A DNA stretch of 64,000 nt, taken from positions 52,018,001-52,082,000 of the forward strand of contig OZ076421.1 of NCBI GenBank assembly GCA_964187785.1. Reading direction: 5' to 3'. Both the position numbers and the translations under genes were made by a program. Positions 1 through 64,000 of this stretch are shown here, in pieces (position 1 is the first letter of the stretch; every line of letters starts with the position of its first letter). The DNA is from Amphiscolops sp. MND2022. Lineage: Eukaryota. Below the pieces are notes generated by a model. It saw nothing but the letters and a program-made list of their open reading frames with translations. It searched no databases and was not told the origin of the DNA.

Positions 1-400
1 AGAACGCCACCGAAAGGAAGTGAGACTGCTTCAACTCCTGTAGCACTATCTCCATTGAAGACCACTGTTCGGCGCTGATCAAGCTCAATTCTTCCACGAA
101 CAGTACTCCCAAGGCCATGAGGAGCTTTTTTCATTCCTGTGACCGAGTTTAGTCAACGCCTGTTCAGCCATGTCTCGAGCTGCAAGATGAGGGAGCGAGC
201 AGAACAACATTTGATTGTGCTAACCGCCAAAATGCATTGACCTCCTCGAAGCCGAACTTGTTACCAGTCGAAACACTTTTCAAAACTGCATTACTCTAAA
301 GCCATTGTCAACACGTAAGTCTTACCTGAACCCGCGGACCTAAATCAAATGTCTTCTAAACGTGTGGTCAGAAAACCATTTCTCACAAATTAGTTCTTTA
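1..400 (-). pseudogene. PIF1 helicase fragment (Walker A to motif III) of the Helitron-like family
   Basis: Minus strand gives GPxGSGKTY, FVEELSLISAEQW and LPFGGV, colinear with the helicase at 15360-15760. It is frameshifted and runs off the window edge. Confidence 0.8.
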
Positions 401-1372
401 TTCTAGAAAAAAGTCAGTGAGGATTAGTTCTTCCAATAGCTTGAGGAAGTCGCATGCCAACTTTCAGCCAAATCGCGGGGCTCGTTGAGAAGTTCGAGAG
501 GAGACTGCGCTAAGAGCCGTGTGTTGTTTTTTCCTAATCTCGGCGGGGGCCCCACACCGCCCTCCAAGTTTTAGCTGACCGAAATGGACCAATCACCTAG
601 ACGTGGACGGCAAATCGATGCGAGAAAGAGGGAAGTATTGAGAAGTTTTACTCACATGAAAGTGAACTGACCTGCATATGAAGAGTTTTGAAATCTGTCT
701 TTCGGTAGCTAGCGGGTGTACCATAACTTGACAGGCAGCTGAGAGACCACTGTCAGATGGGTAATATCGTACTTAGTAGCATTTCTTCCAATGTCTTATT
801 GTTAAGTACTAAACTACTCCTTAATTTTTTGAAGAGATCTTATATAAACGTTTCCAAGTGTAAAACCTTATTCCTACGCAATTGAATTTAATAGAACACT
901 GCTCAACGATTTAAAATCACGTTTGGCATTACAATGACTAACAATTCCTTTTTTACAACTTCACGCATGTTACTGTTTTCCTAACTCTAATTCCTATCCT
1001 TACTTTTGAATTCCTAAACTGCAAGTTTTGTTTTGAAAAAAAAAACGGTTGAAGTTTTGGGGAAGAATTTAAACTGAACTGAAAAGGTTTGGAAAATGTT
1101 ATTTGTAATGATACCTAATTACAATTGATTCTCCTAAATAAGCCTAACCTAAAAAAACAAAAAGGAAAAAGATTAACACATCGTATTTTCAGTTTTAAAT
1201 TGAGGAGAACAACTGAAGGCACTCATGTCTCCCAAATTGTTCACCTCAACAGCGCTGGAACTTTATTTGCTTGAGTTTGTTTTGGCCAGTGGCTGAAGGC
1301 ACTCAGGTCTCCCAAACCACTGACCACGGCAACATCCACACTGTCTTATGATTCCTCGTTGTCTGCTCCTCC

Positions 1373-1882
1373 TTACTGGTTGTCTGCTCCACTCGCTGTT
1401 GTTGATGTTGTTGTCGCTGCTCCATACATCTTCGCACGCTCCGCGTCGGTCAATTCTTTCTCGGGCTTCAGTCTTGCTATTTGGAACTTTTTGTGTTCCA
1501 CGGCTGTTCCTTCATATGTTGCGGGTTTGAACCAACCTACAATCTTAAACCCTCCCCCTACATTGATAGCCCTAACCATATCCTGAACCCTTGCATGTAA
1601 TTGAAACCTATCGATGTTTTCTGACTCGGCCTTAAACTTAACCTCAGGCGTTACAAAGAAGTCAGTGCTATGCGACGAGTAGATCGAAAGAAACTCCTCG
1701 TTGTTAACAGTTTCATTAAGTTCGGGACACGTTAATTCGATTAACAAAACCCAAGTTTTTCTACCTAAAGACTCTAAGCAACAGCACGGTTCGTGGTACG
1801 TTTGGCTGTCGTACAGTTTACCTGCACAAACGTTGTCTGCGATGACGACAGAGTCGACCTTGAGTTGCTTTGTAACAAATGA
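1373..1882 (-). pseudogene. C-terminal half of the OB/Zn-ribbon-like accessory protein
   Basis: FSFVTKQLKVDS...VCAGKLYDSQTYHEPCCCLE...TWVLLIELTCPEL...DRFQL...GFKIVGWFKPA matches the copies at 22774-23843 and 35914-36906. Confidence 0.75.
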
Positions 1883-1883
1883 A

Positions 1884-2177
1884 AATCATCCGAGGTGTCA
1901 GGAGGTGTCACGCGAGGGCTAGTAAGAGGTACCGGCCCCTCACGTATGACGGGATCCGGAGGTACCATATGTCCACCAACCTGAGCGAGTGGCGCAACCG
2001 GTATGACCGGAGCAGGTGCCGTCGGTAGGATTGACATTTCCCCTACCGATGGCACCTGCTCCGGTCATACCGGTTGCGCCACTCCCTCCGGTTGGTGGAC
2101 ATGTGGTACCTCCGGATCCCGTCATACCTGAGGGGCCGGTACTTCTTACTAGCCCTCGCGTGACACCTCGGATGATT
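1884..2177. repeat. Near-perfect palindrome (about 140-bp arms, about 12-nt loop), foldback/MITE-like
   Basis: Left arm AATCATCCGAGGTGTCA...GGTGCCGTCGGTAGG is the reverse complement of right arm CCTACCGATGGCACC...TGACACCTCGGATGATT. There are a few mismatches and a 10-bp duplication at 1891-1910. Confidence 0.9.
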
Positions 2178-3652
2178 CCTCTCACGAGGAAGCGGTTCCC
2201 TCACAATCGAATCAAAATGAAGTTCCACTGCGTCCTGCTCCAAATGAATTTTTTCTTCGACAGACAGAGAGTGCTATACGTTCAAAAGAGCGTTCGAACC
2301 AACTGAACTTTGGGTTTCTCCGATCTTCGCCACAACCAGACGCTGGTAGTTCTTCGTCCAGCCGCCCTCAGCCAAATGAAACTACTAAACGACAAAATAT
2401 TCTTGACTCATGTGGAAGGTGTAGGCAACTTGTTTCGACTCCAAACCAGAGTTCGGGTTTTTCCGCGCAACCTAAAGAACATCAACCTCGTAGTCCGCAG
2501 CAAAGTTTAGCAGACCAACGTGAAATCCGTTCTCGCTACGGCTTTCGCCGTTTAAAAAAGCGACTTTCCTCACAGCCTAATCCTAATAACGTAAACTCTC
2601 TTATCGATTCAACAGTTACACCTATTTTTCGGTTTTCTTCAGGTAACCTTTTAGATTCTCCTACCTCAAAAGCGCATTGCGTTTCCTCCGATTTTGCGAT
2701 GAGAAAAGGGCTTGCTTCTACCATTGCATGCTGTTATCCCGCCCTTCAACAGATGAGATTTTAGTCATCCAAACGCATTCCTCCTGGAACATTGGTCGCT
2801 TACTACGACGCATCGCGCAGTCGATTTGTCTATAACTTAGTTACAAAAAGACTTTTTTCCACAAGCCTTCGTACGACACGCTTCAACTGAGCTTGCTCGC
2901 ACTAAAACAGCACATTCTCAGCCACAATATCGAAGAAATAAGCATCCCAAAGCTCGGTTCTGGATATGATCGCTTGCATTGGCCTACAGTTTTAGCACTT
3001 TTATATCAAGTTTTTGCGAACACAACAATCACTATCACCATTATCCAGCGCCCTCGATGACGAGTTTTTCTGGTACAAGGTACCTGCACTGCCGCCCGCT
3101 TGTTGCTCAGCTCTTTCTGTTAAATCTTCGCCTAGTTTCCTATGCGAAATTTCATCATTCCAATTTGACAACATTTTTCAAGGTCATGATGACGTAGCGA
3201 CCCTGAATTTGGAGGCACCGGCCATCAAATTTCCTGTACACTCTGAATAAATGGTCGAATGGCAAATCCGGGGCAAAAATTTTTTCTGTCTCGGTGGGCA
3301 ATCTCAGGACCCCCCTTAATTTCTCAATTTTCGTATTTTTCTGTCGCATCACACCAATTTTTTCCTCCCTGCCTTGTCCGTACTTTTTTTGGGCCTTCTG
3401 AGCGCTTGTTTTCTCCTTTCTTTTGTCCGCCACTCTAAAACTTTTTCAAACATAACTTTCTTGAAATAATTTGTGATTACAGTTCCTGAATTGAGATATG
3501 ACCGATGTCTTTTACCGACACTCTGTGTTTATGTCCAGCGTGGCTTTGCCGCCTTTTTTAACTGCCTTTCAGCAGAATGGGGCTTTTTAAATGTTGTATC
3601 TTTCCTGAACATTCGACATTTTACGGCTGTCTTTTTTGGTTTTTCCTGTAAT

Positions 3653-4230
3653 TTACATGTGTACCCACTCTTCAACTCGCCAGTTCTGGATCGGTTCGCA
3701 ATGGAACATTTTGTATTTCTGTGAGTGTACACAGTGAATGAGGAATGCTTCTCGACAGGATGCCCCTTTCTTAGTCGAATATCTTATCCAACCTCTGCCA
3801 TCTTCATACTGCCAAAACACTAGTATGTCCACTCCCAGAAACAGGGCGGTCCCGAGCATCTGAACAACATAATGAGTCAAACTCATTTCTCCTGGCCTAG
3901 CAATGATTTTGTCAACGTTGCAACTTACCCATGTTTCACTCACTGCCTCCTTTGAGGTCCGAACGTGTTCAATCTCCCAGGGATTGGTAGCATACCCCAG
4001 GCGCTCAATACATAAGTCTTCAAACTCGCTGGTTCGCATGCTTTGCCCAATTGCGTCCCGTAGTCGTTTTAACTCGCCTGCGTTCTTTTTCTTATCTGAA
4101 AACTCCATCCAACATCATCTTGCTTCCTTTTGAAAGCTACATTCAAGTTAAATACTACCGCTTTTTTGTCCAACGAGGAGAAAATAAATGGCTGAAAACC
4201 AGCATTCCCCTCCTCCTTGTCCCAAGACCG
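3653..4230 (-). pseudogene. OTU-family cysteine protease domain, decayed
   Basis: GGECWFSAIYFLLVG fits the OTU GxCxFxAxxxxLxG nucleophile motif. LKRLRDAI, W...MLGTALFLGVDILVF and HCEPI (catalytic His) follow in the same frame, across two in-frame stops near 4115-4150. Confidence 0.65.
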
Positions 4231-4922
4231 ATTTGCAACTGATATCGCTTGGATGGCCCAGTCCCACTAACCGTTCCCCCTTATATTCATCCGCAACCCT
4301 TCTGTGTTTCAAGCCCACCTGCTCGCATATGCCCACCCGCTTTGAGGCTGCCACACTTATTGCCTGTTCCCATCCATGACCCTGATGCAAGGCCCAGAAA
4401 CATTGGGGACAGTTGTGCATGTACCTCAAATGAATCCACATGTGGATGGTGACCATGAATGATATATTGCTATCATTATTAATACTCACAAATTGCAGGC
4501 TCTTGCTAGTCCACCTAGCCACAGCGGTAGAGCAGACCCACGATCCGCCACGGCCCCTCGAAGAACTTGCATATCCCGACAGTGCCACGCTTCCTTGTTG
4601 TAGTGTATCGGCTGTAGTACATTTTCCAACTGTTCTAAAGTTGGTACTTTCAATCCGCCCCATAATAACCCCCCGTCCTCTCGGACACTGAATTGCATGT
4701 CTTGCAAAAATGAAAGTATCATGTTTTTCCTTTTTGAAGGATGTGTTGTGATCCCTATGAAGACTATAAAATTATGTTATGCCGCTAATGGTTGGTTGTC
4801 TAGTTGTTGCGCAAATTCTTTCGGGAAAATTGAGAACTTTAGCCAAAAAAATGTCAAAAATATAAATCCGAAAAACATTGAGGAATTTCATTGTTAGACA
4901 ATAAAAATCAACAAAAAATTAC

Positions 4923-5110
4923 CTGAACATTGGGGTGATTGAATTGTGCCATGATTGCGGCTTCTATGCAGGTGCTACGCACACTCTCTGAGTCTGAATT
5001 ATGAATGGACTTGACGAGCACAGCACAGCTCTGATTGTCAGTGCCATGTTAAGTGGCCCTGCACACCTGTTGACCACACGCAGTAGAGGTGGCTTTGAAC
5101 CCACCATCGT
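4923..5110 (-). pseudogene. Tyrosine-kinase N-lobe exon (Eph-like) with an in-frame stop
   Basis: tttcag acceptor (5116-5111) and gtaatt donor flank a 188-nt exon encoding ...AVLVKSI...CIEAAIMAQFNHPNVQ (VAVK Lys, alphaC Glu, HPNV). TAA at 5049-5051. Confidence 0.65.
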
Positions 5111-5971
5111 CTGAAACATCAAAGTGACGTCATTATTACATCATATTCACAACCGCTTTTAGTCTGAAATGTTGCCCAAATGGGAACTTTTGATACGTTT
5201 TTCCCCATCATGTTTACCCATTATTCGAATAGCCTTTCCATAATTTAACAAAATCTGAGATTTTGAATCCACGGAAAAGTTAAATTGGCTCATAGTTAAT
5301 CGATTAAAATAATATATATTAAAAATATGATTATGTTTATGAGTGACGTTCATGACAATTGTAGCCCGCATTTTTACTCAACGAACGCACATATGAGAGC
5401 AATCAAGTGCTTGAATTTTCGCTTCAACATTTTTGCAAAAAACTAAAAAAAATTTTAGAACAAAAGTAGTTAGCGAAATGCCGATCCGGCTCAAACAACA
5501 AAAAAATTCAAAAACTCAAAAGGCCCCCTTTTAAGGCATTTTTCCATAACAAATCATCAAAATTAGCGTTTTTTCACAACGATAAGAATCTGAGATTACA
5601 TCAAGACAAAATGAGAACAATTTTCAAAGCCGCCACACCATGTGCATCAGTAGTGTGAAAAATTCTAATACTAACATGTGTATTATTTGAATAATTCGAA
5701 TTTCGCGCGTTCCTAGGTATATCTAAGCAGACGGTTGTCTAAAAAATTCTCCTAGTCTGACCTTGAGGTGCAATTGGAAATGCACCAAAAAAATTTTTCA
5801 CTTTTCTCTTAACATTCACAGTGAACAGCATGGCGAGGTATAACTCAACGAATATTTGAGCTACAACAAAGTATAATATACCATTGAAAAGATCTCAATA
5901 AGGACTGCCTATCTCGATAAGTTTCGAAAACAGTTTCATAAATGAATGAATCGAAAAAAAATTACTATTAA

Positions 5972-6382
5972 ATGAATTATTTGTCATTCAAAGAATTTGT
6001 TGAAAAATACGGACTAAAAAATGAAGCAACTTCTAATATAAAAATAAAAGAAATCTTAAAACTCATGAACATAACCAAGTGTGGAATATACATGAGAGAT
6101 GATAAGTTTACAACAGATTCTGGAATTGTTAACTTACATCCAACTAAAGGAACACATTGGTTTATGTATACAAACAAACACTATTTTGATTCATATGGCT
6201 GCCCACCTCCACTAAACATAATGAGTTTCATTAATAAAGGTATCTATTCAGAATATCAAATTCAGAAAGACGACAGTCATTGCGCGGTGTATTGTTTGTA
6301 TGTGTTGTATCTCACAAAAATATTAGGCTTTAAAAATACAGTACTAAATTTATACTATCAAACTTTCAAACTTAATAAATGA
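5972..6382 (+). CDS. Polinton/adintovirus adenain-like maturation protease
   Basis: GIVNL...GTHW...YFDSYGCPPP...YQIQ...SHCAVYCL gives the His-Asp-Gln-Cys pattern of adenain-type proteases. 136-aa open frame. Confidence 0.85.
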   Translation: MNYLSFKEFVEKYGLKNEATSNIKIKEILKLMNITKCGIYMRDDKFTTDSGIVNLHPTKGTHWFMYTNKHYFDSYGCPPPLNIMSFINKGIYSEYQIQKDDSHCAVYCLYVLYLTKILGFKNTVLNLYYQTFKLNK

Positions 6383-6584
6383 AGAAAATTAATAATTATT
6401 CAGCTCAATATAAAATAATCTCGCACAGCTACACAGCACAACCCGCGCAGCTTCACAGTCAAAATCATGCAAAAACTACAGCAAAGCCACATAAGAAAAA
6501 ATTATCAAAAGATAGGCAAGAATTCATAAACAACATATCCGCTAGTGGATTTAAACAATTTCAAGCATGATTTTTTTCTAATAA

Positions 6585-7592
6585 ATGGATCGATCAAACT
6601 TTGTAACTTATGATAAAAAAGAATCTCTTCTTTTAAATATTGCAAAATCTAATCAAGAAATTGTTGAAAATACTCATTCTAAACCACAAGAACCTCTAGA
6701 ATTTAAAATGACTAAACAAAAGGAATCTTTTTCATTTGATGTTCCTCTCCTTTTAAACGAAAAATGGATGATGGGAGTAACAAATTTAGAAGTATACAAC
6801 ACTGTATATGACATTACTGAAAAGAACAATAAACTTGAAATTCTTCTAACCAAACAACAACTCGAAGAACATAGAATTGACACTGAATTAGTGTCAAATA
6901 TAAAAAATTTATATGAAAACTCTGACATTAAATTTATAGAAAAAACTAATACATTTATAACTAATAGTTATTCTAAAAAGAAGAAGAAACTTACTAGAAA
7001 AGACTTTAACAAACTCAATGAATTATTTGAAGTTTTTAATTATCCTAAACAACAAATACATATTCCTGACTTTGAAATTGAACATGATTCCTTTGGAATA
7101 TAGTTAGTACCAGGAGCATATGAATTAGTTGATATCAATGCTTCCATAAAACAAAAAACTGCTGATTCTGATTTTAAATTCAATATAGAAGCAGACACAA
7201 TATCAATGAAATCAGTTTTAACAACCTCAAACCCTATTCATTTTAACTCCGAACTTAACAAAGTCCTGGGATTCACAAACAAGGATTACCCTTTGGGAAC
7301 TCACACTTCAGAAAAACCAGTTATGATAACAACCACAGACAAAGTTCATCTGAAGTGCGACTGCGTTGATGGTTCAATTTTTAATGGTATACGATAACAA
7401 ATTTTGTTTTCTTTCAATTTAAGCGCACCTCCAGGATATAAAATTATAAAAGAACCCACAACTGTATTGTACAAGCTGATAAACAAAACACGACTGGACA
7501 CCATCCAATTTTTCCTTGAGGACTCCAACCACAATCCAGTTGATTTCAACAGGGAGACACTCACCTTCACAATTCAAATTATCAAGATGTAA
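6585..7592 (+). pseudogene. Polinton/adintovirus minor capsid (penton) protein
   Basis: ORFs 6585, 7206 and 7404 share one frame, separated by stops at 7101-7103 and 7395-7397. Motifs WMMGVTNLEVYNTVYDITEKNN, PGAYELVDIN, LGF, VHLKCDCVDGS, PPGYKI and VDFNRE are typical of this family. Confidence 0.75.
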
Positions 7593-7636
7593 CATAAATG
7601 CGAAGCCTGGAAAAAATGAATATTTTTTTCTAATAA

Positions 7637-8039
7637 ATGAGCTTTAATAAATTTAAAAATAATTCATACTGTGTTGGTGGAAAACATTATTCCACTACCA
7701 CAAATATTCGTGGAGATATTACAGTCAATAAAAAAAAACAGGATTACCCGTAAAACTATTAAGAGGTACTTGAACTATTGTAAAAGAAATAAAAGTCTTA
7801 TTGTATCTGATCAAACAATAAATGGGGAAGGATTGGGAGACTTCTTCAAACACCTCGGAAAAGCTGCTAAGAATGTCGGAAAGAAAATACTCAATAATCC
7901 AGGCCGCACATTGGAAATAGCAGCAAATATTGGAACTGCAGCAGCAAGTAAAAATCCAAAACTTATTGCTGCAACTGCACCCGAAGTCATTAAATTTGTA
8001 CATCAAGGGAAGGGTTTATATTTGGGTAAAATTCATTAA
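7637..8039 (+). pseudogene. Polinton small Cys-containing, pVI-like virion protein (frameshifted)
   Basis: ATG at 7637 reads SYCVGGKHYS..., shifts in the A-run near 7730, and continues CKRNKS...INGEG-LGDFFKHLGKAAKNVGKKIL (amphipathic helix after a GxG site). Confidence 0.6.
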
Positions 8040-8052
8040 ATATATTTAATAA

Positions 8053-8425
8053 ATGTATTCAATTCATAATCGGGTTGACTTGGAAAAATTAAAAAAAATT
8101 ACAAGAAACAAAATCTTTACTAAAAGCTGAAAGATTGAAAGAGAAACTAGGGAAGCAAGACTTTCATTACGATATGGAAGAAGTTTTTGAACCCGTAACA
8201 GAAAATCAGAAACAAAACATTTCTAAACAACAAGAACTTTCCGAAAAGCAACTACAAGCACTACAAGATTCTACCCAAACTACAACACAAGCAATACAAG
8301 ACCAAACTAGAGCAATTCGAGAATCGAGTAACACAATGCAGAAATCAATGCAAAAATCTTTTAAACAGGGAATACAAGAATATGATGAAATTACTAACCG
8401 GAATAATCAGTTTGTTGCGTTCGCA
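8053..8425 (+). pseudogene. Polinton-associated coiled-coil protein (FEPVT motif), truncated
   Basis: Q/E-rich helical ORF with EEVFEPVT directly after the pVI-like gene. There is an A-run frameshift near 8095 and the similarity ends just before the tRNA-like insertion. Confidence 0.45.
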
Positions 8426-8456
8426 ATAAGATTAAATTAAAATCAATCAATAACAA

Positions 8457-8529
8457 GACGGTTTGGCCAAATGGTTAGTGCGCGTGATTCTAAAGCCGTA
8501 GATCGCGGGTTCGAATCCCGGTAACTGAA
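8457..8529 (+). mobile_element. tRNA-like Pol III head (SINE or tRNA pseudogene)
   Basis: A-box TGGCCAAATGG and B-box GGTTCGAATCC at tRNA spacing, with T-arm CGGG/CCCG. The anticodon and acceptor stems pair poorly. Confidence 0.6.
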
Positions 8530-9534
8530 AATATTTGATACTTTCAAATACTGAAAAATATATTTTTCTAATCATTATTCACTTTGCTATCTCGAAACTT
8601 TGTTTAATAACATTTGTCAACAAATATTGTTCTTTTGCATGTTTGCACATATTTTGACATTCATTATTGGTATTGTGTGGGCCGATAATAACAACTAATA
8701 ACAATTCTCTCATGAATAGCTCGTTTTTGAATTTGAGAGTTTTTTGCTGCAACAGTAATACTTATTAGTTTTGAAAATTACGCCAAAGTAGGTCATTTGC
8801 ATTTAAAACCGAAGTGAGCAGTAACTAGGTAAAAACAATTTTTCCAGACCTTTCTAGCGTCCTTTATAATTGAATGCTAACCATTTTGATATGTATGGCA
8901 ATGATTTTGATATATATCTAACAAATGCTCCGCAGGTAAAAAACGGCGGTCAGTTTAAGACATAAATGTCTTAAACTGACAAAACTTCAATCTCTCAAAG
9001 ACATTATGAAACAAAAAATTATTAGTTTTTTAATAATTTTCGGACGTTTAAACAAATTGGAGGATATTTTTTGTAGTCGAAATCTTAAAAAAGATAGAAA
9101 ATTCTATACCCAAAATTTTTTTATCTCTGGATACATCATTGAACAAAAAGAGTAGCCACTTTATCAGTAGACCACCCAAGTTTCGGACAAATTGGCTATT
9201 TGCGATGGAAACAAAGTTCATGGGCCACTTTATCAGTAGACCACAAGTCATTGGAAAGAATGAATATCAAGTCCGCTTCTGTGCACTAAACTGTTTCCCG
9301 AAACATACTATTCAAAACTTTTGAACAACAGGAGAAAATATATTGAATTGCTGAGACAGAAGTTAAGGCAGAGCAGAATAATGACATTAAGTAACAAATT
9401 ATTCGGTTGAAACAAATTAAGCAACGAATTATTCAGTTTAAACAAGTCATTCATATTTTCAGCAAAGTTCCAGTTTCCAACAATCGAAAGAAAGTACTTC
9501 CCTTACAAATTCGCTGTAAAGTTGAAGAAATTAG

Positions 9535-10132
9535 TCATGAGAATAGACAACAGTTAAGATGACATACAAGCAAGGCAAGTAAAAGTTGAACAGCGAACAT
9601 TGGAAGAAACTTACGGAAAAGTTTGTTGACAATGATGGATCTCAATTGACTGAGTCCAAAGCTCGACAGATGAACCTTGTCGTCCCCGACAATCCACTTT
9701 GAACTCATTTTTGTCCCGAGCCCAACGAACGTATACCGATCCATAGCTGAGAACTGGAGAGCCTGGTTTAAGTGCTTGATGCTAAGGAACGTAGCTTCTG
9801 TAGCAATTCTATGAGGCAATCCCATTACAAATACATTTCCCAAGTGGGACAACTGCTCAGAGGCAGCCAGAATTTGAAAAACAATTTCGGGGACTGTTCT
9901 TCTATGTCGCACACGACCTTGTTTCGGGCGAGATTCCAGTCCGTTGGCCCCAAGAAGAATAATAAAGGCATTATACAATTGGGTTGGAATGATGGATATA
10001 ATACGGGGCAGATCTGCTCTACTACCAGGAACAGTGGCAACATCGCAATTATCGCAAATGAGGTTTCTAACCAAGGGAATCACCAATAATTAAAACATCA
10101 TTCGCTGGGTTTTGATGATATATCAGCTCCAT
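9535..10132 (-). pseudogene. Canonical GDSL/SGNH hydrolase (about 198 aa) with one frameshift
   Basis: ATG at 10132 reads ...VLIIGDSL. Removing one G at about 10071 joins it to VRNL...VPG...ILLGANGL...DDKVHLSSFG, giving blocks I, II, III and V. Confidence 0.8.
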
Positions 10133-11316
10133 TTTGAAACCGTTTGAAAAGAAATGCATTATCAAATATCTGGAAAAAGCATCATGTTAGTCTCGAAGAA
10201 GGAGAATTTCTTACATGAAATTATGATGTAATTCCCAGAAAGCACCATGAGTAAATTTTTTGTTCGGAAATTTTAGATAGTAGACGCGTAGCGCCACTTT
10301 CCACTCGATTGATACCGTATTGATCCAAACCATTCGGAAATACATGATTACTAATCATATATTTAGTAAAGAAGCAAGAACTGACACAAGTAAAAGAAGC
10401 ACTCAAACTCTATTAGAAACAAAACGGCCCATTATAAAGAAGCATTAAACAATCGGACCTTAGTTAGTTTTTTTTTACCTCACCGCCCCTTAAGGCAGAT
10501 CTACACCTTTCGCCTCGGGTTGACATTCGCAACCGTCAGCGAGGTCCATGGGACCCCCTCTGAAAAGAACAGGGCAAAAAATACTTGATTGTGATGTGCT
10601 ACAGCCTATCCTAAACCTAAAACCTTTCAAAAATGTGAAGCACAAAAAACATGTCAGACTTATTATAATCTTTTCCCAAAACTTATTCAAAAAATACCGC
10701 TTCATAACATTCACGCACGTCCGTCATCTGAGTAATTATATAAATTACATTTTTGAAAATGTTTAAAAAATGTCACTGCCTTCCAAAATCACAAATACCG
10801 GGCGTCTGGTCAACCGACTAGAAAAAAAGTTTGCCATAATGCAAATTCAAAGAACAACCTAGCTATCTCAGCGGCAAAACACTACTTTGGTTAAAGCCAA
10901 AAACGTCTCAATGCTCAACTCCACTTATTCTCCACTAAGTAAGGAAAAACAACGGTTAGGTTTCAGAATAAAGTCAATTAAGTCTCAGTCTTAAGGTCTT
11001 TTGGTCAAAAAGTCGAAGTAGAAAAAGTCGGTTTTGGGAAAGTCTGGTTTTGGTATGATTTCTCACTTTTTAGGATTTGACGATCTTTATTTAAGTAGAG
11101 TGTGTCAGCGTGGTAAGCTCAAAGAGTACACGTGCTGCCACACTGGTTATATGGTTTGATGGTAGTTTTTTTAAAGTTGTGTATAAGCTTGGAAGGAGTA
11201 CACAAGCTTTTACACTGTTAGTCTTTCGTCTAGATTGTAGTCATCTGTTCAGTCCGTTACGTCATTGTTTGTCATCGTCCAGCAAACCAACATAATTAAA
11301 CCCTACATTTTGTTTT

Positions 11317-11641
11317 AAAACCTAATGTGGAGAACAACACACGTTCACTTTCCGAGTAGAACAATGTGCTTTCCCGTAAAACCTTTACCCGGTACTTCAC
11401 AAGGCGGGAACCACGCTCATCGTCGATTCCACCAAAAGAGCAACATAGCTCGAAATTACATACAACATCGCACGGTGTCCACCCTGTGTAGTAGAACTTT
11501 GTGCCATATTCTACAGTGCCTACTTTTACATTTTTACAGAAAATTAGATGTTGTTTCAAAACCTAATGTGGAGAACAACACACGTTCACTTTCCGAGTAG
11601 AACAATGTGCTTTCCCGTAAAACCTTTACCCGGTACTTCAC
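11317..11641. repeat. 241-bp tandem duplication whose second copy is split by the LINE
   Basis: AAAACCTAATGTGGAG...GGTACTTCAC occurs at 11317-11400 and 11558-11641. The continuation AAGGCGGGAACCACG follows at 11401 and resumes at 13901. Confidence 0.9.
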
Positions 11642-13890
11642 TTCTTCTTCTTCTTCTTCTTCTTCTTCTGTTTTATCTCCTTGCGGATCAGTATCGGTTC
11701 CGTTTGTCTTCTTCAGTCAACTGAGGGTTTTGCATTTGTTCGTTGCTTGGTGTCTTGACATGTTTGTAAGCGCTATCAGGGAATCGCATCTCAGGCAGAC
11801 TCCTTTCTTCGGGACGTATTTTCGAGCTGAAGGCAAGTCTTTCTGTGATGTTTCGAGGCACTTTTTCATGTGGTTCTTCAGTGTGGCTTCTTGTGTGAAA
11901 GTCTTGCCGCATTTCTCGCATTGAGTTTCTTTTTGTTGCGAGTCGTGAAGCCTTTTCCTGTGTATAGCTAGGCCTGCTTTGCTTCTGCACACTTTGTCAC
12001 AATTCTCGCATTGAAGGGTGTTTTCGGTTGGTGTTTTCGTCGATTCCCTTCTGTCTCTGATGATTTCATCGGGTTGGATTACGTGGTTTTGGCCTTGCTG
12101 TCTCTCATATTCTTCGAGGTGTTTTACTCTGTTCCGTACGAGCGCTCTCCACTTGGTTCGATCGGTTATCAGGTGTTCAATATTGTTGGGATCCTCGCCG
12201 GCTTCATTGATAAGTTTGCGCCAGTATGTTATGGTGTTTCTGTGTGGGAGTTTTTTCGTCTTATTCTCTTCTTCTAGTTTGCTGTACCATCCTAGCACTG
12301 CCTGTTTCACCAACCTGTCATCGTTCATTCTCAGAACGTGGCCCATTCTTAGGAGGTGAGCTTTATCTATCTTCGTTCTGAGAGATGTTACATTCAGTTG
12401 TTCTCTGATGTCCGCCATATTTAAGTGTTTCTCTTCCATCTGGCGTAGAGGTTGGCCATTCTTATCGCTCCAGATGTATCTATATCTCTTGTCCATGAAA
12501 GTTTGCATCCTTTTGATCTCTTTCAGCTTGAACGGGCGAACCGATGCATTGAAGAGCATAGTGCTCTCTATGCAGGCTTCCACTACTTTGGCCTGTGTTC
12601 GCTTGGTCAGACGACATTTCAGGAACCTCCTTTTGATGGTAGCCCAGTTCTTTCCCGCCCTTTGGATGCGTTTCGTTGTGTCACTATTGTTCTCCATCCA
12701 CGTTCCAAGCATTCGAATTTCTGTGTTGTTCTTCTCGTCGCCAAAAACCATTTTCTCCTCTTTGTCTAAGTTCGTTTGTTCTTCAAACTCGAGGAGACAT
12801 CTTTCCACTATCCTCTTTCCCTCTTCTACTTCATCGTTGTGACCGATTACTGTTGTATCATCAGCGAAGAGAGAGAGCGTGAAAATTTTTTGGCTTGCAT
12901 CCGAGTTTTGTTGACCTCTGCGTTGTGGAGGAAATCTGTTTCCTGGTAAATACGACCATCTGATCCCGCATTGTTTTCCATTTTCCCTGGCAGCTTCCTC
13001 CCGCTTGCTCTCTGCTATACGAATAGCTGCTTGGTGATATATGTTGAAAAGTGCGGGTGAGGTAGCACACCCTTCCCTCAATCCTCTTTCTGGGTAGAAT
13101 GCTGTACTCACACCCTCCGCACCTTTGACCTTGTAGCTCGTGTGCTCGTGGAGGTCCATTAGTTTGTTTATTATGTTCTGTGGCAGTGAGTATCTTCTCA
13201 GCAGGGCCCAGAGGATCGGCTTGTTTACTCGAGGGTATGCCTTCCTCAGGTCCAGTAAGATGGCTTCTGCGTTGTCCGTGACATTTCTCGACCTTTGATA
13301 CTGTTTGATGTCCTCATTTATTCTGACGAAAATCTGTGTGGCGTCTGCGGTAGAGCGGTCAGCCCTGAAACCTGCCTGGTTCTCATCGAGAAGGCTGAGT
13401 TGCTCGGACCATTCTCGTATTCTCGTGGCAAGGACTCTGGCCAGTATTCTGCTCATAATCGGAAGTAGACAAACTCCTCTATAGTTGTTCATGTCCTTTT
13501 TGTCACCTTTTTTATAGAGGGCAATTATTTGTCCGACTTTCAATGATGCCGGCCACTCTTGAGCTCTATCTTCCCACATGCATTGTATTTTCTGGATGAT
13601 GACTCGTTTGACCTCATCGTCGGCTTGTTTGATGAAGCGAAGTCTTATTCCATCTTCACCTGCCGCCGAGTCTTTCATCTTGTTCATTTCCGCTATTATC
13701 TCGGGCGCCGGTCGGTTCGCCTGTTTTCTTTTTGAAGAGGTGGACTGGTCGGCTAATCCAGCTACCCTCTGTTCCGGAGAGGCTCTTCCAGTTAGTACCT
13801 GGTATGTGCCCCCCAGCCTGAAATTCTTTTTGTCGTCAGAGACGTCCACTAGGCACCATGCGAGGAGGTTGAATTTCATCGCCCAGTCCT
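11642..13890 (-). mobile_element. 5'-truncated RTE-like non-LTR retrotransposon
   Basis: 10-bp TSD GGTACTTCAC (11632-11641 and 13891-13900), (GAA)n 3' tail at 11642-11669, and an RT ORF with no APE domain in this copy. Confidence 0.92.
11717..13890 (-). CDS. LINE reverse transcriptase with C-terminal zinc fingers (5'-truncated ORF)
   Basis: NYRGVCLL, QAGFR, DLRKAY, GLREGC.TSP.LF, LFADD, LG, then CENCDKVCRSKAGLAIHRKRLH and two more Cys/His knuckles. The annotated GTG start lies in the TSD and is artefactual. Confidence 0.92.
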
Positions 13891-13982
13891 GGTACTTCAC
13901 AAGGCGGGAACCACGCTCATCGTCGATTCCACCAAAATAGCAACAAATTTTAACATTTTAACCGTTTTACATTTTAAATTTT

Positions 13983-14421
13983 TTATGTCGACTGCATTTC
14001 ACCGCAAACACAAAAATGAAGATTACAGTTTTTCTCGTTAACTTTTTCCTGGAAACGTGATAGCATGTCTTTCAAATTTTTCAAATCGTTATGACGAACA
14101 CGCATTTCTCGATGTAATTCTTGTTCAAAGTCTCGGCGCGAAAAACGTGATGAAAAATTGCAAACAAAAGCAGCGACTGCCCAGGGCAAACGGTGGGGTT
14201 TTCTCGTGAACTCTGAACCGTCGCCGCAGTTATGTTCCGACAACCGTGTTAACAGCGCGCGCTCAGTTTCTCCTACGTAAAAAGTTTCGGGCGAAGTCGG
14301 GTTCAGACTAATCAAAAGATACACAAAGCCATTAGGAGTGCTTGGGATGTTTTTGTTAAAAGGTACGTAAGATAATTTCGAGATGTTGATTGGCTGAACG
14401 CTGGAATTGCACCTTGAGTTG
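13983..14421 (-). CDS. GIY-YIG nuclease domain, C-terminal part of the transposase
   Basis: GFVYLLISL...FYVGET...TRLSEHN.G.GS.FT...RLPW...DFE (SLX1-like pattern). The frame stays open upstream into the helicase end. Confidence 0.8.
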
Positions 14422-16145
14422 TTTTTAAGATGGATATGATGGCACTTAATGTCACATTTTTGTTACCAACAAAAGTAAGGTTTTTTAATTGTTTGACACG
14501 ACTGACAATTACAAAAACTTGCGACGTCATCCACAAAGCGTAGCTGCTGTCGGTTGCGGAAATGGACGTCGCCAGCTTTTCAAACGTGTCACCCATGAGT
14601 TTGTGCGTTGTCATGGCAACAAGGTTCATGAGCGGTAACTGTACCCCTCGCACTGAGTTCTTCTTGAAAGGCTGAACTAAGCCGGTGTGCTTTGAGAGAG
14701 TCACAGTCCGCCAAGTCAGGTACTCCTCGCGTTCCAACATCCCAGGAGTGATGTCAACTTCCCCACCACTGCTATCTGGGACGTAGATTGTGACCGAGTC
14801 ACCAGTGGGAACCTCGTGAACTACACCAACCTGACCTTGAGACAATTGCTCAGCTTCCAGATTCACTGTGACCCTTACCAAAGCCTTTGAGTAAACAATT
14901 AACTGTTTGAGCTCGTTTACCTTGTCGCTGAGATGGTTACTTACTTGTCGAGAGTCAGTCTCACTCCACACTGAGCTCTTCGAAAGACAGATCTCATCCT
15001 TGGCTTCAAAAATGCGGTAGGATGATCCCGACGCGCGTACTCGCTGAATGTGGCTATCGAATTCTTTCTGTTCAGTTTTCCGTTTGCCAAAAACCCGCAT
15101 TACACAAGGGTCGTCCAAGTCATCCCAGCTGTCCTTGAAGGTGCACTTAGTGTCCAGAATCGCGAGTATTTCAGCGACAGCAGGTTCATTTATGGGACGT
15201 TTCCACATGTGTCGAAGTACAGTTTGACCGTCTGCATCTGTCATTCGAACAAAGTGCGACAAAAAGAACATTGCGAAGTTTGTCAATAGAACAGGACTGA
15301 GGAAGATGTCGTTCCCTTCGATTGACGGCAGCTGCATCTGATCACCACTCGCGATCACTAAAACCCCACCGAAAGGCAAGGTTGACTGCTTCAACTCTTG
15401 AAGTTTGTGGTCCATGGCAGACCACTGTTCAGCACTGATTAGGCTCACTTCTTCCACGAACAGTACTTCCAGGGCCATTAACAGCATCTTCTTGTCATTC
15501 CGGTGGTCCAGTTTCACGAGAGCTTGCTCGGCCATTTTGATCGGTGATCCACAAGAAGAAGGAGGCAAGCAAAACAATTTGTGAATGTGCTCACCGCCAA
15601 AGTGCATCGATCTTCGGGATGCTAAACTAGTTACAAGACAAAACAACCCTTTCGTGAGCGCATAACCCAAAGCCATCGTCAACACATACGTCTTACCTGT
15701 ACCTGGTGGACCCAAAATCAACTGGTGTTTCCTATATTTATGGTCAGAAAACGGATTTTCACAAATTAGTTCTTTCAGTTGTTCTAAAATTATGGTCTGT
15801 TCTTCACGAGACTCTTCAGACTGGAAATTGTTTGGAACAAGTTCACCAGACCAGTCAGATGGTGTTTCTCTGGACACATTTTCAAAAAGGCTGGAATTAG
15901 GAAAATTGGGCCAATTTTTCTGAGTTAAACATTTTATGATGTTTAATTGGGACTGCCGAAGCATCTTTTTAGCCTTATCTTCCAATGCTTCAGTCAAGGT
16001 ATCCATCTTTGTAATGGGCAGCCCTTCATTATAAATGTCATTATCTATTAACATTCCCTTGAATGCTGACTTTGCCGCCAGTAGATTGTTATCAAAAGAA
16101 CGCGTACCGCCTGGTAGGTATCGCAATTGCTCGAGTACATATTTT
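14422..16145 (-). CDS. PIF1-family SF1B helicase domain of the transposase
   Basis: GPPGTGKT, FVEEVS, FGGVLVIASGDQMQLP, VRMTD, QLPL...TTHKLMGDT, FVIVSRV. Confidence 0.9.
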
Positions 16146-18955
16146 TTTCAAAATTTCATTGACATCATTTTCATCGTATACTTGCTTGTCTGGTACAACC
16201 CCGCCCTTCACGTATGCATCCTTCAAAGTTGGCACATCAAAAAGTTCAAATTCAGTTTCGAAAGCAGCGTTGGACAGTAAAAAGTGAATGAGAAAATTAG
16301 CAGGATTGCGAGGATACACTTTTGAAAAAACAACCTCTGCTGGTGTATTTGACAAATTTGGGTCACTGGATACAAAAAGAGACCGTCCCGGATGTGAGGA
16401 AATGTTCAAAACTTCAGAAATTATAACGAAGGCATCGAGCAGTCTACTATCGGTTAAATTTGCCGCTAAAGATTCTTGGACAGCAGCTGAAAATTCGGAA
16501 ACTGCAGAAGGTCTTAAACGAATGGCATAATTTTCACCATCCACCCAAGTTGATTCCCTAACGTCGTTTTTCAAAAATCGTACACTGACAGTCTCCCTTT
16601 TACCGGACAATTTTTCGCGTTTAAACCACCTGAAGTAGGGTCTTAGTTTGTTTACAAAAAGCAATTCAGGAGGACGTAGAGAAAAAACAGTTACTTTGTC
16701 AGTACTAAATGGCGTTTTGTTGACACTTTCTAGAACAATTTTTTGGCTCCTAGTAAAAAGTCGATGACGTGGTAACCTCAAATGATGTTCCCTGATCTCA
16801 CATGGACCTTCGTTGGCCACACCTGGTATATTTGTTCTTGAACAAGTATTATTTTTTCTTTTCAAAATGACACCTCCCCGATTTTCTAAAGCTACTGTTG
16901 GGACTGAAACAAAATCCATGGTTGTTATTACAGTTGGTAGTTGTAACATCCATGACACACATTCTGTACTTGCAATGGTGGTAGAATTTATGATACCTTG
17001 CGTTTTATCCTGCTTCGCTTCTCGAGCAAGGATCTTTCTAACACCGCCTAACTTTTTGTTTTCAATTTTTTGAACCTGCACATTTAAGACATTGTGAGCA
17101 TTTTCTGGATTGATGGCCACATCAGCATGCTCTTCTTTTCCAGCAGCGTACGATGTCAAGTACCTGGATGCGACCGACTTGCAAACCTTTAAAACGTTCA
17201 AACTGGATTTACAAATACTCCAGAGGGCAACCTTCAGCGGTGACATGTGCTCTCCTCTGGTGGCCGCATACATGTATTTACCTGCCATTAGAGTTGTTGT
17301 AACCTGCAAACACCTATCAAAACCAGGCCTCGGTTCAGCCAAATCAATTTCCTGTAATGCTACTACGGCTTCTTCCGAATGTGGCTGGTGGAACTCTTTG
17401 TACCAGGGAACGTTACTTTAATGGATAGGGCGGGAAACGACACTTTCGCTCGCCGTTCAACCTTACTTTTTTAAGACAGTGCCCTTTCTCACAATCATGA
17501 CTTTGAATGCGAATACAATCGTCGAATAACTTACCTGCATGCTTCTCACTATCAACAGTTCCGAAATTCATTTGAAACAATTTTTTAAACTCATGGAGGA
17601 CGTGTTTGTGTGCACATTGAATTTTCTCGATGATGTCCTGTGTTGAATTTTTTAACCAAAAAAGAATATGATAATGTTGCAGGTTGGCTGCTGCACTTTG
17701 AAATTCTGCCCTACCCCAAGTTTTAATAATTTCACCCAAAAGGTGTTCGTCTGAAAACCTTAAGTAGTCAATCAAAAGTTCGATAGTCCTAGTCCAGCAT
17801 CTCACACTGATGACCATGTAAGCCTGGAGTACTTCCTTCAGTTCTTCGGTGGTTGCGCTGCCGTACTGTTCGTAGATTGCGTTAACGACCTCAGCAACAC
17901 CAGGGTGTTCTTTCTGGTTACATGTAAAAGTTACAAAAAGATCCGGTGTTTCAGTGGCACAAGCAGTTCCTAATCGATTTACATGAACGTCGCTGTCGAC
18001 GCTATCCATTTTAAGAACAGACTCTGTTGATGTAAGCTGCTGAGGTCTGTACTTACCAATAGTGATAGTCTGCAGCCCACGTTTGAAAAATTGATTTGTG
18101 TGGCACTTTACAAGTGACAAATTTAAAACACAGTCAAAAGCATACATTATATAGACCAAATTCGAAGAAGTTAAAAGCGTACCATCCTTAAGTCTTAAAC
18201 GCATGTGTTCATGCAAAACATCGAATTCTAATTTGGAGTTTGCATTTTTATCGTCATACAAGAAAAAAGGCAGAGCGCCAGGGAACGAACCGTCTTCTAA
18301 GTGCTTGTAAAAAACGTTTGGGAACAGACACGCTTCAGGTTGCATCAGGGGGATAGAACGACCCGGCAGTGTGTAAACGAAATTTTGGAAAAAGCGTTGG
18401 AATTTTTTGCCTATGTGGGAGGGATATTTTAATCTTTTAAGTAGTTGACATTCACCATTTAAAAGTACATGCATGGGAACGAAATTAGAGTCATTGGACA
18501 AGTAAACGGGCTCACAGCCAGCGTCCGTGGCAAAAGCATCAATTTCTTGGAACCCGGCATCCACAATTAATTGTGGGCAATCAAACTCATCCATGTTGGC
18601 TTCCGGTTCTTGTGGTCCCTGTCGGTCGTCCAGCACGAAGCTCGGACCTGGCAAATTGTTTTCAGTCTGATCTTGTTCTTCAATCAAAAAAGCTTCCTCG
18701 TCACTGCTGTCTTGGATGGTATCGTCGGACGGCGTGTTGTCGACCAAAACCTTATCGTTAGTGTCACAGAACTCGCGGAAATGAGTTTTACAAACGGACG
18801 CTAAACAATTCTTTTCCGGACAACGCCAAGCAGACTTCCTAGTACAGATTTGCTGATCACCGGTGTTTTTAGGCATACTACATTTTCGTTGGCTTTTAAA
18901 ATAATCAGTAGATAGAGGCAGGTTATGTTCATTACAGAAATAAATTCCTTGACCC
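16146..18955 (-). CDS. HUH/Y2 Rep endonuclease region of the transposase (frameshift at about 17418)
   Basis: Motif 1 PDLFVTFTCN, motif 2 AEFQ...LQHYHILFW, QSHDC...CRFP, motif 3 SRYLTSYAAGKEE (YxxxY). Confidence 0.9.
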
Positions 18956-21046
18956 CCGTGTATTTTAAGTATCGCAGCTTAGTTTCTTCAGTCAAGTCTG
19001 TTTTAGAAACGTAAATTAAAAAGTCCCATGTCCTATTATACTGGTATTCCAAAGTTGGATCCTTCACGGCTCGGCTTCCGTCATTCTTTATGGTCCAAAA
19101 ATTGAAAAAAGGATCTCCGTGCCTCAAACTCACCTTACCTTCAGCTGAGATGATAACAATTGAATGTTTTTACCATTAATGGATGTTAAATTAAAAGGAA
19201 TCTGACTATCCCTAGATTGAACATCGGAGGCAACGACTAAAATTAGATCGTTTCGGGCACAGTCAATCCTAACAGTGTCAACATTACCTCTGTGACAGTG
19301 CACGACGTGACAACCTTCTAACAATTCACAAAAAGATACCAAAGGTTCTGCTTGAGGAGGAAACAGTTCAGCGAAGGCACTCTGCAAGCAATTAAATAGT
19401 GATGAAATTGTGTGGTTATATTGAAAACTTTTCTTTCCTTCAAGTCGTTTCAAAATTTTACAAATTTGAGAAATGTGATCATTTTCGTCGCAAAGCTGAC
19501 ACATTTTATACCATAAAGAATCATTGTTTAGAGAAGCATGCGCAAAGACAAAAATGTTATTTTCTTGTGAAACACCTTTGGAGAACACTGATGGTTCAGA
19601 ACCGTATCCATCTAATCTGTGACCGTATACCAAAGGTTTTTTATAGTCATCACGATTTGTAACATCTTCTGGGCAAGTTTCTACATAGTCTTTCATGCGC
19701 ATCAGTGTGTTCATGTTAAAAACAATAGCGTTTTCACAATGCTCTTCGATTAATGACAAAGAAACTGGCAATTCAAACCCCAAGAAAGCTTCAGCTAAAG
19801 TATCACTAATTTCTTGATTTTGACAACAAACCCTAATGATTTCTTTAACATCGCTCCTACAATTTATCAAAAGTTTTTCCATGTTTTGTTGTAAGTAATT
19901 CAAAGGGCATTCGAAATTCCTGAAATTATGTAAAACAGTAGAACTAACTCCACTTATGCGTCCACTGTCAACCCGACACATAGTGAAGGTAGCACTTTTT
20001 GCGCCAATTTTGAGAGGTCTTACAGTTCTGACACTTGAAACCATTAGAGCTAACCTGTCGACGAACTTGGGGCTGATGTTACCTGCCACTGGATTAGTCG
20101 GTACATGCACATAATTAAGTAAAACACCGTTCTTATGGTCCGAACATACAACTAATTGCAAACCTTTTTCTTTGCAAATTACACATGGTGAAACGGGAAA
20201 TTTTTCTAAGAGAGTTAACGTTTTAGTGAAATCATCTCGAGCTCCTTTTAGAAATTTTTTACTGTTTGCATTAAAGCTAGTGAATAATGGAAAAAGGTAA
20301 TTCAAAAAATGGGCAAATGAAATTCCGTTCGATTTTTCGACGAATTCAAAGCATCCTGCAGGGCACCTAATGTTAGGAAAGCAGTGTGTAGTTAAAGCTT
20401 TTACAAGTGTTTTAGCAGTTCTAGTGTTAATCAAATTCCAAAAGTCTTCCTTTTCTGGGGTAATATCCCTGAATACAGAATCTGTAACGGAAGTCGTAAT
20501 TAATGGGTGAACAGTATTCATGTTTCGTTTAAAAGATTCCTTAATTTCATGTGGAAGTAGTTTATAGAGTTTCTCAGCGTTAGAGTTGAACCTATGTGTG
20601 TCAAAAAGTAGAGTATACATAACGCTGGGCCAAGCGTTTGGCCAGTCTTTGTGACGAGTAGTAGTATTGTTGTTGTAAGCAAGACAATGTTGACAGAAAG
20701 TGATTGTATCAGTAGTCATCTCAGTCACACGTTTACCAAACATAGTCGTATGAAGTGAGACACGTTGTAAAGTTTGAAAATCAAGTCTGTAATTGTTTGT
20801 GCTCGTCGGGCAACATTTATCACACATCTGCTCTTCTGACATCTCCACATCATTGGGGGCATCTGGGGGATTGGGGACATTGATCGCTACGACATCTTGT
20901 TCGTTAACATCTTGTTCTAATTCAATTCTCTGACTCTCCTGACATCTTGCACAGACTCCATCCGCTGTTATGAAAGTATTGTGAATCTCACATCTTCGTC
21001 TCCGGTTAGAAATGCTGGTTTTCCGTCTCCCTCTGCCACGAGGCAT
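18956..21046 (-). CDS. Cys/His-rich N-terminal extension of the transposase (frameshift at about 19169)
   Basis: ATG at 21046 with a basic leader, several CxxC/CxxH clusters, and no stops once single-base shifts at 19167-19171 and 18953-18957 are allowed. Confidence 0.65.
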
Positions 21047-22773
21047 TGTGGACTTTTAGCCTCTTTGATAGCCAAGCAATACAAGTTAATGTAGGCAAAG
21101 CAGATCAAAGCAATTCAAATCAAATCTGGAAAAACGCTGATCCTGATAGACATCATCAGAAAAAGTCACCATTTTTGACACATAACAAAGATTGCGTATA
21201 ACTGGAAACACGGTTGCACTTCATTTTCACCTTTGCCAGCATATTTACCGAGGATTACCTGTTTTACCACTACTTTGTGCAGAACACCTAATCACCGACC
21301 ACGCTTTCCGTCGATCGATGATCACCATTTCTACTCAACCCACGAACTTACCAGACGTAACCTGTAACCAAATACTAACTGTTTGCAGAAAAAGAGAACT
21401 CCGACACCTGGAAAAAGAAAAAAAATTAGTTGGAAATAATATGAATTCAAAACCTACCTAAACTTAAAATGTCATAAGTCAACGTCAGGTTCAGCTACAG
21501 AGTCTTATAATAGCTCGTTTTTCTCGTTCACTCGAGCACTTTCCACTAGCATCCACTTGCAATACTAATTGTGTGGAAGTTTTTTACCTTTGGGAGGCCT
21601 GAAAATGAAAAAAAAAGTTTTTGAAATTTTTTCGGAAAAATTCTAAGTCATTTTACTTTTACCCGGGGAATCCTGGAACGCTGAAACTGCGGCAAAAGGG
21701 CCAAATGATTTTTTGGGAGGTAAACCGGCCAGGGGAGGCCTTTAGGAGAGGTCCCGGAAAAAAATCTGGGCAAAAAACGGCAAAGATAGAGTAGGTTCTC
21801 GAAAATTTGCGAAAAAATGCGTCCGAATTCCGGCTATTACTCAGTCAATTTTATTTCGATCTGGACGAAAATTTGTCTACGGACTCCTTACGAAGTGCCC
21901 AGCAAAATGGACGTCCACATGCGAATCGCTCCGGGCACCTGGGGGCGAGATATGGGCTCTTGAAAAAAAATTTCGAAAAAATGCCATTTTTCGACTAAAA
22001 AACTAAGATTTTGACCCACATTCTGCGTTTTCACAGCAAAATGCCAGAAGGGATTAGTTCTTAGAGTTGTTATAGGAAGCCGTATGCAAAATTTCAGCCA
22101 AATCGCGGAGCTGGAGATCGGGGTTAGACTCCCGTTTGTGCCTTACGTTGAGTGTCGTAGGTATCCGACATTTTGGCTCGGGCAAGGGGCCCTACCCTGC
22201 CCTCGAAGTGTTAAGCAAATCGATGGATTATGGCACCTAGACGTGTACGGCTGATAAGAGAGTCAAGAAGGCAGGAAATGTTCAAAAAAGAAAGTTACTC
22301 ACGTGATTGGAGAAGTAGTCGTCAGTCGAGTGTTGGTTGAGAGGTTAATTAGTGGTTAAGGATGTTCAAGAATGTGGAAGTGTTGTCGTTACATTTTCGA
22401 AATTTTAAGAAATAAGGAATTTAGGAAAAAGAAAAGTGGAACCACGCTCATCGTCGATTCCAGCAAATGTGTATCTCCCTCAATGCTACAAATTTCCTAA
22501 CTGATGTAAACCTAAATACCGTATATTAAACTTTAATCAAAATTCATTTTTAAAGAAATCGCTTGGTAAAGTTTAAAAAATTTCAGTTCGCCCAGAAAAA
22601 ATATAATTTCAAATTAATTCTGGTATCAGTTTCACGTTCGGGTAGAAAGTTAACGATTTTCAAAGAAACACAATCGATTTGACAAATTAAGTTCAATTGT
22701 GGAGAGTGGCTGACGGCTCTAAGGGCGACAAGTCACTCAACCGCAACAGCGCTCAGAGAGTTTGTGTTTTCAT

Positions 22774-23843
22774 TCATCCACACTGTGAAGCAGTTTCACC
22801 CTTGTAACACAGGGCAGCTTGTGCATCTGTTATTTGCTCTTAGGCAGCAGGGAGCAAACGTGGAATCGCTTGCTCTCCACGGTTGTGCCGTCATCATCCA
22901 CTGCAGGCTTAAACCAGCCTATTATTCGAAACCACCCCCTGAATTGATAGCCTGTACCATTTTTCGAACACTTTCATCCAACTTGAACCGATCAAGGAGG
23001 TCCGAATCAGGTTTCATTGACTTGACGTTGGCGCTCACGAACACCATTGTTGTGGAATTTGAATAGAGTTCTATTAAGTCTTCGTTTTTAGTTGCCTCCG
23101 TGATTTCTGGACACCTGAATTCAAAAAGCAGAGACCATGTTTTTTTAGGTCAGGCCTCAGTGCACGGACATTGGTCATGATAATTTTGCGTCGCACACGT
23201 TCTCACTGCAGACGTCTTCGGCTATGACGGCTGAGTCCATAGCGAGTTTTTTCGTAACAAAATTAAAGAAACGAAATTCGGTAGAGTTGCCCTCAACGTC
23301 ATAAGGTGGCAGCGTTTTGGCATTGTTTACGGATGTGGTCGGAATCAGAGGTTCCTTTGTACTGATCAAGGCCGTGCCACCACGACTCAGGTTACCCTCC
23401 ATCGTTGGTTTCAAAATCTCCACTTGGCAGCCAGGAGACAAGGCCTCGTGGTACCGGAATAATCTTCTGGTTTCCTCTGAGTTTGCAGAGAATAGTGCCA
23501 GAACCGTTGAGGATCCGGGCACTCCAAAAACCACGAAGCGGTTGTAATTTTCCACTTCAACCTTCCGACTACTGCCAAAATTTTTGCTGGATTTCGTATT
23601 CATTAGTTTTCTCGTAGGCTGGGTTGCATATAGGTAGGTGGCTTTTATTCTATGAAGTCTCGGATTGTTGCTGGTTGAGGACTGCAATTGGTCAACGGAA
23701 ATAGTTTCAAACTCTGGCAACAAGGCCTGCGCTTGGGTCACCCTCAAGTTAGATTTAAAGAAGCCGGGCATTACGGAATCTGGAAAAATGGCAAACCGGT
23801 CTCTTCGAGGTCTTAAAATAACAACCGTGCCGATCTCTGTCAA
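22774..23843 (-). pseudogene. OB/Zn-ribbon-like accessory protein, full length but disrupted
   Basis: 222-aa ORF continues after a frameshift and stop as CPCTEA*PKKTWSL...DRFKL...GWFKPA...KRFHVC, colinear with 35914-36906. Confidence 0.75.
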
Positions 23844-24806
23844 AAACGAAAAAATGTTTTAACCATGAAACTTGCGGTAAACAAGATGATGCTAGAGAAT
23901 TCACCTTTAAATGTTTTATCGGATGGAATCAAATAGAAAAATGCAATGAAGGTTGACCTAAATAACCAAATATCGAATAATGAACGGTTAATCATACATT
24001 TCATTTTATAAACTCCTGAAAAGATTTTTCCATGATGAATTAAATTAATGAAATTGATGACTCAACGAAAAGATCAATTAACAGTATGAAATCGACATAA
24101 TTTTATTCTGCCAGCAATTGAACTGTTCCTGAACTATTGCAAGAAAAGCAAGAAACTATTGGTGTTTGTTTTTTTTCAAAACTGATTTCTGTTTTCAGCT
24201 TTTCTCCTAAAAAATGACTATTTACCTTTTTTTACTTTTATATTTTCCAATTGTTCTGATTTTTTTCTTCATTTCTTCTTTGTTTCTGTTCGGTTTCCTG
24301 TTTTTTTTGTATTGTCTCTTTGTGTTTCTCAGTTTCTAGAGTTTTTCTTTTTTATTTTTTTATTTTCTGTTTTTTTTGTGCTTTTCGTTTTGTGTATTTC
24401 TGTTTTTTTGGTTTTTTGCTTTTCTTGTTTTTTCGTTTTTGGTTTTTTTGGATTTTCTGTTTGTGAGACTGCTACTCTGGAGACGTTTTGAAGCAAACGC
24501 AAAAAAATCTCCAGAGCAGCAGGCAATCCGGCAAGCAGGCTGATTCCTACCCAGTCCTCTTCCACGCCGCCAGGAACGAGTTCCACATTTCAGAACAAAG
24601 CGTGTTCATTTTATTGGAATGATTCTCCACCTTATTAGATTAACTGCACTTTTTTAAAATGAGCGTTTTTAAATTGAAAAGCGAACGAATTTTGAAGGGG
24701 TGGAATGGAAAGAAGACTGGGAAGGATGCTCAGTTTGAGCCCAAAGGGGCTTAAACTGACAATGTGTATGGTAATCAAAATTACAAAGATGCAATGCTCC
24801 CACAAA

Positions 24807-25444
24807 TTAATTGTTCTGGCCCAGAAACCTAATAATTTTGGCCACGGACAACTTCAATGAAATAGGAGTTTGATGCGCAGCATCATGTTGTTTGAATGAT
24901 GAATTACTCAGCTTGAGATCTCTTTCGGACTCTTTATTTGAGAAGCTTGTTCATCCTGATGTCCAGATTACTTTGAAACTCCAATGGTTGGTCTTCTTTT
25001 GATCTACTTGTATTCACAGCTAATTTAAAATTGTCTTCAGTCCTTCGCGTTAATACGAAGACGAAGTTTTGTTTGAATTCTCGTTGAAGGCTGTTGAAAT
25101 TGTTAAATACTTCTGCTTTCAATGGGGTATTTTTAGATGTCTCTTTGAGGAAAGGCGGTAATGTTAACGAGTTCGAAATAATGTCATGATAAATTAGATA
25201 TAATAATCATGATGGCATTAGGTCCCCATTCAACAGCTTCTTCAATGAGTCGCACAATTTTTTCCGGCTTTGGATGTCCCAGTTTCGCGCTTCCGCGAGC
25301 AAATATTTTGTAATGAATATCCTTGGGAACTGTTGGAGCATGCTCCAGAACCTGGCAATTGTTTAGACATGTGTAACGTTGCCAACACTGTCTCTTGAAG
25401 TGCACTAAATTGCTGGCACCGACTAGTGCAACGTTATAAACCAT
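24807..25444 (-). pseudogene. Divergent SGNH-fold hydrolase (GASN...DxxH type)
   Basis: VALVGASNL at the N-terminus, D.I.NS.T in the middle and FKQHDAAHQ near the C-terminus. Frameshifted. Confidence 0.65.
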
Positions 25445-27739
25445 GTTTCAACTGGAAAACAAGTACTGATTAAGTAGGCATTGGATGAAAGAATTCACGT
25501 CTGAGAGCATTGATTCTGAACCTACAACCTTCCAACCTTCAACCTTTCAAAAAACATGAATTACGAGAAAAAACATGTAATATTTATTGAATTAGTAATC
25601 GGAATTAGCTTTTCTTCTCTGTCTGGTGGTTCTATTACAAATGTTACTAATATACATAATATCAGCCCTCATCTGCCGAATCTTCTTTTCTTCTTCGTCT
25701 GGTCGATCTATTATAATTATTACTATTATTAATTTTAATAACCCTCATCTTCCGAATTTTTTCTTCTTCGTCTGGTGCTGCATTAGTTCATGTGCGTGCT
25801 AAAGCAGAACAAACACCCTTTCTGTCAAATACGTTTTAATGCTCAACTCCAATCAATGGTTGCATGCGGCACATCATGGTTTTAATGCTCAACATTTTTT
25901 GCATGCGGCCCTCAAATGCGATTGAAATTTTATAAAAAAAGTTATGGCCGTTTTTTGGTCGAAAAATTGAGCACTTGGTCGAAAAATTGCATCAAAATGT
26001 AAAGAAATTGGCTAATATCTCAAAATGCAGTACTTTTTGGGTATTGGCTGTGAAACTAGCTCGGAACAATCATTTCATGACTGTGGTAATGCACTGAACA
26101 CAAGTTTTTACAATTTTTGAAACTTCGACATTTTTGAAATTTTTTTCACTTCTATCAGAACCCCGTATGACAAAAACACCTCCGAAAAAAAATTTATTTG
26201 TTTCAAATTAGAAATCTTAGTGTCCATGGTTTCTGTTGGAAACTACTGGCTGCCAAACACTCTATAGTTTTCATCGAATGAGAAATTACATGTCTTTTCG
26301 AGGTCATTGGGGTTTCGCAAGGATTTCACAACTTAGTTGTAATTTACAAATTGGTCATTTTCAACAGAATATTTTCTTCGAGTCTTGTCGAATATAGCCC
26401 CAAAAACGAGCTTACTGGCAACGTAGGAACAATTTATAGTAATAAAAAGTTTTTGAAAATTATTTTCGCCCGGTCCTCGGTCAAATTTCAGACATTGGGA
26501 ACTTAACTTCGAAACATTTCAACCAAAAATTCCATTTTTTGTCAGGTCAAAATTTCAAATTCAGCTTTTGAAACAAAATTATTAACTCTGCCGTAACCAG
26601 TGGGGCCCATGATACTCGAAAACACGACTGGGACTGGTACCAGTGGCTCCAATATCCTTTGAGCCGCGATAAGGCGTTATTCAGAGCAAAATCTCTTATT
26701 CGAAGTAAACATCTCGGAAGCCTGGGATCCCAGGCTTCCCAGATCTTGAGTGATTTCGTCAAAAGTTTACTAGTTTTTGTCAAACACTATGTACCCAGAA
26801 TGCGTAGTGTGAGTTTCATCACTAAAACAAGGTGTCTGAAGAAATCGGCCTGCTAAAGGTGTTGTGTGAGACACTTATTTCTCATTTTTTGCTATATTTC
26901 CAAAAATTTTAGACCATTATCTCGAGAAGCTAATTTCGCAGAATACTTTGTTACTTTATTCAAACTTTAGAATATAGTTGAACCCTATGGTTGTTCAGAA
27001 GCCCTCAACTATTATGTTTTCCAAAAAATCCTTTCGCATGTGTTACACTTGTAGCAGAATAAAAAGCTGGAGTTAAAATTTACGCACTGTTACTACAATA
27101 GGATCGCAATGGTTGTACCTAAAAACTCTTTAAATACTTCTAACACCACCTTACGGACCCAAGATGATTCAAAATACCGTTAACAATGCTCACATCTGCT
27201 CTTTCTACAGTCCAGGCTGCACAGTTGTTGCATGTTTTACATGTAGCTGTTAACTGAATCTTGTGATAGCCTTTTAAGTTGGCCTTGTGTCAACTTGGGT
27301 AGGCTACCACCACAAAAATCTTTAAACAAAACTTTCAACAAAACTACCATTTGTTTATTGGATATTGTTGTCGATTCCTAACTTCGTGATTCGATCCTAT
27401 CGTTAGTACCTTCCATCAGGTCAGCAAACGATAGCATTCAGTGTTTGATAAGAACCTATGAACTCAAAGAAAATTTTCTATGTTTTTTTTGTCAGAAAGA
27501 AGTAAAATAAACAATCAAAATATATAATTCTAATCTTTAGGAACTATAATTCCCACTTTTTTACCGTTAGCAGCCCTCTACCCACGCCCGACGTCCTCGC
27601 GTGATAGTAGCACAACGCCACATAGCGTTCCGACGCCCACCGTCCGTGGGCATGTCGAGGCATGCCCTTCGATGACGTATGCCGAATAATTTTTTTCTGT
27701 GTTCCTGAGCGCGGGAGAGGCTAGGTCGATCAGTGATGA

Positions 27740-28900
27740 CACCATTCGCTGCTTTACCTGCAAACTTACCATACGTAACCTATTACCAAATATTACATTT
27801 TTTGCAGAAAAAGTAAACTCCAACACCTTGGAAAAAGGAAAAATTTATAGATAGTGAAGTTGTCAACGTCAGATTCAGCTACAGAGTAGTTATATAGCTC
27901 ATTTTTCTCGTCTATCCGAGTACTTTCCACATGCATTCACTTTCAATCTTAGTTGTGTGGAAGTTTCTAACCTTTGGGAGCCCTGAAGTTGAAAAAATGA
28001 TTTTTTTCAAAAACATTTCAGGACTTTTATCTTTTACCCGGCGAATGCTGGAACACTGAAACTGCTACAAAAGGGCCAAATAGTTTTTCCGGGAGGTAAA
28101 CCGGCCAGGGTGGGCCTTTAGTAGGGGATATGGAAAAAATGTGGGCAAAAAACGGCAGAGATAGACTGAGATTTCAAAATTTTTTCGAGAAATTGCGTCC
28201 AAATTTCGGCTAATACTCAGTCCATTTTACTCCGATCTGCACGAAAATTTGTCTACGGGAGCTCTCGAAGTCCCCAACAATATAAACGTTCACATGCGAA
28301 TCGCTCCGAGCACCTGGAAGCGAGATATGGGCTCTTGAAAAAAAATTCGAAAAAACGCCATTTTCGACCAAAAACCTAAGATTTTGACCATTATTCTGCA
28401 TTTTCACGGCAAAATGCCAGTGACGATTAATTCTTAGAATTGTTTTAGAAAGCCGTATGCAAATATTCAGGCAAATCGCGGGCCTAGTTTAGAAAATCGG
28501 GGTCTCGCCGTTAATTGGCCTTACGTTGAGTGTCGTAAGTATCCGACGTTTTGGCTCGGGCAAGAGGCCCTACCCTGTCGGGTGTTAGTCGAAAGGATAA
28601 TAAGTGGTTAATGATGTTCAAGAATGAGAAAGAGTCGTCGTTACATTAGTTTTCTCGATTTCAAAATTCGCCCACTTGGAACCTAGACGTGTACGGTTGA
28701 ACGGAGAGTCAAGAAGGCGGAAAAGTGCTAAAAAAATGAAAATAGTTACTTACGTGATTGACGAAGGAACCTCTTTTGTCGGGTGTTGGTTGAGAGGTTA
28801 ATTAATGGTTAATGATGTTCAAGAATGTGGAAGTGTTGTCGTTACATCGTGCTGAAATTCGAAATAAGCAAACTTGGAATCACGCTAATCGTCGATTCCA
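27740..28900 (-). repeat. Second copy of the non-coding spacer upstream of the transposase
   Basis: Colinear with 21330-22470 (AACTTACCA.ACGTAACC, GGGAGGTAAACCGGCCAGG, GAGATATGGGCTCTTG, GCCTTACGTTGAGTGTCG). Confidence 0.8.
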
Positions 28901-29212
28901 GCATTTATATATCTCCACCAATACTACAACGTTCGTAACTGATATGAACCTAAACACCGCTAGTGAATTTCAATTATTACTAATTTTTGAAAATTGCCCG
29001 ACGCCAAGTCCAAAAAATTCCTTACGTCAGAAAACTTGCAATTGTTCTCATTTGCTTAATTTTTCTTTGATTTGATTCTTTTTAACTTTAAGAAACGAAA
29101 TACAAACAAAATGCTGAAGTTGCAGAGAGTGACTGACGGCTCTAAGGGCGACAAGCTATTCAACTGCAACAGCCCGGATGCGAGTTTAATAGTTTTTAGC
29201 AATCTTTCTCTT

Positions 29213-29830
29213 TTAATTTGCACTGGTGACTGGTGCAGCAACAGTCGTGCTTGCTGAAACTCCTTCAGATGCATCACCGCCATTAAATAGTTTCGCTAGC
29301 TGGTCATTCGTTAACCGTTTCGCGGGCTCAAGGGAACAAACATGTAGCTTTTGATGCTCCAATGCCACACCGTCATCATCAAAGGCTGGCTTGAACCAGC
29401 CAATGATTTTGAAGCCTTGGTTTTTATTGATGTCAGCCACCAGCGCTTCCACCGAAGTGTCTAGTTCGAAGCGATCAATATCATCGCTGTCAGCCTTCAT
29501 AGCTCGACAAGTTTGAGTGAGGAAACTGTCGGATACTCTGTTTGAATACAATTTGATTTTCGTGGCAGGAGTAAGCCACTAGCAACGCCCAAGTTTTCAC
29601 TTGGGAGGCCTCCAAGCATGGACAGGGAGAATGGTATGTCTGTCCATCGCACACGCTCCCCGGACAGATTTGCTCACAGATGATAGCCGACTCTATTGAC
29701 AGACTTTTCGTTTCAAAGGAAAAATAGTGGTACCGATGCTGGTACCAAATTGCTGATAGTGGTACCAAATTGCTCGAACGTTGCTGCATCGACTGATTGG
29801 AATTCTGGAAGCAAAGAAGAACTACTCAAT
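29213..29830 (-). pseudogene. OB/Zn-like protein C-terminal fragment
   Basis: ICEQICPGSVCDGQTYHSPCPCLE...DRFEL...GFKIIGWFKPA. Confidence 0.75.
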
Positions 29831-29959
29831 TTAAGGTCGAAGTATCTGACTCGTTCTTTGAGTAGTTTGTTCGTTCGAATTTCAAGATTACTTATGAAAT
29901 CCAATGGATCGTCTCCTTTTGCTCTACTTGTTGTTGCACTCTTCTTTCCTTCCCCGGGT

Positions 29960-30345
29960 TAACACGAAAACGATTTCGCGTTTGTATTCTCTTTGAAGGC
30001 TGGTGAATTGATTCACTACCTTTTCCGGTTTTAATGGAGCATTTTTTGATGTTACTTTAACGAAAGGTGGTAAAGTCAGAGAGTTTGAAATGATGTCATG
30101 ATGTATGACGATGACAGTCGGTTCCCATTCTATAGCTTCTTTAATTAAAGCTGCAGAATTTTTTCTGGGTTAGGATGTCCAAGCTTCACGCCTCCGCGAG
30201 GAAAAATCTTGTATTCGACGTCAATAGGAATTGTTGGAGCATGTTGCTGAACCTTTCAACTGTTGGGACAGATGCACATTTGCCAACTTTGCCTGTTAAA
30301 GCTAACTAAGCTGCTGGCACCGACTAGCGCAACTTTGTATACCAT
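29960..30345 (-). pseudogene. SGNH-like gene fragment
   Basis: MVYKVALVGASSL...YKIFPRGGVKLGHPNPEK, close to the 25444 copy. Multiple lesions. Confidence 0.65.
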
Positions 30346-30839
30346 ATTTCAGCTGGAAAACAAGTACTGATTAAGTGGGCATTGAACGGAAGACTTCGCT
30401 TCAGAGATCATTGATTGTGAATCTACAACCTTTCAACCTACAACCTTTTACCTTCAACCTTTCAAGAAACATGAATTATGAAAAAGATGTATTATTTATT
30501 GATTTAGTAATCGGAATTTGCTTTTCTTCTCGGTGTGGTCGTTCTATTATAGATATTACTTTTGTAAATATTATTTAACCTCATCTTCCGTTTCTTCTTA
30601 TCTTCTTCGTCTAGTCGTTTTATTATAAATAATAATATTATAAATATTATTTAACCTCAACTTCCGAATCTTCTTTTCTTTTTCGTCTGGTCGTTCCATT
30701 ATACATATTACTATTAAAAATATTATTTTGTCTCATCTTCCGAATCTTTTTTCCTTCTTCGTCTGGTCGTTCTATTTTAAATAATACTATTATAAATGTT
30801 TTGTACCATCTTCACAATCTGTTCTTTTTCGTCTGGTGC

Positions 30840-33800
30840 TGCATTAGTTCATGTGCGTGCTGAAACAGAACAAACACCCTTTCTGCCAAATACTGAATAG
30901 TTTCTGCCAAATAGTTTTAATGCTGAACTTCACTTTACCTGAATCTCACTATTGTAGGAAAACCATGGTTAGGTTTTAGAATAAAGTCAATTAAAGTCAG
31001 TCTTGAAGTTTTAGTCAAAAAGTTTGAAGTTTTCAAAAGTCTGTTTTGGGATGTCTCATTTTAGTTGACAAGTCGCGTTTTTGGATTTTTCATCTGATCT
31101 ATTGTTTAAGAATTGTGCATCAACATGGAAGATTATGTAAAAATATATTTTGGTTTGAGATTTGAAATCAAGTGTCTTCAGCTTTTTAGTACCCTAGTGA
31201 ATGATGCATTTTGATCTGTAGCTTAGCTGAACATGTCTGTATCTTCAGAAAAACGTCAGACTCTTTGTATGTTTTTTAGATTGGAAATCCATTGAAAGAT
31301 GCTAAAAATTGTGATTCACTAGTTGTTCAGCTGTAGTGAATAATGTCACTTGATGTGTGAATAAAAAGTTGAGAGGGATATAATATCCTAAATGATGTGC
31401 TGAAAATGGAACGTGAGGGGTACGCTTGCGTTTTTCAGAATGGACGAAAACTTTCAGCAGACAAACTTTAACATTGCATGCTTTCGATCAAAATTCAGTT
31501 AGAAACAAGACTGGAACGTCTCAAAGCGGCACCCTTTGCTGATACAATTTTGTGATAATAAAAGTCGGAGGATTTCGTTTACATAGTTTTAAACATGCAT
31601 TTGACCGATTTCCGGGAAATCCGCGGATATGATTTGCGTGTATTTGAGCCTTCTGGAATTGCGAAACTTTCAGTGAATGACATTGGTAGGGTAATGCCTC
31701 AAAAAAGCGCAAGGTTTTTGAATCATGCTCGTGAGAAGGTTTCATGCGAAAATTCTGGAAATTTTTACTGTGTCACTCCTGTAGCACTATCTTCCTTGAA
31801 GACCACTGTTCGACACTGATCAAGCTCAATTCTTCCACGAACAGCACTTCCAGGGCCAGGAGGAGAATCTTTTTTCATTCCTGTGATCGAGTTCAGTCAA
31901 CGCTTGTTCAGCCATCTCTATCGAGCCGCAAGATGAGGGAGCGAGCAGAACAACTTTTGATTGTGCTAACCGATAAAATGCATTGACCTCCTAGAAGCTA
32001 AACTTGTTATCCGACAAAACACTTTTGAAATTTGCATAACTCTAAAGCCATTGTCAATAGTAAGTCTTACATGAATCCGGGGACCTAAAATTAAATGATG
32101 TCTTCTAAACGTGTGATCAGAAAACAAATTCTCACAAATTAGTTTTTATTATTTCTAGAAAAATGACTGAGGATTAGTTCTTTGAATAGCTTAAGGAAGT
32201 CTTATGCCAACTTTCAGCCGAAGCGCGGGGCTCGTTCAGAAGATCGAGAGGAGACTGCGCGAAAGGCCTTATGTTGTTTTTTTTCCTAATCTTCCGATTC
32301 TTCTTCTTCTGATGGTTCTATTATAAATATTACTATTGTAATTATTATTTAACATCTTCCGATTCTTCTTCTTCGTCTGGTCGTTCTATTATAGATAATA
32401 TTATAAATATTATTTAACCTCATCTTCCGAAGCTTATAATTTTCGTCTGGTGCTGCATTAGTTCATGTGCGTGCAAAAACAGAACAAACACCCTTTCTGC
32501 CAAATACGTTCTAATGCTCAACTCTACTCAACCTGAATCTCACTATAGTAGGAAAAACGATGGTTAGGTCTTAGAATGTCTCATTTTAGTTGACAAGTCG
32601 CGTTTTGGGATTTTTCATCTGATCTTTTGTTTAGGAATAGTGCATCAACATGGAAGCTTATGTAAAAATTTATTTTGATTTGAGATTTGAAATCCAGTGT
32701 CTAGCTTTTTAGTACCCTAGTGTATGATGCATTTCGATCTGTAGCTTAGCTGAACTTGTCTGTATCTTCAGAATGACGTCAGACTATTTGAATTTTATTT
32801 AGATTGGAAACCCATTGAAAGTTGCTAGCAATTGTGATTCACTAGTTGTTCAACTGTAGTGAATAAGGTCACTTGATGTGTGAATAAAAAGCTGAGAGGT
32901 ATATAATATCCGAAATGACGTGCTGAAAATCGAACGTGAGGGGTACGCTTGCGTTTTTCAGAATGGACGAAAATTTTCAGCAGACAAACTTTAACATTGC
33001 ATGATTTCGATCAAAATTCAGTTAGAAACAAGACTGGAACGCCTCAAAGCGGCACTCTTTGCTGATACCATTTTGTGATAAAAGTCGGAGGATTTCGCTT
33101 ACATAGTTCTAAACATGCATTTGACCGATTTGCTGGAATTCCGCGGATATGATTTGCATGTGTTTGAGCCTTCTGGAATTGCGAAAATTTTAGTGAATGA
33201 CATTGGTAGGGTAATGCCTCAAAAAAGCGCAATGTCTTTGAATCATGCTCGTGAGAGGGTTTCATGCGAAAATTCTGGAAATTTTTACTGTGTCACTCCT
33301 GTAGCACTATCTTCCTTGAAGACCACTGTTCGACACTGATCAAGCTCAATTCTTCCACGAACAGCACTTCCAGGGCCAGGAGGAGCGTCTTTTTTCATTC
33401 CTGTGATCGAGTTCAGTCAACGCTTGTTCAGCCATCTCTATCGAGCCGCAAGATAAGGGAGTGAGCAGAACAACTTTTGATTGTGCTAACCGACAAAATG
33501 CATTGACCTAGAAGCTAAACTTGTTATCAGACAAAACACCTTTCAAAATTGCATAACTCTAAAACCATTGCCAATAGTAAGTCTTAGATGAATCCGGGGA
33601 CCTAAAATCAAATGATGTCTTCTGAACGTGTTTTCAGAAAACAATTTTTCACAAATTAGTTTTTATTATTTCTAGAAAAATATCAGTGAGGATTAGTTCT
33701 TTGAATTGCTTGAAGTCTTTTGCCAACTTTCAGCCAAAGCGCGGGGCTCGTTCAGAAGATCGAGAGGAGACTGCGCGAAAGGCTTTATGTTGTTTTTTTC

Positions 33801-35400
33801 CTAATCTTCCGATTCTTCTTCTTCGGATGGTTTTTTTATAAATATTACTAATGTAATATTATTTAACCTCATCTTCCGATTCTTCTTTTCTTCTTCGTAT
33901 GGTCGTTCTGTTATAAATAATGATATTATAAATATTATTTAACCTCATCTTCCGAATCTTATAATTTTCGTCTGGTGCTGCATTAGTTCATGTGCGTGCT
34001 AAAACAGAACAAACACCCTTTCTGCCAAATACGTTTTAACGCTCAACTCCACTCAACCTGAATCTCACTATAGTAGGAAAAACGATGGTTAGGTCTTAGA
34101 ATGTTTCATTTTAGTTGACAAGTCGCGTTTTGGGATTTTTCATCTGATCTTTTGTTTAGGAATAGTGCATCAACATGGAAGATTATGTAAAAATTTATTT
34201 TGATTTGAGATTTGAAATCCAGTGTCTTTAGCTTTTTAGTACCCTAGTGTATGATGCATTTCGATCTGTAGCTTAGCTGAACTTGTCTGTTTCTTCAGAA
34301 CAACGTCAGACTCTTTGAATTTTATTTAGATTGGAAACCCATTGAAAGTTGCTAAAAATTGTGATTCACTAGTTGTTCAACTGTAGTGAATAAGGTCACT
34401 TGATGTGTGAATAAAAAGTTGAGAGGTATATAATATCCTAAATGACGTGCTGAAAATGGAACATGAGGGGTACGATTGCGTTTTTCAGAATGGACGAAAA
34501 CTTTCAGCAGACAAATTTTAACATTACATGATTTCGATCAAAATTCAGTTAGAAATAAGACTGGAACGTCTCAAAGCGTCATACCCTTTGCTGATACCAT
34601 TTTGTGATAATAAAAGTCGGAGGATTTCCCTTACATAGTTCTAAACATGCATTTGACCGATTCCCGGGAAATCCGCGGATATGATTTGCATGTATTTGAG
34701 CCTTCTGGATTTGCGAAACTTTTAGTGAATGACATTGGTAGGGTAATGCCTCAAAAAAGCGCAATGTCTTTGAATCATGCTCGTGAGAGGGTTTCATGCG
34801 AATATTCTGGAAATTCTTACTGTGTCACTCCTGTAGCGCTATCTTCCTTGAAGACCACTGTTCGACACTGATCAAGCTCAATTCTTCCACGAACAGCACT
34901 TTCAGGGCCAGGAGGAGCGTCTTTTTTCATTCCTGTGATCGAGTTTAGTCAACGCTTGTTCAGCCATCTCTATCGAGCCGCAAGATGAGGGAGCGAGCAG
35001 AACAACTTTTGATTGTGCTAACCGACGAAATGCATTGACCTAGAAGCTAAACTTGTTATCAGACAAAACACCTTTCAAAATTGCATAACTCTAAAGCCAT
35101 TGTGAATAGTAAGTCTCACCTGAACCCGGGACCTAAAATCAATTGATTTCTTCTAAACGTGTGGTCAGAAAACAAATTCTCACAAATTAGTTCTTTCATT
35201 ATTTCTAGAAAAATGTCAGTGAGGATTAGTTCTTTGAATAGTTTGAGGAAGTCTTATGCCAACTTTCAGCCAAAGCGCGGGGCTCGTTCAGAAGAGCGAG
35301 AGGAGACTGCGCGAAAGGCCTTATGTTTTTTTTCTTATCTCGAGCAGGGCCCTACATCGCCCTCCAAGTTTTAGCGGACAGAAATGGAGCAATCACCTAG
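30840..35400 (-). repeat. Three tandem mosaic units of about 1.53 kb (helicase fragment + spacer + SGNH-upstream region)
   Basis: The landmark GACCACTGTTCGACACTGATCAAGC lies at 31801, about 33320 and about 34853. Each unit has the FVEELSLIS helicase segment and about 76-bp subrepeats. Confidence 0.9.
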
Positions 35401-35913
35401 ACGTGCACGGTTGAACGGAGAGAGTCAAGAAGGCAGGAAAGTATTTCAAATGAAGTAAAAAAACAGTTACTTACGTGATTGGAGAGGGATCGTCTTCAGT
35501 CAGGTGTTGGTTGATAGGTTAATTAGTGGTTAATGATGTTCAAGAATGCGGTAGTGTTGTCGTGACATAAATGTTCGCACATATTCCAATTGAGTTTTAG
35601 AATTTACTTTAGTTTTTTTACATTCTCCTAAAATCCTACTTTGATTTCATGTCTACCTATTAACTGCTCACTCAGTGGCTTATTTGAAAAGAACAGTACC
35701 AGGTAGAAAAAATGCAATTAGTTCATATCTACCTTTCCAAATTTCCTTTTACCTGTGGATTTCGTTGTCAATAAAAACAGAAATTACCGATAATATGAGA
35801 TCAAGAACAAGAGTATTTTGAGTTTAAATTGTGGTGAATAGCCGAGGTCTCACAAGGACCACACACTATTCACCACAACAGCGCTGAATGTAGCTAGTAT
35901 TCACTGCATCACA

Positions 35914-36906
35914 TCAAGTTGATGTTCCGTTGTAACGTAGTGCTAGCTGTGTGTCGGAGAGGGCAGTTGCTGGCGCGATGTTGCAAATATGGAACTTCTT
36001 GTTCTCAACAGCAACCCCCTCCTCATCGATTGCTGGCTTAAACCACCCTTGGATTGTGAAACCTGCTGACCCGTTCACGCTTTCAATCAATTTTTCGACA
36101 GCGGCGTCTAACTCGAACCTATCGAGTTTTTCATTGTCACCCTTAAGGCAACGGGCTGTCGGGGTGACAAAGAAATTGGTGAGGGCGTTTGACGTCACTC
36201 TGAAAACATCCCCGGCATTGTTTATTTCGGTGGTTAATTCGGGACAAGTGAAGGCAAGGGAGATAACCCAAGTTTTGTCCTGGTTCGTTTCTAGGCACGG
36301 GCATGGATCGTGATAAGTCTGCCCGTCACAAAGCGTAGACGGACAGACATTCTCAGCCACCAAAGCGGAGTCTAGCTTGAGGCCTTTGGTAGTGAAGAGG
36401 AAACCGCAGTAATTGCTGTTCTTCACGTCGAAAGGCGGCGGAACGGGAATTTTAGTCGGCCTGGCAATCGGTACTAGGGGCTCATTTGTTTTGAGCAGCA
36501 TCGTTTGCCCACGTGACAAATGCCCAATCAACTCGGGCTTCAGTTAATTGAGCTGTGTGCCCGGACCAAAGTACGCGGCATATCTTAACATTTTTCGTGA
36601 TTCCTCTGAGTTCTCAGGAAATACGGCATAGCAGCATGAAGAACCTGCTGCGTTCAGAAGGAAGAATCGATGATACTTGTCAACCTCCAATTTCCTGGAG
36701 GCCTACCCATAGTTCTTTGTTGTTTTGGAATAACCCATCTTCTTGGCGGGCTGAGATGCATACAAAAAGGTGACTGACAGTTTGAAGAGTCTCGGAAGGT
36801 TGTCCTGACCTTCAAACTTTGATGGATCAATTGTGGTAAACTTCGTGGCTTTCAATTGCGCACTGGCCAAATTCAATTTAGCTTCAAGGAAGCTCGGCAT
36901 ATTCAC
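35914..36906 (-). pseudogene. OB/Zn-ribbon-like accessory protein (330 codons, two in-frame stops)
   Basis: ORFs 36703..36906 and 35914..36531 are in one frame. This is the best reconstructable copy of the family. Confidence 0.8.
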
Positions 36907-37959
36907 AAGAATTTTGAAAACTTAAGTCAAGTATTCAAAATGTTATTTTTCACCAAGCAAATGGAAGCGTTCGTCTAAACCGGGTCACAATCAGTTTTGG
37001 TCTCAAAATACTCTTGAATTGTCCGAAACGAGTCAGTAAACCAGTGAAAAGCAAATGTATATGTACAGTTTTACACCATATACAAGTTACTTTTGTTTAG
37101 AACGGATTAAATTGACGCCTGTTTTAATGGAAACCGGGAAGTCATTCAAAAGTCCATACCACAAATCCTGGTAACAGTACGCTAATGACTATAATAAAAA
37201 AACATAACACTATTGACAAGTTCGATATTTACAGGTATATAAACAAATAATAGCTTAAAATGGACCTGAAACATGATAACTTTTCGCGGACTCCCCTTTG
37301 TTAATGTAGTAAGTTACATTATTGAGATAGTGAAGTTGATGCATTTTATTAGGTTCAAGTAGGAGAAAAATTGGATAAAATAGAAAAAATCGGTGTAGAA
37401 TTTGAAAAGATGAAAAAGTAAAAATAACTTTCATAACGAAACAAAAAGATTTTCGAAAAAACTGTAAAAAATTCTAAAAATGTTGATGAAAAAGCTTGAA
37501 AAGTAAAAACAATCCACACTTTCCAATATTGAAAGTGTTTTTTGGTTTCATTTTGTTTTTTTTTGTTATTTGTTTTGTTTTGGGTTTTGTTTTATTTTTT
37601 TGTTTTTTTTGGGGGGGGGATTTACAGAATTATACATATTTTTTTTGGTTTTGTATACTGATAAACAGCCTTTTTTGTTTTTTTGGAATTTCTGGTTTTT
37701 TCTTTCGACCCAGAAACCTTGGCAAACTGGGCGCAAATTGTGAGACAGCTGCTTCGTGTCCAGGTTGAAGCGAGGACGTAGACAAGCACAACTTTTTCCG
37801 CGAAGACAGCTGGCAATCCTGCGAGCAGGCCAGGTTTCCTCTCCATCTCTTCCACGTCGCCAGAAACCTAATTAAAAGAAAAAGGCGGAAAAGAAGAAAA
37901 AAGAGAGGAAAAAAGTCAGTTTAAGCACCTAAAGGGCTTAAACTGACAAAGCGCAAGTT

Positions 37960-39110
37960 TTAAGAATCTAGATCTTGTTTATGAAAAAAGCGAATTATTC
38001 TGTCCAGGGACAAGTTTAAAGACAATTGTGTCTGATGGGCGCTGTCGTTAACTTTGAAGGCTGAATTGCTGAGTTTGAAATCGAAATAATGGAAAAAGTT
38101 ATCTCTCAGCAAGCGGTTAAATTCATTATCCAGAGATATTGCAGGGGATGTCGTGGCTTCTTCTGTTTGATTGGATGATGGCTCAATTTTTTTCTCGTCA
38201 CTTTTTCTCCGCCTACATAAAACAACAACAAATCGACAGTCTTTAGCATTTGCTTTTCTCTCTAATAATTTTAGGCAATGAAGGACTTTTGACGGAGACA
38301 GAGGTTTATGTACACTGGGATTTAGCCAGGGGGCAACTGTTAGGCTATTCATAACAATGTCCAGGTAAAATACGATAGTCGATGGATTACAATTTAGAGC
38401 CTGTTGGAATAAAGTTTTAGCCTCTTTTTAGTCGGCGCTTTTCTTAAGAAAAGAGCCCGACTATTACAGTCACTCGTTTTTTTTCTTTTTTTTATTTAAG
38501 ACAGACTCGAAGCGACGAACGTTAAAATTAACGTTCAACTACTAAATACAGTACTACTAAAATACTGGCAGCGCATTTGAGATAGTGCAAAGGGTCCCCC
38601 CTTTCAGTAAGTCCATTTTTATCGTAAGATACAAAACAGGACGAGACTATAGGGTCCCCCCTTTGTGTTTTTTTCGGCACTGTGCGACTTTTCGAAATTT
38701 TTTTTTGTCCCCAAAGGGTCCCCCCTTCGAGTTTTTTGTTATTTTGCAACGGAATGTATGTTAATAAATCCAGAAGGATCCCCCTTGTACATTTTTCGGC
38801 ACTATGCGACTTTTTTTGAAAGAAAAAAATTTTTCAAAAATTTCAATTTTTTCCAAAATTTTTTTGCGCTTTTTGAGTCTTAGATATGGCGCCGACTTTA
38901 GACGTTCCCGTCTTGTTCAAAATTGCTGTGATAAAACAGCTCCTGGTTTTGCAAAAATTTTAAAATCGATGTAGTCCGGAATTCCTGTAATGTGGCTGTG
39001 AGGGGCTGAACAACTTTGAGTGTCGCAGTTGCAGACAACCAAGGGCAGCTTCTGAAAAGGAACGAGGTTGCTGGCACCGACGACGACAATTTTTGGAGCT
39101 TCCGTTTGAT
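37960..39110 (-). pseudogene. SGNH-like gene interrupted by a HINE-like insertion
   Basis: IVVVGASNL...KPG...HSNFE|KEAKTLF...YLDIVMNSLT...FKVNDSAHQ. Reading rejoins across 38428-38917. Confidence 0.75.
38428..38917 (+). mobile_element. DINE-1/HINE-like non-autonomous Helentron
   Basis: 5' subTIR plus inverted copy (AGTCGGCGC-TTTTCTTAAGAAAA-GAGCCCGACT), internal AGGGTCCCCC repeats of about 62 bp, 3' subTIR GCGCCGACT, stem-loop GACG-TTCC-CGTC. Inserted in a T-run without a clear TSD. Confidence 0.75.
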
Positions 39111-39599
39111 CTGAAGACAAATACAACGTTCTTTGAATAGCTTGAGGAAGTCTTATGCCAACTTTCAGCCAAAGCGCGGGCTCGTTCAGAAAAGCAAGAG
39201 GAGACTGCGCGAAAGGCCTTATGTTTTTTTCTTATCTCGAGCGGGGCCCTACATCGCTATCCAAGTTTTAGCGGACAGAAATGGAGCAATCACCTAGACG
39301 TGGACGGCTGATGAGAGTAAAGAATGCAGGAAAGTGTTCAAAAGAGAAAAATTCTGCGGGACTCAAACAATCAATTATTGATGTTGGGTTTTTTTCTCCA
39401 AAAACTCAGTTTCCCGGTTGCTGTAGAAAATTGTAATAAATAAAATGTAAATTGTTCAAATAGAATTGAAGTTTAATTGCGGAGAGTGGATGACTGCTCT
39501 AAGGGCGACAAGCCACTCAAGCGCAACAGCGCTCAGAAAAAATGTTTTCCACTACTAGTAACCGGCACCGCTGAAGCTTTCGTTTTCCACACCCTTAAG

Positions 39600-41107
39600 C
39601 TGTTTCACCCTCATAACACAACAGCTTCTTCATCAGTCAATGGTTTTTCCGGTTGGAGGGAGCAAACGTGGAACCGCTTGCTCTCCAAGGTTGTGCCATC
39701 ATCATCATTTGCAGGCTTGAACCAGCCTATGATACGGAACCCTTCAGCAGCATTTAATTGGTTGACCATTTTTTCGGACACTGTCATCCAAATTGAATCG
39801 GTCAATCAGCTCCGAATCTGGTTTCATAGCCTTAACAATGGTGCCGACAAAGACCATTGTGGCCGAATTTGAATAAAATTCAACGAGATCATCATTTTTG
39901 GTGGCCTGGGTGATCTCTGTACATTTGAACTCAAATAATACAACCCATGTTTTTTGTGGTGCGGACTCGGTACAAGGGCACTACTCATGAAAAGTTTGAG
40001 CATCACGCACCTTAACGCTGCATACATCTTCCGCAATGACGGCCGAGTCCATAGCCAGCGTTTTTGTTACGGAGCTAAAGTATCTGAATTCACCCGAGGT
40101 GGCTTCAACATCATAGGGGGGCAACGTTTTTGAAGTTTTTGAGACGTTCTTTTGTGCTTATCAAAGCAGTGCCTCCACGACGCAGGCTTCCTTCAATGTT
40201 TGCTTTCATTATCTCCACTTGGTAGCCAGGAGATAACGCCTCGTTGTAACAGTACAACCTTCTAGTTTTTTCATTGTTCCCAGAGAAAAGTGCCAGTACC
40301 ATTGAGGATCCTGGCACGCTGAAAACCACAAACCTGTGATAGCTTTCGACTTCAATCTTTCGACTGCTGCCTCAATTTTTGCTGGATTCAGTGAACATGA
40401 GTTTTTTGTGGGTTGCGTTGCGTAGAGATAAGTAGCTCGGATTTTGTGCAGTCGCGGCTCACGGCTCATGGAAGGTGTGCCCGACATGAAGTGTTCCGTA
40501 ACTCACGTTTTCAGTGATAACAGCTGAATCTACCTTGAGGTCCTTTGTAACAAACGAGAAATACTTATATTCGAGCGAAATTCCCTCAACATCATATGGG
40601 AGAAGGCATGAGGGGTTATTGGGGGCACTAATTGGGTCTAGTGGCTCCCTTGTTGTTATTAGGGGATTCGATCCCCCAGCTAATTGTCCCTCGAGGTTGG
40701 GTTTCGGAACTACTACTTCTGTACCAGGTCTTATTTTTCTTGTAGCGAAGCAGCCTCCTTGTTTCTTCTCTTGTCTGTGTAAACATGGTCAGCACGGTAG
40801 GGGTACCAGGTACCCTAGGACAAAGTATCGATGGTATCTCTCCATCTCTAACTTCTGAGCCTGGTTGAACCCTTTGCTGTACTTTGAAAAAACCAATTTC
40901 GTCTGTGGCTGGGGAATGTACACTAAACAGGCACTTTTATGAACCATTTTGCTTTTGAACAGCATGAAAACAGGGTTACTGGTAAACTGTATTTGATCGA
41001 CAAATGGAGGTTAACCTAAATTTCACTGTGTACCCATTACCGAACTGTTGATACACAAACTGTGTTGGAATCTTTTCCACAGGACATCTCGTAAGTATTA
41101 TTTTCAT
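39600..41107 (-). pseudogene. Two joined OB/Zn-like gene copies of different subfamilies (41107-40500 and 40487-39600)
   Basis: ERYHRYFV...RPG...KPNLEGQL...TREPL...PYDVEG...FSFVTK is followed by LHKIRATYLYATQP...GWFKPA. Confidence 0.7.
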
Positions 41108-41931
41108 TTTTTTCTCGAATAGAAAACGTTTTCGGAAACTGAATGAATACTGCAACATGTATCTGCCGAGTTTTGAATGGGCATAAAAAGCAAAAGGCTT
41201 TAAACACTAAACTAAACACAAGCTATGGAGAAGCATAAGTGCAGATGAGAGTTTTAGAAGTTACGAATCCGGAGAAAAACTTGAAAAAGGTAAAGATTTT
41301 CATGTCGAAAGAGTTCTTATCGAAAGTTTTAGTTGAGAATCTATATTTGAGAATCTATATGTTCAAGAAAAATTGGAATCGTTCGAGGAAGGCTAAATGT
41401 TTTAATTTGCTTTAGAAAGCGTGGAAAAGAATAAAATTAGAAAAACTGGAAAGGTTTGTTCGAGTTTTCAAGTTTTCAGGATTTTTAGGGATTGCATTTT
41501 TGCTTTTGTTTGAGTTTTTCTCTTTTTTTAAGTTTTTTATTTTGAGGTTTTCTTTTGTTTTTCAATTTTTCGTGTTTTTTTTCGAATTTGGGTTTTGTTT
41601 CATTTTGGGTTTTGGTTTATTTTTTTGTTAAAGGGTGTTTTTGGATTTTTTTTTGGTGTTTTACTCTAGTTTTATGATTTTTTTTGGAATTTCTTTGTTT
41701 TCGATTTGTGAGACAGCTGCTTCGGGTCCAGGATGCAGCAAGGACGTAGAACAACCACAACTTTTTCCGCGAAGACAGCTGGCAACCCTGCGAGCAGGCC
41801 AGGTTTCCTCTCCCCTTCCACGTCGCCAGAACCCTAATAAAAAGAAAAAGGCGGAAAAGAAGAAGAAAGAGAGAAAAAGGGGCCAGTTGAAGACGCGAAA
41901 GCGATTTAACTGACAAAGCAGAAGCAATATT

Positions 41932-42550
41932 TCAAAGTCTTTTAAAGAAACGATTTATTCGGCCAAGAGACGAATTTTTCGATTGTTGGCTTTGGTGCTC
42001 CCCCTCGTTCGTCTTGAAAGATGCCTTGGAGTTCAAGATCGGAATAATGGAAAAAAGTTTCTCCCAAAAGTCTATTCCTTTTGTTGTCAAAATTGTATAA
42101 TTCTCTTGGTTCCTCGACAGGGTACCGGAAAGTAGATGGTGGTAATTTTTCTCTGTATGATCTTTTGCACGGCACAAAACTGAAACAAAATTACAGTAGC
42201 GTTTGCTTTTCTCTCTAAAACGAACACTTTTCTCAAAACTTCCTCAGGTGTTAACAGCGGTGCATGTGATTGCCAAGGGGGACTTGTGAGACTGTTCATA
42301 AGGATGTCCATGTAGGAAACAATTGTTCTGGGATTTAATGCAAGTGCTTTTCTGAACAATTTTCAAGCAGACTTTTCTGGATTTCTGTGACAAAACTTAG
42401 CCCCTGGAAGAGCAATTTTTGTGAAGCGTGCATTCCGGGGTATGTTAGTGAGATGTGGCATTCTGAGATTTTGCAATTGCAGGCAACGAGAGGCTGTTTG
42501 TTGAAGATGAGGTTACTGGCAGCAACTATCACAAGACTTGGAGTGTTCAT
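41932..42550 (-). pseudogene. SGNH-like gene, satellite-type subfamily
   Basis: MNTPSLVIVAASNL...LPG...YMDILMNSLT...FKTNEGEHQ. Frameshifted. Confidence 0.7.
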
Positions 42551-44619
42551 TTTGATCTACAATACGAGGACTATCAGTTAAGGCTCCCAATGATATGCAG
42601 CGACCATGCCGAACATTGAAATTTGGACAACATAATCACTACAGCCTATTCTAAACCTACTACCTTTCAAAAAAGTGAAGTACAAAAAACATGTCATATT
42701 TTTTATAATCTTTTCCCAAATCTTGTTTTCGTGTTGTGGAACGTCTTCATCTTCTCTTCTTCCTCTGGACGCTCTACTATAAATATTACTATAATAGATA
42801 TTAATTATTCTCATCTTCGAAATTTTTTTCGTCTTCATCTGGACGTTCTAGTATAAACACTACTTTGATTGTTGCCAAAAACGTCTCAATGCTCAACCCC
42901 ACTCATTCTCACTATGAAAGGAAAAGACAGCTGGCAATCCTGCGAGCAGGCCAGGTACAGCATAATCACTACAGCCTATTCTAAACCTACAACTTTTCAA
43001 AAAGTGAAGTACAAAAAACATGTCAGATTTATTATAATCTTTTCACAAATCTTGTTTTCGTGTTGTGGAACGTCTTCATCTTCTTTTCTTCTTCCTCTAG
43101 ACGCTCTACTATAATTATTACTATAATAGATATTAATTATTCTCATCTTCGGAATCTTCTTTTCTTCGTTCTTCTTCTGGGCGTTCTTTTATAATTATTA
43201 CTATAATAAATAATAATTCTCATCTTCCGAATCTTCTTTCTTCTTCTGGACGCTGTATTATAAATACTACTATAATAGATGTTAATTGTTCTCATCTTTT
43301 TTTCTTCTTCCTCTGGACGCTCTAATATAAACACTACTTTGATTGTTGCCAAAAACGTCTCAATGCTCAACCCCACTCATTCTCACTATGAAAGGAAAAA
43401 GATTGGTTAGGTTTTAGAAGAAAGTCAAATAATGTCTTTGTCTTGAAGTTTTATTTTAAAAAAGTCGAAGTTGAAAGTCAGTTTTGGGAAATTTTGTTTT
43501 GGTCTAATAAGTCACATTTTGGAATCACGGTCTGTTTTTATCATTGAGAGTGGGTCAGCGTGGAAGGCTCAGAAGGGCTACACGCGCTGCTACACTGGTT
43601 ATACATTTTTTTCATTTCGAATTTAAACTTTATGTATAAGTCAAACATTAGAGTGAATAGGCAAGCTTAATTTGCTCAAAGCGCAATTTGTGCTTTCAAT
43701 ACCTCGGATTCCACGACCAAACCTTTAACCGTGCACAATTGACAAATTACGTCATAAGTCCCGGATTCCACAAACAAGCATTCCACGGACAAGCAGCGGA
43801 ATTTTCGTGTCCCGGATTCCACGACAAGCAGCAAAATAGCTTGCCTATGCACTGTAATGAAAGGACTACACAAGCTTCTACACTGTAGGACTTGCTGCTA
43901 GATTGTCATCATCTGTTCTGCTTCAGCTGCACCATCGTCTGCTGTCCGCTACATCATTCTTCATCGTCTTCTTCTTTAACTGCATCGCTGTTATTCTTAC
44001 TAGGTTAACCTCATTTTTTGCGGTTGGCTCAAAAGGGCAAAACACAAGGATACACTTTAAAAACAGTATGAAGGTTCTCTCAAGTTCTAGTTTTAAGAGG
44101 CATTTGGCTCAAAAGGGCATGATACCTCGAGGTTACATGATGTTTCAAAGAAACCTTATTTATTTTTTGAATTCAAATTAAGCAATTCTGGAACCACGCG
44201 TGTCGTCGATTCCAGCAACTTAGGTTAATCTTAAGAGACCTGGAACCACGCTCATTGTCGATCCCAGCAAACAAGAACACTAAAGGTCGGACTGATTAAT
44301 TGAAACCTAATGAACCTTGGTGCAATAATTTGTATTGGCGTGGAAGGTTCTAGGGCTACACAAGCGTATACACTGATAATCTGTTGCTGCACCCTTTCGT
44401 TGTCCTGGCTCTATTGTCTTCATCGGCTGTTTGTTCTCCTCGTACACGTTAAAAACTTCTAACTTTGGAAACCCAACAACATACATCCTACAGCATTTTA
44501 ACGGCACTAAACGAGCTCAAAACCCTACAGTAACAACCTCCACCTTTTTCATCCAATGGAGAGGGCACTAGGGCTACAAACATAGAATGCAAAGAGTTCT
44601 TGAGGCTGCGCAGTGACTA

Positions 44620-45580
44620 TCTACTTTTTTCTCCTAAAGTTAAGGAAGTACTCATTCAACATAAAAATTAACACTCGCTCTAAGTCTATACGGGAACATT
44701 CGGAGTCAAAATTACAAACAAACGCGGCAATGGCACATGGTAACCGATGCGATAAATTTGTGAAATTTGATCCGATCCATTTCCGCAGTTATGTTCCAAG
44801 AAACGTACTAAAAGGCGCGTTTAGTTTGTGACCTACTTAGAAAGTTTGAGGTGAGCACTGGTTGGCACTGATTAGCAAATAGACAAAACCATTAAGTGTT
44901 TTCAGGTATTGTTTTAATAAAATGAACGTAGGACTTTCTAAAGATATAAATAGGTTTTACAACAGATCGTTACCTTGAAATAGTTCTTATTTTGTCAAGT
45001 AAAGTCAACATTTGTTCTTCGTTTCGATCCTTTCCCTGGAAAGGTGTTTTTTCAAGGCGCCCATCGTAGCTGTTTCATCTCCGACAAAAGTTAGTTTGTT
45101 TCACAAAAGTTTCACACGACTAACAATGACGAAAATTTGCGACGTCATCCATGAGACATATCTCTTATCCGTTGCCGAGATGGACGTTACCAGCTTAACA
45201 AACGTATCACCCATTAGCTTATGTGTTGTCAGAGCAACAAAGTTCATTAGGGAAATCTGGGTTCGTCTAGCGGTTTTTCTTGAACGCTTGTACAAAGCCA
45301 GTTTGCCTGGTTAAAGTCACACTCCTCCAGGTCAAGTATTTTTCGCGTTGCAACATCTCAGGGGTTATGGTTACCTCACCACTGCTACTATCTGGGACGT
45401 AAGTTGTGACTGAGTCACCTGTAGGAACGTGATAAACAACTCCGACCTGTCAGTGGGAAATTTGCTCAGATTCCAAATTGACTGTGACCCTAACTAAAGC
45501 GTTTGGGTAAACAATTAGCTGCTTAGTTTAGTTTACCTTGTCGTTCAGATGGTTAGGGACTTGACGAGAGGCTGTCTGAC
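44620..45580 (-). pseudogene. Second helicase-C-terminus + GIY-YIG remnant
   Basis: THKLMGDT...IFVIVSRVK...TFVG, then PIYIFRKSYVHFIKTIP and GFVYLLIS...HRLPCAIAAFVCNF. Confidence 0.8.
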
Positions 45581-46154
45581 TTAGACGTGGACGGCTGATA
45601 AGAGATTCCAGAAGGCAGGAAAGTTAAAAAATTAAAATACTTACGTGATTGGAGGAGGATTGATTGCTCTTTATCAATCGATGTTGGTTGAAATGATAAT
45701 TAGTGGGTAATGATGTTCACGAATGCGGAAGAGTTGTCGTTACATTAATTGTCTCGAATTCGAAATTCGCAAACCTGGACCCAAGCTCATCGTCGGATCC
45801 ACCAAATGAGGCTGATGTAATCTAAGTATGCGGGTCTTCAAACAGCGGTAACTACCTGAATAATTGAAGAAAAATAGTTGTCGATTGAAAGAAATTTAAT
45901 TGCTTCTTCTGAGGTGGGTATTCCTTGTAATTTTCCATGAAAGTTATTTTCGCTCATCATTCCAACAAAATGTAATGAAAAAATCAAACACAAAAGACAA
46001 CATGTTTTGTTGACAATTTAAGTTGTAATTAATGCAAGCATACCAAAGCACTCAAGATCTCTCGATTAGCTTAACCTAGCAGCGCGAAATAACTCTGCTG
46101 CAGGTACTACTCACGGAAAAAAGTTATTAGCTGTTAATATTGTTCTAGAAGTTG

Positions 46155-46890
46155 TTAGTTTTGACACCAATTAGTAGAAGCAATAGAAGCAAAAGGGTTG
46201 GTTTCAGACACTCCCTCGTTATTGAGAGCCGCTTGAATAGAGAATTTCTTTTCGGGTGCTAGCATAGATACATTATATCTTTTTTTTTCAGGGGCAGTTA
46301 CCTCGTCGTCGGCAGCCGGTTTAAACCAACCTTCCACTCTAAAACCTTGTCTGTCGAGTCGGTCAGTTTTGTCACTGTCCGCTCTAAGTGTTCTCACGTC
46401 GTTTGTGAGGAATACGGGCGCAATTTTAACAAAATATAAACAGATGTTCTCATCCAAACCGTGAAATTCGGGACATCGAAATTCGATTGAAAGTCCCTAG
46501 GCCTTTTTGGGAGAAGCCTCAATCCAGCCACATGGCTCATGGAAGGTGTGCCCGTCATAAAGTGTTCCGTAACTCACGTTCTGAATCTACCTTGAGGTCT
46601 TTTGTAACAAACGAGAAATACTTATATTCGAGCGAAATTCCCTCAACATCATATGGGAGAATGCATGAGGGGTTATTGGGGGCACTAATTGGGTCTAGGG
46701 ACTCCCTTGTTGTTATTAAGGTATTGGATCCCCAGCTAATTGTCCCTCGAGGTTGGGTTTCGGAACTACTACTTCTGTACCAGGTCTTATTTCTTTCTGG
46801 TAGCGAAGCAGCCTCCTTGTTTCTTCGCTTGTCTGTGTAAACATGGCCAGCACGGTAGGTGTACCAGGTACCCTAGGACAATATATCGAT
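46155..46890 (-). pseudogene. OB/Zn-like gene fragments
   Basis: GFRVEGWFKPA at about 46330. 46530-46890 is nearly identical to 40460-40860. Confidence 0.7.
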
Positions 46891-47139
46891 GGTATATGTG
46901 TTAATTATGATTCTTCTCAATATCTTATTTTTTTCTGATTTTTCTGATTTATCTAATTTCTGATAGTTTTTCTTAATTGATTTTTCTTAATTTTGATTTT
47001 TCTTCTCGGATTTGAGTTTTCTTTTTTGAAGTTTTATTTTGTTTTTCAATTTTTTTTTTCGAATTTGGGTTCAGTTACAGGATGTTTCTTTTGGATATTC
47101 TTTGTTTTCGATTTCTGAGACAGCTGCTTCGGGTCCAGG

Positions 47140-50100
47140 TTGCAGCAAGGACGTAGAGCAAGCACAACTTTTTCCGCGAAGACAGAACCACGTCTTCCAC
47201 GTCTCCAGAACTCTAATAAAAAGAAAAAGGCGGAAAAGAAGAAAGAGAGGAGAAGGATTCAGTTGAAGACGCTAAAGCGCTGAAACTGACAAAGCAGAAG
47301 CAATATATCAAGGTCTTGTAAAGAAACGAATTATTCGGCCAAGAAACGAATTTTTCGATTGTTGGGTTTGGTGCTCCCCCTCGTTCGTCTTCAAAGATGC
47401 CTTGGAGTTTAAGATCGGAATAATGAGAAAAAGTTTCTCCCAAAAGTCTATTCCTTTTGTTGTCAAAATTGTATAATTCTCTTGGTTCCTCGACAGGGTA
47501 CCGGAAAGTAGATGGTGGTAATTTTTCTCTGCATGATCTTTTGCACGGCACAAAACTGAAACAAAATTACAGTCTTTAGCGTTTGCTTTTCTCTCTAAAA
47601 CGAACAATTTTCTCAAAACTTCCTCAGGTGTTAATAGCGGTGCATGTGATCGCCAAGGAGGACTTGTGAGACTGTTCATAAGGATGTCCATGTAAAAAAC
47701 AATTGTTCTGGGATTTAATGCAAGTGCTTTACTGAACAATTTTCAAGCAGACTTTTCTGGATTTCTGTGACAAAACTTAGCCCCTGGAAGAGCAATTTTT
47801 GTGAAGCGTGCATTCCGGGGTATGTTAGTGAGATGTTCTTTTTTTCTGTGGCATTCTGAGGTTTTGCAATTGCAGTCAACGAGAGGCTGTTTGTTGAAGA
47901 TGAAGTTACTGGCACCAACTATCACAAGACTTGGAGTGTTCATTTTGATCTACAATACGAGGACTATCAGTTAAGGCTCCCAGTGATATGCAGCGATCAT
48001 GCCGAGCATTGAAGTTTGTACAACATAATCACTACAGCCTATTCTAAACCTACAACCTTTCAAAAAATTGAAGTAAAAAAACATGTCATATTTATTATAA
48101 TCTTTTCACAAATCTTGTTTTCGTGTTGTGGAACGTCTTCATCTTTTTTCTTCTTCTTCCTCTGGACGCTCTACTATACATAATACTATAATAGATATTA
48201 ACTATTCTCATCTTCCGAATCTTCTTTTCTTCTTTCTTCCTCTGGGCGTTCTATTATAAATATTGCTATAATAAATAATAGTTGTTCTCATCTTCCGAAT
48301 ATTCTTTTCTTCTTTTTTCGTCTGGACGCTCTATTTTAAATATTATTATAGTAAATATTAATTCTCATTTTGCGAATTTTCTCTTCTTTCTTCTTCTGGA
48401 CGCTCTATTATAGATATTAGTATAATGGATATTACTTATTCTCATCTTCGGAATCTTCTTTTCTTCGTTCTTCTTCTGGGCGCTCTATTTTAAATATTAC
48501 TATAAAAAATAATAATTCTAATCTTCTGAATCTTCTTTACTTCTTTCTTCTTTTGGACGCTGTATTAAAAATTTTACTATAATAGATTTTAATTATTCTC
48601 ATCTTCGGATTTTTTTTTCGTCTTCATCTGGACGCTCTAGTCTAAACACTACTTTGATTGTTGCCAAAAACGTCTCAATGCTCAACCCCACTCATTCTCA
48701 CTATGAAAGGAAAAGACAGCTGGCAATCCTGCGCGCAGGCCAGGTTTCCTCTCTTTTTCCACGTCGCCAGAACCCTAATAAAAAGAAAAAGGCGGAAAAG
48801 AAGAAGAAAAAGAGGAAAAGGGGTCAGTTGAAGACGCGAAAGCGCTTAAACTGACAAAGCAGAAGCAATATATCAAGGTCTTGTAAAGAAACGAATTATT
48901 CGGCCAAGAAACGAATTTTTCGATTGTTGGATTTGGTGCGCCTCGTCGTTCGTCTTGAAAGATGCATTGGAGAGTTTAAGATCGAAATAATGAAAAAAAG
49001 TTTCTCAAAAGTCTGTTCATTTTGTTGTCAAATCGGTATAATTCTCTCGGTTCCTCGACAGGGTACCGGAAAGTAGATGGTGGTAAATTTTCTCTGTATG
49101 ATCTTTTGCACGGCACAAAACCGAAACAAAATTACAGTCTTTAGCGTTTGCTTTTCTCTCTAAAACGAACAGTTTTCTCAAAACTTTCTCAGGTGTTAAC
49201 AGCGGTGCATGTGATTGCCAAGGAGGACTTGTGAGACTGTTCATAAGGATGTCCATGTAGGAAACAATTGTTCTGGGATTTAATGCAAGTGCTTTACTGA
49301 ACAATTTTCCAGCAGACTTTTCTGGATTTCTGTGACAAAACTTAGCCCCTGGAAGAGCAATTTTTGTGAAGCTTGCATTCCGGGGTATGTTAGTGAGATG
49401 TTCTTTTCTGTGGCATTCTGAGGTTTTGCAATTGCAGGCAACGAGAGGCTGTTTGTTGAAGATGAGGTTACTGGCACCAACTATCACAAGACTTGGAGTG
49501 TTCGTTTTGATCTACAATACGAGGACTATCAGTTAAGGCTCCCAGTGATATGCAGCGATCATGCCGAGCATTGAAATTTGTACCACATTATCACTACAGC
49601 CTATTCTAAACCTACAACCTTTCAAAAAAGTGAAGTACAAAAAACATGTCATATTTATTATAATCTTTTCACAAATCTTGTTTTTGTGTTGTGGAACGTC
49701 TTCATCTTTTTTTCTTCTTCCTCTGGACGCTCTACTATACATATTACTATAATAGATATTAACTATTTTCATCTTCCGAATCTTCTTTTCTTTCTTCTTC
49801 TGGGCGTTCTCTTATAAATATTGCAATAATAAATAATAATTGTTCTCATCTTCCGAATCTTCTTTTCTTCTTTTTTCTTCTGGACGCTCTATTTTAAATA
49901 TTACTATAGAAAATAATAATTCTCATTTTGCGAATCTTCTCTTCTTTCTTCTTCTGAACGCTCTATTATAGATATTAGTATAATGGATATTAATTATTCT
50001 CATCTTCGGAATCTTCTTTTTTTCGTTCTTCTTCTGGGCGCTCTATTTTAAATATTACTATAAAAAATATTTATTCTAATCTTCCGAATCTTCTTTACTT

Positions 50101-53100
50101 CTTTTTTCTTTTGGACGCTCTATTATAAATATTACTATAATAGATTTTAATTATTCTCATTTTCGGATTTTTTTTCGTCTTCATCTGGACGCTCTAGTAT
50201 AAACACTACTTTGATTGTTGCCAAAAACGTTTCAATGCTCAACCCCACTCATTCTCACTATGAAAGGAAAAGACAGCTGGCAATCTTGCGAGCAGGCCAG
50301 GTTTCCTCTCTTCTTCCACGTCGCCAGAACCCTAATAAAAAGAAAAAGGCGGAAAAGAAGAAAGGGAGGAAAAGGGGTCAGTTGAAGACGCGAAAGCGCT
50401 TAAACTGACAAAGCAGGAGCAATATATCAAGGTCTTGTAAAGAAACGAAATATTCGGCCAAGAAACGAATTTTTCGATTGTTGGGTTTGGTGCGCCTCGT
50501 CGTTCGTCTTGAAAGATGCATTGGAGAGTTTAAGATCGAAATAATGAAAAAAAGTTTCTCAAAAGTCTATTCATTTTGTTGTCAAAATTGTATAATGCTC
50601 TTGGTTCCTCGACAGGGTACCGGAAAGTAGATGGTGGTAAATTTTCTCTGTATGATCTTTTGCACGGCACAAAACCGAAACAAAATTAGTCTTTAGCGTT
50701 TGCTTTTCTCTCAAACGAACAATTTTCTCAAAACTTCCTCAGGTGTTAACAGCGGTGCATGTGATCGCCAAGGAGGACTTGTGAGACTGTTCATAAGGAT
50801 GTCCATGTAGGAAACAATTGTTCTGGGATTTAATGCAAGTGCTTTACTGAACAATTTTCCAGCAGATTTTCTGGATTTCTGTGACAAAACATCTGCCCTG
50901 GAAGAGCAATTTTTGTGAAGCTTGCCTTCCGGGGTATGTTGGTGAGATGTTCTTCTTTTCTGTGGCATTCTGAGGTTTTGCAATTGCAGGCAACGAGAGG
51001 CTGTTTGTTGAAGATAAGGTTACTGGCACCAACTATCACAAGACTTGGAGTGTTCATTTTGATCTACAATACGAGGACTATCAGTTAAGGCTCCCAGTGA
51101 TATGCAGCGATCTTGCCGAGCATTGAAATTTGTACAACATAATCACTACAGCATATTCTAAACCTACAACCTTTCAAAAAAGTGAAGTACAAAAAACCTG
51201 TCATATTTATTATAATTTTTTCACAAATCTTGTTTTCGTGTTGTGGAACGTCTTCATCTTTTTTTCTTCCTCTTCCTCTGGACGCTCTACTATACATATT
51301 ACTATAATAGATATTAACTATTCTCATCTTCCGAATCTTTTCTTCTTTCTTCTTCTGGGCGTTCTATTATAAATATTGCTATAATAAATAATAAATGTTC
51401 TCATCTTCCGAATCTTCTTTCCTTCTTTTTTCTTCTGGACGCTCTATTTTAAATATTACTATAGTAAATAATAATTCTCATTTTGCGAATCTTCTCTTTT
51501 TTCTTCTTCTGGACGCTCTATTATAGATATTAGTATAATGGATATTAATTATTCTCATCTTCGGAATCTTCTTTTCTTCGTTCTTCTTCTGGGCGCTCTA
51601 TTTTAAATCTTACTATAAAAAATAATAATTCTAATCTTCCGAATTTTCTTTACTTTCTTCTCTTGGACGCTCTATTATAAATATTACTATAATAGATTTT
51701 AATTATTCTCATCTTCGGAATTTTTTTGCCTTCATCTGGACGCTCTAGTATAAACACTACTTTGATTGTTGCCAAAAACGTCTCAATGCTCAACCCCACT
51801 CATTCTCACTATGAAAGGAAAAGACAGCTGGCAATCCTGCGAGCAGGCCAGGTTTCCTCTCTTCTTCCACGTCGCCAGAACCCTAATAAAAAGAAAAAGG
51901 CGGAAAAGAAGAAGAAAGAGAGGAAAAGGGGTCAATTGAAGACGCGAAAGCGCTTAAACTGACAAAGCAGAAGCAGTATATCAAGGTCTTTTAAAGAAAC
52001 GAATTATTCGGCCAAGAAACGAATTTTTCGATTGTTGGGTTTGGTGCGCCTCGTCGTTCGTCTTGAAAGATGCCTTGGAGTTTAAGATCGAAATAATGAA
52101 AAAAAGTTTCTCTCAAAAGTCTATTCATTTTGTTGTCAGAATTGTATAATTCTCTTGGTTCCTCGACAGGGTACCGGAAAGTAGATGGTGGTAAATTTTC
52201 TCTGTATGATCTGTTGCACGGCACAAAACCGAAACAAAATTACAGTCTTTAGCGTTTGCTTTTCTCTCTAAAACGAACAATTTTCTCAAAACTTCCTCAG
52301 GTGTTAACAGCGGTGCATGTGATCGCCAAGGAGGACTTGTGAGACTGTTCATAAGGATGTCCATGTAGGAAACAATTGTTCTGGGATTCAATGCAAGTGC
52401 TTTGCTGAACAATTTTCCAGCAGACTTTTCTGGATTTCTGTGACAAAGCATCTGCCCTGGAAGAGCAATTTTTGTGAAGCTTGCCTTCCGGGGTATGTTA
52501 GTGAGATGTTCTTCTTTTCTGTGGCATTCTGAGGTTTTGCAATTGCAGGCAACGAGAGGCTGTTTGTTGAAGATGAGGTTACTGGCAGCAACTATCACAA
52601 GACTTGGAGTGTTCATTTTGATCTAGAATCCGAGGACTATCAGTTAAGGCTCCCAGTGATATGCAGCGATCATGCCGAGCATTGAAATTTGTACAACATA
52701 ATCACTACAGCCTATTCTAAACCTACAACCTTTCAAAAAAGTGAAGTACAAAAAACATGTCATATTTATTATAATCTTTTCACAAATCTTGTTTTCGTGT
52801 TGTGGAACGTCTTCTTTTTTTCTTCTTCCTTTGGAAGCTCTACTATACATATTACTATAATAAATTTTAACTATTCTCATCTTCCGAATCTTCTTTCTTC
52901 TTCTGGGCGTTCTATTATAAATATTGCTATAATAAATAATAATCGTTCTCATCTTCCGAATCTTCTTTTCTTTTTTTCTTCTGGACGCTCTATTTTAAAT
53001 ATTACTATAGTAAATAAAAATTCTCTTTTTGCGAATCTTCTCTTCTTTCTTTTTCTGGACGCTCTATTATAGATATTAGTATAATGGATATTAATTATTC

Positions 53101-56100
53101 TCAACTTCGGAATCTTCTTTTCTTCGTTCTTCTTCTGGGCGCTCTATTTTAAATATTACTATAAAAAATAATAATTCTAATCTTCCGAATCTTCTTAACT
53201 TCTTTCTTCTTTTGAACGCTCTATTATAAATATTACTATAATAGATTTTGATTATTCTCATCTTCGGAATTTTTTTTTCGTCTTCATCTGGACGCTCTAG
53301 TATAAACACTACTTTGATTGTTGCCAAAAACGTCTCAATGCTCAACCCCACTCATTCTCACTATGAAAGGAAAAGACAGCTGGCTATCCTGCAAGCAGGC
53401 CAGGTTTCCTCTCCTCTTCCACTTCGCCAGAATCCTAATAAAAAGAAAAAGGCGGAAAAGAAGAAGAAAGAGAGGAAAAGGGGTCAATTGAAGACGCGAA
53501 AGCGCTTAAACTGACAAAGCAGAAGCAGTATATCAAGGTCTTTTAAAGAAACGAATTATTCGGCCAAGAAACGAATTTTTCGATTGTTGGGTTTGGTGCG
53601 CCTCGTCGTTCGTCTTGAAAGATGCCTTGGAGTTTAAGATCGAAATAATGAAAAAAAGTTTCTCTCAAAAGTCTATTCATTTTGTTGTCAGAATTGTATA
53701 ATTCTCTTGGTTCCTCGACAGGGTACCGGAAAGTAGATGGTGGTAAATTTTCTCTGTATGATCTGTTGCACGGCACAAAACCGAAACAAAATTACAGTCT
53801 TTAGCGTTTGCTTTTCTCTCTAAAACGAACAATTTTCTCAAAACTTCCTCAGGTGTTAACAGCGGTGCATGTGATCGCCAAGGAGGACTTGTGAGACTGT
53901 TCATAAGGATGTCCATGTAGGAAACAATTGTTCTGGGATTCAATGCAAGTGCTTTGCTGAACAATTTTCCAGCAGACTTTTCTGGATTTCTGTGACAAAA
54001 CATCTGCCCTGGAAGAGCAATTTTTGTGAAGCTTGCCTTCCGGGGTATGTTAGTGAGATGTTCTTCTTTTCTGTGGCATTCTGAGGTTTTGCAATTGCAG
54101 TCAACGAGAGGCTGTTTGTTGAAGATGAGGTTACTGGCAGCAACTATCACAAGACTTGGAGTGTTCATTTTGATCTAGAATCCGAGGACTATCAGTTAAG
54201 GCTCCCAGTGATATGCAGCGATCATGCCGAGCATTGAAATTTGTACGACATAATCACTACAGCCTATTCTAAACCTACAACCTTTCAAAAAAGTGAAGTA
54301 CAAAAAACATGTCATATTTATTATAATCTTTTCACAAATCTTGTTTTCGTGTTGTGGAACGTCTTCTTTTTTTCTTCTTCTTCTTCCTTTGGAAGCTCTA
54401 CTATACATATTACTATAATAAATTTTAACTATTCTCATCTTCCGAATCTTCTTTCTTCTTCTGGGCGTTCTATTATAAATATTGCTTAAATAAATAATAA
54501 TCGTTCTCATCTTCCGAATCTTCTTTTCTTTTTTTCTTCTGGACGCTCTATTTTAAATATTACTATAGTAAATAAAAATTCTCTTTTTGCGAATCTTCTC
54601 TTCTTTCTTTTTCTGGACGCTCTATTATAGATATTAGTATAATGGATATTAATTATTCTCATCTTCGGAATCTCCTTTTCTTCGTTCTTCTTCTGGGCGC
54701 TCTATTTTAAATATTACTTTAAAAAATAATAATTCTAATCTTCCGAATCTTCTTAACTTCTTTCTTCTTTTGAACGCTCTATTATAAATATTACTATAAT
54801 AGATTTTGATTATTCTCATCTTCGGAATTTTTTTTTCGTCTTCATCTGGACGCTCTAGTATAAACACTACTTTGATTGTTGCCAAAAACGTCTCAATGCT
54901 CAATCCCACTCATTCTCACTATGAAAGGAAAAGACAGCTGGCAATCCTGCGAGCAGGCCAGGTTTCCTCTCTTCTTCCACGTCGCCAGAACCCTAATTAA
55001 AAGGAAAAGGCGGAAAAGAAGAAGAGAGGAAAAGGGGTCAGTTGAAGACGCGAAAGCGCTTAAACTGACAAAGCAGAAGCAATATATCAAGGTCTTGTAA
55101 AGAAACGAATTATTCGGCCAAGAAACGAATTTTTCGATTGTTGGGTTCGGTGCGCCTCGTCGTTCGTCTTGAAAGATGCCTTGTAGTTTAAGATCGAAAT
55201 AATGAAAAAAAGTTTCTCTCAAAAGTCTATTCATTATGTTGTCGAAATTGTATAATTCTCTTGGTTCTTCGACAGGGTACCGGAAAGTAGATGGTTGTAA
55301 ATTTTCTCTGTATGATCTATTGCACGGCACAAAACTGAAACAAATTTACAGTCTTTAGCGTTTGCTTTTCTCTCTAAAACGAACAATTTCCGCAGAACTT
55401 CTTTAATTGTTAACAGCGGTGCATGTGATCGCCAAGGGGCACTTGTGAGATTGTTCATAAGGATGTCCATGTAAAAAACAATTGTTCTGGGATTTAATGC
55501 AAGTGCTTTTCTGAACAATTTTCCAGCAGACTTCTGGATTTCTGTGACAAAATTTAGCCCCTGGAAGAGCAATTTTTGTGAAGCTTGCATTCCGGGGTAT
55601 GTTAGTGAGATGTTCTTCTTTTTGTGGCATTCTGAGGTTTTGCAATTGCAGGCAACGAGAGGCTGTTTGTTGAAGATGAGGTTACTGGCAGCAACTATCA
55701 CAAGACTTGGAGTGTTCAATTCGATCTACAATACGAGGACTATCAGTTGAGGCTCCCAATGATATGCAGCGATCATGCCGAACATTGAAATTTGTACAAC
55801 ACAATCACTACAGCACTACAGCCTATTCTTAACCTACTACCTTTCAAAAAAGTGAAGTACAAAAAACATGTCATATTTATTAAAATCTTTTCCCAAATCT
55901 TGTTTTCGTGTTGTGGAACGTCTTCATCTTTTCTTCCTCTGGACGCTCTACTATAAATATTACTATAATAGATATTTATTATTCTCATCTTCGGAATCTT
56001 CTTTTCTTCGTTCTTCTTCTGGGCGCTCTATTTTAAATATTACCATGAAAAATAATAATTCCAATCTTCCGAATCTTCTTTTCTTCTTTCTTCTTTCGAA

Positions 56101-59100
56101 CGCTCTATTATAAATATTACTATAATAGATTTTAATTTCTCATCTTCGGAATTTTTTTCGTCTTCATCTGGACGCTCTAGTATAAACACTACTTTGATTG
56201 TTGTCAAAAACGTCTCAATGCTCAACCCCACTCATTCTCACTTTGAAAGGAAAAGACAGCTGGCTATCCTGCAAGCAGGCCAGGTTTCCTCTCCTCTTCC
56301 ACTTCGCCAGAATCCTAATAAAAAGAAAAAGGCGGAAAAGAAAAAGAAAGAGAGGAAAAGGGGTCAGTTGAAGACGCGAAAGCGCTTAAACTGACAAAGC
56401 AGAAGCAATATATCAAGGTCTTGTAAAGAAACGAATTATTCGGCCAAGAAACGAATTTTTCGATTGTTGGGTTTGGTGCGCCTCGTCGTTCGTCTTGAAA
56501 GATGCCTTGTAGTTTAAGATCGAAATAATGAAAAAAAGTTTCTCTCAAAAGTCTATTCATTATGTTGTCGAAATTGTATAATTCTCTTGGTTCCTCGACA
56601 TGGTACCGGAAAGTAGATGGTTGTAAATTTTCTCTGTATGATCTATTGCACGGCACAAAACTGAAACAAAATTACAGTCTTTAGCGTTTGCTTTTCTCTC
56701 TAAAACGAACAATTTCCGCAGAACTTCTTTAATTGTTAACAGCGGTGCATGTGATCGCCAAGGGGGACTTGTGAGATTGTTCATAAGGATGTCCATGTAA
56801 AAAACAATTGTTCTGGGATTTAATGCAAGTGCTTTTCTGAACAATTTTCCAGCAGACTTCTGGATTTCTGTGACAAAATTTAGCCCCTGGAAGAGCAATT
56901 TTTGTGAAGCTTGCATTCCGGGGTATGTTAGTGAGATGTTCTTCTTTTCGTGGCATTCTGAGGTTTTGCAATTGCAGGCAACGAGAGGCTGTTTGTTGAA
57001 GATGAGGTTACTGGCAGCAACTATCACAAGACTTGGAGTGTTCATTTCGATCTACAATACGAGGACTATCAGTTGAGGCTCCCAATGATATGCAGCGATC
57101 ATGCCGAACATTGAAATTTGTACAACACAATCACTACAGCACTACAGCCTATTCTTAACCTACTACCTTTCAAAAAAGTGAAGTACAAAAAACATGTCAT
57201 ATTTATTAAAATCTTTTCCCAAATCTTGTTTTCGTGTTGTGGAACGTCTTCATCTTTTCTTCCTCTGGACGCTCTACTATAAATATTACTATAATAGATA
57301 TTTATTATTCTCATCTTCGGAATCTTCTTTTCTTCGTTCTTCTTCTGGGCGCTCTATTTTAAATATTACCATGAAAAATAATAATTCCAATCTTCCGAAT
57401 CTTCTTTTCTTCTTTCGAACGCTCTATTATAAATATTACTATAATAGATTTTAATTTCTCATCTTCGGAATTTTTTTCGTCTTCATCTGGACGCTCTAGT
57501 ATAAACACTACTTTGATTGTTGTCAAAAACGTCTCAATGCTCAACCCCACTCATTCTCACTATGAAAGGAAAAGACAGCTGGCTATCCTGCAAGCAGGCC
57601 AGGTTTCCTCTCCTCTTCCACTTCGCCAGAATCCTAATAAAAAGAAAAAGGCGGAAAAGAAGAAGAAAGAGAGGAAAAGGGGTCAGTTGAAGACGCGAAA
57701 GCGCTTAAACTGACAAAGCAGAAGCAATATATCAAGGTCTTTTGAAGAAACGAATTATTCGGCCAAGAGACGAGTTTTTCGATTGTTGGGTTTGGTGTTC
57801 CTCGTCGTTCGTCTTGAAAGACGCCTTGGAGTTTAAGATCGAAATAATGAAAAAAAGTTTCTCTCAAAAAAAAGTCTATTCATTTTGTTGTCAAAATTGT
57901 ATAATTCTCTTGGTTCCTCGACAGGGTACCGGAAAGTAGATGGTGGTAAATTTTCTCTGTATGATCTTTTGCACGGCACAAAACTGAAACAAAATTACAG
58001 TCTTTAGCGTTTGCTTTTCTCTCTAAAACGAACAATTTTCTCAAAACTTCCTCAGGTGTTAACAGCGGTGCATGTGATCGCCAAGGAGGACTTGTGAGAC
58101 TGTTCATAAGGATGTCCTTGTAGAAAACAATTGTTCTGGGATTTAATGCAAGTGCTTTACTGAACAATTTTCCAGCAGGCTTTTCTGGATTTCTGTGACA
58201 AAATTTAGCCCCTGGAAGAGCAAATTTTGTGAAGCTTGCATTCCGGGGTATATTAGTGAGATGTTCTTCTTTTTGTGGCATTCTGAGGTTTTGCAATTGC
58301 AGGCAACGAGAGGCTGTTTGCAACTATCACAAGACTTGGAGTGTTCATTTCGATCTACAATACGAGGACTATCAGTTGAGGCTCCCAATGATATGCAGCG
58401 ATCATGCCGAACATTGAAATTTGTACAACATAATCACTACAGCACTACAGCCTATTCTTAACCTACTACCTTTCAAAACAGTGAAGTACAAAAAACATGT
58501 CATATTTATTAAAATCTTTTCCCAAATCTTGTTATTGTGTTGTGGAACGTCTTCATCTTTTCTTCCTCCGGACGCTCTACTATAAATATTACTATAATAG
58601 ATATTTATTATTCTCATCTTCGGAACCTTCTTTTCTTCGTTCTTCTCCTGGGCGCTCTATTTTAAATATTACCATGAAAAATAATAATTCTAATCTTCCA
58701 AATCTTCTTTTCTTCTTTCTTCTTTCGAACGCTCTATAATAAATATTACTATAATAGATTTTAATTATTCTCATCTTCGGAATTTTTTTCGTCTTCATCT
58801 GGACGCTCTAGTATAAACACTACTTTGATTGTTGCCAAAAACGTCTCAATGCTCAACCCCACTCATTCTCACTATGAAAGGAAAAGACAGCTGGCAATCC
58901 TGCAAGCAGGCCAGGTTTCCTCTTCCACGTCGCCAGAACCCTAATAAAAAGAAAAAGGCGGAAAAGAAGAAGAGAGGAAAAGGGGTCAGTTGAAGACGCG
59001 AAAGCGCTTAAACTGACAAAGCAGAAGCAAAATATCAAGGTCTTGTAAAGAAACGAATTATTCGGCCAAGAAACGAATTTTTCGATTGTTGGGTTTGGTG

Positions 59101-62100
59101 CGCCTCGTCGTTCGTCTTGAAAGATGCCTTGTAGTTTAAGATCGAAATAATGAAAAAAGTTTCTCTCAAAAGTCTATTCATTTTGTTGTCGAAATTGTAT
59201 AATTCTCTTGGTTCCTCGACAGGGTACCGGAAAGTAGATGGTTGTAAATTTTCTCTGTATGATCTATTGCACGGCACAAAACTGAAACAAAATTACAGTC
59301 TTTAGCGTTTGCTTTTCTCTCTAAAACGAACAATTTCCGCAGAACTTCTTTAGTTGTTATCAGCGGTGCATGTGATCGCCAAGGGGGACTTGTGAGACTG
59401 TTCATAAGGATGTCCTTGTAGAAAACAATTGTTCTGGGATTTAATGCAAGTGCTTTACTGAACAATTTTCCAGCAGGCTTTTCTGGATTTCTGTGACAAA
59501 ATTTAGCCCCTGGAAGAGCAAATTTTGTGAAGCTTGCATTCCGGGGTATGTTAGTGAGATGTTCTTCTTTTTGTGGCATTCTGAGGTTTTGCAATTGCAG
59601 GCAACGAGAGGCTGTTTGTTGAAGATGAGGTTATTGGCAGCAACTATCACAAGACTTGGAGTGTTCATTTCGATCTACAATACGAGGACTATCAGTTGAG
59701 GCTCCCAATGAAATGCAGCGATCATGCCGAACATTGAAATTTGTACAACATAATCACTACAGCACTACAGCCTATTCTTAACCTACTACCTTTCAAAACA
59801 GTGAAGTACAAAAAACATGTCATATTTATTAAAATCTTTTCCCAAATCTTGTTTTCGTGTTGTGGAACGTCTTCATCTTTTCTTCCTCCGGACGCTCTAC
59901 TATAAATATTACTATAATAGATATTTATTATTCTCATCTTCGGAATCTTCTTTTCTTCGTTCTTCTCCTGGGCGCTCTATTTTAAATATTACCATGAAAA
60001 ATAATAATTCTAATCTTCCAAATCTTCTTTTCTTCTTTCGAACGCTCTATTATAAATATTACTATAATAGATTTTAATTATTCTCATCTTCGGAATTTTT
60101 TTCGTCTTCATCTGGACGCTCTAGTATAAACACTACTTTGATTGTTGCCAAAAACGTCTCAATGCTCAACCCCACTCATTCTCACTATGAAAGGAAAAGA
60201 CAGCTGGCAATCCTGCAAGCAGGCCAGGTTTCCTCTTCCACGTCGCCAGAACCCTAATAAAAAGAAAAAGGCGGAAAAGAAGAAGAGAGGAAAAGGGGTC
60301 AGTTGAAGACGCGAAAGCGCTTAAACTGACAAAGCAGAAGCAATATATCAAGGTCTTGTAAAGAAACGAATTATTCGGCCAAGAAACGAATTTTTCGATT
60401 GTTGGGTTTGGTGCGCCTCGTCGTTCGTCTTGAAAGATGCCTTGTAGTTTAAGATCGAAATAATGAAAAAAGTTTCTCTCAAAAGTCTATTCATTTTGTT
60501 GTCGAAATTGTATAATTCTCTTGGTTCCTCGACAGGGTACCGGAAAGTAGATGGTTGTAAATTTTCTCTGTATGATCTATTGCACGGCACAAAACTGAAA
60601 CAAAATTACAGTCTTTAGCGTTTGCTTTTCTCTCTAAAACGAACAATTTCCGCAGAACTTCTTTAATTGTTATCAGCGGTGCATGTGATCGCCAAGGGGG
60701 ACTTGTGAGATTGTTCATAAGGATGTCCATGTAAAAAACAATTGTTCTCTGGGATTTAATGCAAGTGCTTTTCTGAACAATTTTCCAGCAGACTTCTGGA
60801 TTTCTGTGACAAAATTTAGCCCCTGGAAGAGCAATTTTTGTGAAGCTTGCATTCCGGGGTATGTTAGTGAGATGTTCTTCTTTTTGTGGCATTCTGAGGT
60901 TTTGCAATTGCAGGCAACGAGAGGCTGTTTGTTGAAGATGAGGTTACTGGCAGCAACTATCACAAGACTTGGAGTGTTCATTTCGATCTACAATACGAGG
61001 ACTATCAGTTGAGGCTCCCAATGATATGCAGCGATCATGCCGAACATTGAAATTTGTACAACACAATCACTACAGCACTACAGCCTATTCTTAACCTACT
61101 ACCTTTCAAAAAAGTGAAGTACAAAAAACATGTCATATTTATTAAAATCTTTTCCCAAATCTTGTTTTCGTGTTGTGGAACGTCTTCATCTTTTCTTCCT
61201 CTGGACGCTCTACTATAAATATTACTATAATAGATATTTATTATTCTCATCTTCGGAATCTTCTTTTCTTCGTTCTTCTTCTGGGCGCTCTATTTTAAAT
61301 ATTACCATGAAAAATAATAATTCCAATCTTCCGAATCTTCTTTTCTTCTTTCTTCTTTCGAACGCTCTATTATAAATATTACTATAATAGATTTTAATTT
61401 CTCATCTTCGGAATTTTTTTCGTCTTCATCTGGACGCTCTAGTATAAACACTACTTTGATTGTTGTCAAAAACGTCTCAATGCTCAACCCCACTCATTCT
61501 CACTATGAAAGGAAAAGACAGCTGGCTATCCTGCAAGCAGGCCAGGTTTCCTCTCCTCTTCCACTTCGCCAGAATCCTAATAAAAAGAAAAAGGCGGAAA
61601 AGAAGAAGAAAGAGAGGAAAAGGGGTCAGTTGAAGAGGCGAAAGCGCTTAAACTGACAAAGCAGAAGCAATATATCAAGGTCTTTTGAAGAAACGAATTA
61701 TTCGGCCAAGAGACGAATTTTTCGATTGTTGGGTTTGGTGTTCCTCGTCGTTCGTCTTGAAAGACGCCTTGGAGTTTAAGATCGAAATAATGAAAAAAAG
61801 TTTCTCTCAAAAAAAGTCTATTCATTTTGTTGTCAAAATTGTATAATTCTCTTGGTTCCTCGACAGGGTACCGGAAAGTAGATGGTGGTAAATTTTCTCT
61901 GTATGATCTTTTGCACGGCACAAAACTGAAACAAAATTACAGTCTTTAGCGTTTGCTTTTCTCTCTAAAACGAACAATTTTCTCAAAACTTCCTCAGGTG
62001 TTAACAGCGGTGCATGTGATCGCCAAGGAGGACTTGTGAGACTGTTCATAAGGATGTCCATGTAGAAAACAATTGTTCTGGGATTTATTGCAAGTGCTTT

Positions 62101-64000
62101 ACTGAACAATTTTCCAGCAGACTTTTCTGGATTTCTGTGACAAAATTTAGCCCCTGGAAGAGCAAATTTTGTGAAGCTTGCATTCCGGGGTATGTTAGTG
62201 AGATGTTCTTCTTTTTGTGGCATTCTGAGGTTTTGCAATTGCAGGCAACGAGAGGCTGTTTGTTGAAGATGAGGTTATTGGCAGCAACTATCACAAGACT
62301 TGGAGTGTTCATTTCGATCTACAATACGAGGACTATCAGTTGAGGCTCCCAATGATATGCAGCGATCATGCCGAACATTGAAATTTGTACAACATAATCA
62401 CTACAGCACTACAGCCTATTCTTAACCTACTACCTTTCAAAACAGTGAAGTACAAAAAACATGTCATATTTATTAAAATCTTTTCCCAAATCTTGTTTTC
62501 GTGTTGTGGAATGTCTTCATCTTTTCTTCCTCCGGACGCTCTACTATAAATATTACTATAATAGATATTTATTATTCTCATCTTCGGAATCTTCTTTTCT
62601 TCGTTCTTCTCCTGGGCGCTCTATTTTAAATATTACCATGAAAAAAAATAATTCTAATCTTCCAAATCTTCTTTTCTTCTTTCGAACGCTCTATTATAAA
62701 TATTACTATAATATATTTTAATTATTCTCATCTTCGGAATTTTTTCGTCTTCATCTGGACGCTCTAGTATAAACACTACTTTGATTGTTGCCAAAAACGT
62801 CTCAATGCTCAACCCCACTCATTCTCACTATGAAAGGAAAAGACAGCTGGCAATCCTGCAAGCAGGCCAGGTTTCCTCTTCCACGTCGCCAGAACCCTAA
62901 TAAAAAGAAAAAGGCGGAAAAGAAGAAGAAAGAGAGGAAAAGGGGTCAGTTGAAGACGCGAAAGCGCTTAAACTGACAAAGCAGAAGCAATATATCAAGG
63001 TCTTTTGAAGAAACGAATTATTCGGCCAAGAGACGAATTTTTCGATTGTTGGGTTTGGTGTTCCTCGTCGTTCGTCTTGAAAGACGCCTTGGAGTTTAAG
63101 ATCGAAATAATGAAAAAAAAAGTTTCTCTCAAAAGTCTATTCATTTTGTTGTCAAAACTGTATAATTCTCTTGGTTCCTCGACAGGGTATCGGAAAGTAG
63201 ATGGTTGTAAATTTTCTCTGTATGATCTATTGCACGGCACAAAACTGAAACAAAATTACAGTCTTTAGCGTTTGCTTTTCTCTCTAAAACGAACAATTTT
63301 CTCACAACTTCTTTAATTGTTAACAGCGGTGCATGTGATTGCCAAGGGGGACTTGTGAGATTGTTCATAAGGATGTCCATGTAGAAAACAATTGTTCTAG
63401 GATTTAATGCAAGTGCTTTTCCGAACAATTTTCCAGCAGACTTCTGGATTTCTGTGACAAAATTTAGCCCCTGGAATAGCAATTTTTGTGAAGCTTGCAT
63501 TCCGGGGTATGTTAGTGAGATGTTCTTCTTTTTGTGGCATTCTGAGGTTTTGCAATTGCAGGCAACGAGAGGCTGTTTGTTGAAGATGAGGTTACTGGCA
63601 GCAGCTATCACAAGACTTGGAGTGTTCATTTTGATCTACAATACGAGGACTATCAGTTAAGGCTCCCAATGATATGCAGCGATCATGCCGAACATTGAAA
63701 TTTGTACAACATAATCATTACAGCCTATTCTAAACCTACAACCTTTCAAAAAAGTGACGTACAAAAAACATGTCATATTTATTAAAATCTTTTCCCAAAT
63801 CTTGTTTTCGTGTTGTGGAACGTCTTCATCTTTTTTTCTTCTTCTTCCTCTGGACGCTCTACTATACATTTTACTATAATAAATTTTAACTATTCTCATC
63901 TTCCGAATCTTCTTTCTTCTGGGCGTTCTATTATAAATATTGCTATAATAAATAAAAATTGTTCTCATCTTCCGAATCTTCTTTTCTTTTTTTCTTCTGG
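47140..64000 (-). repeat. Satellite array of SGNH pseudogene + upstream region: 12 gene copies, periods about 1.55 kb then about 1.32 kb; runs off the window
   Basis: SGNH starts at 47943, about 49508, 51057, 52616, 54168, 55719, 57045, about 58348, 59668, 60981, 62312 and 63629. Internal subrepeats are about 77 bp (CTGGACGCTCTA...). Confidence 0.95.

Follow-up and report, generated by a model that had tools for sequence, protein, structure and literature searches.

A probable decayed cluster of Helitron-like elements carrying a predicted SGNH hydrolase, a putative OB-fold protein and a RepHel-GIY transposase

Layout of the window, unit junctions and phase

All element parts in the window, the whole 64-kb stretch of Amphiscolops sp. 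MND2022 DNA that was analysed, lie on the minus strand, where one order recurs: a 77-bp satellite, a gene for a predicted SGNH hydrolase, a gene for a putative OB-fold protein, a RepHel-GIY transposase gene and a 3' end (Table 1). Our census counts one full-length unit, hereafter the focal unit, five internally deleted units and 14 mini-units, the latter made of eleven with SGNH only (48.7-64 kb) and three of 1.5 kb with a helicase fragment (31.0-35.3 kb). The mini-units retain both element ends. Neighbouring units often share just 65-80% DNA identity (self-blast), indicating real subfamilies. Every copy in the window is broken, and all of them are inactive.

Table 1. Features of the window in the reading direction of the minus strand
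Feature	Position	Strand	Content and evidence
Eleven head-to-tail mini-units (1.55 and 1.32 kb)	64000-48688	minus	Self-blast; each matches L005 8715-10808; last ~70 bp of 3' end, junction, satellite, SGNH stopping before block V
Deleted unit	48687-42900	minus	SGNH 47949-47314; OB 46871-46185; helicase C-terminus and GIY-YIG remnant 45581-44669; 3' region 44218-43329
Deleted unit	42899-39128	minus	SGNH 42550-41938; OB pieces 40926-39617; pre-RepHel region; without RepHel
Deleted unit	39102-34828	minus	SGNH 39102-37966 with ~0.5 kb interruption; OB 36900-35920 with one in-frame stop; pre-RepHel region; helicase piece 35214-34828
Three tandem 1.5 kb mini-units	35336-31043	minus	Satellite, pre-RepHel piece, helicase fragment (32145-31776, 33662-33296, 35214-34828; tblastn), 3' end; terminal motifs at 34049 and 32524
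Deleted unit	30836-25811	minus	Satellite; SGNH 30333-29839; OB 29732-29219; pre-RepHel 28903-27725; 3' end; without RepHel
Focal unit	25810-10877	minus	All genes broken
5' leader with 2.3 copies of 76-77 bp satellite	25810-25609	minus	TRF; satellite 25777-25609
SGNH/GDSL-type hydrolase pseudogene (predicted), three frames	25435-24810	minus	tblastn with intact L005 and L012 copies; six-frame reading
Putative OB-fold, zinc-ribbon gene remnant, three frame pieces	23858-22836	minus	tblastn
Non-coding OB-RepHel interval, conserved among units	22469-21056	minus	blastn to L005 232-647 and L012 67-1206
RepHel-GIY transposase pseudogene, five frameshifts	21046-13986	minus	Pfam; tblastn
Nested LINE, not part of the element	13892-11641	minus	5'-truncated, APE-type; RT and C2H2 finger
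3' region with terminal motif and GTGTTT at 10877	11640-10877	minus	82% identity to L005 8406-8785
Further deleted unit remnant	1885-1	minus	OB 1885-1424; pre-RepHel 611-350; helicase fragment 399-23

The units are joined head to tail at a single terminal motif (26 nt followed by GTGTTT), present 17 times on the minus strand. Sixteen of these motifs run into the leader or satellite of the next unit, and the only one with unrelated DNA behind it is that at 10921-10877. The 3' end reads ...AAAGTAGTGTTT, leaders begin with ATACTAGAGC or GTTCTGC, and the 76-77 bp satellite precedes every SGNH gene. The focal unit meets the GTGTTT end of the preceding unit at 25811/25810; at its other side, the similarity of its 3' region ends exactly where the copy at locus L005 and the 43 kb copy enter the satellite of the next unit. 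Two junction types occur between units, both diverging at the same base, the GTGTTT end, and the one visible 3' flank reads GTGTTT, then T. Neither of the canonical Helitron ends (5'-TC, 3'-CTRR) was found, a search for a 3' hairpin was negative, with shuffled sequences folding at least as well as the final 134 nt (z 0.06 to 2.2), and we saw no convincing terminal inverted repeat and no subterminal palindrome.

These results bear out most of the preliminary description of this DNA, which had proposed a recurrent SGNH > OB > transposase order, whole or deleted, in copies of distinct subfamilies forming head-to-tail arrays of a unit of about 12.7 kb. Once the nested LINE is removed, the focal unit measures ~12.67 kb, which is large for a Helitron, not giant, and the word "giant" was an overstatement. 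The end points then given, 10910 and 25850, do mark the start of the terminal motif and lie ~35-45 bp off the actual junctions.

The arrays might be ordinary tandem or segmental duplications, produced by unequal crossing-over after a few insertions, with neither rolling-circle multimers nor end-directed insertion. Such local multiplication is suggested by the eleven SGNH mini-units, which are 88-96% identical, share one premature stop and show a dN/dS of ~0.67 among copies, by the units at 42 kb and 47 kb, which differ by 3-4% in both genes, and by the 1.5 kb triplet, with 93% identity (self-blast). As an account of the arrays as a whole, we find this explanation possible but rather unlikely, because adjacent units, full or deleted, come from different subfamilies and use two junction types, and because a 3' end meets a 5' leader at every junction where the motif is detectable, also when the two units carry different internal deletions. 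Moreover, two adjacent units of locus L003 have diverged under purifying selection (dN/dS 0.16 for SGNH and 0.10 for OB), which decay in place would not produce. Unequal crossing-over and a rolling-circle or end-directed origin are compatible with each other.

The 5' boundary of the unit is inferred, and with it the phase, as no 5' end bordering DNA from outside the element was seen. The phase therefore rests on the single 3' end at 10877, on the solo locus L001 and on the point where the two junction types diverge. The phase of a head-to-tail array is not directly readable, and the unit could start at RepHel-GIY, followed by SGNH and OB; in that case the terminal motif would lie inside the unit, and the focal copy would have lost whatever came after the motif. 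This phase would suit the three contigs L012, L013 and L014, on which the motif, satellite, SGNH and OB come after an intact RepHel-GIY, as well as L002, L004, L009 and L011, where OB lies downstream of RepHel-GIY. It is nevertheless improbable, since the focal copy ends against unrelated DNA at the very base where the two junction types diverge, L001 contains SGNH > OB > RepHel-GIY with nothing related downstream, the L012 sequence past OB continues into the pre-RepHel region, and OB stands upstream of RepHel-GIY in L010. In a DNA comparison meant to locate the ends of the L001/L003 subfamily, the alignment was confined to coding parts.

The SGNH and OB genes and their linkage to the transposase

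An intact SGNH gene is a single ORF of 200-220 aa, and the copies of the window are frameshifted or end before block V. In the focal copy, block I reads VGASNL (at 25423) and block V reads DAAHQ. All 29 family members keep the GAS of block I, the G of block II and the N of block III, and the H of block V is conserved. The AF2 model (pLDDT 75) has SGNH hydrolases as its best Foldseek matches, with a probability of 1.00, and all its matches at E <= 0.001 are SGNH/GDSL hydrolases or scaffold-based designs, including PAF-AH Ib alpha and TesA; in the Protein Atlas the family scores 0.94 to GDSL lipases. Pfam gave no match for SGNH, either with single sequences or with the alignment, and a PDB sequence profile search gave nothing useful. 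A word-based search with one SGNH ORF returned this genome's copies only, and a profile search reached further. Judged by its conserved residues and modelled fold, the gene is predicted to encode an SGNH/GDSL hydrolase, as initially described, and presumably an esterase.

The OB gene encodes 330-470 aa, with a C-x4-C ... C-x-C pattern that is invariant in 9 sequences and an invariant YDR; the cysteines may form a zinc ribbon of the kind typical of RPA70 DBD-C. The focal remnant shares 66% identity with residues 1-195 of the intact 350-aa L005 protein and changes frame at ~23190 and ~22930 (tblastn). No Pfam match was obtained for the OB protein, singly or as an alignment, and no PDB sequence match. 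The AF2 model, built from 5 sequences, is poor (pLDDT 44), and the best Foldseek matches listed for it are OB-fold nucleic-acid binders, namely LEF-3, RPA, HIN, POT1 and MCM10 (best E 1.5e-3); Atlas scores are 0.90-0.92 to POT1, CDC24, MEIOB, CTC1 and Ssb-like families. At the level of fold, the product is probably a single-stranded-DNA binder. Its earlier label, "RPA-like", agrees with the fold-level hints and the zinc ribbon and does not extend to a Pfam RPA domain.

We then considered how firmly the two genes belong to the element. The order SGNH > OB > RepHel-GIY is found in L001, L003, L005, L012-L014 and the window, and is kept where RepHel proteins share 31-45% identity and synonymous sites are saturated. 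OB also adjoins RepHel-GIY in L002, L004, L009, L010 and L011, and does so at all loci examined, in five samples. SGNH is next to RepHel-GIY only in this genome's subfamilies and is missing from five RepHel-GIY loci; it is therefore no universal part of the family. Away from RepHel, SGNH genes were found in L007 beside LINE genes (SGNH, then a 333-aa ORF, then an APE-RT ORF), in L006 as a tandem array and in L008 alone. The SGNH and OB copies of the window are too diverged and fragmentary for nucleotide trees. The OB and RepHel trees coincide in all supported splits. In the SGNH tree, two Helitron-borne clades, which form branches distinct from the LINE-borne ones, are placed apart, and joining them as one clade is not rejected. 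For the RepHel parts, dN/dS between the focal copy and L005 was 0.06-0.18, which stands beside the L003 values given above.

The preliminary description had regarded SGNH and OB as long-standing parts of the element, and the order kept across saturated divergence, together with the low dN/dS values, largely supports a gene set that is real and old. The two other expectations, co-occurrence with RepHel and congruent gene trees, hold throughout for OB and in part for SGNH, given its restriction to this genome's subfamilies, its presence with LINEs and its two separated clades. Helitrons are known for gene capture, and both genes could be host genes recently captured, or bystanders copied along. 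The SGNH copies found away from RepHel would agree with this, as does the interpretation of the fish SGNH gene texim as captured (PMC4021074). We hold recent capture to be very improbable, however, because each gene is one small ORF and their order and orientation stay the same across at least 8 contigs, including subfamilies with saturated synonymous divergence, because the OB tree tracks the RepHel tree over five samples, and because the catalytic residues of SGNH are conserved.

The RepHel-GIY transposase

In tblastn, the intact L012 protein (2,375 aa) aligns colinearly, from residue 1 to 2373, with the focal RepHel-GIY pseudogene, which changes frame five times and consists of an N-terminal region, an HUH Rep, a Pif1-like helicase and a GIY-YIG domain (14462-13986). 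Pfam recognized Helitron_like_N (3.8e-10) and PIF1 (8.8e-12) in the focal copy and GIY-YIG (PF01541, 9.9e-8, 32.6 bits vs a cut-off of 22.6) in the focal ORF; it found no Exo_endo_phos in the focal RepHel pieces or in the intact relatives. The alignment shows no variation at either histidine of the HxH motif (HYHIL at 17676 in the focal copy), and the two-tyrosine motif, YLxxY in relatives, reads YLTSY at 17162. A Walker A motif, GPPGTGKT, lies at 15712, and the intact relative matches Pif1 in the PDB. The focal GIY-YIG ORF contains the motifs GFVYLL ... FYVGET ... R ... E, and SLX1 is the closest solved relative of the intact homologue (1.9e-5).

RepHel-GIY is one protein, the single transposase that had been proposed at the outset. 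Helicase and GIY-YIG lie within one 790-aa ORF in L005, and the same genome has intact Rep-helicase-GIY-YIG single ORFs in L012 (2,375 aa), L001 (2,777 aa) and L003 (2,811 aa); intact relatives in this genome also carry intact SGNH and OB genes. An exhaustive search with the GIY ORF retrieved, among the matches listed, 16 proteins of 1,664-3,596 aa that aligned at their extreme C-terminus. Pfam analysis of four of them identified Helitron_like_N, PIF1 and GIY-YIG in two, and PIF1 and GIY-YIG in the one from Styela clava.

The RT behind the GIY-YIG domain is that of a LINE, because its homologues (~1,250 aa, with Exo_endo_phos, RVT_1 and zf-C2H2) carry AP endonuclease domains. This nested LINE has its own (GAA)n tail and a target duplication of ~12 bp (flank alignment and sequence), and its RT is present once in the window (tblastn). 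Penelope-like elements with an N-terminal GIY-YIG, in permuted domain order, exist, and the focal GIY-YIG ORF ends less than 30 bp before the RT frame (13957-11720) on the same strand, but a Penelope-like element inserted behind the helicase can be ruled out, both by these LINE features and by the fact that a single ORF carries GIY-YIG after the helicase in L005, L012, L001, L003 and many other RT-less proteins.

Proposed mechanism and comparison with known systems

We read the window as the decayed remains of an autonomous Helitron-like family of rolling-circle transposons, clustered head to tail and with a complete unit of ~12.7-13 kb, a reading to which we give a probability of about 0.8. 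What the sequences show directly is the gene content and order, the junctions, the intact relatives and the joint history of OB and RepHel-GIY, and the mechanism described below is proposed. A look for transcripts turned up four runs of unstated type from a single sample, none of them shown to be RNA. A complete unit would comprise a 5' leader with the 77-bp satellite, SGNH, OB, a frame of ~2,400-2,800 aa and a 3' region of ~0.7 kb ending at GTGTTT. Rep would nick the element ends, the helicase would unwind the transferred strand and the OB protein would coat it, while the GIY-YIG nuclease may nick the target or the second strand, the role supposed for the Helentron AP endonuclease. The esterase may be an accessory that came from LINE retrotransposons or that the element shares with them. 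Arrays could arise from new copies landing exactly at the end of a resident copy, or from rolling-circle multimers, and mini-units could then have been multiplied by local unequal crossing-over.

A wider and doubtful reading is that RepHel-GIY and its co-evolving OB form an undescribed widespread lineage, present in tunicates, Amphiscolops sp. MND2022 and several uncultured eukaryotes, in which GIY-YIG replaces the AP endonuclease and targets resident ends, the esterase being swapped with LINEs. The head-to-tail arrays would then be exact because GIY-YIG would direct copies to resident ends, and the esterase would add one more module of retroelement origin to a DNA transposon.

The usual picture of a Helitron is RepHel with occasional captured fragments, and RPA genes in Helitrons have already been published. 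Each part of the three-gene Helitron has some precedent: an SGNH-Helitron linkage is known from fish texim (PMC4021074) and GIY-YIG from a moss Helitron family (PMC11417382), and HELIANO found an RPA-like gene enriched upstream of RepHel in HLE2 (PMC11417382). The element resembles Helentron/Helitron2 (HLE2) in the C-terminal endonuclease extension of RepHel, the internal tandem repeats, the absence of TC/CTRR ends and, in one intact relative, a weak OTU-like N-terminal match (E 0.027). It differs in that its nuclease is GIY-YIG and not AP endonuclease, that the HLE2 marker DUF6570 was not found by Pfam, and that neither terminal inverted repeats nor a subterminal palindrome came to light. HLE2 elements insert between T and T and have short terminal inverted repeats. 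In HelenSM92 of Sphagnum magellanicum, an HLE2 family, a GIY-YIG domain is reported to be stably carried beside RepHel (PMC11417382); this plant family, compared by description only, receives a single sentence there, with no SGNH or RPA partner described.

Like the RPA70-like genes of plant and animal Helitrons, OB stands next to RepHel as a gene of its own, and its product is probably an OB-fold single-strand binder with a zinc ribbon of four cysteines; no Pfam RPA domain was found here, and the likeness is at the fold and feature level only. The element's SGNH shares its sequence family with the esterase ORFs of CR1-like LINEs, but the carrier of those ORFs is a retrotransposon and the Helitron-borne clades are on distinct branches. 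Teleost texim lies just upstream of the Helitron coding region, in the same orientation and in multicopy clusters, and its relatives include PAF-AH alpha subunits and CR1 (LINE) esterases (PMC4021074). In platyfish, teximYa and teximYb comprise 15 exons and were interpreted as a captured host gene, and that paper makes no mention of an RPA-like gene or a GIY-YIG domain (PMC4021074). In contrast, SGNH here is a single ORF of 200-220 aa evolving with the element, texim being compared by description only.

Two small intact genes and a third nuclease domain have been kept with this transposase through deep divergence and under purifying selection, and such joint travel suggests a role in transposition. 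The intact genes of L012, L001 and L003 provide a concrete, testable protein set for asking what a second nuclease does in rolling-circle transposition, whether a dedicated single-strand binder helps it, and why LINEs and Helitrons share an esterase family. How satellites and gene arrays develop out of rolling-circle elements could be studied on the precise arrays and on the mini-units that have kept both ends. In fish texim, too, the SGNH-Helitron link may reflect an element component and not a captured host gene.

Structure of the units in the window

Every feature of the three-gene element lies on the minus strand of the window, in which genes were called from six-frame ORFs and Pfam. Self-comparison and tblastn with the window ORFs showed that the two small genes stand upstream of RepHel and recur several times in the same order, so that the succession SGNH > OB > RepHel, whole or deleted, proposed in the preliminary description is indeed found again along the window.

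Coordinates of the element and its derivatives in the window
Feature	Position	Strand	Remark
Focal unit	25810-10877	minus	
76-bp satellite	25777-25609	minus	upstream part of focal unit
SGNH-type remnant, three frames	25435-24810	minus	block I VGASNL at 25423; block V DAAHQ
OB-like remnant, three frames	23858-22836	minus	
Conserved non-coding stretch	22469-21056	minus	
RepHel-GIY pseudogene	21046-13986	minus	
Rep domain (Helitron_like_N)	within 18978-17416	minus	Pfam
PIF1-type helicase	within 16147-14315	minus	Pfam
GIY-YIG domain	within 14462-13986	minus	Pfam
RVT_1 + C2H2 reading frame	13957-11720	minus	Pfam
Helitron 3' region	11640-10877	minus	resumes past LINE
Deleted unit	30836-25811	minus	SGNH then OB
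Deleted unit	39102-34828	minus	SGNH then OB + helicase fragment
Deleted unit	42899-39128	minus	SGNH then OB
Deleted unit	48687-42900	minus	SGNH then OB; helicase-plus-GIY remnant 45581-44669
OB-plus-helicase remnant	1885-23	minus	
Eleven repeats, 1.32-1.55 kb	48.7-64 kb	minus	each matches L005 8715-10808
Three repeats, 1.5 kb	31.0-35.3 kb	minus	a different deletion derivative from the eleven

Although five frame changes break it up, the focal RepHel-GIY follows an intact 2,375-aa relative colinearly over residues 1-2373. Walker A (15712) can still be recognised in it, as can the HUH motif (HYHIL, 17676) and the tyrosine motif (YLTSY, 17162). Homologues of the reverse transcriptase (RT) frame behind the GIY-YIG domain are proteins of ~1,250 aa with Exo_endo_phos, RVT_1 and zf-C2H2; the RT is therefore a passenger, a 5'-truncated LINE of APE type. 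Its tail is a (GAA)n run at 11668-11641, and a duplication of ~12 bp, GTGAAGTACC(A/G)GG, flanks it. The Helitron 3' region beyond shares 82% identity with 8406-8785 of L005, a locus of the same genome. Once the nested LINE is subtracted the unit measures ~12.67 kb, in agreement with the ~12.7 kb initially estimated. Inside the focal 3' region (window 11380-11640), GTGAAGTACCGGGTAAAGGTT, found at ~11640, recurs as a direct repeat at ~11400, and therefore ~240 bp appear to be duplicated beside the LINE insertion site. The DNA flanking the 3' end (2000-10800) is AT-rich, with 30-39% G+C at 4-10 kb; Pfam assigned no significant family to its minus-strand ORFs (3656-4114, 4151-4771 and 9538-10089), the first giving sub-threshold matches only.

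The minus strand of the window carries 17 copies of a 26-nt motif with GTGTTT after it. All but one of these terminal motifs run straight into the following unit, at its leader or satellite, which bears out the head-to-tail arrangement previously suggested, and the sole exception (10921-10877) abuts unrelated DNA. The junctions are of two types, GTGTTT|ATACTAGAGC and GTGTTT|GTTCTGC, and they diverge at the exact base at which the focal copy ends. No 5' end of a unit bordering foreign DNA was seen, and canonical Helitron ends and a 3' hairpin were both looked for and found absent. Since each of the eleven short repeats corresponds to L005 8715-10808, it starts in the last ~70 bp of a 3' end and runs across the junction into satellite and SGNH; these mini-units look like non-autonomous derivatives retaining both ends. 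Their SGNH copies show a dN/dS of ~0.67. In the SGNH copy at 39102-37966, ~0.5 kb (38427-38938) separates blocks I-II from block III, perhaps through an insertion or as a gap resembling an intron.

RepHel-GIY and its OB-like partner

The 159-aa GIY ORF, searched exhaustively, matched 309 proteins. Of the 150 that were listed, sixteen have lengths of 1,664-3,596 aa and align with the ORF at their very C-terminal end. Four of these long proteins were checked with Pfam: P0162 and P0177 contain Helitron_like_N, PIF1 and GIY-YIG, P0158 (Styela clava XP_039257388.1) contains PIF1 and GIY-YIG, and in P0155 the helicase alone was detected. In loci fetched from the assembly of the window (ENA ERZ25074608; L001, L002, L003, L005 and L012), uninterrupted RepHel-GIY ORFs reach 2,375 aa (L012), 2,455 aa (L002), 2,777 aa (L001) and 2,811 aa (L003), and one 790-aa ORF of L005 covers helicase and GIY-YIG. 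RepHel-GIY is therefore a single, widespread protein. The nearest solved relative of its GIY-YIG part is SLX1, and its match to Helraiser is weak and confined to the helicase. On a JGI metagenome contig (L004:1-27968), a solo RepHel-GIY with OB on the opposite strand sits among eukaryotic host-type genes, with a Nipped-B-like cohesin loader upstream and a tubulin/FtsZ-family gene downstream.

The OB-like protein matched neither Pfam nor PDB sequences. Nine OB proteins from five samples share the motifs YDR, C-x4-C ... C-x-C and N-x-x-G-G-W. Protein Atlas scores of 0.90-0.92 relate it to POT1, CDC24/RPA, MEIOB, CTC1 and Ssb-like families. Its AF2 model is weak, and the top Foldseek matches listed for it (LEF-3, RPA, HIN, POT1, MCM10 and TPP1; best E-value 1.5e-3) are OB-fold nucleic-acid-binding proteins. 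Because these scores and matches, together with a zinc ribbon that resembles that of RPA70 DBD-C in its spacing, all point the same way, the gene quite probably encodes an OB-fold single-strand binder.

Inheritance of the two companion genes

The full order SGNH > OB > RepHel-GIY is present in the window, L005, L012-L014, L001 and L003. In RepHel, the subfamily of the window is only 31-35% identical to L001 or L003, which are themselves 45% identical, and synonymous sites are saturated at these distances. Two adjacent units of L003 gave dN/dS values of 0.16 for SGNH and 0.10 for OB, and the focal RepHel compared with L005 gave 0.06-0.18. OB also adjoins RepHel-GIY, in a different position or strand, at L002, L004, L009, L010 and L011, none of which has SGNH. 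Across nine units, the RepHel-GIY and OB trees share all supported splits, namely the four loci from other samples versus the five from the genome of the window, L012 with L005, and L001 with L003. The preliminary description regarded both companions as long-standing parts of the element; given this adjacency and the shared splits, the claim passes the check on co-occurrence and tree congruence proposed there for OB, and for SGNH only within the subfamilies of this genome. In L012 (13495-20486), the ~650 bp preceding RepHel elsewhere occur at least five times at ~1.25-1.3 kb spacing downstream of intact SGNH and OB, with no RepHel behind them as far as the locus extends.

Pfam did not recognise the SGNH protein. 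A profile search gathered 58 relatives; all of the 29 that were aligned share GAS, G and N, and most of them keep a histidine. The matches of its AF2 model (pLDDT 75, pTM 0.75) are almost exclusively SGNH/GDSL hydrolases, including PAF-AH Ib alpha and TesA, and the Protein Atlas scores it 0.94 to GDSL lipases. Members of the clade found in the window (P0122, P0283, P0285 and P0288 in protein alignment A3) have an extra ~17-residue Cys/His-rich insert after block I, CNC-x-T-x-x-C ... H, absent from other clades, that might bind metal.

The family also occurs outside Helitrons, at L006, L007 and L008, the last a lone copy. L007 (10001-14814, from a third sample besides those of the window and L006) carries in succession a 211-aa SGNH, a 333-aa ORF and a 942-aa APE-RT. 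This is a LINE layout, and it shows the esterase family of the Helitron to be a LINE module too. L006 (4382-12874; ENA ERZ25878734, another sample) holds eight tandem 208-aa SGNH ORFs, 96-99% identical, with a 1,124-bp period and an RT gene after the array. It parallels the SGNH-only array of the window, but its ORFs are intact whereas SGNH in all eleven mini-units terminates ahead of block V. Helitron-borne SGNH forms two clades in the family tree, and AU tests did not reject a constraint uniting them (p 0.18 and 0.45); the gene may have been acquired once, long ago, or on two separate occasions.

Proposed mechanism and relation to known elements

The domains of RepHel favour a rolling-circle mode of transposition. 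If the AP endonuclease of Helentrons is taken as a model, the GIY-YIG domain would make a second nick, and the OB protein would shield the displaced strand. The arrays probably reflect two processes combined: end-to-end insertion or rolling-circle multimers, suggested by neighbours of different subfamilies, precise junctions and adjacent units diverged under selection, and local unequal crossing-over, suggested by the near-identical SGNH mini-units evolving almost neutrally.

We found no description in the literature of the three-gene combination as one co-evolving unit, of its spread or of the OB partnership; the element varies on known Helitron features, and its separate parts have precedents. 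In HLE2/Helentrons, RPA-like genes lie upstream of RepHel and endonucleases at its C-terminus, and a GIY-YIG domain was noted once before, in a Sphagnum HLE2 family (PMC11417382). In teleosts the SGNH gene texim, a relative of PAF-AH and CR1 esterases that was interpreted as a captured host gene, lies upstream of Helitrons (PMC4021074), and head-to-tail Helitron arrays are known from Drosophila (10.1101/2021.06.02.446622).

Follow-up and report, generated by a model that had tools for sequence, protein, structure and literature searches.

A Helitron-like transposase family with a C-terminal GIY-YIG nuclease of the SLX1 type

The 64,000-nucleotide window analysed here (contig OZ076421.1 of the Amphiscolops sp. 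MND2022 assembly GCA_964187785.1) carries on its minus strand, from 21046 to 13986, a gene in which a putative zinc module is followed by a Rep domain with HUH and Y-x3-Y motifs, a Pif1 helicase and a GIY-YIG nuclease. The copy is dead and represents a damaged gene for the transposase of a rolling-circle (Helitron-like) transposon family. It is very probable that the family is correctly identified as Helitron-like and that the joining of Rep-helicase (RepHel) and GIY-YIG is a genuine fusion. The best explanation overall, a Helitron-like RepHel-SLX1 fusion, appears likely.

The decayed gene (13986..21046) comprises about 2350 codons, the last at 13986, and ends with a stop codon at 13983-13985. 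Between 21055 and 13986 the minus strand is open in six overlapping pieces (frames 2, 1, 0, 1, 2 and 1), and there are no in-frame stops along the homologous path. The frame changes lie at about 19157-19163, at about 18955 (a 1-nt gap relative to the copies L001 and L002), at 17422 (one surplus base, missing from high-depth contigs of this sample), at about 16143-16147 and at about 14414-14423. A preliminary description had placed Rep, PIF1 and GIY-YIG in one colinear coding stretch of about 2350 residues; order and length were correct, but with five frame changes the gene is not a single ORF. All pieces are collinear with intact proteins of 2268-2777 aa (E 1e-16 to 1e-94), which excludes a chance origin of the arrangement.

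The N-terminus specific to the family spans about 1000 aa and includes a conserved module of about 386 aa in the window copy (19736..20893, minus strand) and about 400 aa in the family. C24/C27, C67/C70 and C177 are invariant while C181/C250/H263 are nearly so, and because of the invariant Cys pairs this module probably binds zinc. Its AF2 model is well predicted (pLDDT 81, pTM 0.77), with no match in Pfam and no fold match in the PDB, the AFDB clusters or the ESM atlas, which makes the module a further point of interest.

The Rep (HUH-Y2) core, defined by Pfam and by motifs, extends over 17148..17937 (minus strand), with the 17422 frame change falling inside it. Pfam Helitron_like_N matches it with 3.8e-10 on window piece C, and among 19 full-length members of the family four reach this model at E<=0.001. 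The window copy retains ‘FVTFTCN’ (17937-17917), the HUH motif ‘HYHILFW’ (17676-17656) and the catalytic Y-x3-Y ‘RYLTSY’ (17165-17148). In the family consensus GNLPHxHxxxW, which aligns with LPHAHILL of Helraiser, both His are invariant, as are both Tyr of Y-x3-Y in 17 sequences. The profile alignment to Helraiser covers HUH and Y-x3-Y (KYLFKY; chain residues 697-746), a similarity at the level of motifs only (E 3.5e-4). The Pif1-family SF1B helicase core (14495..15712, minus strand; Pfam and motifs) scores 8.8e-12 with Pfam PIF1 (PF05970) on window piece E; its profile matches Helraiser at 7.7e-27, and Helraiser and Pif1 structures together at 1e-19 to 1e-28. Its motifs include the Walker A ‘GPPGTGKT’ (15712-15689), ‘VEEVS’ (15457-15443), ‘GDQMQLP’ (15346-15326), ‘THKLMG’ (14608-14591) and ‘VSRV’ (14506-14495).

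Helicase and nuclease are connected by the linker PINISKLSYVPFNKNIPSTPN (14331..14393, minus strand; family consensus PF.P...P....G), and the window linker PINISKLSYVPFNKNIP shares its frame with the GIY-YIG domain from 14393 onward. This domain (14058..14330, minus strand) scores 6.3e-7 with Pfam GIY-YIG PF01541 on window piece F and possesses all of the catalytic residues (Tyr, Tyr, Arg, His, Glu), in the motifs ‘GFVYLL’ (14330-14313), ‘FYVGET’ (14282-14265) and ‘RLSEHN’ (14246-14229) and in the catalytic Glu region ‘DFEQE’ (14132-14118); some 25 further residues form a tail up to the last codon. Across the family Y, G, R, H, G, T and P are invariant and Y, W and E nearly invariant. As the preliminary description had suggested, profile and predicted fold agree in identifying the domain as SLX1-type: the profile matches the SLX1 structure 4xlg with E 1e-15, and for the AF2 model (pLDDT 86) the best Foldseek matches are Slx1 structures (probability 1.0, TM by query 0.5-0.6). 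The matches in SLX1 span the nuclease domain only, residues about 13-95. Comparison of the window copy with L001 gives dN/dS values of 0.08 (GIY), 0.06 (helicase) and 0.17 (N-terminus), and the value of about 0.08 indicates purifying selection on the GIY-YIG domain.

The same fusion recurs in intact form. At least three other deep lineages in the same assembly have single ORFs of 2268-2777 aa. One protein of 2455 aa (P0062) is a single ORF at three loci that are 98.8-99.5 % identical, and P0052 (2777 aa) and P0175 (2268 aa) are likewise single ORFs with GIY-YIG at the C-terminus; in these intact copies the nuclease is neither a separate gene nor an independent insertion. Within the window's own lineage, P0003 (790 aa) holds PIF1 and GIY in one ORF. 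The lineages that coexist in the Amphiscolops genome are 30-35 % identical to each other. Relatives with unchanged domain order are found in Styela clava (2200-2800 aa) and, as shorter gene models, in Cyprideis torosa, and further ones in many assemblies. The proteins of these two species were recovered with a query centred on Rep-helicase, and in 21 of 24 long proteins obtained in this way the family GIY profile has a C-terminal match at constant spacing. Conversely, the GIY piece as sole query gave 309 matches, many of them proteins of 1.6-3.6 kaa aligned at their extreme C-terminus; when 19 of these were searched with Pfam, GIY-YIG was present in 17 and PIF1 in 15. Linker and spacing are kept among family members, and the GIY domain is in frame in nearly every long member even though lineages are 24-35 % identical. 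In addition, pairwise distances of RepHel and GIY are correlated (r 0.85), a value as high being obtained in 0 of 2000 permutations. Judging from these comparisons, the fusion dates back to the ancestor of a deep clade in which several animals (among them a tunicate and an ostracod) are represented, and selection has kept it in place. The idea of a rolling-circle lineage that uses GIY-YIG as its auxiliary nuclease is thereby strengthened, by the intact single ORFs, the conserved linker and spacing and the purifying selection. Capture as an artefact was also considered and is ruled out by intact ORFs, relatives in other species and purifying selection. In the NCBI annotation the S. clava members figure as ordinary genes named ‘uncharacterized protein LOC...’.

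Among the closest known systems are the Helentrons (HLE2 subgroup b), which carry a C-terminal APE endonuclease. Both have one long ORF that runs from Rep through a Pif1 helicase to a C-terminal auxiliary endonuclease, tandem repeats associated with the element, and accessory parts resembling OTU and RPA (for OTU, a weak match in P0052 and a precomputed one in the Styela protein P0177; for RPA, the OB-like accessory ORF). The nuclease differs, being an SLX1-type GIY-YIG here and APE/Exo_endo_phos in Helentrons; neither the window pieces nor 19 full-length members yielded a match to APE (PF03372). DUF6570 (PF20209), located N-terminal to Rep, has been proposed by HELIANO as a marker of HLE2 (PMC11417382). 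At E<=1 it was undetected in four N-terminal halves and 17 Rep regions, and none was seen in 19 whole proteins. The ESM features of the Rep piece are closest to the DUF6570 and Helitron_like_N clusters (score 0.85, weak), and given these weak neighbours a very diverged DUF6570 homologue is conceivable. HLE2 elements have a hairpin close to each end and short, asymmetric terminal inverted repeats, and insert between T and T; here a weakly folding 25-nt inverted-repeat motif lies on both sides of RepHel. A precedent for GIY-YIG in an HLE2 element is HelenSM92, a family of the moss Sphagnum magellanicum that inserts at T-T and has short inverted repeats at its termini; its GIY-YIG is called ‘captured’ in one sentence of HELIANO (PMC11417382). 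Both families are thus Helitron-like with GIY-YIG, HelenSM92 being compared by description only; it is one plant family, whereas here the fusion defines a deep clade with several animals. The open-access papers searched contained no other report of GIY-YIG in Helitron-like elements.

With canonical Helitrons (HLE1; Helraiser, PDB 7lcc) the family shares HUH, Y-x3-Y and the helicase as well as two hallmarks of rolling-circle elements, head-to-tail arrays and a sharp 3' end common to copies whose 3' flanks differ. Its protein, however, exceeds theirs by about 1000 aa and includes a nuclease with no counterpart in Helitrons. With SLX1 (and bacterial UPF0213/YhbQ-type proteins) it has the motifs GxVYLL...YIGxT..L..R...HN...RPW...GF...FE..W in common. 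SLX1 partners SLX4 through a C-terminal RING-type (RING/PHD) zinc domain, whereas the family domain is covalently tethered to a helicase. No RING/PHD zinc-finger pattern follows the nuclease core of the family, whose proteins end 40-70 aa later, and because this domain is absent the activity and specificity of the nuclease may differ from those of SLX1. Penelope-like elements also combine a mobile-element enzyme with a C-terminal GIY-YIG domain, which reportedly enables integration within chromosomes (PMC8557442). The partner is an RT there and Rep-helicase here, in an ORF without RT, and the GIY-YIG of the present family is nearest to SLX1.

The unit around the window gene starts with a 5' leader (21047..22484, minus strand), similarity to other copies beginning at about 22469-22484. 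Between two L001 copies the leader is 92 % identical and the coding regions 67-68 %. The conserved 25-nt motif TGGAATCGACGATGAGCGTGGTTCC, which includes an inverted repeat of 6-8 bp, is located 5' of RepHel (22438..22462, minus strand) and recurs at 13907..13931 (minus strand), ending 52 nt past the stop codon; the 3' motif occupies the equivalent site in other copies (L001 12396-12420, L002 12861-12885). Its predicted fold is weak (-4.1 kcal/mol, z -0.66) and not thermodynamically convincing as a hairpin; the motif is a candidate Rep recognition or termination signal. Right after the 3' motif a 5'-truncated non-LTR retrotransposon fragment with RT and C2H2 fingers has inserted (11446..13891, minus strand); direct repeats of 54 nt border it (13945-13892 and 11445-11392). 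The adjacent RT (13900-11717) thus belongs to an unrelated LINE insertion, separate from the transposase. Beyond it the 3' region of the unit resumes (10878..11391, minus strand; 93 % to L002 13193-13587, 82 % to L001 12721-13100), and similarity to other copies ends at about 10878. Upstream of RepHel is an accessory ORF (23184..23771, minus strand) whose homologues adjoin RepHel in every lineage examined (L004 18034-19755, L009 6562-7551, L001 16010-17047); other copies of it lie in the window at 36900-35932, 29789-29231 and 1885-1445. It has no Pfam match and is possibly an OB-fold ssDNA binder, the OB/RPA/POT1 lead being weak.

Helitron-like elements in general are multicopy, have defined ends and produce no target-site duplication; canonical Helitrons have the termini 5'-TC...CTRR-3' with a 3' subterminal hairpin and insert between A and T. 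These termini are absent from a young lineage of the same genome, in which three near-identical copies with differing flanks have exactly the same 3' end. The unit of this lineage measures 25.7 kb, includes accessory ORFs, starts with YGGGGCG (YGGGGCGYTATTCCC) and ends with GCGCTAGGTGGT, the flanks beginning with C or T. Units are arranged head to tail with junctions of the form ...GGTGGT|YGGGGCG, and every 5' end seen adjoins the 3' end of another unit. The 5' end contains a strong GC-rich palindrome or hairpin (-18.4 kcal/mol); no clear terminal inverted repeat was seen in this lineage.

To our knowledge, it is still unsettled how Helitron-like elements gain entry into double-stranded target DNA, although the APE domain of Helentrons gives a hint. 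HUH domains cut single-stranded DNA only, and for this reason we infer that the GIY-YIG domain would nick duplex or branched DNA, with either the target or the palindromic end signals of the element itself as its site of action. The nick would lay bare a single strand together with a 3'-OH, from which rolling-circle synthesis and strand transfer could proceed. The same job has been proposed for the Helentron APE, which occupies the same C-terminal position, and is performed by the GIY-YIG domain in Penelope-like elements. A specific nicking role is possible, with somewhat less than even chances. If it were true, a second, unrelated nuclease fixed at the position of the Helentron APE in a deep and widespread clade would point by convergence to a real need of some rolling-circle transposons for an accessory nuclease that acts on duplexes or branches, and the genome itself offers natural test material in the form of intact near-identical 2455-aa copies beside many dead ones.

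The nuclease could instead resolve branched intermediates (flap, fork or junction) rather than nick the target, and so release the circle or limit read-through; its substrate would form at the exit point of the displaced transposon strand from the donor, or at the 3' signal, where rolling-circle synthesis has to end. Its nearest relatives, the SLX1 proteins, are structure-specific nucleases and not homing enzymes or UvrC, long head-to-tail arrays and composite units make termination and resolution a live problem, and the strong 5' palindrome of the young lineage is a further point in favour. On the other hand, the domain lacks both the RING domain and the SLX4 interface of SLX1, abundant head-to-tail arrays argue, if anything, for inefficient termination, and in canonical Helitrons (Helraiser) the second Rep tyrosine handles termination alone. 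On balance a function in resolution is unlikely, though far from negligible.

It is very improbable that these genes form a host or domesticated gene family or encode the replication protein of an integrated virus-like replicon. The ordinary-gene annotation of the S. clava members, the size of the young unit with its accessory ORFs, and the viral origin of some ESM-atlas structural neighbours of the helicase could be read in this way, and polinton-like and giant viruses often encode helicases and GIY-YIG nucleases. The family is, however, present in many copies per genome and in all states of decay, including deletion derivatives that retain the leader and 3' parts; the three young copies share an exact 3' end in different surroundings, units stand head to tail, and the ORFs of the young unit revealed no capsid, polymerase or integrase. 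Moreover, the combination of HUH-Y2 and Pif1 is the Helitron signature. Least probable of all is a passenger, a piece of a host SLX1-like gene that was captured once and would play no part in transposition. Pieces of host genes are known to be picked up by Helitron-like elements, and the GIY-YIG of HelenSM92 is described in just these terms, but here the domain sits in frame at the same place behind a conserved linker despite the divergence of its carriers, has a dN/dS as low as that of the helicase, keeps its catalytic residues invariant or nearly so, and co-varies in distance with RepHel.

Returning to the RepHel-SLX1 fusion as preferred, the clade might represent a third major Helitron-like branch outside HLE1 and HLE2, characterised by this fusion, a zinc module of novel fold and composite units of about 25 kb with OB-fold-like and SGNH-like genes, and widespread in marine animals, perhaps also in diatoms. 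This placement is tentative and rather doubtful; the helicase tree has Pif1 outgroups only, and searches with family queries brought back family members only. The clade may be an independent deep branch or a lineage in which GIY-YIG has taken the place of APE. Since its Rep matches the Pfam Helitron model weakly and the S. clava genes are ‘uncharacterized’, annotation of Helitrons based on Rep profiles may miss or under-count the family.

The window contains other remnants of the family. A second, decayed copy with an internal deletion (44669..45823, minus strand; similarity to leader, helicase and GIY) has its 5' leader (45823-45579) fused directly to helicase aa 395-570 (45581-45053), followed by the linker and by GIY aa 37-116 (44914-44669), with two 25-nt motifs downstream (44266-44190). 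The helicase-linker-GIY order noted earlier in this diverged copy is real, and its helicase C-terminus and ‘NGFVYLLIS’ are indeed in register, in one frame; the linker ‘PIYIFRKSYVHFIKTIP’ is in another, and several in-frame stops occur. In three chimeric units, each about 1.5 kb long (31776..35574, minus strand), part of the 5' leader is joined to a fragment of the helicase covering aa about 119-255 (35214-34828, 33662-33296 and 32145-31776), and a further fragment is located at 399-23.

The copy of the Helitron-like transposase in the window extends over six overlapping open pieces on the minus strand (21055-13986): piece A at 21055-19133, B at 19169-18804, C at 18978-17416, which matches Pfam Helitron_like_N (3.8e-10), D at 17417-16095, E at 16147-14315 with PIF1 (8.8e-12) and F at 14462-13986 with GIY-YIG (6.3e-7). 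The signature motifs are distributed along the same strand and comprise the HUH motif HYHILFW (17676-17656), the Y-x3-Y motif RYLTSY (17165-17148), the Walker A motif (15712-15689) and, within the GIY-YIG domain, whose reading frame is shared by the linker peptide, GFVYLL (14330-14313), FYVGET (14282-14265), RLSEHN (14246-14229) and the region of the glutamate, DFEQE (14132-14118). The preliminary description of Rep, PIF1 and GIY-YIG as colinear in one coding stretch is confirmed for domain order and motifs. The stretch is not a single ORF, as comparison with two other copies reveals five frame changes (~19160, ~18955, 17422, ~16145 and ~14420). No in-frame stop occurs along the homologous path. 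Checked as a possible assembly error, the extra base at 17422 is missing from high-depth short-read contigs of the same sample (four runs); these contigs, in which repeated close copies have collapsed together, do not represent the window locus, so that they only show the relatives to be in frame at this position. The second copy that had been noted in the window is real and has the helicase (aa 395-570 at 45581-45053) followed by the GIY domain (44914-44669), but it contains several stops and its linker lies in a shifted frame.

The fusion of Rep-helicase and GIY-YIG is genuine and ancient. In the same assembly (ERZ25074608), a protein of the window's own lineage (P0003) combines PIF1 and GIY-YIG in one 790-aa ORF; it is 80% identical to the window copy at the protein level but only ~70% at the DNA level. 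Uninterrupted ORFs are present in three other lineages that are 30-35% identical to the window copy, namely P0062 (2455 aa; three loci that are 98.8-99.5% identical across 17-26 kb), P0052 (2777 aa) and P0175 (2268 aa), and pieces A, C, D, E and F are collinear with all three. Intact copies thus carry the nuclease within these single ORFs of 2455, 2777 and 2268 aa and not as a separate gene. A phmmer search of 1.8 billion representatives with the 159-aa piece covering linker and GIY returned 309 matches, many of which are proteins of 1664-3596 aa aligned at their extreme C-terminus; among 19 such long proteins, Pfam identified GIY-YIG in 17 and PIF1 in 15. A query centred on Rep and helicase finds paralogous models of the tunicate Styela clava (“uncharacterized protein LOC...”), proteins of the ostracod Cyprideis torosa and many further contigs. 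A family-specific GIY profile is positive in 21 of the 24 long proteins newly retrieved in this way, and the other three look truncated. Both the architecture and the lineage of a rolling-circle transposase with a GIY-YIG nuclease, as initially proposed, are therefore supported by intact fused ORFs and wide relatives. The spacing is constant in the long proteins, with ~790 aa from Rep to Walker A and ~470 aa from Walker A to GIY.

The best structure matches to the profile of the GIY domain are SLX1 (4xlg, 1e-15; 7cq2, 8e-15), with UPF0213 proteins next. When the fold of the AlphaFold model of the window domain (pLDDT 86, pTM 0.82) is compared, Slx1 and At-HIGLE come out on top and I-TevI and UvrC lie far behind. 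A RING-type domain is absent downstream of the GIY-YIG core. As a lead only, PIF1 and GIY-YIG occur together in clusters of the ESM atlas, one of which includes diatom members.

Between the window copy and L001, another locus of the element, dS is saturated and dN is 0.13-0.29, with dN/dS values of 0.08 (GIY piece), 0.06 (helicase) and 0.17 (N-terminus). The Y of GxVY, the G of YIG and further R, H, G, T and P residues are invariant in 19 aligned GIY domains, while the Y of YIG, a W and the catalytic E are conserved in at least 90%. Moreover, pairwise distances computed for RepHel correlate with those for GIY at an r of 0.85, a value reached by none of 2000 permutations. The constraint on the domain, its conserved residues and the correlation of distances together imply that it has shared both the descent and the constraint of the remaining transposase.

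The elements, which are multicopy and lie head to tail, encode a Rep-helicase of the Helitron type that carries an SLX1-like nuclease, intact and under selection, at its C-terminus. Helraiser begins with a nick that the first tyrosine makes in single-stranded DNA at the 5' end; the helicase then displaces the strand in the 5'->3' direction, the second tyrosine cleaves at the 3' signal, and the element forms a circle that is inserted. Since the HUH domain cannot cut duplex DNA, we infer that the nick would be made by GIY-YIG, acting on duplex or branched DNA and opening either the target or palindromic signals of the element itself; it would also supply a 3'-OH. This nicking role has, in our view, slightly less than an even chance of being correct and is proposed by analogy, as the same role would be filled by APE in Helentrons and by their own GIY-YIG in Penelope-like elements. 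The main competing explanation, SLX1-like resolution by GIY-YIG of a flap or junction at termination, appears improbable, more so than nicking. The view that GIY-YIG is a passenger without a role in transposition is contradicted by its fusion across lineages and relatives, the dN/dS values, the conserved residues and the distance correlation.

The Rep consensus reads GNLPHxHxxxW ... RYLAKY, with both histidines and both tyrosines invariant, and aligns to the HUH and Y-x3-Y (KYLFKY) motifs of Helraiser with an E value of only 3.5e-4. The helicase is equidistant from Helraiser and from cellular or bacterial Pif1. In a helicase tree with Pif1 helicases as outgroups, the RepHel-GIY family forms a single clade, in which every lineage of ERZ25074608 falls into one sub-clade (100/98) and Styela and Cyprideis into another. 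No HLE1 or HLE2 transposase is found among the matches of the helicase piece, the Styela Rep-Hel-GIY region or the Rep-domain profile; the HLE1/HLE2 reference searches gave family members only, plus a few remote Pif1 helicases in the case of the helicase piece. According to Pfam, APE is absent from the 19 long proteins, and DUF6570, the HLE2 marker of HELIANO, is not detected even at E<=1. Language-model features of the Rep piece lie nearest to DUF6570 and Helitron_like_N clusters, weakly (0.85). The family belongs to the Helitron-like elements, of which it is a new variant in its GIY-YIG fusion; that it represents a separate major branch of them is possible but doubtful. In open-access full texts, the only earlier mention found of such a domain is one sentence of the HELIANO paper (PMC11417382) on a “captured” GIY-YIG in the moss HLE2 family HelenSM92; the passages of that paper that were consulted do not list GIY-YIG with the accessory domains of HLEs.

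Upstream of Rep, the transposase comprises ~1000 aa, including a 386-aa module (20893-19736, minus strand) that is conserved family-wide, with invariant Cys pairs. Its model (pLDDT 81, pTM 0.77) may represent a new DNA-binding fold, as searches of Pfam, PDB, AFDB clusters and the ESM atlas returned nothing similar to the module.

In the window's lineage the 5' leader begins at ~22470-22484. Two adjacent copies in L001 have leaders (4535-5155 and 17517-18139) that are 92% identical while their coding regions are only 67-68% identical, which suggests that the cis-acting end is either strongly constrained or exchanged. The leader contains a 25-nt motif, TGGAATCGACGATRAGCGTGGTTCC, at 22438-22462; a second occurrence at 13907-13931 ends 52 nt past the stop codon. 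The motif occupies the same two positions in L001 and directly follows the transposase gene in L002, another element locus. Six matches are found in the window, with none expected. The motif holds an inverted repeat of 6-8 bp that folds weakly; a strong hairpin was rejected, the folding energy being no better than that of shuffled sequence, so that only its conservation and the short inverted repeat are retained as features. Four such motifs with a period of ~52 nt stand in a row immediately 5' of a leader in L001 (17340-17600) and look like minimal head-to-tail “end-only” units.

Immediately beyond the 3' occurrence of the motif (13907-13931) lies a 5'-truncated LINE fragment (13891-11446; RT and C-terminal C2H2 fingers), flanked by 54-nt direct repeats (13945-13892 and 11445-11392) with one base different. 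The RT gene was rejected as cargo of the element; the preferred reading is a LINE insertion that duplicated 54 nt. In L002, ~50 nt of the LINE 3'-end sequence occur twice just past the motif (12910-12961 and 13084-13129), which raises the question of whether the LINE might target the motif. Past the LINE the element continues from 11391, with similarity to other copies to ~10878. In deletion derivatives within the window, near position 45.8 kb and at 31.8-35.6 kb, internal helicase fragments are joined straight to the leader. The leader and the 3' parts of this lineage occur in several recombined configurations, and its copies showed no clean termini. The final 16 kb of the window (48141-64000) consist of higher-order tandem arrays, which also occur at 30514-30797; their units of ~1.55 kb and ~1.3 kb each contain 77-nt sub-repeats. 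Since array sequence adjoins the 3' side of the RepHel unit in L001 (13030-15994), the element family seems to seed satellite arrays.

In the young lineage with the 2455-aa transposase, the RepHel-bearing unit measures 25.7 kb (753-26503 of locus L004), begins with YGGGGCGYTATTCCC, terminates with GCGCTAGGTGGT and adjoins related units head to tail; the exact 3' end is common to three young copies with different flanks. The unit has few ORFs besides RepHel. It contains a weakly matching GDSL/SGNH-hydrolase-like coding region (L004 22323-23177; Pfam E 0.009-0.03), and a candidate SGNH-like region upstream of RepHel in the window (25447-24810) finds no support from Pfam or from tblastn with the L004 ORFs. 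A family of accessory ORFs of 330-574 aa adjoins RepHel in all lineages examined, with 21-30% identity between lineages (window 23771-23184, 36900-35932, 29789-29231 and 1885-1445; L004 18034-19755; L009, a further locus, 6562-7551; L001 16010-17047). These ORFs have no Pfam match, and their language-model features give a weak lead to OB-fold, RPA or POT1-like ssDNA binders.

The frame change at ~18955 is shared by the window copy, L001 and L002, all of which shift there. An intron was rejected because the shifts are three different small indels within 30 nt and the consensus runs uninterrupted across the conserved GGQ....C..H..PL motif. The homopolymer-rich 30-nt stretch encoding this motif (window 18930-18960; L001 7400-7430; L002 7940-7975) carries a distinct indel of 1-2 nt in each of these three diverged copies, and could be a mutational hotspot or reflect long-read homopolymer error. 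At L008 (16790-16900), a locus of the P0175 lineage, the called ORF ends within GIY-YIG at AFIAG; the following ~85 nt begin with GT and end with AG, and behind them the family-consensus register returns (GFPTDN...). In this one lineage the nuclease domain is thus interrupted by a putative short intron.

Follow-up and report, generated by a model that had tools for sequence, protein, structure and literature searches.

Conserved-core hairpins with freely varying stems behind the stop codons of a Helitron-like element in Amphiscolops sp. MND2022

Results

Organization of the Helitron-like element

The DNA analysed herein, referred to as the window, is a stretch of 64,000 nucleotides from Amphiscolops sp. 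MND2022 (assembly GCA_964187785.1, contig OZ076421.1, positions 52,018,001 to 52,082,000), part of a eukaryotic assembly of 1.07 Gb, and carries a broken gene for the transposase RepHel (14312..21046, minus strand), divided into four frames in this copy. On the same strand are located remnants of ORF2 (38191..39096; 222 aa when intact), a predicted OB-fold (RPA-like) Helitron gene of 328 codons with two premature stops in this copy (35914..36900), and a conserved Helitron 3' terminal block (35394..35579), which ends in CACGTCTAG at 35397-35405. The intact element, defined by four dispersed copies of about 98% identity, is about 13.8 kb in length and is organized in the order RepHel, non-coding tail, ORF2, OB gene, hairpins, about 600 nt and CACGTCTAG. 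The intact RepHel is 2370-2377 aa long (uninterrupted frame of 7.1 kb), and the Pfam search of the 2370-aa protein identified Helitron_like_N, PIF1 and a C-terminal GIY-YIG domain, the same domains being found in the window. By this combination of HUH Rep and PIF1 helicase, the element is Helitron-like. For ORF2 we found no match in Pfam or PDB, and the label 'SGNH-like' found no support in either search.

The 3' end is of the CTRR type: the four copies of about 98% identity stop matching 2-3 nt past CACGTCTAG, and eight of eight further elements agree. As to the features that define HLE1 and HLE2 in the available part of PMC11417382, the canonical HLE1 5' TC with A/T insertion was not found, the left boundary being CTAG/GTG (slash at the junction) in all three aligned copies, and GTG directly followed the 3' CTAG in four of four copies and in seven of eight further elements. 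The HLE2 marker DUF6570 was not detected at E 0.1, and the junctions, again CTAG/GTG, do not represent the T-T target. Because of the GTG start at these junctions, the element is filed neither as canonical HLE1 nor as HLE2. Both Helitron boundaries are thus CTAG/GTG, the flanks are the ends of related units, and all are in one orientation; judging from these boundaries and flanks, the Helitrons appear to insert at the junctions of head-to-tail arrays, unlike the rule of TC...CTRR between A and T. Ends in CACGTCTAG were also noticed in L031-L050 and L134-L141, and the others in the window are given below with the hairpins. The last ~160 nt of the element are ~80-87% conserved between subfamilies (35394-35579, minus strand; L051, L079, L082-L084), and carry a splice-donor-like CAC/GTAAGT ~70 nt before the end; as a promoter or a first exon, this terminal block could function across the junction of circles or tandem copies.

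Predicted OB-fold protein encoded upstream of the hairpin

An intact copy of the OB gene (L002) is 95% identical to 35914..36900, and at least 153 matches of the frame were found in the genome after scoring 150 of 403 candidates. The protein had no Pfam match, and the search of a protein atlas was also empty. The structural model reached a pLDDT of 86.6 when built from 25 sequences and 36.5 when built from 8 sequences. In Foldseek the best matches were RPA and CST, with E values of 2e-4 to 1e-3 and TM scores of only 0.2-0.3, and structural alignment with VIA, in a comparison that covered mainly residues 8-189, gave Z 8.6, rmsd 3.7 and 114 aligned residues for MCM10, and Z 7.4, rmsd 3.0 and 105 aligned residues for RPA70. 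By its predicted fold, the product of the upstream gene is an RPA/CST-like OB-fold protein, which bears out the name 'OB-like' given to this gene in the preliminary description of the window. An RPA-like passenger is also carried by HLE1 and HLE2 in the available text of PMC11417382; in contrast to those genes, the OB gene of this element is without Pfam match and is recognized only by its fold. The OB profile detected 933 cluster representatives at E 0.001, and among the elements carrying hairpins of class A (see below) the OB proteins drift to 43-49% identity.

Three side observations concern this gene. In eight of eight elements viewed (L051-L090 set), a splice-acceptor-like sequence precedes the OB start codon by 8-25 nt, and a split near residue 307, probably due to an intron, was seen in several distant OB genes. 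An array at G000:C1:4384529-4405784 (L005-L014) consists of tandem units of ~1.75 kb, each containing the main hairpin and a portion of the OB gene, and the unit boundaries do not coincide with the hairpin.

Hairpins in the window

The main hairpin, assigned to class A (35829..35878, minus strand), consists of an outer stem of ~15 pairs, a small internal loop, an inner stem and a short loop, and scored 79 bits with the covariance model, which was built from that very copy. Its center is a conserved core of 20 nt (35844..35863, minus strand) of the form UGU-N-G-H-C ... GAG-H-C-N-UC. Since the OB-like ORFs are on the minus strand, the preliminary description had been reading the antisense strand; the flank given there as CAGCGCT, indeed located next to the hairpin in four of five copies, is therefore AGCGCTG on the coding strand and 5' of the hairpin (35879..35885, minus strand), forming the conserved 5' flank of OB-tail copies. 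The 3' flank, ATTYAAAC-like and just left of 35829, is also conserved.

All five hairpins of that description were found in place with the stems proposed, and they start 22-124 nt beyond the end of the OB-like ORF. Besides the main copy, these are the class A hairpins at 1200..1249 (behind OB remnant 1373-1885; element end 597-605), 22697..22746 (behind the broken OB gene 22833-23843; element end 22237-22245), 29119..29170 (behind OB remnant 29213-29741; element end 28683-28691) and 39477..39526 (behind OB remnants 39548-41001; element end 39294-39302), all on the minus strand and each with CACGTCTAG as the element end. The hairpin had been said to follow every OB-like gene, which is correct for five of the six in the window, but behind OB remnant 46206-46871 there is only a decayed class A-like copy (46023..46088, minus strand; weak, 10.3 bits, E 1.3). 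A second class A hairpin (1277..1332, minus strand), with the same core as 1200..1249 and an unrelated stem, had escaped the earlier inspection, and a class A hairpin of the RepHel-tail type is at 43545..43600 (minus strand). The element end motif is located ~430-600 nt beyond four of the hairpins and 180 nt beyond the fifth, in a deleted copy. The hairpin was also considered as the terminus of the element, and this was ruled out because homology continues ~600 nt beyond it up to CTAG, indicating that the hairpin is internal.

The folding z-score of 35825-35888 was -6.2 for the minus strand and -6.1 for the plus strand, and none of 200 shuffles was as good. For the copies at 22692, 29115 and 39472, all in broken elements, the coding-strand z-scores (-0.01, +0.55 and -1.65) were not significant, and these copies fold better on the plus strand.

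Sister classes B, C and D, each with its own fixed core, are present in the same tails. The window carries a class B hairpin in the RepHel leader (21281..21332, minus strand), further class B cores at 11411, 13911, 22442 and 44246, and a class C core at 11476-11500. Behind the ORF2 stop there is a short hairpin with an A-like inner stem (37915..37947, minus strand), and such an A-like short hairpin was found 20-70 nt past the ORF2 stop in five of five elements examined.

Other features of the window were noted by the way. Inside the class B array behind the RepHel stop lies an intact reverse-transcriptase frame of 727 aa with C2H2 fingers (11717-13900, minus strand), and the segments 11388-11445 and 13888-13945 are 97% alike. 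The region 41600-64000 is composed of tandem 1.3-1.55-kb units of ORF2 plus a GAAGA-rich minisatellite of 76-80 bp from the Helitron tail. A frame at 3653-4663 (minus strand) resembles by eye the end of an OTU protease, with no Pfam match, and in the distant relative L092 a Pfam OTU domain is located at the start of the RepHel frame (L092:1-350).

Nearly fixed core within freely varying stems

Read on the coding strand, the outer stem of the hairpin leads into UGU facing UC, followed by the inner stem, which is closed by a short variable loop. The inner stem follows the order N-N', G-C, C.C (or U-A, A-U), C-G, a bulged A or U, and C-G; in the predicted and covarying structure, the internal loop of class A is 3x2 nt and the inner stem is short. 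After alignment of 15 OB-tail copies, 91.6% of cells pair, against 32-54% when the partners are slid, and 11 of the 15 pairs show compensatory changes on both sides, as did none of 500 shuffles, a statistic that is inflated by kinship among the aligned copies. The strong covariation noticed at the outset thus holds in this larger alignment.

A total of 57 unique hairpins falls into 12 unrelated stem families, all built around one core of ~20 nt. Pairing at 7 positions was 6.29 for own arms and 3.52 for crossed arms. The core pattern matched the genome 98 times and the reversed control once, and core positions 4 and 18, both left free in the pattern, pair in 95 of the 98 matches by hand count. 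In 10 of 13 elements the RepHel stop is followed by 1-9 occurrences of the same core, and in one family this RepHel-tail array is a 77-bp tandem repeat. For class B we found 277 genome matches against 3 for the controls. The mixture of classes varies by element, L079 and L081 having A only, L072 C only, and L057 B plus C, and these differing mixtures suggest redundancy between the classes.

No match to Rfam was found in the window at the gathering threshold, and the six matches below threshold in six intact loci included none on the class A hairpin. Antisense readings as H/ACA, tRNA D-arm, hammerhead or SECIS were rejected, because the look-alike words, compared by eye with the consensus, were not kept across core variants and Rfam reported none. 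The histone stem-loop was rejected likewise: one variant comes near the consensus, one letter short and buried in the stem, and has no Rfam match.

Distribution of the core among elements and beyond

Behind the OB stop, the core is present in 8 of 15 close-clade loci (L072 not counted); the other seven comprise two internally deleted copies, two having flanks and a short stem but no core, and three with class B instead. In L082 the OB-tail core is absent though the frames are intact. The class A model found none in 21 distant-clade loci (3 near-duplicates left out). Other strong hairpins, some with repeated cores of their own, were seen behind stops in the distant clades L052, L063, L064, L067, L069 and L071. 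The metagenome contig L091, with an OB protein 59% identical, carries two copies with new stems (67 and 61 bits), and the distant relative L092 has no hairpin of classes A-D on the coding strand. The preliminary description had proposed a selected RNA or ssDNA signal; this is supported by the covariation, the better pairing of own than of crossed arms, the 98 core matches against 1, and this metagenome relative. For viral contigs, there was no significant model match among the 80 pattern matches listed (best E 0.26), and the one weak protein match, L093, was not confirmed on follow-up.

An exact class A core within its own 9-bp stem was found at L124 (L124:4684-4737; G000:C2:64013698; minus strand). 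This locus is single-copy, and no Helitron protein was matched within 10 kb of it. The nearest host match is a SIKE-family gene ~12 kb upstream on the same strand, and the Pfam scan of 14 plus 143 of 198 frames gave no identity for the surrounding gene. The surroundings show GAAGAA-rich flanks, splice-like sites upstream and AATAAA ~360 nt downstream. A core in a single-copy, non-Helitron locus is more in keeping with a host factor than with a transposition signal. As to other loci, the match was confined to ORF2 in L127 and to the RepHel end in L125, and the rest of those checked were Helitron remnants.

Strand, position and transcript ends

Hairpins of class A are located only downstream of stops, at +31 to +887 for RepHel and -26 to +129 for OB; two rearranged elements have another four copies, at OB +502 to +741. 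The 2.5 kb leading up to the RepHel ATG were free of class A in seven of seven elements with intact frames (L081 was dropped for its broken frame). The last RepHel-tail copy is followed 36-43 nt on by AATAAA or ATTAAA in all 10 elements having such a copy (13 examined), these 10 representing three stem families and hence not ten independent cases. Behind OB, only three of nine copies have a hexamer at that distance and none in the main hairpin's own family; in L079 of this family neither AATAAA nor ATTAAA was found within 800 nt of the OB stop. The RepHel-tail hexamers would allow a weaker link of the hairpins to 3' ends.

All cores of classes A-D are oriented like the genes, the few antisense matches of the loosest pattern being coding sequence or stemless. 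On the coding strand G.U exceeds A.C in 9 stem families, with the reverse in one and a tie in two (p 0.02); the G.U:A.C ratio is 41:15 over classes A-D, and 17:8 for class A alone at the level of pairs (p 0.11). Deamination of ssDNA would also yield an excess of G.T. The better fold was on the coding strand for 34 of 34 hairpins of class B, 20 of 21 of class C and five of five of class D, compared with 219 of 420 control windows. For class A, the energy was -18.0 kcal/mol on the coding and -17.7 kcal/mol on the antisense strand, the coding strand being better in 19 of 37, and as DNA the antisense strand folds better (z-scores of -3.3 coding and -3.8 antisense); the common C.C mismatch of the core would become a more stable G.G on the opposite strand. 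With splice sites read by eye, an intron is predicted in the RepHel leader that takes in copies of class B, and one OB gene has a predicted intron with a class C core. As a side observation, the spacers between hairpins in the RepHel tails of L051, L053, L057, L072, L078-L082 and L089 are rich in TAGGTT on the coding strand: over 6.6 kb this strand has 29 occurrences and the antisense strand 1, and over the following 10 kb each strand has 6.

Discussion

What is directly established is the anatomy of the element, the location of hairpins behind stops, the stem covariation, the conservation of the core, its copy number and its single orientation. For their interpretation we favor, at about even chance, an element that docks a protein onto the 3' UTRs of mRNAs from the Helitron and would work much like a retroviral constitutive transport element (CTE). 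The coding strand would then be the folding strand, the stem would need only to pair so as to present the core, and the several copies would provide redundancy or avidity. The bound factor would most likely be a host protein that promotes export or stability of transposon mRNAs, the second candidate being the element's own OB protein. The MPMV CTE is, in the part of PMC4377836 at hand, a stem-loop in the 3' UTR of a mobile element with repeated internal loops that are recognized, and is comparable as a functional analogue only: class A, compared with it through the Rfam scans only, has the internal loop of 3x2 nt and the short inner stem in separate small hairpins and so lacks the CTE structure. 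Against docking on mRNA, the intron copies of classes B and C, as predicted from sequence, do not fit a role in mature mRNA, the core, present in 8 of 15 close-clade loci, is dispensable behind some OB genes, and the strand of class A is not settled by folding energy.

The same hairpins might instead be a ssDNA signal on the displaced coding strand, where RepHel, the OB protein or host primase would use them as sites of loading, pausing or second-strand priming; this is the main alternative, which we hold to be less likely. In Helraiser only the plus strand is transposed and the coding strand is the displaced strand, as far as given in the available text of PMC5876387; as the coding strand is at once that of the mRNA and the Helraiser-type displaced strand, strand alone cannot separate RNA from DNA. 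The terminal hairpin of Helraiser (RTS) is likewise an imperfect coding-strand hairpin of a Helitron. Its stem is exchangeable and its inner letters matter: in the accessible part of PMC4778049, stem swap left ~90% activity and a changed loop was not tolerated, and the conservation pattern of our hairpins, with varying stems and a retained inner sequence, would fit the same logic. That hairpin is, however, one 19-bp palindrome 11 nt before CTAG in the same source, whereas the hairpins described here are irregular, ~50 nt long, 1-9 per tail, behind stops and 430 nt to ~5 kb inside the element, a position at which terminators would cut it short. The RPA/CST-like OB protein predicted for the element, the copies of classes B and C in predicted introns and the strong DNA z-scores on both strands speak for a ssDNA signal. 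Against it are the absence of class A from the leader and the series in the RepHel tail that ends at a poly(A) hexamer, by which position leans to RNA, and the own-stem copy at L124 is hard to explain.

Imperfect, strand-specific hairpins whose irregularities are fixed, located close to an HUH enzyme or past stops, are also known from bacterial REP/BIME with the HUH nuclease RAYT, the subterminal hairpins of IS608 and integron attC. The stems of REP are conserved in sequence, and the hairpins of attC and IS608 mark sites of recombination or cleavage; unlike the latter, the Helitron hairpins do not coincide with element ends.

That the hairpins have no selected function, template switching between arms in ssDNA keeping the palindromes paired and tandem duplication spreading them, is improbable. 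Correction between arms can mimic covariation, some of the arrays are plain tandem repeats of 77 bp or 52 bp, and the intact element L082 is without the core behind OB. Correction between arms leaves unexplained, however, that the core is kept where stems and flanks are unalignable and the OB proteins are at 43-49% identity, that it is retained in L091, and that it has a single orientation.

Still less probable is hairpin-directed cleavage and polyadenylation as in Mimivirus, which the preliminary description had offered as an example and which is not supported, the context being a Helitron and the copies coming in arrays of up to nine behind one stop instead of singly at each gene end. Palindromes of varied stem just behind genes are indeed common to both systems, each of the three ORFs has a hairpin within ~20-125 nt, and the family of the main hairpin has no hexamer within 800 nt of the OB stop in L079. 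But the Mimivirus signal, as described in the available part of PMC4402537, shows no sequence conservation, terminates viral transcripts and is cleaved by an enzyme of the virus, whereas here the core is conserved (98 matches against 1), the copies are arrayed, cellular hexamers follow the last RepHel copy, no gene for poly(A) polymerase or an RNase III-like enzyme is found among the ORFs of the element, and the host is a nuclear transposon and not a virus. Least probable of all are arrays that, as decoy or precursor of small RNAs, sequester or divert a host silencing factor. The many copies per tail and the TAGGTT-rich coding-strand spacers would suit this reading; the best Rfam hint, MIR399, reaches only 30 bits against a threshold of 57 and falls on a different hairpin.

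Returning to docking on mRNA, a bolder form of it, which we regard as doubtful, is that the Helitron borrowed a host RNA code, its interchangeable docking hairpins recruiting a host RNA-binding factor, with one class shared with a single-copy host transcript and the core being a hitherto undescribed recognition motif.

The signals of Helitrons described in the accessible parts of PMC4778049 and PMC11417382 are terminal DNA hairpins, the latter source describing, in that part, terminal stem-loops only, and in the openly licensed literature of PMC and bioRxiv we found neither a title nor an abstract that describes internal Helitron hairpins with a conserved core. As the natural stem swaps already show which letters matter, the motif is directly testable on a substrate of 50 nt. 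Should it act at the DNA level, it would bear on the conversion of the displaced strand into a double-stranded circle, a step left open in the available part of PMC5876387. Internal hairpins in multiple copies, with fixed core and swappable stem, would add to Helitrons a second layer of control, at the level of either RNA or ssDNA.
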